A stretch of 38,730 bases of DNA from Dehalococcoidia bacterium (GTDB taxonomy: Bacteria; Chloroflexota; Dehalococcoidia; Bin125). The notes below the pieces were generated by a model, which searched no databases, had not been told where the DNA came from, and saw nothing but the letters and a program-made list of their open reading frames with translations. Made by a program: the position numbers and the translations under genes. The DNA is taken from positions 1 through 38,730 of the forward strand of contig CAUYZA010000002.1 in assembly GCA_963577225.1 (NCBI GenBank). The letters are read 5' to 3'. Below are positions 1 through 38,730 of the stretch, piece after piece; the first letter of the stretch is position 1; each line of letters opens with the position of its first letter.

Positions 1-55
1 AGATCTGGGCCCAGGCCCAGAAACTCGAGTGGGGCGCGGTCTGGCCAGCGTGAAG

Positions 56-418
56 TCAGTCGAACACGACCTCGACCAAGGGAGCGCCGTCGACCCAGGT
101 TTGTAGATCGTCGTTGATCACCTCACGCAGTTCCTCGGCGGCGCCGAGGACGCGCGCCTTCTCGGCGGCGTCGGTCACAGCCACGGCCTGGGCCGGCAGA
201 TCGGCCTGCGCCGACTCCTTGAGATGGAACGTCATGGCCGGGTTGGCGAGCAGGTTCGCGTACCACGATCGAGGACCGGGCTGCCCGGTGATGTAGTAGC
301 GCCCGTCGACCCGGTGGTACCAGATCTCAATCCGCTTCGGTTCGCCGGAGTTGCGCCCGGTGGTCGTGATGTCGACAACCTTGTCGCTGGCAAGCGCTGC
401 TGTCGCTGCGTCGTCCAT
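56..418 (-). CDS. F420H2-dependent (deazaflavin) nitroreductase-family oxidoreductase, DUF385-like
   Basis: A 120-aa ORF starts at ATG 418 inside the longer track ORF 56..1069. The segment DITTTGRNSGEPKRIEIWYHRVDGRYYITG is typical of the Ddn/DUF385 split-barrel family. The upstream extension is an Arg/Pro-rich shadow that overlaps the next gene. Confidence 0.8.
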   Translation of the reverse strand: MDDAATAALASDKVVDITTTGRNSGEPKRIEIWYHRVDGRYYITGQPGPRSWYANLLANPAMTFHLKESAQADLPAQAVAVTDAAEKARVLGAAEELREVINDDLQTWVDGAPLVEVVFD

Positions 419-468
419 GGTTCTTTCTGCTTTCGGCTGGGCCTCTGGGGTTGGAGCCCCAAGGCTGA

Positions 469-1344
469 CTACTCGGCGTCCGCCCGGACGCGGGTCGCGG
501 CCGCGACTTGGTCGGCTCGCATGAAGTTGACCTGGTCGAACGACTGCATCGCTTGAATCAACTGCTCCACCATCGCCAGCCGGCCGGGCCGGCCAATGAT
601 GTACGGGTGCATCGTCAGCGTGAACGTACCGCCGCGCGCGTGGAATTCCTTGAACGCCGCGAGCCAGGTGTCGTAGACCTGCGCCGGCGAGGCCATCAGG
701 CGGCGCCCATCGGAGGGTCCAAAGACGAAGTAGGGGTAATCGTCCAGCGACCAGTGGATCGGGAGCTCCACCAAGCCGCTCTCCAGCAGGTGTGGCGCGT
801 CGGAGCCCATCAGGCTGGAGTCGTAAGCGAAGCCGCGCTCGGCGAGCAGGGCCTCGGAGTGCGCGCTCAGTTCCCAGGACGGGGAGCGGTAGCCAACCGG
901 CGCCTGGCCGGTGACGCTGCGCAACGACTCGATGCCGCGGTCCAAGACGGCCGCCTCCTCCTCGCGGTCGAGTGTGGCCGGCGGTTCGTGCAGGTAGCCG
1001 TGGTGCCCCACCTCGTGGTCCGCGGCGGCGACTCGCTCGACGATGCGCGGGTAGCGGTCGGCGATCCAACCGGGAATGTAGAACGAGGCGGGAACGCCGA
1101 CGCGCTCCAGCATCGCCAGCACGTGCGGCGCTCCCACGCTGGGCCCGTACTCGCCGAACGATCGTGCCGAGGGAAGATCTTCGATCCGCGGATTGCGGTT
1201 GATCATGCCCGACGGCCCATCGAGGTCGTAGGAGATGACGACGGTGCAGGTGCCCGCCGAGTCGGTCGGATTGAGCGAGGCGCCGCAGTGCAGGCAGAAG
1301 CGCTCGTCGTCAGGACGTTGGGCGGCGCAAACGTGGCACTCCAT
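469..1344 (-). CDS. polysaccharide deacetylase (NodB/CE4 family) with N-terminal zinc ribbon
   Basis: 291 aa, ATG 1344. The N-terminus MECHVCAAQRPDDERFCLHCG is a CxxC...CxxC zinc ribbon. The body carries CE4 hallmarks (ISYDLDG, HEVGHHGYLH, YRSPSWE, LTMHP). No signal peptide is visible. Confidence 0.85.
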   Translation of the reverse strand: MECHVCAAQRPDDERFCLHCGASLNPTDSAGTCTVVISYDLDGPSGMINRNPRIEDLPSARSFGEYGPSVGAPHVLAMLERVGVPASFYIPGWIADRYPRIVERVAAADHEVGHHGYLHEPPATLDREEEAAVLDRGIESLRSVTGQAPVGYRSPSWELSAHSEALLAERGFAYDSSLMGSDAPHLLESGLVELPIHWSLDDYPYFVFGPSDGRRLMASPAQVYDTWLAAFKEFHARGGTFTLTMHPYIIGRPGRLAMVEQLIQAMQSFDQVNFMRADQVAAATRVRADAE

Positions 1345-1368
1345 CGCTAGTCACCCATCGCTAGTCGA
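1341..1368. repeat. 14-nt tandem duplication at the stop/start junction of two genes
   Basis: CCATCGCTAGTC occurs at 1341-1352 and again at 1355-1366, giving a 14-nt period. On the minus strand this duplicates GAC-TAG-CG-ATG-G and leaves a mini-ORF (M-G-D-stop) between the LLM stop and the deacetylase ATG. Confidence 0.8.
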
Positions 1369-2284
1369 ACGCGGCCAGCACCTCGGCGTCGAGGCGCTCG
1401 TACAGGCGCGGGTTGTTGGGGATGCTCTGGAAGATCGCCTGGTCCGCACCGGCCTCTTCGTAGGCGCGGATCACGCTGATCACGTGCTCGGCGTTGCCGA
1501 TCGCCATCTGAGCGCGTTCCTCGTCGCTCGCTTGCGGCGCGAAGGTCTGGCGCAGCCGCTCGGCCTTCGCTTCATCGTCCTGCAGCGCGACGACCATGAA
1601 GGCGGTCTTGCTGATCTCGGCCGGATCGCGACCGACGTCGGCACAGTGCCGCTCCAGAACCTCGATCTTCTGACGCAGCACGGCCGGCGAGCCGCCCACG
1701 TTCATGATGTCGCCGTACTTGGCGAGCGTGCGCAGCGTTCGCTTTTCGCCGCCGCCGCCAACCATGATCGGAATCGGCTGCTGTCCGGACTGGCGTGGGG
1801 CGAAGGGGGCGTTTTTGAGCTGGTAGTAGTGCCCCTCGAAGTTGACCGGGCCGTCCGCCCTCAGCAGCGCGCGGATCAAGGCGCAGGCTTCTTCGAGCCG
1901 GTCGGAGCGCTCCTTCAAGCTGGGAAAGTCCCAGCCGTAGGCCTCATGCTCGCGCTCGTGCCAGGCAGCGCCGATGCCGAGGATCGCGCGGCCGGTCGCC
2001 ATGGCGTCCAGCGTCGCCGTCATCTTGGCGAGCAGCGCGGGGTTGCGATAGGTGTTGCCGCTGACGATCGTACCCAGCCGGAGCGTGCTGGTCACCGCGC
2101 CGATCCCGGCCAGGGTCATCCAGCCCTCCAGGCAATCGCCGGTCTCGTCCATGAAGGCGAGCGGCGGCACGAAGTGGTCAAAGGTCCAGGCGCTGTCCCA
2201 GCGGCCCTGGTCCATCACTTCGGCGACTGCTCGCATCTGTTCCCATGAGGTCTGGTTGCCCGGTATCTGCGTTCCAAACAGCAC
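1361..2284 (-). CDS. LLM-class F420-dependent oxidoreductase (luciferase-like monooxygenase family)
   Basis: 307 aa, GTG 2284 preceded by GGGAGG. The motifs WDSAWTFDHF, GTIVSGNTYRNPALLAK and ILGIGAAWHEREHEAYG match the LLM F420-dependent subfamily. Confidence 0.85.
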   Translation of the reverse strand: MLFGTQIPGNQTSWEQMRAVAEVMDQGRWDSAWTFDHFVPPLAFMDETGDCLEGWMTLAGIGAVTSTLRLGTIVSGNTYRNPALLAKMTATLDAMATGRAILGIGAAWHEREHEAYGWDFPSLKERSDRLEEACALIRALLRADGPVNFEGHYYQLKNAPFAPRQSGQQPIPIMVGGGGEKRTLRTLAKYGDIMNVGGSPAVLRQKIEVLERHCADVGRDPAEISKTAFMVVALQDDEAKAERLRQTFAPQASDEERAQMAIGNAEHVISVIRAYEEAGADQAIFQSIPNNPRLYERLDAEVLAAFD

Positions 2285-2334
2285 GCCTGCTGCCTCCCGT
2301 CTTTCCTGCTACCCGATGCTTACCGCTGCCTGCC

Positions 2335-3090
2335 CTACCACTGCTTCCCGATGCCGCCGCGCGCTCCGTAGAAGCCGGACGGCCAGTTGCGACCGGTGAC
2401 CATGGCCTTGTCGATGTCCTCTTCCGTCGCGATGCCAGCTTCGACGATCGCGTCGGCCTCGCGCCGCGCGGCCGCGAAGATGCGGTTGAGCAGGAAGCCG
2501 TACGTCTCCGGCGCGTCCTTCACCATCGAGACCGCTTTCCCCGTCGCCTCCGCCAGCTCGCGTGCCGAGTCGATCGTGTCCTCGCTGGTTTCGGATGTAT
2601 AGATCACCTCGCACATCTTCATCGTGGGCACGGGGTTGGAAAAGTGCATGCCCACGACGAGCGGCTTGCGCGCCTCAGCGACATCGCGAGCGATGTCGGC
2701 GATCACGAAGCCAGACGTGTTCGAGGCGAAGATGGCCTCCGGCTTGACCGCCTGATCCAGCTCCTTGAAGACCTCCTGCTTGAGCTCGAGCTTCTCGGGC
2801 ACCGCCTCGATCACGATGTCGCAGTCCGCCAGGCCCTCGATCTCGGTGGTGAACGAGATCCGCTCCATGGCGGCCATCGCGTCGTCGAATTTGAGCTTGC
2901 CAATCTCGACGGCGCGCTTGATTCCCCACTTGCTCTCGAACAGCGATTCGCGTGTCGCGCCGATCATCTCGTCGCTGATGTCGCGCACGACGACGTCGAA
3001 GCCGGCGATCGCCGCGACCTGTGCGATCCCGCCGCCCATCACCCCACCGCCAAGTACCCCCACGGTTCGGATCTGATCGAATTTAATCAC
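2335..3090 (-). CDS. 3-hydroxyacyl-CoA (3-hydroxybutyryl-CoA) dehydrogenase family protein, short C-terminal domain
   Basis: 251 aa, GTG 3090. It has the Rossmann motif VGVLGGGVMGGGIAQV plus ASNTSG and GMHFSNP. The C-terminal domain ends about 55 aa after GFLLNR, and the stop lies only 50 nt from the next gene, so the shortness is not caused by a frameshift. Confidence 0.85.
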   Translation of the reverse strand: MIKFDQIRTVGVLGGGVMGGGIAQVAAIAGFDVVVRDISDEMIGATRESLFESKWGIKRAVEIGKLKFDDAMAAMERISFTTEIEGLADCDIVIEAVPEKLELKQEVFKELDQAVKPEAIFASNTSGFVIADIARDVAEARKPLVVGMHFSNPVPTMKMCEVIYTSETSEDTIDSARELAEATGKAVSMVKDAPETYGFLLNRIFAAARREADAIVEAGIATEEDIDKAMVTGRNWPSGFYGARGGIGKQW

Positions 3091-3209
3091 CTGCTCCTGT
3101 CGTTTCGCCGTCGCATACTACCGCACCGGGTGCCTCAGAGCGGCCCGCCGCGACCTTGGGAAGCGGCGCAGGCCAAACCGTCGACTTGTGCCGCTCGTAC
3201 GAGCCACTA

Positions 3210-5062
3210 ATGATCTCATCTCACGTCATCCCCTTGCCGAACAGAGTTCGCTCACGACGGTTGCTGGCGTTCGGGATAGCGTTGACCGCGGCGCTAGCGG
3301 TCGCGTGCGGGGGCGGGTCCGATCGAGCGGCCGCCGGTACCGAAGCCGGTGTGTCGAGCAGCGACGCCACAGCGACAATCGCCGCCGCGGCGACCGACGC
3401 CGGCGCCGAGCAGGATCCGGTCGCGAGCGACGAGCTGGTTGCCTATTTCGATCAGATCCAGACACTCTTCCGTGAGTACAATGCGGTCTGGGACGAACTG
3501 GATGATGCCCGGACGGCCAATGAGGATCTCGTCGTTTGGTTCAGTGATCTCTTCGCGGGCAGGGCGCCGTTGCAGCGCGACTTCCTGACGCGATTCGACG
3601 AGATCCGTCCGCCGTCGGAGGTGGCCGTGATCCATGCCGACATCCTCACGACCGGGTCCGCATTGGAGCTGGCGAGTGATGATCTCGCCGCGAGCCTGGG
3701 CGCGATCGGGACCCTGCAGGAGCTCCAAGCACTGCAGGAAGATCTCGAAGTCGGCGCCGACGGCTACGGCCTTCTATTGCGAGACTTCAACGTCGCCTGT
3801 TTCCCCTTGCGGGGGGTCGCGGGCACGCACGAGATCCCGCTCGACGTCCCATTCCGCTGCCCGACTATCCCCCGCTTCGACCCCGACGCGCCGCTTGTGG
3901 CCCAGCCCGAACCTCTCCCTCCGATCGATCACGACCCGTTCCTCGCTGCCGATGTCGACGAGACCGCCTTCGGCGACGCCGTGATTCGAGACAGCTCCGT
4001 GCCCGACTTCGCCCCGATCGACTGGCGCACGGATTGGGGCGTGCGCACGGTGGAGTTCTTCGAGATCTCGCCGGGGGTCCACCGCGTGACGGCATTCCCT
4101 CGCTGGACTCGCCGCATTTCGTGGACGTGGCCGCGGCGGATGAGATCTACCAGGACAACTCGCCCGTGATCCAGCTTGAGGTCAACGGCGATGTGCGCGC
4201 CTACGGCCTGGACATCCTGGTCTGGCACGAGATCGTCAACGACGTGGTGGGTGGCGTTCCCGTCGCGGTCACCTTCTGTCCGCTCTGCAACTCCGCGATC
4301 GCGTTCGACCGGCGGCTCGGCGCGGAGGCGTTCGAATTTGGTACGCCTGGCCTGCTGCGCAAGAGCGACCTCGTGATGTACGACCGCACCACGGAGTCGC
4401 TCTGGCAGCAGATCGGCGGCCGCGCCATCGTGGGGCTCATGGTGGGCGCGCGGCTGGAGCCGTTGCCCGCTCCGGTCGTGTCCTGGGGCCAGTTCAAGAA
4501 GTCGTTCCCCGACGGCCTCGTGCTTTCGCGGCTGACTGGTTTCGTCTTCCCCTACGGCGAGAACCCGTACACTGGCTACGACAGCTTCGAGCAGCCCACG
4601 GACACCAGCCTCGACGGGACCAGCAGCGGCGGCGACGACCGCCTCAGCGTGTTCGACCGCGTCGTCACGATCGAGGCGGGTGCCGACGTGGTGGCCTACC
4701 CGTTCTCCGCACTGCGTGAGAAGCGTGTGATTGAGGACGAACGGGACGGGCGTCCACTGGTCGTCTTCTGGACGCCGGGAGCGTCGTCGGCGTTGGACCA
4801 GGCACTCGTTGACGATGGCCGCGGCGTCGGCTCGACGGGGGTCTTCGAGCGCCGTTTGAATGGGGAGTTGATGGTCTTTCAACCCAACCCGGACGATGCC
4901 CAGACGTTTATCGATCAGGGGACGGAGTCGACTTGGAACGTCTTCGGTCGTGCGGTGGCGGGGCCGCTGACGGGGGCGCAGATGGAGCCGTTCGTGCACG
5001 GCAACCACCTCTGGTTCGCCTGGGCCGCGTTCCAGCCCGACACGATCGTCGTGCGGGGCTAA
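3210..5062 (+). pseudogene. lipoprotein with C-terminal DUF3179 domain, split by a 1-nt frameshift as assembled
   Basis: As assembled there are two overlapping ORFs. ORF 3210..4169 begins MISSHVIPLPNRVRSRRLLAFGIALTAALAVAC, a lipobox-like signal. ORF 4034..5062 contains GGPPRDGIPSLDSPHF and FCPLCNSAIAF, which mark DUF3179. The first frame reads ...DWGVRTVEFFEISPG and then loses coding character. Adding one G to the G5 run at 4073-4077 gives FFEISPGGPPRDGIPSLD, which is continuous. Confidence 0.75.
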
Positions 5063-5246
5063 CCGGCCAACGAACACTGCCGATCTTGGCCCGTCCGCAG
5101 CGCGCCGGACGCCGTTTTCGCGCTGCAGCCGCTAGGTGTCGCATCCACGTCCCTGTTCGTAGTCCGGTACCCTGCGAAGGTATCCGTCCCCTGGTCAGGA
5201 GGCGGGCTCCGAGCGGCGCCTGGCGCCGCCGGGGGCTGAGGCAGCG

Positions 5247-8246
5247 ATGCTGGATACCGCCCTCAAGCGCAAGCGGCTGATCGGCATGCTGTTTCTCGGC
5301 GTGCTCCTAGCCCTCTTTGTGAGCTTCAACCGCGCGCCCAAGCTGGACACGGTGCGTGAGGACATCGACATCACCGCCGGTGTTGCCATCGCCGAGCGCG
5401 CGGAAAACTTGCCGACCAGTGCTGAAGTCAGTGCCGCCGGTGCGGGTCTGGGCAATAGTGCCGCGGCGCTGGCGCTGCTTTGCTTCCAGGGCTTCTGCGC
5501 CCGCCCGGCTCCAGAGACTTCCTTTGCTTCGCGCTGGTGGGACTTCTCCTCCGAGTACCTCCAACTTGTCACGATCGGGATGGTGTTCGCGTTCCTCGTC
5601 GCCGGCTTGACTGAAGTCTTCCTCTTCCCGCGCGACCAGATGGCGGGATTCCGGGCCACCGGTTGGAAGGGCTCCTTACAGGGGATCCTGGTTGGCGCGC
5701 CGATGACGCTCTGCTCGGCTTGTATCGTTCCCATCGCGAACGCGCTGGGCCGGGGAGGTGCGCGGGCGGAATCGATCGTGGCGACGGTGCAGGCTTCGTC
5801 GACGCTCAACTTGCCCGCTTTGATCATGCTCCTCGTCGTCTTCACGCCCACCATGGCTGGCGCTCGAATCGGGATTAGCGTGATCGGAGCGCTGGTGTTG
5901 GGGCCGGTCGTCGCGTACTTCGCCGGCCGGCACGGCCACGATGCCGAGCCGCCGATTCCCGTCGTGGAGTTGCCGGAGGATCGGGCCTGGTGCTCCGTCC
6001 TGCGCAACGGCCTGCGTGACTGGCCTCGCGCCTCGCTCGGCTACTTCATTCGCCTGGGCCCGATCATGGTGATCGCGGCGCTGCTGAGCGGCTTGGTGAT
6101 TCAGTTCGTCGACGAGTCCACGGTCCAGCAATTCCTCGGCAACAACGTGCAGGGCATCGCTCTCGCGGCGTTGATCGGCATCCTGATCAACGTGCCGCTG
6201 CTCTTTGAGATCCCGCTGGTCGCGTTGCTGCTGGTGATCGGTATGGGCGAGGCGCCCGCCGCGACGATGCTCTTCACGGCCGCCGCCGGCGGGCCGATCA
6301 CGTTCTGGGGGCTCGCGCGTGTCCTGCCCAAGCGCGCCGTGTTCAGCTTCGGAGCGGGGACCTGGGCGCTAGGCGTGGCAGCCGGCCTCGGGGTCTTGGC
6401 GCTGATTGCCACCGGCGCCGTGGGGGAGATCGGCTTGCGCGACGGGGTGGTCGCGGCGGCGTCGAGCGAGGAGGAAACGGACGGCGATGCAGAGAATGTC
6501 GACGACGTGGAAGCTGCGCCGAGCGCAGACCAGGCGGAGGCTACCATGCAGCTCCCAAGCGACTGGGATGGCCCGACGTTCAGCGAGGTGAGCGCCGAAG
6601 CTGGGATCGACTACCGACAGCTGGCCTCCCTCGAGGCGGGCCAGTGCGTGATGCCGGGGCTTCGGTTCTGCGAGACGGACGGGATGACGGGCGGTGCCGC
6701 CACCGCAGACTACGACAACGATGGCTGGCCCGACCTCTACGTGACACGGCTGGACGGCCCTGATCTCTTATATCGCAACCTGGGCAATGGCCGCTTCGAA
6801 GACCGCACTGCGGACGCCGGTCTGGACATCGACCTGGCGACCAACGGCGCCGTCTGGGGCGATTTCGACAACGACGGCGACGCCGACCTGTTCGTGACCA
6901 CGATCGGCTTCACCCGTTTCCACCTCTTCATCAACGACGGCGCGGGACACTTCAGCGAAGAGGCAGTCGATCGTGGCGTGGCGGTGGACACCGGGGAGCA
7001 GCATATCGGCTTCAGCGCCGCCGTTGGCGACTTCGACCGCGACGGCTGGTTGGACCTGCACACGACGGAGTGGGGCTCGTACCAGTTCCTCAATGGCGCA
7101 CCCGCGCATGCCCGCCTTTTGCGCAACCGCGGGGCGGAGGCGCCGGGCTACTTCGAGGATGTGACCCAGACGGCCGGCGTCGCGCAGGACGATGTGGTCT
7201 CGCAGACCGGGTTCGAACGACGGCGCGGCGCGTACGCGTTCGCTTCCGCCTTCGTCGATCTCGATAACGACGGCTGGCCGGACCTGGCCATCGCCTCCGA
7301 CTTTGGCAAGAGCCGCCTCTATTGGAACAATCGTGACGGGACGTTCACGGATGGCACCCTGGCCGCGCCTGTGGGCTCGGACGAGAACGGCATGGGCTCC
7401 ACGTTCGGGGACTACGACGGCGACGGGGATCTCGACTGGTTCGTGACCTCGATCCGCGATCCTGATTTCCTCTGCGCGGGCTTCCCGGCCACCGGGGATA
7501 CCGACGGTGCGCTGGAACAGCAGTGCGAGTGGGGATCGACAGGTAACCGCCTCTATCAGAACGACGGGCAGCGCGGCTTTGTCGATGTCACGGATGAGGC
7601 GCAGGTGCGCGACGGTTTTTGGGGCTGGGGCGCGGTCTTCCTCGACTTCGATAACGATGCGGACCTGGACCTGGTCATGACGAACGGCGTCGATTTACCG
7701 GGCACCGGACCGCACGCGGCCTATCGCACGGATCCGATGCGTCTCTGGGCCAACGACGGGCGTGGCCGGCTACAGGAGCTCTCGTTAGTCGCGGGAGTCA
7801 CGGGCACTGCAGCCGGCAAGGGGCTGCTGACCTTCGACTATGACCGCGATGGTGATCTGGACGTGTTCGTCGTCAACAACGCGGGCGCCCCGGCGCTCTA
7901 CCGCAACGACGGCGGCAACGAGAGCTCCTGGCTCCGTGTTCGCGTCGTGGGGGAGCAATCGAATCGCGACGGCGTTGGGGCACGCCTTGAGTTGCAGGAC
8001 ACGGCGGCGTCAGCTGTCCAGCTGCGCGAGGTCGGCGTGCGCAGCCACTTCCTGGGGCAGAGTGAGTTGACCGAACACTTTGGACTGGGCTTCGGTGCCA
8101 CAAGCGTAGCGATGCTGACAGTGACCTGGCCGGCCTCGGGTCTGACGACCGTGCTGCGTGACGTGCCGGCCAACAGCACGATCGTGGTGCGTGAAGGCGT
8201 GGACAGCTTCGTCATCGACACCGTTGCCCAAGCTGCCGTCGGCTGA
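5247..8246 (+). CDS. fusion protein: polytopic UPF0718/ArsP-type permease domain + CRTAC1-like FG-GAP/VCBS repeats with ASPIC/UnbV C-terminus
   Basis: 999 aa, ATG 5247. Residues 1 to about 400 contain many hydrophobic spans and GAPMTLCSACIVPIANALGRGG. An acidic linker follows (SSEEETDGDAENVDDVEAAPSADQAEA). The rest carries FG-GAP/VCBS repeats (GDFDNDGDADLFVT, GDFDRDGWLDL, VDLDNDGWPDLAIA, GDYDGDGDLDWFVT, LDFDNDADLDLVMTNG, FDYDRDGDLDVFVVN) and ends with WLRVRVVGEQSNRDGVGARLEL...GQSELTEHFGLG. Confidence 0.85.
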   Translation: MLDTALKRKRLIGMLFLGVLLALFVSFNRAPKLDTVREDIDITAGVAIAERAENLPTSAEVSAAGAGLGNSAAALALLCFQGFCARPAPETSFASRWWDFSSEYLQLVTIGMVFAFLVAGLTEVFLFPRDQMAGFRATGWKGSLQGILVGAPMTLCSACIVPIANALGRGGARAESIVATVQASSTLNLPALIMLLVVFTPTMAGARIGISVIGALVLGPVVAYFAGRHGHDAEPPIPVVELPEDRAWCSVLRNGLRDWPRASLGYFIRLGPIMVIAALLSGLVIQFVDESTVQQFLGNNVQGIALAALIGILINVPLLFEIPLVALLLVIGMGEAPAATMLFTAAAGGPITFWGLARVLPKRAVFSFGAGTWALGVAAGLGVLALIATGAVGEIGLRDGVVAAASSEEETDGDAENVDDVEAAPSADQAEATMQLPSDWDGPTFSEVSAEAGIDYRQLASLEAGQCVMPGLRFCETDGMTGGAATADYDNDGWPDLYVTRLDGPDLLYRNLGNGRFEDRTADAGLDIDLATNGAVWGDFDNDGDADLFVTTIGFTRFHLFINDGAGHFSEEAVDRGVAVDTGEQHIGFSAAVGDFDRDGWLDLHTTEWGSYQFLNGAPAHARLLRNRGAEAPGYFEDVTQTAGVAQDDVVSQTGFERRRGAYAFASAFVDLDNDGWPDLAIASDFGKSRLYWNNRDGTFTDGTLAAPVGSDENGMGSTFGDYDGDGDLDWFVTSIRDPDFLCAGFPATGDTDGALEQQCEWGSTGNRLYQNDGQRGFVDVTDEAQVRDGFWGWGAVFLDFDNDADLDLVMTNGVDLPGTGPHAAYRTDPMRLWANDGRGRLQELSLVAGVTGTAAGKGLLTFDYDRDGDLDVFVVNNAGAPALYRNDGGNESSWLRVRVVGEQSNRDGVGARLELQDTAASAVQLREVGVRSHFLGQSELTEHFGLGFGATSVAMLTVTWPASGLTTVLRDVPANSTIVVREGVDSFVIDTVAQAAVG

Positions 8247-8249
8247 ACG

Positions 8250-9569
8250 TCACTCGCGTTTCTGGTCGGCCTGCGCGTTAGGTGGGGAGCGAGGTTCGTC
8301 GCGTGACTCGCGGTTCGGTCCCCGCGCGGCGGATCGGTCGTTCGATGACAGCTCGGCGGCCGGCCTGAGGGTCTCTCGCACGAAGACGATCATGATTCCC
8401 GCCCCCACCAACCCCACACCGCCCACCATGAACGCGGCGGCGCTCAACGTCGCGGCCTGCGTGACGAAGCCGATTGTGAACGGCGATGCAACTCGACCGA
8501 GGTCGCCCATCAGACGCCACGCGCCGAGGAACTCGGCCGGGCGGTCGCGCGGCGCCAGATCCGTGCCCAGCGTCATATTGATCCCGCTGCCCAGGCCGTT
8601 GCCCACGCCCGCCAGCAGGCCGACGACCAGCAGCCAGCCGAGCGAGTCCGCCGTGGGGATGAGCGCGATAGCCACCGCGAGGACGAGGATGCTGGGCACC
8701 GCCGACCACTTGCGCCCGAAGCGGTCCATCACCACCCCGACCGGGTAGAAGAATGTCATGTCGATCGCGGATCCCACGCCGAAGATGATCCCGATCTGAG
8801 CGACATCGAGTCCGATGTCATCGCCCCGCAGCGGGATCAGGATCTCGCGCGCCCCCCGCAGCAAGGCCAGCGCCACCATCACACTGCCCGCGGTGAGGAA
8901 GGTGCGCCGATGCTGGACGACGGTGCGGCCCACGCGTCGATAGATGCTGACGTCCGGTTCAAGCGGGGCCGCGAGCTGGGAGCTGGGCATGAAGGCGATC
9001 ACGAGCCCAACCGAGGCGGCGCAGGCCACCGCCTGGAGGATGAACGTGGCGCCAAGCCCCCACTGCAAGCCGATGAAGCCGCCCAACACTGGACCCACGA
9101 AGAGTCCGATGCGATGGGTCCCGCCGATCAACGAGAGCGCCCGTCCCCGGCGTCGCAGGGGAACGCGTTCGGCCATGAACGCGAGCCGTGCCGTCATGAA
9201 TAGGGCAGATCCCGCCCCGATAATCAGCACAGCGATCGCCAGCGCGGCCGCCCCGTCGCTCAGAAAGCCGGCCACCCCGGCCACGACGAGTGCGATTCCG
9301 GCTACCCCGATCGTAGGGCGGTGTCCGAAGTGGGCGCTGGCCACACCGGCCGGGACGTCGAGCACGGTCATGCCGATCGCGCGCATCGCCACGACGACGC
9401 CAACGAGCCCGTCGCCAGCGCCCAGGTCGCGCGCGAGCAGAGGGATGACGGGGGTGACGGCGCCAATCCCCACCGCGAAGAGAAAGGTAGGCAGGTAGAC
9501 CGGGAGCGTCAGGTCGTGCAGCCGGAAGTCGGCGGGCCGGGAAGCGGGATCGGAAGGGGAACTGGGCAC
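8250..9569 (-). CDS. MFS transporter
   Basis: 439 aa with about 12 hydrophobic segments and an MFS loop motif (ERVPLRRRGRALS). The proposed start is GTG 9569, which is uncertain. Confidence 0.85.
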   Translation of the reverse strand: MPSSPSDPASRPADFRLHDLTLPVYLPTFLFAVGIGAVTPVIPLLARDLGAGDGLVGVVVAMRAIGMTVLDVPAGVASAHFGHRPTIGVAGIALVVAGVAGFLSDGAAALAIAVLIIGAGSALFMTARLAFMAERVPLRRRGRALSLIGGTHRIGLFVGPVLGGFIGLQWGLGATFILQAVACAASVGLVIAFMPSSQLAAPLEPDVSIYRRVGRTVVQHRRTFLTAGSVMVALALLRGAREILIPLRGDDIGLDVAQIGIIFGVGSAIDMTFFYPVGVVMDRFGRKWSAVPSILVLAVAIALIPTADSLGWLLVVGLLAGVGNGLGSGINMTLGTDLAPRDRPAEFLGAWRLMGDLGRVASPFTIGFVTQAATLSAAAFMVGGVGLVGAGIMIVFVRETLRPAAELSSNDRSAARGPNRESRDEPRSPPNAQADQKRE

Positions 9570-9694
9570 GATCGCAGTATGTCGGATCGCGGTTCGCCGT
9601 CCATCAGGGGGACGGAACGGGTTCGCCTGGATTTGGATGCGGGCGGCCTGGGGGCGGTGCTCCGGGTGGCCGCTCCGGCTCTTCTCGATCAGCC

Positions 9695-10492
9695 TCAGCG
9701 GCCCTGAAAGCTGGGTTGGCGTTTTTCAATGAAAGCACGGCCGGCCTCGGCCGCGTCCTCCGTGCCGCCGCTGAAGACGTGACGCTGTGCCTCCCGGTCG
9801 AGCAGCTCCGCGAACGAGACGTGGTCTGCGTCATTGAGGTTTTGCTTGATCAGGCCCTGCGTGATCGGAGCGGCGGCTGCCAGTCGCTGGGCGATCTCCT
9901 GCACGCGAGACAGCAGTTCGTCGTTGGCGAAGACGTCGGACACGAGTCCAAGCGACTTCGCCTCCTCGGCGTCGATCGCGGCGGAGAGGTAATAGAGCTC
10001 GCGGGCCTTGGCGGGTCCAACGATGCGCGGCAAGGTCCACGTCCCGCCGAAGTCGCCGGCCAGCCCGGCGTTACTGAAGGCCGTGATGAACTTGGCCGAC
10101 TCGGCCGCGTAGCGCAGATCCGTCGCGCAGGCCCAGGAAAGGCCGGCTCCGGCGGCAGCACCGTTGACGGCGGCGATGGTCACCTTTGGCATTTCGCGGA
10201 GTAGCTGTGACGAGCGCATGTAGGCGCGCAGCACACCGGTGCGACGCACGGCTGGACCGTCACCCAGCGTGCCGGTCGCGGAAAGGTCGCCCCCCGCGCA
10301 GAAGCCACGCCCTTCGCCGGTCAGAATCAGGGCGCGCACATCGTCGTCGGCGGCCGCGTCCTCGATTGCCTGCAAGGTCCCCGCGAGAAGTTCGCCGTTC
10401 ATGGCGTTCAGTTTCTCGGGACGGTTCAGCGTGATCGTGGCGACGCGATCCCGGACTTCGTAGCGAACGACGTCCGCTGTCGATGGGGACAT
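9695..10492 (-). CDS. enoyl-CoA hydratase/isomerase (crotonase) family protein
   Basis: 265 aa from ATG 10492. The track ORF runs on to 10657 through sequence that does not look coding. Motifs ITLNRPEKLNAM and LTGEGRGFCAGGDL are present. Confidence 0.85.
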   Translation of the reverse strand: MSPSTADVVRYEVRDRVATITLNRPEKLNAMNGELLAGTLQAIEDAAADDDVRALILTGEGRGFCAGGDLSATGTLGDGPAVRRTGVLRAYMRSSQLLREMPKVTIAAVNGAAAGAGLSWACATDLRYAAESAKFITAFSNAGLAGDFGGTWTLPRIVGPAKARELYYLSAAIDAEEAKSLGLVSDVFANDELLSRVQEIAQRLAAAAPITQGLIKQNLNDADHVSFAELLDREAQRHVFSGGTEDAAEAGRAFIEKRQPSFQGR

Positions 10493-10643
10493 GCCTGGCT
10501 CCTTCGTGCTGGTGACGCAGGACATGCTACGTCTGATTGCGAGCGCATGCCTTGGGCCGGCACCGGGCCGACTTCCGTTGACCCAGCCACGTCCCGATGA
10601 TCGGGACCGCTCACGTGCGGGTTCGCAAGAGGACCCAAGGAGG

Positions 10644-11099
10644 ATGAATGTGGCCACCGATCAACAACTCGAACTGATGCGTTCGATCCCACTCTTCGCG
10701 GAGGTTGGCAAGCGCGACCTCAAGCGGCTGCCGGAGTCGGCCGTCGTTCGGCAATACGGCCCGGGTGACGAGATCTTCGAAGAGGGTCAGCGAGGCGTTG
10801 GCATGTTCGTCATCGTGCAGGGCGATGTGGAGGCGACACGGCAGGGCACGAAGGTGGCTGATCTCGTGCCCGGCACTTACTTCGGCGAGTTGGCCCTGTT
10901 TGAGGATGTACCCCGCAACGCCACGGTCCGCGCCAAGACCGACGTGACCTGCCTCGTCTTTCGACGCTGGGATTTCCTGGCCGAGCTGCGACATGAGCCG
11001 ACCATGGCGCTGCAGATGTTGGGCACGACGATCCGACGCCTGCGCGATACGACCGAGCAGCTCGTCGCCGCGCAGGGCGGCGTCGTCGACGCGGACTAG
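10644..11099 (+). CDS. cyclic nucleotide-binding domain protein (stand-alone, no HTH)
   Basis: FGELALFEDVPRNATVRA is a cNMP-binding signature. AAGGAGG at 10637-10643 abuts ATG 10644, so GTG 10650 (6-nt spacer) may be the real start. The protein is about 150 aa and has no DNA-binding domain. Confidence 0.8.
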   Translation: MNVATDQQLELMRSIPLFAEVGKRDLKRLPESAVVRQYGPGDEIFEEGQRGVGMFVIVQGDVEATRQGTKVADLVPGTYFGELALFEDVPRNATVRAKTDVTCLVFRRWDFLAELRHEPTMALQMLGTTIRRLRDTTEQLVAAQGGVVDAD

Positions 11100-11175
11100 A
11101 GCGCCGACGACTCTCTGTTCGCTACGGCTAGACTCGGCGCGGAGAGCAGCTGAGTTCCGAGGGGACCGACCTGCC

Positions 11176-12609
11176 ATGTACGAGTTGATCCTTCGCGGCG
11201 GCACCGTCGTGACGCCTACACAGACCGCGGACTACGACATCGGTATCCAGGGCGAGACGATCGCAGCGGTCGCGCAGCCCGGCTCACTCGACGACGAGGG
11301 AGCGCGCGTGATCGACGCCAGCGGCAAGATCGTGTTGCCCGGTGCGATCGAGCCACACGCCCACATCGCGACGCGGGTCAATCTCGAATGGACGGGCCAG
11401 GAGCCCAACGTCTACACTCAATCGCCGGAAGCAGCGAGCCGCGCGGCGCTGTTCGGCGGGGTGACGTCGATCGTCGACTTTGCCCCCGCTGGGCGAGCGG
11501 ACCAGGACGGTAATCGCCCCAGCATCATCGAAGACGTCGAGCTGCGTCGGGCGGTCTTCGAGGGGCACTCCTACGCCGACTTCAGCTTCCACTACATCCT
11601 GACCGGCGACTTCCCCGACGAGACGCTGGCCGGGATCGGCCCAGCCGTGGAGGCGGGGATCGCGTCGTTCAAAATCTTCACAACCTTCGGGGCGCGGGTG
11701 CCGTACGGACGCCTGGCCGACGCCTGTGCCGAGGTTGCGTCGCACGGGGGCATCCTGGCGATCCACGCTGAGGAAGATGAGATCGTCGTGCGCACGCGCG
11801 AACAGCTGATCGCCGACGGGCGCGACGAGGGCTATAACTTGCCGCTCGTGCACAGCAACCTCTCGGAAGATGTCGCCTTTCGCACCGTGATTCGGATCGC
11901 GCGGCATCATGGCGCGGCGATCTATTTCGTTCACGTCACCGCCAAGGAAGGCGTCGCCGCGATTGCGGAGGCGCGCGCCGACGGCCTGCCGGTCTACGGC
12001 GAAGCGCTGCATCACTACCTCCACTTCACCGCCGACGACTACCGCAAGCCCGAGGGCACGACGATCCACACGTACCCGTCGATCAAGTCGGCCGACGACC
12101 GTGACGCCCTCACCGCCGGCCTGCTCGACGGACGGCTGGCCACCACCGCGACCGATGAGTACACGACCTCTAAGGCGATCAAGCTGTCTGGCAACACGCT
12201 GGAGACCGTCTGCGGAGGGCACAACGGGATTGAGACCCGGGTCCCTGTCGCCTTCACGAAGCTGGTGCATGAGCGCGGGATGAGTCTCAATCGCTTCGCC
12301 GACGTCGTCTCCAGCAACGCGGCGCGCATTCTGGGCATGTACCCGCAGAAGGGGGCGATCCAGCCCGGCAGCGATGCCGACTTCGTTCTGCTCGACCCCG
12401 ACGACCAGCGCACGATCCGGCTCGACGACCTCCACGCCGACTCGGACTACTCGATCTGGGACGGCTTTGAGACGCGCGGTTACCCCGTCACCACAATTTT
12501 GCGCGGCAAAGTCGTGGTGCAGGAGGGGGAGCTGTTGGGCTCCGTCGACGATGGGCGCTGGCTGGCGCGTCGGGTCGACCCGGCGGTGTTGGCGGGGCCG
12601 GTCGTCTAG
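11176..12609 (+). CDS. dihydropyrimidinase / D-hydantoinase family cyclic amidohydrolase
   Basis: 477 aa from ATG 11176. It has LPGAIEPHAHI (HxH), SFKIFT (candidate carbamylated Lys) and AIHAEEDE. The upstream part of track ORF 10993.. overlaps the previous gene. Confidence 0.85.
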   Translation: MYELILRGGTVVTPTQTADYDIGIQGETIAAVAQPGSLDDEGARVIDASGKIVLPGAIEPHAHIATRVNLEWTGQEPNVYTQSPEAASRAALFGGVTSIVDFAPAGRADQDGNRPSIIEDVELRRAVFEGHSYADFSFHYILTGDFPDETLAGIGPAVEAGIASFKIFTTFGARVPYGRLADACAEVASHGGILAIHAEEDEIVVRTREQLIADGRDEGYNLPLVHSNLSEDVAFRTVIRIARHHGAAIYFVHVTAKEGVAAIAEARADGLPVYGEALHHYLHFTADDYRKPEGTTIHTYPSIKSADDRDALTAGLLDGRLATTATDEYTTSKAIKLSGNTLETVCGGHNGIETRVPVAFTKLVHERGMSLNRFADVVSSNAARILGMYPQKGAIQPGSDADFVLLDPDDQRTIRLDDLHADSDYSIWDGFETRGYPVTTILRGKVVVQEGELLGSVDDGRWLARRVDPAVLAGPVV

Positions 12610-12627
12610 GGCGCGTACGCTGAGACC

Positions 12628-13728
12628 ATGGCGGCAGAACTGATCGACGAGTTGACGGCCCGCACGAAGTACTGGCATCGCCTGGCCGACGGCCGCGTCC
12701 AGTGCGACCTCTGTCCGCGCGCCTGCGCGCTACGGGACGGCCAACGCGGCTTCTGTTTCATCCGCGCCGCGCAAGACGGCGAGGTCGTGCTGACCTCGTA
12801 CGGGCGGGCGAGCGGGTACTGCGTCGACCCGATCGAGAAGAAACCACTCAACCACTTCTTGCCCGGCAGTGCGGTGCTTTCGTTCGGCACAGCGGGTTGC
12901 AACCTGGGCTGCAAGTTCTGCCAGAACTGGGATATCAGCAAATCGCGCGAGTGGGACACGCTGGCCGATCAGGCGTCACCGCGACTGATCGCCGACGCCG
13001 CGCGGGAGCTCGATTGCCGCAGCGTCGCCTTCACCTACAATGACCCCGTCATCTTCCACGAGTACGCGATCGACGTCGCCGACGCGTGCCGAGCGTCGGG
13101 CGTGAAGGCGGTGGCCGTGACGGCGGGCTACGTCTGCGCCGAACCACGCGCCGAGTTCTATCACCACATCGACGCGGTGAACGTCGACCTCAAAGCGTTC
13201 GACGACGAGTTCTACGAGTCCGTCAGTTTCGCCGCGCTCCAGCCGGTGTTGGAGACGCTGGAGTATGTCCGGCATCAAACGTCGACCTGGCTGGAGATCA
13301 CGACGTTGCTAATCCCCGGGCTGAACGACTCAGCCCAGGAGATCGATCAGCTCACCGACTGGATTCGCGACCACCTGGGCCCGGACGTCCCGCTGCACTT
13401 CACTGCTTTCCACCCCGATTGGAAGATGCTGGACCGTCCGCCCACTCCGGCCTCGACGCTGGTCGAAGCCCAACGCATTGGCCGCGCGAATGGGCTGCGC
13501 TACGTCTACACCGGCAACGTGCCCACCGCCGAGGGAGGCGAAACGCGCTGCCACGAGTGCGACGCCCTCCTGATCGACCGGCGATCCTACGACATCACCT
13601 CCTGGGAACTGGCTGAGGGAGGCGTCTGCCCACAGTGCGGGACGACCTGCGCGGGGGTGTTTGAGTCTCAGCCCGGAACCTGGGGCTCGCGACGCCTGCC
13701 GGTGCGGCTTTCCGACTTCGGTCGCTAA
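12628..13728 (+). CDS. amrS: AmmeMemoRadiSam system radical SAM enzyme
   Basis: 366 aa. The N-terminal segment YWHRLADGRVQCDLCPRACALRDGQRGFCFIR, then DPIEKKPLNHFLPGSAVLSFGTAGCNLGCKFCQNWDIS (CxxxCxxC), match the amrS family as I remember it, rather than a PFL-activase. Confidence 0.8.
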   Translation: MAAELIDELTARTKYWHRLADGRVQCDLCPRACALRDGQRGFCFIRAAQDGEVVLTSYGRASGYCVDPIEKKPLNHFLPGSAVLSFGTAGCNLGCKFCQNWDISKSREWDTLADQASPRLIADAARELDCRSVAFTYNDPVIFHEYAIDVADACRASGVKAVAVTAGYVCAEPRAEFYHHIDAVNVDLKAFDDEFYESVSFAALQPVLETLEYVRHQTSTWLEITTLLIPGLNDSAQEIDQLTDWIRDHLGPDVPLHFTAFHPDWKMLDRPPTPASTLVEAQRIGRANGLRYVYTGNVPTAEGGETRCHECDALLIDRRSYDITSWELAEGGVCPQCGTTCAGVFESQPGTWGSRRLPVRLSDFGR

Positions 13729-13743
13729 GCCTCTCACGGAAGG

Positions 13744-15012
13744 CTACAGCTCGCGTGTGACGCCCTCTGCGACGAGGCCGTCGATGGCGCCATCGTCGAA
13801 GCCCAGGCTCGCGAGGATCGGTCGCGCCTCGCTGGCAAAGGGGGGTGTCGCTGGGCCGGGCTGAAAGCCGCTGTGGTCCATCCAGACTGGTGGGGCGAGT
13901 AGTCGCACGTTGCCCAGGATGGGGTGCGGCAGATCGTGAAACATGTCGTTGGCCCGCGGCTGCTCATCTTCGAACAGTTCCATCGGAAGTTTGACGTCCG
14001 ACACCGGCACACCAGCCTCGACCAGCACCGCCTGCCACTCGGCCGTCGGCCGCGCGCCGATCGTTCGCTCCGCCGTTTCCCGCAGCGCCTCGTAATGCTC
14101 CTCGTACTGCTCCGGGTGCTCCGCCTCCAGATGTGGATCTTCGAGCCCGATGGCCTTGATGAAGCGCGTGCGCAGGCCATGGCTGCCGCAGGCGATCGCG
14201 ATCCAGCCGTCCGCGGTCGAGTAGGTGCGGAAGTAGACCTTGAGCATGGGCGAGGGACGAGTGGAGGGCAGGGTGGCGCGCTGGGCGTCGTAGGAGGCGC
14301 TGTCCGCGCGTAGCTGGGAGAGTTTGCCGAGCGCCTCTTCCTGGATCGGTCCGTCGACGCCGTCGACGCGCAGCATCTGATTGTTGTTCAGCGTCAGCGC
14401 CGCTTGCATCAGCGACATGTGGACCTGGCCACCCTTGCCGGTTCGCTCGCGCCGCAGCAGCGCCGCGCTGATGCCGAAGGCGAGCGACATCGCGCACATG
14501 TAGTCCGCCGCGACGGGGTCGCCTGGCACCGGCCGGCCTTCCGTGGTGCGTCCATTCGCCACCATCAGCCCGCTGCGTGCCTGGACGACGATGTCCATGC
14601 CCGGCAGCCCGGCGTCCGGTCCATAGCGTCCGAACGGCGTGACCTCGCCCGTGATCAGGCGCGGGTATTCGCGCGTCAGCGTGTCGGGGTCCAGTCCTAG
14701 ATCCTCGGCCAGCCCGGGGCGGAAGTTCATCAAAGCGACGTCGGCCTCGCCCAGGAGGGCGGCGATGACCTGCTTCGCACCAGGCTCTCGCAGCGCCAGC
14801 GGTAGGGACTGCTTACCGCGATTGCGGGAGAGGTAGGTGCGCGTCTCGCCCGGCGCAAGTTGGCCCAGGCGCCGTACGGGGTCGCCCTCGAGCGTCTCGA
14901 TCTTGATCACCCGCGCGCCGCCCTCCGCCAGCAACTGGGCGCAGAAGGGGACGGCGATGAACTGACCGAACTCGACGACGGTGACGCCGTCGAATGGCTG
15001 CTTGGGTGTCAT
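13744..15012 (-). CDS. family III CoA-transferase (CaiB/BaiF)
   Basis: 422 aa, ATG 15012 with GGGAGG upstream. GVTVVEFGQFIAVPFCAQLLAEGGARVIKIE is the typical N-terminal signature. Confidence 0.85.
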   Translation of the reverse strand: MTPKQPFDGVTVVEFGQFIAVPFCAQLLAEGGARVIKIETLEGDPVRRLGQLAPGETRTYLSRNRGKQSLPLALREPGAKQVIAALLGEADVALMNFRPGLAEDLGLDPDTLTREYPRLITGEVTPFGRYGPDAGLPGMDIVVQARSGLMVANGRTTEGRPVPGDPVAADYMCAMSLAFGISAALLRRERTGKGGQVHMSLMQAALTLNNNQMLRVDGVDGPIQEEALGKLSQLRADSASYDAQRATLPSTRPSPMLKVYFRTYSTADGWIAIACGSHGLRTRFIKAIGLEDPHLEAEHPEQYEEHYEALRETAERTIGARPTAEWQAVLVEAGVPVSDVKLPMELFEDEQPRANDMFHDLPHPILGNVRLLAPPVWMDHSGFQPGPATPPFASEARPILASLGFDDGAIDGLVAEGVTREL

Positions 15013-15094
15013 CTTGCGGTTGCCTCCCTCAGGGCTCAGTGCCGGGCCGTCGTGGCCGCGTTCCAGGCTACGTCAGTTCTCGCTCGAAGGGCCA

Positions 15095-16747
15095 TCAAGC
15101 CTGGTAGCCCGTCTCGACCTGCCCATCGCCGCCGGAGAATCCCATCGGCACGCCATCGGCGCGCCAGCAGGCAGCCCCCTCGATCCGACCATCGGGATGG
15201 CGGAGCAGGCCGTTCATGCCTCCGGCGACGGTGTAGACCTGCGCAACCGGGTGCTCGCGCCGCTCCATCTCACGTTGCAACTGCGAGACATCGTCGAAGC
15301 CCTGTTCCAGTTCCAGACCGCGGCCCCAGAGTCCAGGGGCCTCGACGGCCTCTTGCAAGCTCATCCCGTACGCCAGGACGTTGATCAGGCCCTGTGCGAC
15401 CACGCCGAAGATGCGCAGGCCGCCTGGCGTGCCCAACGCCATCACCGACTGCCCGTCGCGCGTGACAATCACCGGCGACATCGAGGAGAGGATGCGCTTC
15501 CCCGCTGCGATCGAATTGGTCCGGCCGGGCACGGGATCCATGAGTTGCATGCAGTTGTTGAGCAGCACGCCCGTGCCCGGCACCGTCACCTTCGAGCCGA
15601 AGGCGTAGTGGATGGTGTTGGTCGTGGAGACGACGTTGCCTTCGCTGTCCATGGCGGTGCAGTGAGTGGTGGAATTCCCCTCCGGCGCAGGCGTGCCGGC
15701 GCCGTAGTCGCCCGAGCGGGCTAGATCGATTTCGGCTCCGCGTTCGGCGGCGTAGCCGTCGGACGTGAGCCACTCGAGGGGAACGGGTGTCGTCAGTGGA
15801 TCGGCCATGTAGCGGAAGCGATCGGCGAAGGCGATCTTCATCGCCTCGGCCGTCGCGTGGACGGCGTCGGGATGGCCGAAGCCGAGCGATGGAATGTCGA
15901 AACCCTCCAGGATCTTGAGCATCTGGATGATGTGGGCGGGCCCGGAGGAGGGTGGTGGCGGCCCCGTAATCTCGTGTCCGAAGACGGTTCCCCGCACTGG
16001 CTCCCGCTCGACGATCTGGTACCCGGCGATGTCGTCCGTCGTGACCAGGCCACCGTTGGCGCTCATGTCGGCGGCGATCGCCTCACCCAGCGGCCCGTCG
16101 TAGAGGTAGTCGGGGCCTTGCTGCACGATCGATTCGAGTGTCTGTGCGTACTGCTCGCGCTGGATTAGGTCGCCGACTTCGGGCACGTGGCCGTTCGCCA
16201 AGAAGACTGCCGCACTGTCCGGGTAGCGCTCGAGCAGAGGCCGGCTGTTCGCGATCACCCCGCGTAGGTAGGGGGAGACGCGGAAGCCGTCGCGCGCGAA
16301 GCGGATCGCCGGCGGCGCCACCTCCGCCAGGCTGAGCCGTCCGTAACGCTCGATCGCGGCCGACCAGCCCTTCAGCGTTCCGCCGACGGCCACCGCGCGG
16401 TGGCCGAGCGCGTTGGCTTCGTCCCGCACCGCGTGATCCAGGCTGTCGGGGACGGGCTCAAACATGTCAGGCGTCGCGGCGTTGGGGACGGTGGCGTAGT
16501 TGTCGATCACCGTGCTGCGGCCGTCGGCCAGGCGGATGTTGACGAACCCGGCGCCGAAGATCGACACCATCATCGGCTCGACGACGGTCAGGGCGAACAT
16601 CGTCGCCATGGCGGAATCCACGGCGTTGCCACCCCGCAGCAGAGTTTCGTTGTCCGCCAGGGAGGCCAACGGGTGATTCGAAGTCACCATCCCGCGCGTG
16701 GCGTAGGCGGCCTCTTTCCGAGTTGTGCCGCTGCCGCGTTCCAACAT
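15095..16747 (-). CDS. ggt: gamma-glutamyltransferase family protein, no signal peptide
   Basis: 550 aa from ATG 16747. GNSTTHCTAMDSEGNVVSTTNTI contains the autoprocessing Thr region. The N-terminus MLERGSGTTRKEAAYATRGMVTSNHPLAS is not hydrophobic. Confidence 0.85.
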   Translation of the reverse strand: MLERGSGTTRKEAAYATRGMVTSNHPLASLADNETLLRGGNAVDSAMATMFALTVVEPMMVSIFGAGFVNIRLADGRSTVIDNYATVPNAATPDMFEPVPDSLDHAVRDEANALGHRAVAVGGTLKGWSAAIERYGRLSLAEVAPPAIRFARDGFRVSPYLRGVIANSRPLLERYPDSAAVFLANGHVPEVGDLIQREQYAQTLESIVQQGPDYLYDGPLGEAIAADMSANGGLVTTDDIAGYQIVEREPVRGTVFGHEITGPPPPSSGPAHIIQMLKILEGFDIPSLGFGHPDAVHATAEAMKIAFADRFRYMADPLTTPVPLEWLTSDGYAAERGAEIDLARSGDYGAGTPAPEGNSTTHCTAMDSEGNVVSTTNTIHYAFGSKVTVPGTGVLLNNCMQLMDPVPGRTNSIAAGKRILSSMSPVIVTRDGQSVMALGTPGGLRIFGVVAQGLINVLAYGMSLQEAVEAPGLWGRGLELEQGFDDVSQLQREMERREHPVAQVYTVAGGMNGLLRHPDGRIEGAACWRADGVPMGFSGGDGQVETGYQA

Positions 16748-16874
16748 CGCCGATTCGACCTCCCGCGAGAGTCTACCGGCCTTCCACGATGGCCCTTGCG
16801 CACCCCCTGGGGAGCGGCCGATGATCAAGGGGCATGCCCGAGCCAGCGAGCGTCGGGCGCGCCGGGAGGCCCAC

Positions 16875-17815
16875 ATGCGTCGAGTCGCGTTCGTGTTCCT
16901 GATCGCTCTGCTGACGTTGCTTCCCCTGACTTTGGCGGCGCAGGCTCTCTCCCCACATAAGTTCTACGGCAGTGCCGATGTCGGCTCGCCCGCGCTGCTC
17001 AATGGCGCGGCGGCGGCCGACGGCACCACCTAATCGCGGTCAACCAGGACGGACAGGCGGTCGGCCGCGGTGTCGTGACCAACGGCACATGGGCCGTCGA
17101 CGTCGACCCGCTCTCGGCGCGGACCGTGTACTTCGTGATCGGTGCCTCGTCCGGCAGCGCGCTATACGCGGTCGAAGGTGGTGGCTTCACGGAGGTCACC
17201 CTCTCGCTCAGCGGGAGCAGCTCGAACGCCACCATCGCGATCCGGCCCGGCTGGGAGCAATACACGATTCAGTCGGGCGACAGCCTACTTACGATCGCCG
17301 AGCGTTTCGAGCTGACCGAGGCAGAGGTATTGGAGCGCACCCCGCAGATCGCCGACGCTCACAACATCCAGTTCGGCCAAGTCATCTTCCTGCGGCAGCT
17401 GCGGTCGACCGACGTGGCTCCGGCGCCCATCGAAGAGCCGGTCTCACCGTTGTCCGAATCGTCAGGGCCTTCCGAACTGGACCTGGCGAACACGCTGCGG
17501 TCAGCTCTCGCAGCGCCTGTCCTGCCGGATACGGCGGCTGCGGACGCGATCGACGGCGGCGGAACCAACACGACGCTTCTGCTCGTCGGCGGCCTCGTTG
17601 TCATGCTGGTGGGTAGCTTCGGCGTGTGGTGGTGGCGTGCAAGCCGCCCCGACGCCGAGCCCGATGCGTGGGATGCGCACAAAGAGGTGCCGATCGTGGC
17701 CGATCATGTGGTTGAAGACGAGCCGGTCTGGCATGTCGAAAATCGCACCGGCATCGCCGCCTCGTTCCGCCCGGAGCCGTCCGTCGCTGAGCGGGTGAAC
17801 TCCCAGATCGACTAG
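16875..17815 (+). pseudogene. secreted LysM-domain protein with C-terminal TM segment, split by a 1-nt frameshift as assembled
   Basis: ORF 16875..17033 (ATG after GGGAGG) begins MRRVAFVFLIALLTLLPLTLAAQA, a signal peptide, and ends ...AAADGTT-stop. The next frame reads (HH)LIAVNQDGQAVGRGVVTNGTWAVDV and continues as track ORF 17075..17815. That ORF holds the LysM segment YTIQSGDSLLTIAERFELTEAEVLERTPQIADAHNIQFGQVIFL and the TM segment LLLVGGLVVMLVGSFGVWWW. Confidence 0.7.
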
Positions 17816-17837
17816 AGCTCCCGCCAGCCGCGATCGC

Positions 17838-18916
17838 CTACGACGTGAGCTCGATGTCGCCGAAGGCGCCGAACAGGCTGCTGCCGTCCACGATGGTCAC
17901 CTCCGACGGGTCCGGCACAGCGGCGCGAATCGCCTCGCCGAAGCCAAACAGCTCGTAGACCAATTCGAACCGAACGGGGACATCGTCGATCTCGTCGCTG
18001 AATCCCAGCGAGAAGCGACGGACGCGCTCGTCTGCATCGACCCAGACGCTGATCGGTAGTTCGCTCAAGCCGCCCGGGATGTCCAGGAAGGCATTGGCGG
18101 TGCTGAATGGGTCCAGTCCTTCCCCGGCCGACGTTTCGGCAGCGGTCAGTAAGTCGAAGATGCCGTCGTAGCGAGTCGTCTCGACCCCGTCCCACGAATC
18201 GCTGCCGGTCTCGCGCAAGTCGAAGAGAGCGTCGAACGTCCCCAGATATCGCCCCGGCGCGACGAACCCCTCCAGGCCGGGAAGCTCTGTCGAATCCGTG
18301 GCCTCGATCTCTTCGAACGCCACCCAGTCCGTGGACGCGCCGAAGAGCTCGGCGAACAGAGGCCAACGCAGGTACAACGTGGTGCCGTCGATCACGAAGC
18401 TGATCGGCTCGTCGCCGAACAGGGCCAGGGCCCCGCCCAGGTTGCCGACCCCTTCCTGCGCGGAGCCGAGCGCCTCGAACAGCGCTCCGAAGTCCAGCTC
18501 CATCTCCACCAGACCGGCCTCGCCGTCGACGGCGCCACTGCCGCCCAGCGTCACTTCGCCCGGCAGCTCGGCAACGCCATCGAGCGTGATCGACCAGCGG
18601 AAGCGGTACGAGCTCTCCTCGATGGTGGTTCGGGCGGAGGCCGCAACGAACTGGGTGGTGGTGGTGCGGGCGGACGTTCTGGGGCGCGATTCGCCGTCGG
18701 AGTTGTTGGCTAGACGGAGCCCGTGTCGGGGGCTGTGCTGGCAGCGGCGTCGCTGTCAGCGTCATCGACGGCGCCAGTGGCCTGGGCCGACCCAGCCTGT
18801 TCGGCCAGGGCAGCGCTCGTTGCCTCGTCGGATTCGCTTGGGGCGTCTCCGGAACAGGCGGCCAGCGCCAACGCGGCGATCAGCAAGGTGAGCAGGACGA
18901 ACGGTATGCGGCGCAT
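17838..18916 (-). pseudogene. lipoprotein of unknown function, split by a 1-nt frameshift as assembled
   Basis: ORF 18710..18916 begins MRRIPFVLLTLLIAALALAAC (good lipobox, GGGAG upstream) and stops at TAG 18710. The frame of track ORF 17838..18554 is open and GC3-rich upstream to about 18709, reading ANNSDGESRPRTSARTTTTQFVAASARTTIEESSYRFRWSITLDGVAELPGE, with no start codon of its own. Confidence 0.65.
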
Positions 18917-19078
18917 CAATCGACTCCCAACGAGACGGCTGGTCTCGCTTCATTGTCGACGTGAGGCCCCACCCACTGCAGACGATGTCAGCGGGTGGGC
19001 CCTCCGGGGGGCTCGGTCGCAAGCGCTACCATCCTGCGGTTGAGTCAGTTGCCCAACGCGAGAGGCTGGAGGACAGGG

Positions 19079-19888
19079 ATGAGCTACGAAACGATCTTGG
19101 TGGAGCGCCGGGGCCAGACCGAGGGCATCCTCTGGATCACCTTGAACCGGCCGGACCGGCTCAACGCATTGGTCTCGGAGCTCTATGCCGAACTGAACGA
19201 AGTGGTTTGGGCGGCGCGCGACGACCGTAGCGTGCGCTGCATCGTGATCACGGGCGCGGGGCGCGGGTTCTGCGCGGGCGCCGATCACAAGGAGCGTGGC
19301 GACCAGGCTCCGCCCGGCGGCGGACCGGACCTGGAGCACGGCCGGCAGCGGTTGATCCGCAACGCGCAGGCGCTGATCAATTTGCGCCGGATCGACGTGC
19401 CGGTCATCGCCTCGATCAACGGTGTCTGCGTGGGTGCGGGGTTCGACTTGGCTTGTCTCTGCGACATGGTGGTGGGCTCCACCGCCGCGCGCTATCAGGT
19501 CGCCTACGCCAAGCGGGGCCTCTACCCGGACATGGGCGGCTTCTGGAGCATCCCGCGCGCGATTGGTTGGAAGAAGGCCATCGAAATGATGACGACGGGC
19601 CGCTTCATGTCGGCAGAGGAAGCGCATGAGGCCGGGCTGACCAACTACCTGGTGGAGCCGGAGGACCTGGAGTCGAAGACGATGGAGCTGGCTGAGATGG
19701 TCGAAGCGGCGCCACCGATCGGCGTCAAGCTGGCCAAGCACCTCGCCTCGCGCACGCAGTACATGGATTTCGAGACCGCCATCGATTGGTCGGCGGGCAC
19801 GGTTGGGGTGGTCGGGCTGTCGCAGGACCGCGAGGAGGGCGTGCGATCGTTCGTCGAGAAGCGTGAGCCTGAGTTCCAGGGCCGCTAG
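19079..19888 (+). CDS. enoyl-CoA hydratase/isomerase (crotonase) family protein
   Basis: 269 aa from ATG 19079 with GGAGGA upstream. Motifs ITLNRPDRLNAL and ITGAGRGFCAGADH are present. Confidence 0.85.
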   Translation: MSYETILVERRGQTEGILWITLNRPDRLNALVSELYAELNEVVWAARDDRSVRCIVITGAGRGFCAGADHKERGDQAPPGGGPDLEHGRQRLIRNAQALINLRRIDVPVIASINGVCVGAGFDLACLCDMVVGSTAARYQVAYAKRGLYPDMGGFWSIPRAIGWKKAIEMMTTGRFMSAEEAHEAGLTNYLVEPEDLESKTMELAEMVEAAPPIGVKLAKHLASRTQYMDFETAIDWSAGTVGVVGLSQDREEGVRSFVEKREPEFQGR

Positions 19889-19913
19889 ATTCGAGGCGTC
19901 GATATCCAGTCCG

Positions 19914-20299
19914 TTGTCGGGCCAAGCAATCCCGTTCGGCATCTACGAGGTGACGATCCGGGTCAAGGACCTCGGCAGGGCCCACGCGTTCTACCGTGAG
20001 ATCTTGGGTCTGGAAGATGGTCTGTTGGTGGAGGAACGTGGGATGTACTTCCTGCGCACCCCCGGCAACCAGGGCATGGTCGTGCTGATCCAGGACGACG
20101 ACGACTTCCTCAGCCAGCACTACGCGTTCAGCATCGACGAGGCGGACGTCGAGCGGACGCTCGACGCGCTGCGGGCGGCTGGGTGGAAGCGAAGGACCCC
20201 GTCTTCCACGACTGGATGCCGGGAACCTCGATCTACTTCTCAGACCCTGACGGGCACGACCTGGAGTTCTTCGCCCCGCGAGCGACGACGAAGCACTGA
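19914..20299 (+). pseudogene. VOC (glyoxalase/bleomycin resistance/dioxygenase) family protein, frameshifted as assembled
   Basis: The sequence reads GIYEVTIRVKDLGRAHAFYREILGLEDG...HYAFSIDEADVERTLDALRAAG and then turns Arg/Ser-rich. The -1 frame reads VEAKDPVFHDWMPGTSIYFSDPDGHDLEFFAPRATTKH and stops at 20297-20299, which is the expected VOC C-terminus. The junction is at GGG 20181-20183. The TTG 19914 start is a guess. Confidence 0.65.
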
Positions 20300-20334
20300 G
20301 CGAGGCGCCAGCCTGCGAAAGAACCCTCGCCGAG

Positions 20335-21525
20335 CTACGACAAGACGCCGCTCCCGCGCAGCTCGACCAGATCGTCGGCGTTGAGGCCAAGATCCGCGGT
20401 CAGAATCTCGTCGCTGTGCTCGCCCATCAGCGGCGCCCTCTCCATCGGCACCTCGCTTTTTGAGAGGCGGGGAGCGAAGCCCAAGAGCTTGATCTCGCCG
20501 TGCTCGGGATGATCCAGCGTGTGGATGAAGCCACGCGAGTTGAGGTGCTCGTCCGCGAACAGGTCCTTCGTGTCGAAGTTGGCGCTGCAAGGTACCCCCT
20601 TCTCACCCAGCAACCGCATCACCTCATCCTTGGTGTGCTGGCGCGTCCACGTGGCGATCTCTTCGTAGAGCGGCTCGGAGTTTTCCAGCCGCAGCTGCCC
20701 CGTCTCGAAGCGCGGATCGACGGCCAGATCTGGCCGCTCGATCGCGATGCAGAGCGTGTCCCACATGCGCGTGGTCACGACCATGATGAAGGCATAGTCG
20801 TTGGGCCCGAACGGCTTGCAGGGATAGAGGTTGACCGGGGCCGTGCTGCCGTTGCCCATGCGCGGGCTGGCCGCCTCGCCCCACTCGGCGCCGTTGGCGA
20901 TGCGGGTGCGCATGAAGTAGGTCATCGCCTCTTGCATCGAGATCTCGATTAGCTGGCCTTCGCCGGTGCGCTGCTTCTGGACGTAGGCGGCCGTGATCGC
21001 GAGGGCGAGCTGGACGCCGGTGCCGGCGTCGCCGGTGGTCGGGCCGGGCAACATTGGCGGGCCGTCGGGCTCGCCCGTGACGGAGAATGCGCCGGCTGCC
21101 GCCTGGGCCACCATGTCGAAGCACTTGTAGTCGGCGTAGGGGCCGCTGGTACCGAAGCCCTTGAGACGGGCATAGATGATGCCGGGGTTCACGGTCTGCA
21201 TGACCTCGTAGCTGATGTCGAGCTTCTCGACGACGCCGGGGCCGTAGTTTTCGACGAAGACGTCATAGTGGGGCGCCATCCCGAGCAGGATCTCGCGCCC
21301 GCGCGGCTGGCTCAGATCGAGCACGATGCTGCGCTTGTTGCTGTTCCAGTTGATGAAGTAGGGCGAATTACCCTGACCGAGGCGTACGCGGCGGCCCGGA
21401 TCGCCGTAGACGGGCGGCTCGACTTTGACCACGTCAGCTCCCAGCCAAGCCAGCGCCTGGGTACAGGACGTCCCCGCCTCGTACTGGGTCATGTCCAGGA
21501 TGCGAAGTCCTTCGAGTGCGCTCAC
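20335..21525 (-). CDS. family III CoA-transferase, formyl-CoA transferase (Frc)-like
   Basis: 396 aa, GTG 21525 with GGGAG upstream. Motifs LRILDMTQYEAGTSCTQALAWLGADVVKVEPP and GPTTGDAGTG are present. By eye it is about two-thirds identical to the product of 27793..29019. Confidence 0.85.
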   Translation of the reverse strand: MSALEGLRILDMTQYEAGTSCTQALAWLGADVVKVEPPVYGDPGRRVRLGQGNSPYFINWNSNKRSIVLDLSQPRGREILLGMAPHYDVFVENYGPGVVEKLDISYEVMQTVNPGIIYARLKGFGTSGPYADYKCFDMVAQAAAGAFSVTGEPDGPPMLPGPTTGDAGTGVQLALAITAAYVQKQRTGEGQLIEISMQEAMTYFMRTRIANGAEWGEAASPRMGNGSTAPVNLYPCKPFGPNDYAFIMVVTTRMWDTLCIAIERPDLAVDPRFETGQLRLENSEPLYEEIATWTRQHTKDEVMRLLGEKGVPCSANFDTKDLFADEHLNSRGFIHTLDHPEHGEIKLLGFAPRLSKSEVPMERAPLMGEHSDEILTADLGLNADDLVELRGSGVLS

Positions 21526-21646
21526 GCCGAATCTCCCAACAATCCGAGGTTCATCCCAACCTGACCATGCTAGCGCGAGCCCCGCGGGCTATCCCCAGCG
21601 GGGGCTGTCCGAGCCGGGGTCCGGCGTCGATGGTAGAGGGGAGAGT

Positions 21647-21671
21647 CAGCCGCCCCGGACTGGGGCGGCTG
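21647..21671. repeat. perfect 10-bp GC-rich inverted repeat in a divergent promoter region
   Basis: CAGCCGCCCC (21647-21656), a GGACT loop, then GGGGCGGCTG (21662-21671). It lies 48 nt upstream of ATG 21719. Its function is unknown. Confidence 0.4.
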
Positions 21672-21718
21672 TTGCATGGGGCATCTCATGCCCTGGTCCG
21701 CTCACCCCTGGGGCAGGC

Positions 21719-22170
21719 ATGAACGCTGATTTCATGGTCCACACCTGGCGCACGTCAGAGTACTACTACCTGGTGACTCCGCCGGATCCGGAAGTCTACG
21801 AGGAGATCCGTCGGCTGGTGCCAGCCGATCGCCTGGACTATGACCCGCTGCGCAAGGTCTGGCGGATCCGCGGCGTCTACTGGCTCTCGCTCAAGCGTGC
21901 GTTGGAGGACCTTGGCTACGGACGGGTCCGCGAGCATCAGTCGCGCGCCTCCTACGAACAGTCCAACCCCGACACCGCAGGCGCCACGCTCGCGGCGCAC
22001 AGCCACGAGGCCTTCCGAGACGCTGTTCCTGTTGCCCGGCGCGCCCGACTCCGTCGTGGAGGCGGCCTACCGCGCACTGGCACGGATCTACCATCCCCGA
22101 CATGGGCGGCGACCCCCAGCGCATGATGGAACTCAACGAGGCGCGTGCCGCGATCAAGGCCAGCGCCTGA
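21719..22170 (+). pseudogene. small J-domain (DnaJ-like) protein with unknown N-terminal domain, two frameshifts as assembled
   Basis: The first frame gives MNADFMVHTWRTSEYYYLVTPPDPEVYEEIRRLVPADRLDYDPLRKVWRIRGVYWLSLKRALEDLGYG...AAHSHEAF. The second frame gives ETLFLLPGAPDSVVEAAYRALARIYHP. The third gives DMGGDPQRMMELNEARAAIKASA and stops at 22168-22170. Removing one C at 22015-22016 and one C from C4 22095-22098 restores a J-domain with an intact HPD motif. Confidence 0.65.
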
Positions 22171-22205
22171 CGCGACGGCGCCGACCCCGTCGGAGGCCAG
22201 CCGAC

Positions 22206-23663
22206 TTAGCCGCCCTTGTTTGCCGTCAGCACGTCTGCTGCCAGCAGTTCCACAGCCGCGCTCTCCACTGCGGTGCCCTGGAAGAAATCCGCGTTCGTCG
22301 ACGCGTAAAGCGTGACCTGGTTGGTGAAGGCGAAGTCCCGGAAGTCGTCCGCGCTCATCAGCCCGTGATCGACCGGCTCGTGCGCCTCCGCGACAGCGCT
22401 GCGCATGTCGGGCACGTCCCAGTGGCCAAGGTCCGTGCTCATGATCGCCCGCAGCTTCGCGTTGAAGGGGTTGACGCGGTCATCGAAGGCCCAGGCCGTC
22501 GTCGGGTCGTCCGCTTCGCAGCCGAAGTAGAAGTGCGGGATGAAGCGGTCGCGGAAGTCCTCGGCGCGCTCGATCTCCATTGGGGCGAAGTTGTCCTCGA
22601 CGTCGTCGGGAGCGCCCCGCAGGTTCAAGATTCGCTCGAGCTGGTCGAGCTTGCCCTCCACCATCTCGCCGCCGTACTCCTCGAAGAGCTGCTGAATCAG
22701 CTCACGGTCCAGCTTGGCCGGGTCCAAGTGGGGCAGGTTGGGCGCACCGCGCTTCTCCCAGCGCGCGATCAAATCGGCGTAAAGGCGGCAGCCATGCGCC
22801 GCGCCACCCTCCAGTAGAGCGATCTTGAGCTCGGGGAAGCGACGCGTGACGCCGCCCATCAGCAGCGATTTGGCCAGCACCTCGCCGGCGGCGGCGAAGT
22901 GGCCGATGTGGTTGTACATGTAGTTCGACATCGAAGACCGATCGTCCATCCCCATGCCGTTGGAGTGCTCCGCCACCGCGAAGCCCAGCTCAACGCACTT
23001 GGCCCAGAAGGGGTCGTAGTCGTAGTCGCTGTCGATCGCGTAGCTGTCCAGCCAGGTCACGCGCGACGCGAGTTCCGGGTACTGCTCGGCTACGTCGGGT
23101 ACCGGGCGTCGGACGTAGGCCGGGATCTGCGCGACCTTGTGGCCCAGCGACTTGGCGTGTTCGAGTTCGGCGATGCCCTCCTCCGGCGTGTGCAGCGGGA
23201 TCGATGCAGCCACCGTCATGCGGTCGCTGAATTCGCCGTAGTAGTCGGCCGTGAACTTGTTGAAGGCGCGGCAGACGATCGGCCGTAACTCGTCGTTGGC
23301 GAAGGCTGGGAAGCCCAGGCCCATCGTGGGATAGAGCACGACGAAATCGAGCCCAACCTCGTCGAGCCGCTCGTAGTAGAGCTTGGGCAACATCGCCGTG
23401 GCGCGGTCCAGCGTGGACTCCGTGGGCAGCACCCACCAGGGTGGCACCATGGGTCGGCTGCGACGCCGCTCGTCCCACGACATCTGGTACCAGTTTGGCC
23501 CCGATCGCTCGGCGAATTTCTCGACCGCGTCGCCGCCGCCCACGTCGCGCAGGTAGTCCATGAAGGCCGGCGCGAACTCAATGATGTGGGAGTCACCATC
23601 GATGATGGGATGGTCGAGCTTCGCTCGTAGCTCAGCCGAGGGGCTGGGCGTCGCGGTGGTCAT
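22206..23663 (-). CDS. amidohydrolase-2 (ACMSD-like metal-dependent hydrolase/decarboxylase) family protein
   Basis: 485 aa from ATG 23663 with AAGGAG upstream. The HPIIDGDSHIIEF metal motif is near the N-terminus. Assignment to this TIM-barrel family is from memory. Confidence 0.75.
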   Translation of the reverse strand: MTTATPSPSAELRAKLDHPIIDGDSHIIEFAPAFMDYLRDVGGGDAVEKFAERSGPNWYQMSWDERRRSRPMVPPWWVLPTESTLDRATAMLPKLYYERLDEVGLDFVVLYPTMGLGFPAFANDELRPIVCRAFNKFTADYYGEFSDRMTVAASIPLHTPEEGIAELEHAKSLGHKVAQIPAYVRRPVPDVAEQYPELASRVTWLDSYAIDSDYDYDPFWAKCVELGFAVAEHSNGMGMDDRSSMSNYMYNHIGHFAAAGEVLAKSLLMGGVTRRFPELKIALLEGGAAHGCRLYADLIARWEKRGAPNLPHLDPAKLDRELIQQLFEEYGGEMVEGKLDQLERILNLRGAPDDVEDNFAPMEIERAEDFRDRFIPHFYFGCEADDPTTAWAFDDRVNPFNAKLRAIMSTDLGHWDVPDMRSAVAEAHEPVDHGLMSADDFRDFAFTNQVTLYASTNADFFQGTAVESAAVELLAADVLTANKGG

Positions 23664-23747
23664 AGGTACGTCTCCTTTACGCGGGGAGGCCGGACGACCG
23701 TGAATGCGCGGAGGATACAACTACCGCGGTCGGCTGTCGCGGGGCCG

Positions 23748-24812
23748 CTAGAGCTGGAGCTCCGTCGAGAAGTCCGGGATGCCCGCCCAGCGACCAGCAT
23801 CGCCGGCGCGCATGACGGCGATCGTCTTGATCACCTCCGGGTTGGCGATGTGGTGCGGCTGCTGCCCCGCTAGAACCATCAGCACGTTCTCTGCCTGGCG
23901 GCGGTTGCCCTCGATCGCGGTGACCGGCGAGCCGCCTGCGATGTGGGGGGTGAGGATCAGGTTGTCGAGCGTCAAGAGCGGATCTTCCGCGTCAATTGGC
24001 TCCTGCTCCGTCACGTCCAGCGCCGCAGCCCCGATCTCGCCCGTTGTCAGCGCGATGTGCAGCGCCTCCGCATCGACGATTGGGCCGCGCGCGCAGTTGA
24101 TCAGGACCGCGGAGGGCTTCATCCGCTTGAACGCGTCGTTGCTGAAGAGGTGATGCGTTTCATCGGTCGCGGGCGTGTGGACCGTGATGAAGTCGGACTG
24201 GGTCAGCAGCTCGTCGAGCGAGACCAACTCGACGCCGTAGAGGTCGGCCTCCGTCTGCGGCACGTAGGGGTCGTAGGCAACCATGCGAAACGGGCCGAAG
24301 CCGCGGACGCGCGTCGCGAACGCGCGCCCGATCGCGCCGAGACCGACGATGCCCACGGTGCTGCCTGCGATGCGCTTGAGGCCCGGCGCTAGCGCCCGCA
24401 CCTCCTGCGCGGCGCTGCTCCAGCGACCGGCCTTGACGGCCGAATCAAACTCGCGAATCATCCGCGTCGATGCCAGCAACATGGCCATCGCGTGGTCCGC
24501 GACCTCCGTCGTGTTGACGCCTGGCGTGTTGCAGGCCAGCACCCCCAGGCGCGTAGCCACCGGCAGATCGATCGAGTCGACCCCGACGCCGGCGCGGCTG
24601 ACAACCTTGAGCCGGGGGCAGGCTTCGAGCACCTCCGCGTCGGTCAACGGCAGCACGCCGATCATCGCCCCGTCCGCGTCGCGCAGCAGATCGATGTAGT
24701 CCGACTTCGCGGTCTGCGCCCCAACCTGCTGCTCCACCAACTCAATCCCGGCGCCGTCGAAGATGGTGGGATCGGCCATCGGTCGCGCCGCGTTGACGAC
24801 TTTGAGGGGCAT
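23748..24812 (-). CDS. D-isomer-specific 2-hydroxyacid dehydrogenase (PGDH/CtBP-like), NAD-binding
   Basis: 354 aa, ATG 24812. Motifs GSTVGIVGLGAIGRAFA, LINCARGPIVD and LTPHIAG are present. Confidence 0.85.
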   Translation of the reverse strand: MPLKVVNAARPMADPTIFDGAGIELVEQQVGAQTAKSDYIDLLRDADGAMIGVLPLTDAEVLEACPRLKVVSRAGVGVDSIDLPVATRLGVLACNTPGVNTTEVADHAMAMLLASTRMIREFDSAVKAGRWSSAAQEVRALAPGLKRIAGSTVGIVGLGAIGRAFATRVRGFGPFRMVAYDPYVPQTEADLYGVELVSLDELLTQSDFITVHTPATDETHHLFSNDAFKRMKPSAVLINCARGPIVDAEALHIALTTGEIGAAALDVTEQEPIDAEDPLLTLDNLILTPHIAGGSPVTAIEGNRRQAENVLMVLAGQQPHHIANPEVIKTIAVMRAGDAGRWAGIPDFSTELQL

Positions 24813-24895
24813 GCGGGTCTCTCCCTGTTGCTGAGCTGGGACCCTGCGACGGCTGTCGGCTGCGCTCGGGCTGCAATTGCTGGCCGTGTCGGGGT

Positions 24896-25960
24896 CTAGG
24901 GCTGGTCGTAAACGATGATCGAGCGTCCCTCGATCTCGCCCTCTTCGAGCGCGCGAACGCCCTCGTTGATCTCGTCCAGATTTTCGTAGCGCTTGGAGAC
25001 GAACTGCTCGAGCGGCAGTTGGCCGTCCTTGTACAACTGGACGTAGCGTGGCATGGACTCCGCCGGCCGGGCCGAGCCGCCCATGGAGCCGATCAGCGAT
25101 CGCTCACCGATCGGGAACATCCGCGGCAGCGTCACGTCGCCCTGGCCGATGCCGACGATCACCGCGGTGCCACCGCGTCGCACGCCGAGCACGCCGGACT
25201 TCACGCTCTGCAGCGCCTGCTGCACCGCCGCCTCGACGCCGATCGCGTCGAACGCGAAGTCGACGCCCCCGTCGGTCAGCTCTTTGATCGTCTCCGGTGC
25301 GTCGACGTCCGAGGCGTTCACGACATGCGTCGCGCCGATTTCCTTGGCGTAGCCCAGCTTCCCTTCGACCAGGTCGACGGCGATGATCGGGTCCGCTCCG
25401 GCGATCTTGGCTCCCGCCAGGACGTTCGTTCCCACGCCGCCCACGCCGAACACGGCGACGGACTGTCCGGGCTGCACGTTGGCGGTGTAGAGGGCGGCGC
25501 CCGCGCCGGTGATCACGGCGCAGCCGATGATCGCGGTCACGTCGGTGGGCACGTCGTCTGGCAACGGAACGACCATCTGCTCGTTCAGCAGCGCATGCTC
25601 GGCCCACGTGTAGACGCCCGCATCGTGCTCCTCGCCCTGCCAGCGGAATTTGGTGCCCGCGGGCGTGGTTTCCCCTTCGGGGAGGTCTCGCGGCACGAAT
25701 TGGATCATGACGCGCTCGCCCTCGCTCACGTGCGAGACGTTCGAGCCAGCTTTGAGCACGACGCCCGTGCCCTCATGTCCCAAGAGCAGCGGCATGGGCG
25801 AAAGAGGGTTGTGCAACTGGTGTAGCTGAGAATGACAGATCCCGGTCGCGAACAGCTTGACCAGAACCTCGTCGTCGCCCGGGTCTTCGAGTTCGATCTC
25901 CTCGACCAGCAGCGGGACTCCGTGCTGTGCCTTGATCGCCGCGCGCGTCTTCATCGCCAT
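24896..25960 (-). CDS. zinc-dependent alcohol dehydrogenase (MDR family)
   Basis: 354 aa, ATG 25960 with GAGGAG upstream. Motifs GICHSQLH, GHEGTGVV and VAVFGVGGVG are present. Confidence 0.85.
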   Translation of the reverse strand: MAMKTRAAIKAQHGVPLLVEEIELEDPGDDEVLVKLFATGICHSQLHQLHNPLSPMPLLLGHEGTGVVLKAGSNVSHVSEGERVMIQFVPRDLPEGETTPAGTKFRWQGEEHDAGVYTWAEHALLNEQMVVPLPDDVPTDVTAIIGCAVITGAGAALYTANVQPGQSVAVFGVGGVGTNVLAGAKIAGADPIIAVDLVEGKLGYAKEIGATHVVNASDVDAPETIKELTDGGVDFAFDAIGVEAAVQQALQSVKSGVLGVRRGGTAVIVGIGQGDVTLPRMFPIGERSLIGSMGGSARPAESMPRYVQLYKDGQLPLEQFVSKRYENLDEINEGVRALEEGEIEGRSIIVYDQP

Positions 25961-26084
25961 CGTCCGCTCTCCTCTTTTCGATTCGACTGCTGTGAGTCGC
26001 GCCGACTTCCGGCCACCTTGATCATGGGAGGTAGCGCCGCGACGCTAATTCTTCCCGGGCTCGCGCCGGCCGGCGCTCCAACGA

Positions 26085-27752
26085 TCAACCCGTGTGCCAG
26101 CCGTATTTCTGCGGCTTGCGACCGGCCCGCGGGTCAATCCGCACGTGGACCAGCGCGGGGCCCTCGCCCTCGTTGGCTTCCGTCATGGCCGGCAGCAGGT
26201 CGTCGGGGTTCTCCACGTAGTAGGTCCGGCCGCCGAAGGCTTCCATCACCTTCTCGTAGCGCGCCTCGGGCAGGTACACGCTGGGCGGCGGCGGTCGGTC
26301 TTTCGGCAGCTCCGCGATGCCGCCGCCGATGCCGTTGTTGTTGATCACGACGACCGTCAACGGCAGCTTGTAGCGGCAGGCCGTCTCAACCTCCATGCCG
26401 CTGAAGCCAAAGGCGGCGTCACCTTGCACCGCGACCGTGCGCCGGTCCGGGTTGGTCACCGCCGCAGCGATGGCGAAACCCAGCCCGATGCCCATCGTGC
26501 CGTAGGTGCCGGCGTCCAAGCGCGACCGGGGCTCGTAGTTGTCGAGCACCGTGCGCCCGATATCCATCGTGTTGGCGCCCTCGCCCACGATGATCGCATC
26601 GCGCGGCATGGTGTCGCGCACGTCCTTGAACACGCGGTAGTAGTTCATCGGGGTGCTGTCGTCGGCCATCATCGAGGCGCTGATTTCGACGTTCTTCTCG
26701 GCCTGCGTGTCGAGCGTGTTCCGCCAGGGTGTCTCTTCCGGGTACTGCCAGGGCTCCGCCTCGAGCGCGGCGTTGATCTGAGCCATGACTGCCCGTCCAT
26801 CGCCCATCAGGCCAACCGCGGCCGGGACGTTGGAGCCGATCTCCTCGGCCACGTTGTCGAGCTGGATCACGCGCACGTCCTCGCGGTAGCGCGGCGCCTT
26901 GCCGAAGTGCAGGATCCAGTTGAGGCGGGCGCCCATCAGGAAGATCACATCGGCGTTCTGAAGCGCGGCCGTGCGAGCCGGCGCGACGGAGAGCGGGTGA
27001 TCGTCGGGCACGACGCCTTTGCCCATCGGCGTCGGCAAGAACGGAAGCTGGGTCTTGTCGATGAAGTCGCGCACCTCGTTCTCGGCACGGGCCCACGCCA
27101 TGCCCTTGCCCACGATGACGAGGGGGTTCTCGGCCGACTTGAGCGTCGCTAGTGCGGCTTCGATATCGGCCTCGGCCACGGTCGGGCGCGGCGGGTCAGG
27201 CACGGTCTGCACGTCCTGCACGTCGGCCAATTCGATCTCGGCGGTGAGGACGTCGTCGGGCAGGTCGAGGTAGGCCGCGCCCGGACGACCGTAGAGCGAG
27301 TAGCGAACGGCCTGCTCAACGTAGTAAGGAATGCGACTCTCGTGCTCAACGGCGTGCGCGTACTTGCAGAACGGCGTCGCGATGTGGACCTGGCGCTCTT
27401 CCTGGAAGGCGCCCATGCCGTTCTGGTTGATGGCGGAGGCGCCACCGATCAGGATCATCGGCCAGCAATTCTGCTGGGCATTAGCCAGCCCAGACAGGGC
27501 GTGCACGACGCCGGGGCCAGAGACCACGATGCAGCTCTGCGGCCGCCCGGTCAGATAACCGGCCGCCTGAGCGGCGTACGAAGCCGACTGCTCGTTACGC
27601 ATGCCGATGTACGTGATGCCGGCCTTTTGCGCGTCGATCGCCAGCTGCGAGACGGGAAATCCCACCACGCCGAACATGTAGTCGGCGCCCTGCTGCTTGA
27701 GGCTTCGCGCCAGCAGCTGGGACCCGGTCATCGTGTCGCTTGTCGTCGTCAT
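26085..27752 (-). CDS. ThDP-dependent oxalyl-CoA decarboxylase / 2-hydroxyacyl-CoA lyase family enzyme
   Basis: 555 aa from ATG 27752. Motifs GVVGFPV, MRNEQSASYAAQAAGY, GARLNWILHFGK and GTMGIGLGFAIAAA...QGDAAFGFSGMEVET...NNNGI (ThDP motif) are present. The tail RIDPRAGRKPQKYGWHTG resembles the HACL1-type C-terminus as I remember it. Confidence 0.8.
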   Translation of the reverse strand: MTTTSDTMTGSQLLARSLKQQGADYMFGVVGFPVSQLAIDAQKAGITYIGMRNEQSASYAAQAAGYLTGRPQSCIVVSGPGVVHALSGLANAQQNCWPMILIGGASAINQNGMGAFQEERQVHIATPFCKYAHAVEHESRIPYYVEQAVRYSLYGRPGAAYLDLPDDVLTAEIELADVQDVQTVPDPPRPTVAEADIEAALATLKSAENPLVIVGKGMAWARAENEVRDFIDKTQLPFLPTPMGKGVVPDDHPLSVAPARTAALQNADVIFLMGARLNWILHFGKAPRYREDVRVIQLDNVAEEIGSNVPAAVGLMGDGRAVMAQINAALEAEPWQYPEETPWRNTLDTQAEKNVEISASMMADDSTPMNYYRVFKDVRDTMPRDAIIVGEGANTMDIGRTVLDNYEPRSRLDAGTYGTMGIGLGFAIAAAVTNPDRRTVAVQGDAAFGFSGMEVETACRYKLPLTVVVINNNGIGGGIAELPKDRPPPPSVYLPEARYEKVMEAFGGRTYYVENPDDLLPAMTEANEGEGPALVHVRIDPRAGRKPQKYGWHTG

Positions 27753-27792
27753 CCGTCTCTCCAATTTTTCGCTGCTGTGTCGAGTGTCGCGT

Positions 27793-29019
27793 CTACCGTT
27801 CGACAGACGCCTTGAACGCTTCTCCGGGCGCGAAGTGCACCACGCCCGCATCGCTGAGTGCGGCCAACTCGGCCTCGCTCAGTCCCAGATCCGTCTGCAG
27901 CACGTCCCTGCTATCGGCCCCCAGGAGCGGCGCCGCTCGCAGTGGTACTTCGGACTCTGACATCCGGATCGGAGATTTCATCAGTGTGATCTCGCCCTCG
28001 ACCGGATGGTCGATCTGCTCAATGAAGCCGCGAGCGGCCAGGTGAGGGTCGTTAAAGACGTCCATCGTGTCGAAGATGCCGCTCGCGGGCACGCCCGACT
28101 CGCAGAGGATTCGCATCGCCTCGTGCTTGTCGTGTTTTGAGGTCCAGGCGCTGATTTCCGCGTCCAGCACGTCGCGGTTCTCGCGACGCAGGCGCTCGCT
28201 CTGGAAGCGCGGGTCAACGAGGAGATCGTCGCGTCCGATCGCGATGCAGAGCTGGTCCCACATCCGCGTGGTGACGACGAGCATGAAGAGGTAGTCGTTC
28301 TCGCCGCCGCCAGCACAGGGGTAGATGCCGCCCGGCGCGCCCGCCTGATGCTTGCGACGACCGACAGGGTTCTCCGCCCACTCGGTCACCCCGGTTGTGC
28401 GCATGAACATCGTCATGACTTCCTGCATCGACAGTTCGATCAGCTGGCCCTTGCCGGTCTGCTGCCGCTGCGCCCACGCGGCCGTGATGGCGAGCGCGGT
28501 CTGCATTCCAGTACCGGTGTCGGCGACGGTGGGACCAGGCTTGATCGGCGGGCCATCGGCCTCGCCCGTGACGGAGATCGCGCCGCTCGCGGCCTGCGCT
28601 AATGGATCGAAGGACTTGTAGCCGCTGTACGGGCCGTCCAAGCCGTAGCCCTTGATCCGCGTGTAGATGATGGCGGGATTGCGCTCGCGCACGACGTCGT
28701 AGCCGATGTCGAGCTTCTCGATCACGCCGGGCCCATAATTCTCGACGAAGACATCGAAGTGAGGCACGAGATCGAGGAACACGTCGCGGCCGCGGCTCTG
28801 CTTCAGATCGAGCACGATGCTGCGCTTATTCGCGTTGTAATTGAGGAAGTACTGCGAGTCGTCGACCCGGGCTGTGAAGACTGTGCGGCCGGGGTCGCCG
28901 CTGGGCGGTTCGACCTTGACGACTTCCGCCCCGAGCCAGGCCAGCATCTGGGTGCTGGACGTCCCGGCCTCGTACTGCGTCATGTCCAAGATTCGCATAC
29001 CCTCGAGCGCTGCGGCCAT
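27793..29019 (-). CDS. family III CoA-transferase, formyl-CoA transferase (Frc)-like
   Basis: 408 aa from ATG 29019 with GGAGGTG 8 nt upstream. The track ORF starts three codons earlier at GTG 29028. Motifs MRILDMTQYEAGTSSTQMLAWLGAEVVKVEPP and GPTVADTGTG are present. It lies 40 nt upstream of the ThDP enzyme gene. Confidence 0.85.
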   Translation of the reverse strand: MAAALEGMRILDMTQYEAGTSSTQMLAWLGAEVVKVEPPSGDPGRTVFTARVDDSQYFLNYNANKRSIVLDLKQSRGRDVFLDLVPHFDVFVENYGPGVIEKLDIGYDVVRERNPAIIYTRIKGYGLDGPYSGYKSFDPLAQAASGAISVTGEADGPPIKPGPTVADTGTGMQTALAITAAWAQRQQTGKGQLIELSMQEVMTMFMRTTGVTEWAENPVGRRKHQAGAPGGIYPCAGGGENDYLFMLVVTTRMWDQLCIAIGRDDLLVDPRFQSERLRRENRDVLDAEISAWTSKHDKHEAMRILCESGVPASGIFDTMDVFNDPHLAARGFIEQIDHPVEGEITLMKSPIRMSESEVPLRAAPLLGADSRDVLQTDLGLSEAELAALSDAGVVHFAPGEAFKASVER

Positions 29020-29199
29020 CGTGCTCACCTCCGGTCCGGGAGGATGCTAGAGCACGCAGCACCTATGAGGGCGGGCTCGCAGGGCGTAGAGCCGGAGCTG
29101 GGGTGACGTTGCGACGGCGACCGGCGGGCGCTTCGAATGCTGTTCGAAGGAAGCGGTTGGTGCACGGATCCCCGTCCCCGGCGTGGGCGAATCTCGGTT

Positions 29200-29493
29200 C
29201 TAGATCTCGACGCGGTCCTTGAGACCCTTCGCGGCCTTGAAGGCGGCCACTTTTTTGGCCGGAATCTGCAGCGTGGCCCCGGTGGCAGGGTTTCGGCCGG
29301 TGCGAGCGGCCCGATGGCGAGTCTCGAACTTGCCGAATCCAGCAATCGAGACCTCGCGGTCCGCATCCAACTCCGCAGCGATGATGCCCCGACTGGCATC
29401 CGTGCTGAAGATCGCCTCGACGACCTCCAACGCCTTCGCCTGGGTCAAGTCTGTTTGTCCCGCGAGCTTCGCAGCCATCTCAGTTTTGTTCAC
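29200..29493 (-). CDS. HU family DNA-binding protein
   Basis: 97 aa, GTG 29493 with GAGGAGG upstream. It begins MNKTEMAAKLAG and contains GFGKFETRHRAARTGRNPATGATLQIPAKKVAAFKAAKGLKD. Confidence 0.9.
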   Translation of the reverse strand: MNKTEMAAKLAGQTDLTQAKALEVVEAIFSTDASRGIIAAELDADREVSIAGFGKFETRHRAARTGRNPATGATLQIPAKKVAAFKAAKGLKDRVEI

Positions 29494-29765
29494 GGCGCTC
29501 AGCCTCCTCTGTCCAGTTGCTCTACTGCTTGAACACTATAACCTTTGGTTCTCCGAAGCGACGGTGCCGCGTTGATTCTTGGGAGTTTTTCCCATAATCG
29601 GGACGTCCGCGATCTGCGTATTGCGCGCGCAGGACACGGATAGAGCGCTGCTCAAGGGGGATCTGCGGAGGCTCTCGACGGCCGCTGGCGCTAAGGCGCG
29701 TCCCAGCCCTTGCCCCGGATCCCGGCTGACTCGTAGACGCGGCCGCCGACCACGCTGAAGTCTTC

Positions 29766-29939
29766 TCAAGTGTCCAGGACGCGCCGTACCGAGGCGTAAT
29801 CGGCCGGGCGGAGGTCTCGTCGGATGCTGGTGCCGTTGAGGTGCCAGATGGCAGCGCTGAAGCGGTGCGCGAGGCCAGCCACGGAGGGCAGATGCCCAAT
29901 CCGGGCAGCGCCGGCGGCGGCCTGCGAAGTCTGCACCAT
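29766..29939 (-). CDS. short hypothetical ORF (57 aa), possibly a gene relic
   Basis: ATG 29939 has GAGGAG 6 nt upstream and GC3 is high. Coding-like sequence continues in the same frame beyond TGA 29766-29768 for 24 more codons to TAG 29691. See the corresponding finding. Confidence 0.3.
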   Translation of the reverse strand: MVQTSQAAAGAARIGHLPSVAGLAHRFSAAIWHLNGTSIRRDLRPADYASVRRVLDT

Positions 29940-30071
29940 GCTGCACTCCTCGTCGCCCGCTGAAGCCGACACGTCAGTGGTAGCCAAGCTCGGAGGGGCG
30001 AGGCCAGATCCAGACGGTATCAGGCTTGGGTCCATCTGGCCGGAGCCCTGGCGCGTACAGCAGCTGTTGCC

Positions 30072-30530
30072 GTGGTGCGGCATCCGCTTGCCCCCAGGCG
30101 GTTCGGGCGTCAGGGTGTCCAGCGGTTGGCGAGTTCAACGGGGGAGCCGGTGGTTTCACGAGCTTTTGATCGCGCGACGCTGGCATCCGTGGTGCCAGCG
30201 ACTGATGTCGTGGCGCTGCGCCGCCAACTCGACGCGCTCCGACTGCTACTGCAGGCGGATGGGGTCGAGGACTCCAGCGCTGATGTCGCGCGGCTTGTGC
30301 GCGAACTGGATGCGATCGGCATCCGCCTGCGCGGCGCCGCCGATGGCGAGAGCGTGGCCGACATCGCTGCGCTGGTCGGCGAGCTGCGCAACGTGGCCGG
30401 GCGCAGCCTGCTCCATGCGCACGTGGAGCAGGCGCAGGCGCGCGTCCAGGTCGCCGTACGCGGCCGCATCGCTGCCTGGCGCGAGACTGCACCCGCGCTC
30501 GATCTGACCTCGCAGCGCGCTCCCGACTGA
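30072..30530 (+). CDS. hypothetical helical protein, start uncertain
   Basis: GC3 is high in this frame from about 30160 onward (VVALRRQLDALRLLLQADGVEDSSADVARLVRELDAIGIRL...). The overlapping minus-strand ORF 30110..30586 is Arg/Ser-rich shadow. GTG 30150 is an alternative start. Confidence 0.55.
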   Translation: MVRHPLAPRRFGRQGVQRLASSTGEPVVSRAFDRATLASVVPATDVVALRRQLDALRLLLQADGVEDSSADVARLVRELDAIGIRLRGAADGESVADIAALVGELRNVAGRSLLHAHVEQAQARVQVAVRGRIAAWRETAPALDLTSQRAPD

Positions 30531-30540
30531 GGCCGAAGCG

Positions 30541-30717
30541 CTATCCGATCGCGCCGAGCAGCTGCGCCGAGACTGTGACCGTGCAATGGGGGCAGGCCAG
30601 CAGCGCGACGATGGCCTCGCGGCTGGACTGTGGCGCGGACTCGGGCAGCACCTCGATCACGCGGACGCGGCCGATCGCCTTCTTGCAGACCGGGCAGCGG
30701 GCGCTTGGCTCAGACAT
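30541..30717 (-). CDS. 58-aa Cys4 zinc-ribbon protein ending in Gly (not in the ORF track)
   Basis: My own translation is MSEPSARCPVCKKAIGRVRVIEVLPESAPQSSREAIVALLACPHCTVTVSAQLLGAIG-stop. AGGAG lies 7 nt upstream of ATG 30717 and GC3 is high. It starts 55 nt downstream of the LLM gene stop on the same strand. Confidence 0.65.
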   Translation of the reverse strand: MSEPSARCPVCKKAIGRVRVIEVLPESAPQSSREAIVALLACPHCTVTVSAQLLGAIG

Positions 30718-30772
30718 CGTGAAACTCCTGCTTTCGCCGTTTGCGTGGACGGTGCGACGCGAGCGCGGTCGC

Positions 30773-31888
30773 CTAGCTGGGATTCCCGCTGGGCGCGCCA
30801 GAGGTCTGCTGCAGCTTGGGCAGCACCTGTTCCCCCATCAGCCGCATGCTTTCCATGATCTTGTCGTGCGGCAGCCCACCGAATTGGACCCAGGTCATGA
30901 CCTGGTCGACGCCCATGCTCTCGTAGCGCTTGATTGTCTCGACTAAATCATCCGGCGTCCCGATGGCCAGGACACCCTTCCTGGCGCGTTCGGCGACGGA
31001 CTCCGGCGCGGCGGCTCCGGTCCGGGATTGTTCGGTCAGGTACTGGTACGAGGCGGCGTTCTTCGTTGCGCCCGGTTCGGCCCAGGGCAGGAACAACTCG
31101 GCCGCGAGCTCCGCCGAGCGCGTGACGGCAGGTTCCGCCACGGCAAGCGCCTCCGCGTTCGTTTCCGCGCAATAGGTCTGCATCAGGACGGCGACCTGAT
31201 CATTGATGAAGTCGCCGATCGGGTTGGGGTCGGCGATGCCCGCGCGATAAGCGGCGACGCGTGGCTCCACCTCATCTGGCGTCGCCGTGACGAAGCCCAA
31301 CAGGCCCAGGCCGTGGCGACCCGCCTTCGCGAACGTCTCGGGATTGGTGCCGGCCAGCCAGAGTGGGGGGTGCGGCTTCTGCAGCGGCTTGGGCACGACG
31401 TGCCGCTCGGGGATTTGGTAGTACGTGCCGTCGAAGCTCAAAGGCTCGTCGCGCCAGGCCCGCTTCACGATCTCGATACCCTCCGCCCACTGGGCCTGCG
31501 TCTCGTCGGGTTCGACCTGGAACCCGTCCAACTCTTGCAGCGTGACGGCGCGGCCGGTGCCGAGGTCGACCCGGCCGCCGCTGAGGATGTCGAGTACCGC
31601 CGTCCGCTCCGCGACGCGCACGGGATGGTTGAAGTTCTTCGGCAGCAGCGCGATGCCGTGGCCGAGGCGGATCCGCGATGTGCGCTGGCTCAATGCGCCG
31701 AAGAAGACTTCTGGCGCCGAACTGTGCGACCAGCCCGGCAGCATGTGATGCTCGACGGCCCAGACATAGTCCCAGCCCAGTTCATCGGCGAGGACGATTT
31801 GCTCCATCGCCTCCGCATAGGCCCGGGCTTCGTATCCTTCCGACCAGGGTGGGGGAATTTGAATCTCGTAGAGCAGGCCGAACTTCAT
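30773..31888 (-). CDS. LLM-class flavin-dependent oxidoreductase (luciferase-like monooxygenase)
   Basis: 371 aa from ATG 31888 with GGAGGG upstream. It begins MKFGLLYEIQIPPPW and contains WDYVWAVEHHMLPGWSHSSAPEVFFGAL and RLGHGIALLP. The upstream part of the track ORF is rejected. Confidence 0.85.
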   Translation of the reverse strand: MKFGLLYEIQIPPPWSEGYEARAYAEAMEQIVLADELGWDYVWAVEHHMLPGWSHSSAPEVFFGALSQRTSRIRLGHGIALLPKNFNHPVRVAERTAVLDILSGGRVDLGTGRAVTLQELDGFQVEPDETQAQWAEGIEIVKRAWRDEPLSFDGTYYQIPERHVVPKPLQKPHPPLWLAGTNPETFAKAGRHGLGLLGFVTATPDEVEPRVAAYRAGIADPNPIGDFINDQVAVLMQTYCAETNAEALAVAEPAVTRSAELAAELFLPWAEPGATKNAASYQYLTEQSRTGAAAPESVAERARKGVLAIGTPDDLVETIKRYESMGVDQVMTWVQFGGLPHDKIMESMRLMGEQVLPKLQQTSGAPSGNPS

Positions 31889-31973
31889 CGTGATCCCTCC
31901 AGACGTCGCGGGCAGTCTAACGGCGCTCGCCGCGCCTGCGGCGCTATCCTGCGGGTCGATTTGGAGGTGCCGC

Positions 31974-32936
31974 ATGACAAGCCAGACGAACGCCCAGCTC
32001 GGCGAGGGCGAAATGCAATACGAGGCGCTCAGCGAGTGGGAAGAGCTGCCGGACGGGATCACGTTGGTGGAGACGCCCGGCGTCGCCGTGGGCGCCGACG
32101 ACACGGTCTACCTGATGACGCGCAACACGGAGCACCCGGTGATGGTGCTCCGCCCCGACGGTGGCTGGATCCGCTCCTTTGGTGCGGGCCACTTCTCCGA
32201 TCGCACGCACGGGATCTGGGTGGCGCCCGACAGCACGCTGTACTGCGCGGACGATGGCACCCACACGATCACTCGCTGGAGCCCCGACGGCGAACTCTTG
32301 CAGACGATCGGTGAGACAAATGCCCCGGCGCCGCGTTGGAGTGGACAGCCGTTCAACCGGCCGACACACTGCGCCGTCTCGCCGATCAGCGGCGACCTGT
32401 TCATCACGGACGGCTACGGCAACTCCTGCATCCACCGCTTCAGCCCCGACGGTGAGCACAAGGCGACCTGGGGAGAGCCCGGCATCGATGCGGGGCAATT
32501 CATTCGGCCGCACAACATCGCCATCGATGAAGAGGGGCTGCTCTACGTCGCGGATCGCGAATGTCATCGCGTGCAGGTGTTCCGCGAAGACGGCACGTTC
32601 GTCGCGATGTGGAACAACATTCACCGGCCGGATGGGCTGACCCTCGCGGCCGACGGCCTGATCTACATCGGAGAGCTGAATGGCATCGCCGGTGTAGACG
32701 ACGCGCCCGGGCTGGGGCATCGGGTCAGCGTCTACAGCCGAGACGGCCAACGCGTGGCGTTGTTCGGCGCCGAGGATGAAGGTGAGGGGCCGGGCGAGTT
32801 CATCGCACCCCACGGCATCGCCGTCGACTCACGCGGCGACATCTATGTCGGCGAGGTCGCCAACACGATCCGCGGCCGGGAGCTCGATCCGCCGCGCGAG
32901 CTGAAGACGCTTAAGAAGTTGCGACGGACCTCGTAA
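31974..32936 (+). CDS. NHL-repeat beta-propeller, peptidyl-alpha-hydroxyglycine alpha-amidating lyase (PAL)-like
   Basis: 320 aa from ATG 31974 with GGAGGTG upstream. FITDGYGNSCIHRFSPDG and YVADRECHRVQVFREDG mirror the PAL motifs DGYCNSRI and ADRENGRIQ, recalled from memory. No signal peptide is visible. Confidence 0.75.
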   Translation: MTSQTNAQLGEGEMQYEALSEWEELPDGITLVETPGVAVGADDTVYLMTRNTEHPVMVLRPDGGWIRSFGAGHFSDRTHGIWVAPDSTLYCADDGTHTITRWSPDGELLQTIGETNAPAPRWSGQPFNRPTHCAVSPISGDLFITDGYGNSCIHRFSPDGEHKATWGEPGIDAGQFIRPHNIAIDEEGLLYVADRECHRVQVFREDGTFVAMWNNIHRPDGLTLAADGLIYIGELNGIAGVDDAPGLGHRVSVYSRDGQRVALFGAEDEGEGPGEFIAPHGIAVDSRGDIYVGEVANTIRGRELDPPRELKTLKKLRRTS

Positions 32937-32966
32937 CGGCGTCTTAATGTGACAGGCATGAACAAA

Positions 32967-33000
32967 CGACGCGACCAAGTTCGCACATTCGGTCGCGTCG
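32967..33000. terminator. stem-loop between convergent genes (10-bp perfect stem, 14-nt loop, no U-tract)
   Basis: CGACGCGACC (32967-32976) pairs with GGTCGCGTCG (32991-33000). It lies between stop 32936 (+) and stop 33023 (-). Confidence 0.4.
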
Positions 33001-33022
33001 CCTGTTCGCGCCCTCTCGCGTG

Positions 33023-33385
33023 TTAGTTGCTGCGCCAGCGATTGCGTCCGGTGTTGCGTACCTTGCCTTGCTTCGCCATGCGGGTCAGCGCGTTGACCAA
33101 GCTGGCCTTGGGGTTTGCCCCGCGTGGGGCGGACCCGAGCGCCTTCAGCGCGTCCAGGATCTCGTCCGCGTGGATTGGCTCACGTTGCGACGCCAGGGTC
33201 TCTTCGATCCCGGTCGTGAGTGTTCCGCGCGGCACGCGGTCCAGGCGGCCTCGCTGGCGGCCGCGCCGTGCTGTGCCCACGCCGCTGAGCGCTTGCAGCG
33301 CCCGGTCAACGTCGGCGATTCGCCGTTGCAGGTCCACACGCTCCGCCGTCAGGGCGTCGCGCGCGACCGTGATTCCGTCTGCCAT
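33023..33385 (-). CDS. hypothetical small protein, coiled N-terminus and possible winged-helix C-terminus
   Basis: 120 aa from ATG 33385. It begins MADGITVARDALTAERVDLQRRIADVDRALQAL and contains EPIHADEILDALKALG...LVNALTRMAKQGKVRNTGRNRWR. The upstream part of the track ORF is rejected. Confidence 0.6.
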   Translation of the reverse strand: MADGITVARDALTAERVDLQRRIADVDRALQALSGVGTARRGRQRGRLDRVPRGTLTTGIEETLASQREPIHADEILDALKALGSAPRGANPKASLVNALTRMAKQGKVRNTGRNRWRSN

Positions 33386-33524
33386 GGCAAGGTGTCCTTT
33401 CGTCCTGAGCAGCCTCACAATATCCGGTTTGGGCGTTGAGGGTATGTTGCTTAGCGAAGTGCGACTCCCTCTTACGGGAGAGGGATGGCTACCAAGCGGT
33501 TGGGGTGCATGACAACACCCCATC

Positions 33525-33534
33525 GGGGGGGGGG
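33525..33534. repeat. G10 homopolymer in a divergent intergenic region
   Basis: CATC-GGGGGGGGGG-CGCTGG. It lies between the divergent starts 33385 (-) and 33659 (+). Confidence 0.9.
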
Positions 33535-33658
33535 CGCTGGGGCGGCGAGGCCCCGGCTGCTTCGATGCGATGGGTTCGTCGGCCGGTGCCGGTCCGTCTG
33601 TCAACGCGGCGAGCGGCTACCCTCAGCAACCGTTGGGACCAACGAATGGAGAGTCTGC

Positions 33659-34051
33659 GTGGCTTACGCGATCAATCACCTGCACCTGAAGTCGGCGGAT
33701 CCGGAGCGGTCGGCCGCGTGGTGGGCTGAGGCGTTCAACTTCCGCATCGTGAGCGACACGACTCGCTCATTCGGCGACCGCTTCATCGTCTGCCGCTCGG
33801 AGAATGAGATCAACGTGATGATCTCGAACGAGCGCAGCGGCGAGCGGCTGGGGTCGGCGGACGGTGACGCCCACCTCGGCCTGGAGCACTTCGGCTTCGA
33901 CAGCGAGGATCTCGAGGCGGATATTGCGCGTCTCGAAGGCCTTGGCGCGACCCTGGCCGAGCCACCTGTGGAGGCGGCGCCGGGGGTGCGAATCTGCTTC
34001 CTCCGCACGCCCGATCAGGTTCGCATCGAGTTGATCGAACGGCGCGCGTAG
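33659..34051 (+). CDS. VOC (glyoxalase) family protein
   Basis: 130 aa from GTG 33659 with GGAGAG 5 nt upstream. It begins (M)AYAINHLHLKSADPERSAAWWAEAFNF and contains GLEHFGFDSEDLEADIARLEGLG and ICFLRTPDQVRIELIE. Confidence 0.8.
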   Translation: MAYAINHLHLKSADPERSAAWWAEAFNFRIVSDTTRSFGDRFIVCRSENEINVMISNERSGERLGSADGDAHLGLEHFGFDSEDLEADIARLEGLGATLAEPPVEAAPGVRICFLRTPDQVRIELIERRA

Positions 34052-34144
34052 CCAGTCTGGAGCCAGGCGACGTTCCCCGCCGCCATCTGGTGCGAGGGTC
34101 GAGACCTGATGTAAGAGGCAGTCATGTAGCAAAGGTGATCGAAC

Positions 34145-36972
34145 ATGCAACGCCTCGCCGGCCGGTATGGGATGCTGTTCGGCGCTCTGATTCTCTTGAC
34201 CCTGACTGGAGCGCCAAGCTCACCATCGCTTCTTGCGTAGGCCCCCCCGCCCAGTATCGATTCCATCAATCCGCTCAGCGGCCCGGCGGCTGGGGGGGCT
34301 AGCGTCACAATCGCCGGCAGTAATCTCGGCGGCGTCGTGACGGTGACGTTCGGGGGTGTGCCAGCGACTGACATTGTCGGAGTGAATGACTCGACCATCA
34401 CGGCGACGTCGCCCGCGCATGCGGCCGGCATCGCGGACGTGGTCGTCATCACGGCGGCCGACACCAGCGCCAACAGGGCCGCGGACCACTTCACCTACAT
34501 CGACGCAGGGGTGACCCTGACCGAGGCTGGTGGGTCGACGCTCCTGACTGAAGGCAGCGGGGCGGCGGAACACTACTCGGTCGCCCTCACCGCCGCGCCA
34601 CTGAGCAACGTGACGATCAACGTTGCCCCTGACAACCAGCTGACTACCGACCTGGGAAGTCTCGCCTTCACGCCCGCGAATTGGAATGAAGCACAGACGG
34701 TCGCCGCCACCGCCGCCACCGCCGCCACCGCCGCCACCGCCGCCACCGCCGCCACCGCCGCCACCGCCGCCACCGCCGCCACCGCCGCCACCGCCGCCAC
34801 CGCCGTCGGCGCCGGCGTGGTTGAGGGTTCCCATTTCGGGACGATCCAACATGCGGCCACGGGCGGCGGATACGGCGGTGTGCCGATCGGCGACGTGGTC
34901 GCCACGATCGCCGACAACGACGTGGCATCCGTCGTCATCGTCCAGTCGGGTGGGTCGACGAACGTCACGGAGGGCGGCGCTGCCGATAGCTATACGGTCG
35001 TGCTGGGCGCTGCCCCGACTGCCCAGATCTCGATCGCCGTAAACGGCACGTTCCAGGCGACGGCGAGCCCCAACAACCTGAGCTTCACCAGCGCGAACTG
35101 GGCGATCGCCCAGACCGTGACCGTGAGCGCGGTAGACGACGCCGTGCAGGAGGGGCCCACGCCACCACGCTCTCCCATACCGCCTCTGGCCCGGGCTTCG
35201 ATGGATTGGCGATCGCCAATGTGATCGTCAACGTCACGGACAACGACACGGTGACCGGCCAAGTCCTCGTGACTCACTCTGGCGGATCGCCCAACGTCTC
35301 GGAGAGTGGCGGCAGCGACAGCTACACGGTCCAGCTCTCTCTTGAGCCGAGCGGCCCGGTGGCCGTTGCGGTGGTGGATAGCGCGCAGCAACTGCTTGTG
35401 GACAAGACGGCGCTCTTCTTCACGACCGCGAACTGGAATGTGGCTCAGACGGTGACGGTGACCGCGCTTGACGATCCGACTGTCGAAGGGACTCATGTGA
35501 TCGGTCTGCGGCACGTTGCGACAGGCGGCGGCCACGACGGGACTCCGGCCAAGACGATCGCCGTCTCGATCAGCGACAACGACGTGGCGGGCGTGATCAT
35601 TCCCGCGTCCGACGCCGGCCGCCTCACGTTCACCCCGATCGATGATGCCTGGATCGGCGAGGCCGACCCGAAGAAGAACCACGGCAACGCGAGCCGTATC
35701 GAAGTGGACCAGTCGCCGGTCAAGGAGGGGCTGCTGCGCTTCAACGTCAGCGGCATCCCCGGGCGCGCCGTGCTGAACGCCGTGCTGCGCCTCCAGGTGC
35801 GCGACGGCTCGCCGGGCGGCGGCCGATTCTTCGGCGCGGCGCACAATGCCTGGCAGGAAGAGAACGTGACCTGGAACTTGGCACCGGCGGTCTCGGTCCC
35901 CTTCCTGGGACAGCTGGGATCGGTCAGCCCGGGGCAGGCCGTGGAGCTGGACGCCTCCTCGTTGGTCACCGGCGACGGGCTGGTCACCGTCCGCATCTTG
36001 GCGACCTCATCGAATCGGGTGGAGTACGCCTCGAAGGAGGATCAGGCTGGTGCGCTGGCCCCGGAGCTGATCGTAGATCTTGCGCCAACGCCGGCCCCCG
36101 CCGTCAGTGAAGGCGGCGCCAGCGACAGCTACACGATTCGCCTGGCGAGCCAGCCGGTTGGCAACGTCACGATCGTGATGTTGCCCGACGCGGACCTCAC
36201 GACAACGCCGACTCAGCTGATCTTCGCGAGCGCGAACTGGAGCCAGCTCCAGCTCGTCACCGTCAGCGCCGTGGACGACGACGAAACTGAAGGAGCACAC
36301 ACGGCTCGGATCGCGCACACCGCGATCTGGCCGGGTGCGACGAATGTCAGCGTCCCCGACGTGACGGTCACGATCGAGGACAACGATGTGCCGTCCCTCA
36401 TCGTCACGGAGACAGGCAACGACACCGCTGTCGTGGAAGGCGGTGTGGGGGACTCCATCCTCGTGGCGCTTGGCGCGAAGCCGAGCGGTTCGGTGACGGT
36501 GCAGTTCTCATCCGGTGGCGAGCTGGCGGCCACGCCAAGCACACTCATCTTCACGACGGTGAACTGGCAGACGCCGCAGACCATCCAGGTCATGGCGATC
36601 GATGACACCCAGGTGGAAGGGGACCACGGCGGCAGCTTTACGCTAAGCGTTTCAGGCGGAGGCTTCAGCGGCGGCGTGCTGGCCACGGTGTTCGCGACGA
36701 TCGTCGACAACGACTTTGTCGAGCTGATCCCGCTGCGGCAGGGCCTCGAGCTGATCGGCTGGTTCGGCCTGCCGACGACGACCCGGGCAATCCTCGACTC
36801 AAATCCGCGGATCGTGCGCATTTGGGTCTGGAAGGTGTCGACGCAGAGCTGGCTGATCGACAGCGATGAGCTGCCCGACGGCCTGCGGGCGGTAATCGTG
36901 ATTGAGCGCGGTCAGGGCCTGTTCATCGTCAGCTCGCGCGCGACCACGTTGGAGGTCACGGTGGGCGGATAG
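34145..36972 (+). pseudogene. large secreted adhesin-like protein (signal peptide, IPT/TIG, five ~100-aa beta-sandwich modules, DNRLRE-like insert, C-terminal module), interrupted by an in-frame TAG and one frameshift
   Basis: The gene starts at ATG 34145 with MQRLAGRYGMLFGALILLTLTGAPSSPSLLA. TAG 34238-34240 follows, and the same frame continues APPPSIDSINPLSGPAAGGASVTIAGSNLGGVVTVTFGGVPATD, which is IPT/TIG. Five modules follow the pattern FT.ANW...QTVTV.A.DD...EG.H....DND. The track ORFs 34337..35224 and 35206..36972 join if one base is added at G4C3 35152-35158, giving ...AVDDAVQEG-HATTLSHTASGPGFDGLAIANVIVNVTDND. Confidence 0.75.
34703..34805 (+). repeat. perfect tandem repeat (GCCGCCACC) x11 plus partial unit, in-frame (Ala-Ala-Thr)n
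   Basis: I counted 11 identical 9-nt units in 34703-34801, then GCCG. In the gene frame it reads QTV-(AAT)11-AVGAG. In other frames it produces the poly-Pro, poly-Gly, VAA and WRR track ORFs. Confidence 0.95.
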
Positions 36973-37008
36973 GCCGGACAGGGGCGGTGGCTCGCTGCGC
37001 GCATGTGA

Positions 37009-37036
37009 AAAGGCCGGAGCATCTGCTCCGGCCTTT
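37009..37036. terminator. bidirectional rho-independent-type terminator between convergent surface-protein genes
   Basis: AAAGGCCGGAGC (37009-37020), an ATCT loop, then GCTCCGGCCTTT (37025-37036), a 12-bp perfect stem. It is followed by TTT on the plus strand and TTTT on the minus strand. It lies 37 nt after stop 36972 and 45 nt after the corrected minus-strand stop 37081. Confidence 0.75.
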
Positions 37037-37080
37037 CGCGTTCGGTCGTTGGCCCGGCCGGCCCGAAATCGCCCGCCGAG

Positions 37081-38730
37081 CTAGGTGTCGAAACTCAGAG
37101 TCGCTGAATTCCCCAAGATGAGGAACAAGCTGGTGCGACCGGCCAGTTCGGTGATTTGGTTGGTGGCCGCTGGAGCCGTTGGGCGCCAGGCGAGCCAGCG
37201 TTGCGTCGCGGCGTCGAAGGCGAAGGCTGCCGTCAGCCCATCGAGCTCGCCAGAAGCTGCTCGAGCGACACGGCCCCCGTGTAGGCGATGAGGTTCGAGC
37301 CGCTCGGGAGTGACACGTCGACGGTGCCGCCGATCGGCGTGAGATTGAGCAGCGTACTGCTGAAGGCGCCCGAGGTTTGGATGAACAGGCCATCGCCCGT
37401 CTGCACCTGATCGAGCGAGTTGAGGAACTCCAAGGCGCCCACCGTGAAGCGCTCGTACCTCTGCGTCGCCGAATTGAAGCGGAAGATTGCCACAACCTTG
37501 GATCCGAGGGAGCCGGCGAGATCCGCCGCGCTGATCTCCAGCCCGGTGTAGGTGATCGCGTTGAAGCCCGCGGCGAAATCCAGGGCCAAGCCCGGCAGCA
37601 CGAAGTCAATGTTCCAGCCGGCGAGTTGGGTCGGTAGCTCGCCGCCGACCTCGGCCGGAATGAGTCCGTCCAAGCTGTTGGCGGAGTCGAAGATCACTCC
37701 CTCCGGCGGGCGGTCCCAGCCATCGCTGAACGAGAAGCCGGTCGGCACGATGACGCGCAAGCAGCCATCGCCGAGGGTGGCAAGCTGCGCACCGGAACCG
37801 TAGCCGAGGCCCAGCGAGGTGGCTTCATCGAGCGCCGCGAGCTGGAAGTCGGCGTTGCTGAGCCCGGAGGCGCCGCAGTTGCTGTCCACCTGAGACGTTC
37901 GGATCTGGGCGCTGGCTGGCCCGGGGCCGTTGAAGTTGATGATCGGCGGACTGTCACCCAAGGCGCTGATGAACGGCACGTGGACCGCGCTGATGGCCGG
38001 ATCGTGGCCGCCACTGAGGATGGGGTTGTGCGCCCCGCTCAGGAGCGGGTTGTGCACGACGCTAACGATGGGGTCATGGAAGTCGCTGATGGTCGGGTCG
38101 TGGAAGGCACTCTCGATGGCCAGATGCGTCGCGCTGGCGATCGGTTCGTGCGGCGCACTCAGGTTCGCCTGGTGAGCGTTTCTGGTGATCGGTTGGTGCA
38201 GCTGACTGTCGGCCGCGGCGTGAGCACCGCTCAGCGCCTGGCTGTGCAGATCGCTGAGTGCGGCGACATGGGCGTTGCCGCTTATTGCCGGATCGTGGAT
38301 TCTGCTCTGGAGCGGGTCATGGATGGCGCTCTGCGCCGCGTCGTGCAAGCCGCTCACGACGGGGTCGTGCGCGGCGCTGAGGTTCGCGCCGTGCACGATC
38401 GAGATCACCGGGTCATGCAGCACGCTGAAGGTGGGGTCGTGCGCGCCGCTGAGCACCGCGTCGTGCAGGCCGCTGAGGAAGGGCGGGTGAACGCCGCTCA
38501 CAGCGGGGTCGTGGCCGCCGCTGAGGACGACGGAGTGTGCTCCGCTGAGCACGGCGTCATGTTGGCCGCTCAGCTCTGCCGTGTGCAGCACGCTGTCGGC
38601 CACCTCATGGCCGCCTGACAGGAACGGGGTGTGCCCGCCGCCGACGGCGCTCTGCGCCGGATCGTGCACCGCGCTGAGGGCCGGATCGTGGGCGCCGCTG
38701 ATCGCGGGATCGTGCGTCGCACTCAAGACC
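37081..38730 (-). pseudogene. partial (5' end outside window) repeat-rich surface protein: His-x4-Ser octapeptide array, Cys-containing domain, two C-terminal modules; frameshifted near 37237
   Basis: Track ORF 37233..38726 is still open at the window edge, so its TTG start is an artefact. After TGA 37233 the adjacent frame reads LTAAFAFDAATQRWLAWRPTAPAATNQITELAGRTSLFLILGNSATLSFDT and stops at 37081-37083. This completes a second copy of the module seen at about 37368-37568. Confidence 0.75.
37959..38730 (-). repeat. degenerate 24-nt coding periodicity (octapeptide H-D-P-x-[ILV]-S-[GA]-x), at least 31 units
   Basis: His falls at ORF residues 5, 13, 21, 32, 40, 48 ... 241, 249. Of the 30 spacings, 28 are exactly 8 residues. 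Ser lies 5 residues after His in 30 of 31 units. Confidence 0.9.

What the first reader, a model, noticed from the sequence alone, without database searches (positions are those of the whole stretch)
37959..38730. At least 31 phased His-x4-Ser octapeptide repeats in a surface-protein gene, with no repeat family I can name
On the minus strand, His recurs at ORF residues 5, 13, 21, 32, 40, 48 ... 241, 249. Of the 30 spacings, 28 are exactly 8 residues, one is 11 and one is 9. Ser follows His by 5 residues in 30 of 31 units and is nearly always encoded by AGC. Position +4 is mostly aliphatic and +1/+2 is mostly D/N-P. The consensus is H-D-P-x-[ILV]-S-[GA]-x. At the DNA level the 24-nt period is degenerate and no two units are identical. 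That points to an old, maintained array rather than recent slippage. GC3 is high only in this frame. The frame is still open at nt 38730, so the array continues beyond the window. It does not look like pentapeptide, hexapeptide (LbH), RTX nonapeptide, ice-nucleation 16-mer, collagen or PE/PPE repeats. A strictly phased His/Ser ladder suggests a solenoid with a metal-binding or pH-sensing face, but that is inference only.
Basis: partly seen in the sequence, partly recalled or inferred. Interest (0 to 1): 0.8.

Follow-up and report, generated by a model that had tools for sequence, protein, structure and literature searches.

The report
Undescribed His/Ser repeat surface protein
The phased His-x4-Ser repeats are real: they are the tail of a roughly 125-unit array in a giant secreted bacterial protein, and such arrays form an undescribed repeat class that sat beside the same unknown partner gene at all 14 loci examined, although this genome's copy is broken by frameshifts.

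Summary
The minus-strand ORF has 31 in-phase His, with 28 spacings of 8 residues, and Ser at +5 in 30 of 31 units. An overlapping contig shows this is the last quarter of a ~125-unit array. The gene has about 1,375 codons: signal peptide, H-x4-S-x2 array, then a ~300-aa C-terminal region. No curated family explains it. Pfam gives only period-mismatched matches to a grass antifreeze beta-roll model. An exhaustive profile search of 1.84 billion proteins finds 86 array proteins, in Chloroflexota and Alphaproteobacteria.

First, only the hexapeptide H-x4-S/T is invariant; units range from 6 to 12 residues. Such arrays lay next to one undescribed extracytoplasmic protein family (at least 868 clusters) at 14 of 14 loci. 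Second, the window's gene carries three single-base frameshifts, one inside the window. Two are reproduced in a third assembly, so this copy is probably recently inactivated.

AlphaFold2 gave no solenoid (pLDDT 30-38). My best reading is a multivalent His/Ser track that the partner binds or modifies, forming a stalk for C-terminal binding modules. That mechanism is inferred, not shown.

The parts
37959..38730 (-). Last 31 H-x4-S-x2 octapeptide units of an array of about 125 units. The frame is open at the window end.
   Evidence: Translation; phase statistics and shuffles; codon and DNA-unit statistics; upstream continuation on L001 and L029.
37236..37958 (-). Non-repeat C-terminal region in frame with the array (241 aa, GDSPP...SSMG). 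It holds a conserved ~130-aa domain (LGLG..GA.L / ILP.DF.F..GWD.PP.G.IFD / DFFLP) and the first ~90-aa 'FRFNSATQ..' module. It ends at a premature stop at 37233-37235.
   Evidence: Alignment with 8 homologues; AlphaFold2 pLDDT 75-89 for residues about 410-480 of P0001; no Pfam, NCBIfam or PDB match.
37244..37250 (-). Frameshift site. One base is missing relative to the homologues (GCG|AGC; GCGGAG would restore the frame).
   Evidence: Three-frame translation. In tblastn, P0009 residues 2-314 align in frame -2 and residues 315-376 in frame -1. The same sequence is present in L001 and in JGI contig L029.
37081..37248 (-). Displaced-frame tail: the last 55 codons (ELDGLTAAFAFDAATQRWLAWRPTAPAATNQITELAGRTSLFLILGNSATLSFDT) and the true stop TAG at 37081-37083. 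This is the second copy of the ~90-aa C-terminal module.
   Evidence: It aligns with the C-termini of P0002-P0005, P0008 and P0009.
37012..37033 (.). GC-rich hairpin (GGCCGGAGC-AGAT-GCTCCGGCC) followed by TTTT on the minus strand, about 50 nt after the repaired stop and between the two convergent genes. It is a likely terminator.
   Evidence: Read directly from the sequence. The simple terminator scan did not list it, so it rests on reading the sequence only.

Best explanation
SHOWN.
- The 772 bases are the last 31 units of an array of about 125 units.
- The gene has about 1,375 codons and encodes a secreted or cell-surface protein of a Dehalococcoidia-type (Chloroflexota) bacterium. Its layout is a signal peptide, an H-x4-S-x2 array of about 1,000 residues, then a ~300-aa C-terminal region made of one conserved domain and two ~90-aa modules.
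- The array belongs to an undescribed repeat class. Its only invariant feature is the hexapeptide H-x4-S (rarely T). Octads are the common form, but related arrays have units of 6/7, 7, 8/8/11 or 9-12 residues.
- Genes with such arrays lie directly next to a gene of an equally undescribed extracytoplasmic protein family. That partner is a lipoprotein in Chloroflexota and carries a signal peptide in Alphaproteobacteria. The pairing held at 14 of 14 loci examined.
- In this genome the gene carries three single-base frameshifts. Two of them are seen in three assemblies.

INFERRED.
- Each unit is a small Pro/Gly-bounded turn that presents one His and one Ser.
- The array is a multivalent track that the partner binds or, more likely, modifies on the invariant Ser, with His serving for recognition or as a general base.
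- The product is a long, regular, possibly decorated stalk that holds the C-terminal binding modules away from the cell.
- The copy in the window is probably a recently inactivated gene.
For: Gene structure:
- Upstream ORFs on L001 continue the array in two other frames and begin with a signal peptide.
- Three single-base repairs give one open 1,375-codon frame. It has 125 in-phase His, 107 of them at spacings of exactly 8.

Family:
- Eight homologues share the same array and C-terminal region.
- An intact 859-aa orthologue exists on L022.
- Named members are Dehalococcoidia MAG proteins.

Repeat class:
- An hmmsearch with a 4-unit profile against 1.84 billion representatives gave 86 hits at E<=1e-3 and 16 at E<=1e-30.
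- These are multidomain secreted proteins: zincin+VWA, subtilase+FN3, LamG, PG_binding_1+DUF11, and Cys-rich or dockerin-like.
- They include proteins of cultured Microbaculum and Rhodobium orientis.
- In partner-linked arrays 95-100% of all His sit in H-x4-[ST], whatever the unit length.

Partner linkage:
- The 385-aa lipoprotein gene upstream of the array on L001 has homologues next to arrays at L002, L003/L004 and L005, and at the proteobacterial loci L018-L020.
- Seven partner homologues chosen only for contig length all have an adjacent H-x4-S array.
- The partner family has at least 868 clusters, no Pfam, NCBIfam or PDB relative, and 58 invariant columns rich in D/E/R/K/N/Y.

Selection on the motif:
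- Ser(+5) is AGY in 110 of 119 units against a 40% background.
- Orthologous units are 40% identical against 21% for non-orthologous units.

Turn model (weak):
- In both AlphaFold2 models the only secondary structure in the array is a set of one-turn helices, which in the second model fall on P-x-phi-S.

Frameshifts:
- locate them. JGI contig L029 reproduces two of them with no gaps.
- Long intact ORFs fill the rest of the window.
Against: - No experiment or structure shows that the partner touches the array. Adjacency is the only link.
- ATP-dependent chemistry is unlikely outside the cytoplasm, so the nature of any modification is open.
- Subtilase-type array proteins (L009-L011) have no partner within 3 kb.
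- Several features would also fit a self-folding solenoid that needs no partner: the strict unit length, the insertions confined to the S...H linker, the unit-specific conservation and the 16-residue alternation of hydrophobicity.
- The three assemblies may derive from overlapping read sets, so the frameshifts are not proven independent observations.
Confidence: 0.45

Rival explanations
1. The array folds on its own into a regular beta-solenoid or beta-roll, about two octads per coil, with stacked His and Ser ladders. It acts as a rigid rod whose His face binds metal or senses pH. The partner would then be a chaperone, an anchor or unrelated.
For: - The unit length is strict: 107 of 124 spacings are exactly 8, and the extra residues always sit between Ser and the next His.
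- Orthologous units are about as conserved as the globular domain.
- Hydrophobicity at +3 alternates with a two-unit period: autocorrelation is -0.26, +0.26, -0.11, +0.25, and the lag-2 identity has z=3.3.
- Relatives have super-periods of 16, 24, 27 and about 32 residues.
- The Pfam beta-roll model LbR_Ice_bind scores 37.6 bits on the repaired protein and 66 bits on the L022 orthologue.
Against: - Two AlphaFold2 runs, one of them with an in-register alignment of 27 rows, gave pLDDT 30-38, pTM 0.12-0.29 and no strands. AlphaFold2 is reported to over-predict beta-solenoids for perfect repeats (bioRxiv 10.1101/2024.10.30.621056).
- Partner-linked arrays keep H-x4-S with units of 6 to 12 residues.
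- The LbR match places 89 residues on 77 profile columns, so the periods differ (8 against 7). No PDB chain, grass ice-binding protein included, matches at E<=10.
- Other arrays of the same system hit the unrelated Cornifin model at 105 bits, so such matches follow period and composition.
- Pro occupies +2 in 64% of units.
Confidence: 0.25
2. The array is an intrinsically disordered or semi-flexible spacer. Its regularly spaced His (with Asp at +1) bind Zn, Ni, Cu or Co, as in the prion octarepeat or histidine-rich proteins. It would serve as a metal sponge or a metal-stiffened tether, and Ser would not be modified.
For: - AlphaFold2 confidence is low throughout the array.
- There is one His per 8 residues, Asp at +1 in 62% of units, and abundant Gly, Pro, Ser and Ala.
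- Established knowledge (not tested here): His-bearing octarepeats of PrP bind Cu2+.
Against: - Ser is as invariant as His and is codon-locked, which metal binding does not explain.
- Asp is absent from the basic variants such as HRPRGSIV and HKFPKSV.
- The strict unit length and the unit-specific conservation are unusual for disordered regions.
- The partner linkage is left unexplained.
Confidence: 0.15
3. The array is an ice-binding beta-roll related to the grass antifreeze proteins, as the Pfam name would suggest.
For: LbR_Ice_bind matches 6 of 9 family members (best E 3.3e-7). The match rises above the gathering score for the repaired protein and for the L022 orthologue.
Against: - The window fragment is below threshold at 20.3 bits against 30.
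- The periods do not match.
- No strands are predicted.
- The solved grass protein is not matched at E<=10.
- Ice-binding faces are usually Thr, Ser or Asn arrays, not His (my knowledge).
- The gene neighbourhood is ordinary heterotroph metabolism.
Confidence: 0.03
4. The array is an artefact: a mis-assembled or non-coding repeat that only looks like an ORF.
For: - The window ends inside the array.
- The gene has frameshifts.
- Gene callers placed spurious antisense ORFs over the array.
Against: - Three assemblies agree base for base over the window part.
- Codon-position GC is typical of coding sequence and the other five frames have stops.
- The frame runs into a C-terminal domain shared with 8 or more homologues.
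- Intact orthologues and relatives exist.
Confidence: 0.02

Closest known systems
Pfam PF21300 LbR_Ice_bind (grass antifreeze left-handed beta-roll, x-x-N-x-V-x-G heptads)
   Same: - Both are short-period tandem repeats with an aliphatic-Ser-Gly core ('VSG') and a polar ladder residue.
- It is the only curated model that matches: 20.3 bits for the window fragment, 37.6 for the repaired protein and 66 for the L022 orthologue.
   Different: - The period is 8 rather than 7, with 89 residues laid on 77 profile columns.
- The invariant residues are His and Ser at fixed i/i+5, not Asn, Val and Gly.
- No beta-roll is predicted.
- There is no similarity to any solved chain.
- The organisms are bacteria, not Pooideae grasses, and the gene is partner-linked.
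Ser-phased stalk repeats of Gram-positive surface proteins with dedicated modifiers (staphylococcal SD repeats with SdgA/SdgB; serine-rich repeat glycoproteins with GtfA/B). This comparison rests on my own knowledge.
   Same: - Both have very long arrays with an invariant Ser between a secretion signal and a binding domain.
- Both have a co-encoded dedicated protein.
- Both are proposed to act as a stalk.
   Different: - Here the unit is H-x4-S plus a linker, not SD or SxSx.
- His is invariant.
- The partner is extracytoplasmic and unrelated to known glycosyltransferases.
- No modification has been shown.
Prion protein octarepeat (PHGGGWGQ)
   Same: Both are 8-residue units with exactly one His each, which makes them candidate metal-binding sites.
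   Different: - The prion repeat has 4-5 copies, not about 125.
- It has no invariant Ser.
- It is a disordered eukaryotic tail.
- Pfam gave no prion-repeat match.
- Basic variants of the present class lack any acidic co-ligand.
Bacterial ice-nucleation protein repeats (nested 8/16/48-residue periods)
   Same: Both have hierarchical 8- and 16-residue periodicity, conserved Ser/Thr positions and very long arrays in a surface protein.
   Different: - The INP Pfam model gave no match even at E<=10.
- The invariant residues differ.
- AlphaFold2 does not build a solenoid here.
Pfam PF02389 Cornifin/SPRR (eukaryotic octapeptide repeats)
   Same: Both have an 8-residue period rich in Pro, Ser and Gln. 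Arrays of this class in L028 and P0010 exceed the model's gathering score, at 105 and 44.6 bits.
   Different: - Cornifin is a eukaryotic cornified-envelope protein with no His/Ser phase.
- The window family scores only E 0.078.
- The match is best read as a false positive driven by period.

Membership tests
Pfam PF21300 LbR_Ice_bind | Whole-sequence score at or above the gathering score (30 bits) | tested here: inconclusive
   Scores are 20.3 bits for the window fragment and 21.7 for P0001, both below threshold, and 30.7 for P0002. The repaired 1,361-aa protein scores 37.6 bits, but no single stretch is significant. The L022 orthologue scores 66 bits. The score grows with the number of units.
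Pfam PF21300 LbR_Ice_bind | 7-residue repeat x-x-N-x-V-x-G (14-15 residues per coil) | tested here: not met
   The period is 8, with 107 of 124 His spacings exactly 8. The best match lays 89 residues on 77 profile columns. The invariant residues are His and Ser, not Asn, Val and Gly.
Pfam PF21300 LbR_Ice_bind | Left-handed beta-roll fold, and similarity to the solved grass protein | tested here: not met
   AlphaFold2 gave pLDDT 30-38 with no strands. Foldseek found nothing. No PDB chain matched at E<=10. A low-confidence model cannot exclude the fold.
Pentapeptide, hexapeptide (LbH), RTX nonapeptide, ice-nucleation, collagen and PE/PPE repeats | Match to the corresponding Pfam model | tested here: not met
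   The Pfam scan of the window protein at E<=10 returned only LbR_Ice_bind. The scan of all 9 family members at E<=1 returned none of these models.
Prion octarepeat and Cornifin/SPRR octapeptide repeats | Match to the Pfam model, and eukaryotic context | tested here: not met
   There is no prion-repeat match. Cornifin reaches only E 0.078 in one family member. The strong Cornifin scores on L028 and P0010 track the 8-residue period.
Proposed new class: H-x4-S arrays with partner gene | Tandem units in which nearly every His is followed by Ser/Thr at +5 | tested here: met
   This holds for 30 of 31 units in the window and 119 of 125 in the whole gene. It holds for 95-100% of His in eight other partner-linked arrays.
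Proposed new class: H-x4-S arrays with partner gene | N-terminal secretion signal on the array protein | tested here: met
   L001 has MRRLLLVVGLVAVALSAVFVA upstream of the window. Signal peptides are also present in P0006, P0013, L003 and L022. They were judged by eye; no predictor was run.
Proposed new class: H-x4-S arrays with partner gene | Adjacent gene of the 'PSENYYYF ... GNIRL ... FDESG ... DGPFDQLxDN' family | tested here: met
   The partner lies at L001 6280-7434, divergent and about 150 bp from the array gene's start, 2.6 kb beyond the window end. The same pairing is seen at 13 further loci. L005 retains only a partial partner.
Proposed new class: H-x4-S arrays with partner gene | Physical or enzymatic interaction between partner and array | not testable with these tools
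   Only gene adjacency is available. Biochemistry, or at least a complex prediction, is needed.

The most novel reading that the evidence does not exclude
H-x4-S arrays and their conserved extracytoplasmic partner form a previously unrecognised two-component cell-surface system. It is widespread in Chloroflexota, with at least 868 partner clusters, and is also present in Alphaproteobacteria. In this reading the partner is a new kind of enzyme that covalently modifies or cross-links the invariant Ser outside the cytoplasm, with the neighbouring His acting as recognition element or general base. Up to about 200 sites per protein would be converted into a decorated fibre.
Probability: 0.3. Interest if true: 0.85.

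Novelty: new variant of a known kind. Interest (0 to 1): 0.66.

Why it matters
Short-period repeats with fixed functional residues have repeatedly defined new structural or chemical principles. Leucine-rich, pentapeptide, RTX, ice-nucleation and SD repeats are examples.

Here a repeat with only two invariant residues, His and Ser five apart, recurs up to about 200 times per protein. It is found in giant secreted proteins of abundant but poorly known bacteria (Dehalococcoidia/Chloroflexota), and it sat beside the same unknown protein family at every locus checked. Neither component has a Pfam, NCBIfam or PDB relative, so two sizeable families are currently invisible to annotation.

The arrays are also mis-annotated in practice:
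- Gene callers break them into pieces or place antisense ORFs over them.
- Pfam labels some of them as a grass antifreeze beta-roll or as Cornifin.

Cultured carriers exist (Microbaculum, Rhodobium orientis), so whether this is a new extracytoplasmic protein modification, a metal-binding fibre or a new solenoid can be tested directly.

Tried and rejected
- Frame 1 of the stated coordinates is full of stops. The correct frame starts at 38729.
- NCBIfam, PHROGs and PDB sequence searches of the window protein found nothing useful. A profile of the family against PDB also found nothing.
- AlphaFold2 on P0001 with 9 sequences left the array unmodelled. A second run on the 13 terminal units, with an in-register 27-row alignment, gave pLDDT 38. 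Foldseek on both models found nothing below E 0.2. The second Foldseek job was wasted on a low-confidence model.
With P0001 it found no relative among GTDB representative genomes, so the source organism was placed only through its homologues.
- A search with the C-terminal-region profile returned just three Dehalococcoidia 'hypothetical proteins'.
- The partner family gave no PDB, Pfam or NCBIfam relative. The only PDB hit (2gcu, E 0.038) is not credible.
- I noticed that the partner motif D-x4-N followed by I-D resembles a kinase catalytic loop. I rejected this as evidence because it rests on memory, the spacing to the only invariant Lys is wrong, and ATP is not expected outside the cytoplasm.
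- Four literature searches found no description of such repeats.
- I considered that the frameshifts were assembly errors. That appears true for the long-read loci L003/L004, where the two assemblies differ by single-base indels at different places. It is unlikely for the window, where a third assembly reproduces two of the three sites.
- I considered phage or plasmid origin and rejected it. The neighbours are chromosomal metabolic genes.
Full report
1. THE OBSERVATION

The minus-strand frame that starts at window 38729 is open for 498 codons, down to a stop at 37233-37235. Its first 257 residues are 31 units of H-x4-S-x2. His spacings are 28 x 8, one 11 and one 9. Ser sits at +5 in 30 of 31 units. 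Shuffled sequences give on average 1.5 spacings of exactly 8, and at most 8 in 10,000 trials.

All 31 DNA units differ, with mean identity 56%. TRF sees only short degenerate stretches of period 24 or 48 nt. Codon-position GC is 0.72/0.48/0.86, and each of the other five frames has stops.

2. THE WHOLE GENE

The window's protein exists in the protein collection as a 519-aa call, P0001. Its contig (L001, ENA ERZ27247690) overlaps the window identically for 3,945 nt and extends 10 kb beyond the window end. The array continues upstream in two other reading frames. It starts with a signal peptide, MRRLLLVVGLVAVALSAVFVA.

The frame changes at two points by one extra base: GAAC for GAC near L001 8117, and GGCCCAC for GGCCAC near L001 9934. 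A third shift lies inside the window near 37247, where GCGAG stands for GCGGAG. The homologues' last ~55 residues are encoded in the neighbouring frame, down to a TAG at 37081-37083. A GC-rich hairpin with a T-run follows at 37012-37033.

Repairing these three bases gives one open frame of 1,375 codons. It holds 125 phased His, 107 of them at spacings of exactly 8. Gene callers had instead placed two long antisense 'genes' over the array.

3. ARE THE FRAMESHIFTS REAL?

A JGI metagenome contig (L029) matches the window at 100% over 4,029 nt. It matches L001 at 99.95% over 5,764 nt with no gaps, so it carries two of the three shifts. The rest of the window is filled with long intact ORFs that have normal Pfam domains. 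The shifts are therefore specific to this gene, and one of them lies outside the repeat.

The repaired frame has no stop in 1,375 codons, so any inactivation is recent. I conclude that this copy is probably a young pseudogene or a split gene. The caveat is that the three assemblies might share reads.

Related loci are also damaged. L003 and L004, the same locus in two long-read assemblies, share an IS1595-containing insertion inside the array. They differ from each other by single-base indels, which look like sequencing errors. Intact relatives do exist:
- P0006, in a Dehalococcoidia MAG.
- An 859-aa orthologue on L022.
- A 1,411-aa protein on L028.

4. KNOWN FAMILIES

For the window protein, NCBIfam, PHROGs and PDB sequence searches give nothing. 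Pfam gives one sub-threshold match, LbR_Ice_bind, the grass antifreeze beta-roll, at 20.3 bits against a cut-off of 30. Six of nine family members match weakly, and P0002 reaches 30.7 bits. The repaired full protein sums to 37.6 bits without any single significant stretch. The very regular L022 orthologue reaches 66 bits.

I do not accept this as membership, for four reasons:
- The match lays 89 residues on 77 model columns, so an 8-residue period is being fitted to a 7-residue model.
- The invariant residues differ.
- No PDB chain, the grass protein included, is matched even at E<=10.
- Other arrays of the same genetic system score 105 bits on the unrelated eukaryotic Cornifin octapeptide model.

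These models respond to period and composition. No pentapeptide, hexapeptide, RTX, ice-nucleation, collagen or prion-repeat model matches.

5. HOW WIDE IS THE REPEAT CLASS?

I built a 32-column profile of four units from 55 in-register blocks (A2). I searched it exhaustively against 1.84 billion representative proteins. It found 86 proteins at E<=1e-3, 37 at E<=1e-10 and 16 at E<=1e-30.

Apart from the window's own family, these are large secreted multidomain proteins:
- a zincin plus VWA protein with two arrays (148 units);
- a 2,719-aa subtilase with FN3 domains, intact in three Dehalococcoidia/Chloroflexota species;
- a LamG protein of a Chloroflexi MAG;
- a multi-pass membrane protein with a weak mannosyltransferase-like match;
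- Cys-rich, dockerin-like proteins;
- proteins with PG_binding_1 (plus DUF11 in one) followed by basic arrays such as HRPRGSIV or HKKYKSSW.

Some of these belong to cultured Alphaproteobacteria, Microbaculum spp. and Rhodobium orientis. There they are annotated only as 'peptidoglycan-binding protein' or 'hypothetical protein', and their length varies between strains from 1,374 to 1,502 aa. His and Ser are fixed across the class, while the other positions range from acidic to basic.

6. THE PARTNER GENE

Divergently upstream of the array gene on L001 lies a 385-aa lipoprotein gene (lipobox LAAC) with no Pfam match. Homologues at 59-61% identity lie next to the array gene in L002, L003/L004 and, in part, L005. 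Homologues at 34-36% identity (E 1e-45 to 1e-50) lie immediately downstream of the otherwise unrelated array genes of Microbaculum sp. FT89, M. marinum and a Proteobacteria MAG.

The reverse test gave the same answer. The partner family has at least 868 clusters, all unnamed or named only 'hypothetical protein'. I chose seven members only because their contigs were long. All seven have a phased H-x4-S array in the adjacent gene.

Unit lengths differ between these arrays: 8, 7 (HEDGPSG), alternating 6 and 7, 8/8/11, and 9-12 (HDPAQS plus a linker). Yet 95-100% of all His remain in H-x4-[ST]. That makes 14 of 14 loci, in varying orientation, with no other conserved neighbour.

The partner has 58 invariant columns, many of them D, E, R, K, N or Y (PSENYYYF, GNIRL, FDESG, GFAF, DGPFDQLxDN, GxID). 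It has no relative in PDB, Pfam or NCBIfam.

7. STRUCTURE OF THE ARRAY

AlphaFold2 with the family alignment gave pLDDT of about 30 across the array and 75-89 for part of the C-terminal region. A second run covered the 13 terminal units, with an in-register alignment of true orthologues plus sliding windows. It gave pLDDT 38, pTM 0.12 and no strands. In both models the only secondary structure in the array was a set of one-turn helices, which in the second model fall on P-x-phi-S. Foldseek found nothing. AlphaFold2 is reported to over-predict beta-solenoids for perfect repeats (bioRxiv 10.1101/2024.10.30.621056), so its failure here counts mildly against a solenoid.

Several features argue for order rather than plain disorder:
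- The unit length is strict, and extra residues occur only between Ser and the next His.
- The last 13 units are positionally conserved among six proteins. Identity at the six variable positions is 40% for orthologous units and 21% for non-orthologous units, and one unit reaches 83%.
- Hydrophobicity at +3 alternates with a two-unit period.
- Ser(+5) is AGY in 110 of 119 units against a 40% background. I read this as evidence that Ser has been required continuously since the units diverged.

The structural state is unresolved.

8. MECHANISM

Shown: this is a secreted giant repeat protein, the H-x4-S motif is invariant, a partner gene is conserved next to it, and this copy is disrupted.

Inferred: the array is a multivalent His/Ser track that the extracytoplasmic partner binds or modifies. 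Ser is the likeliest target, and His the recognition element or general base. The result would be a long, regular stalk carrying C-terminal binding modules.

The convergent neighbour at 35206-36972 is a CBM96 protein. Its C-terminus is weakly similar to the same ~90-aa module. This suggests the module is a shared anchoring or binding unit.

The rivals are a self-folding solenoid with His/Ser ladders, a disordered metal-binding tether, an ice-binding roll and an artefact. They are weighed in their own entries.

9. NOVELTY AND VERDICT

Neither the repeat nor the partner is in any curated library or paper that I could search. The general kind, a tandem-repeat surface protein with a dedicated neighbour gene, is familiar. 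The motif, the partner and any chemistry between them are not. I rate it a new variant of a known kind. I give a 30% chance that it is a new extracytoplasmic modification or assembly system. Interest is 0.66.

Noticed in passing
window 37081-37250 (minus strand); L001 about 8117 and about 9934: The gene carries three single-base frameshifts, two +1 and one -1, each a one-base change in a short homopolymer. The stop at 37233 is therefore premature, and the true stop is at 37081-37083. Two of the shifts recur in JGI contig L029.
   Followed up: yes
L001 6280-7434 (minus), 2.6-3.8 kb beyond the window end: A conserved 385-aa lipoprotein gene of an undescribed family with at least 868 clusters. 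It was adjacent to an H-x4-S array at all 14 loci examined, in two phyla.
   Followed up: yes
window 37980-38618 (+); L001 8230-9948 and 7521-8189 (minus): Long antisense ORFs lie over the array, and public gene calls include two of them (572 and 222 aa). These are artefacts of the GC-rich periodic sequence and hide the real gene.
   Followed up: partly
window 35206-36972 (+): The convergent neighbour is a 588-aa protein with a CBM96 domain. Its last ~60-75 residues resemble the array protein's C-terminal ~90-aa module (BLASTP E 0.049; tblastn with P0002 E 2.9e-4). The module may be a shared surface-anchoring or binding unit.
   Followed up: partly
L003 7781-9950 and L004 (same locus): An insertion of about 2.2 kb interrupts the orthologous array. 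It carries an IS1595-family transposase and a small DUF732-like gene, and a poly-G tract of 11 or more bases lies at its left junction (about L003 7743).
   Followed up: partly
L028 10371-14606; P0010; L022 5145-7724: Pfam models give above-threshold scores on these bacterial arrays: Cornifin/SPRR at 105 and 44.6 bits, and LbR_Ice_bind at 66 bits. They are likely false positives caused by short-period repeats and are relevant to curation.
   Followed up: partly
P0049, P0111-P0113 (Rhodobium orientis): The same array protein is 1,374, 1,440, 1,446 and 1,502 aa in different Rhodobium orientis records. This suggests that the number of repeat units varies between strains or assemblies.
   Followed up: no
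P0017 (891 aa): A multi-pass membrane protein with a weak DolP-mannose mannosyltransferase-like match (E 0.0033) is fused to a C-terminal H-x4-S array. This is a possible hint that the arrays are linked to extracytoplasmic glycosylation.
   Followed up: no
window 23748-24812 and 24896-25960 (minus); 26085-32104: The downstream one of two tandem 354-aa ORFs is a zinc-dependent alcohol dehydrogenase; its equal-length neighbour was not scanned. A TPP enzyme, a family III CoA-transferase and a luciferase-like monooxygenase lie alongside. I read this as the gene content of an organic-matter-degrading Chloroflexota chromosome, not a mobile element.
   Followed up: no
window 3156-4169 and 4034-5062 (+): Two same-strand ORFs in different frames overlap by about 135 nt, and both have lower GC3 (0.75-0.77). 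This may be another frameshifted gene or a true overlap.
   Followed up: no
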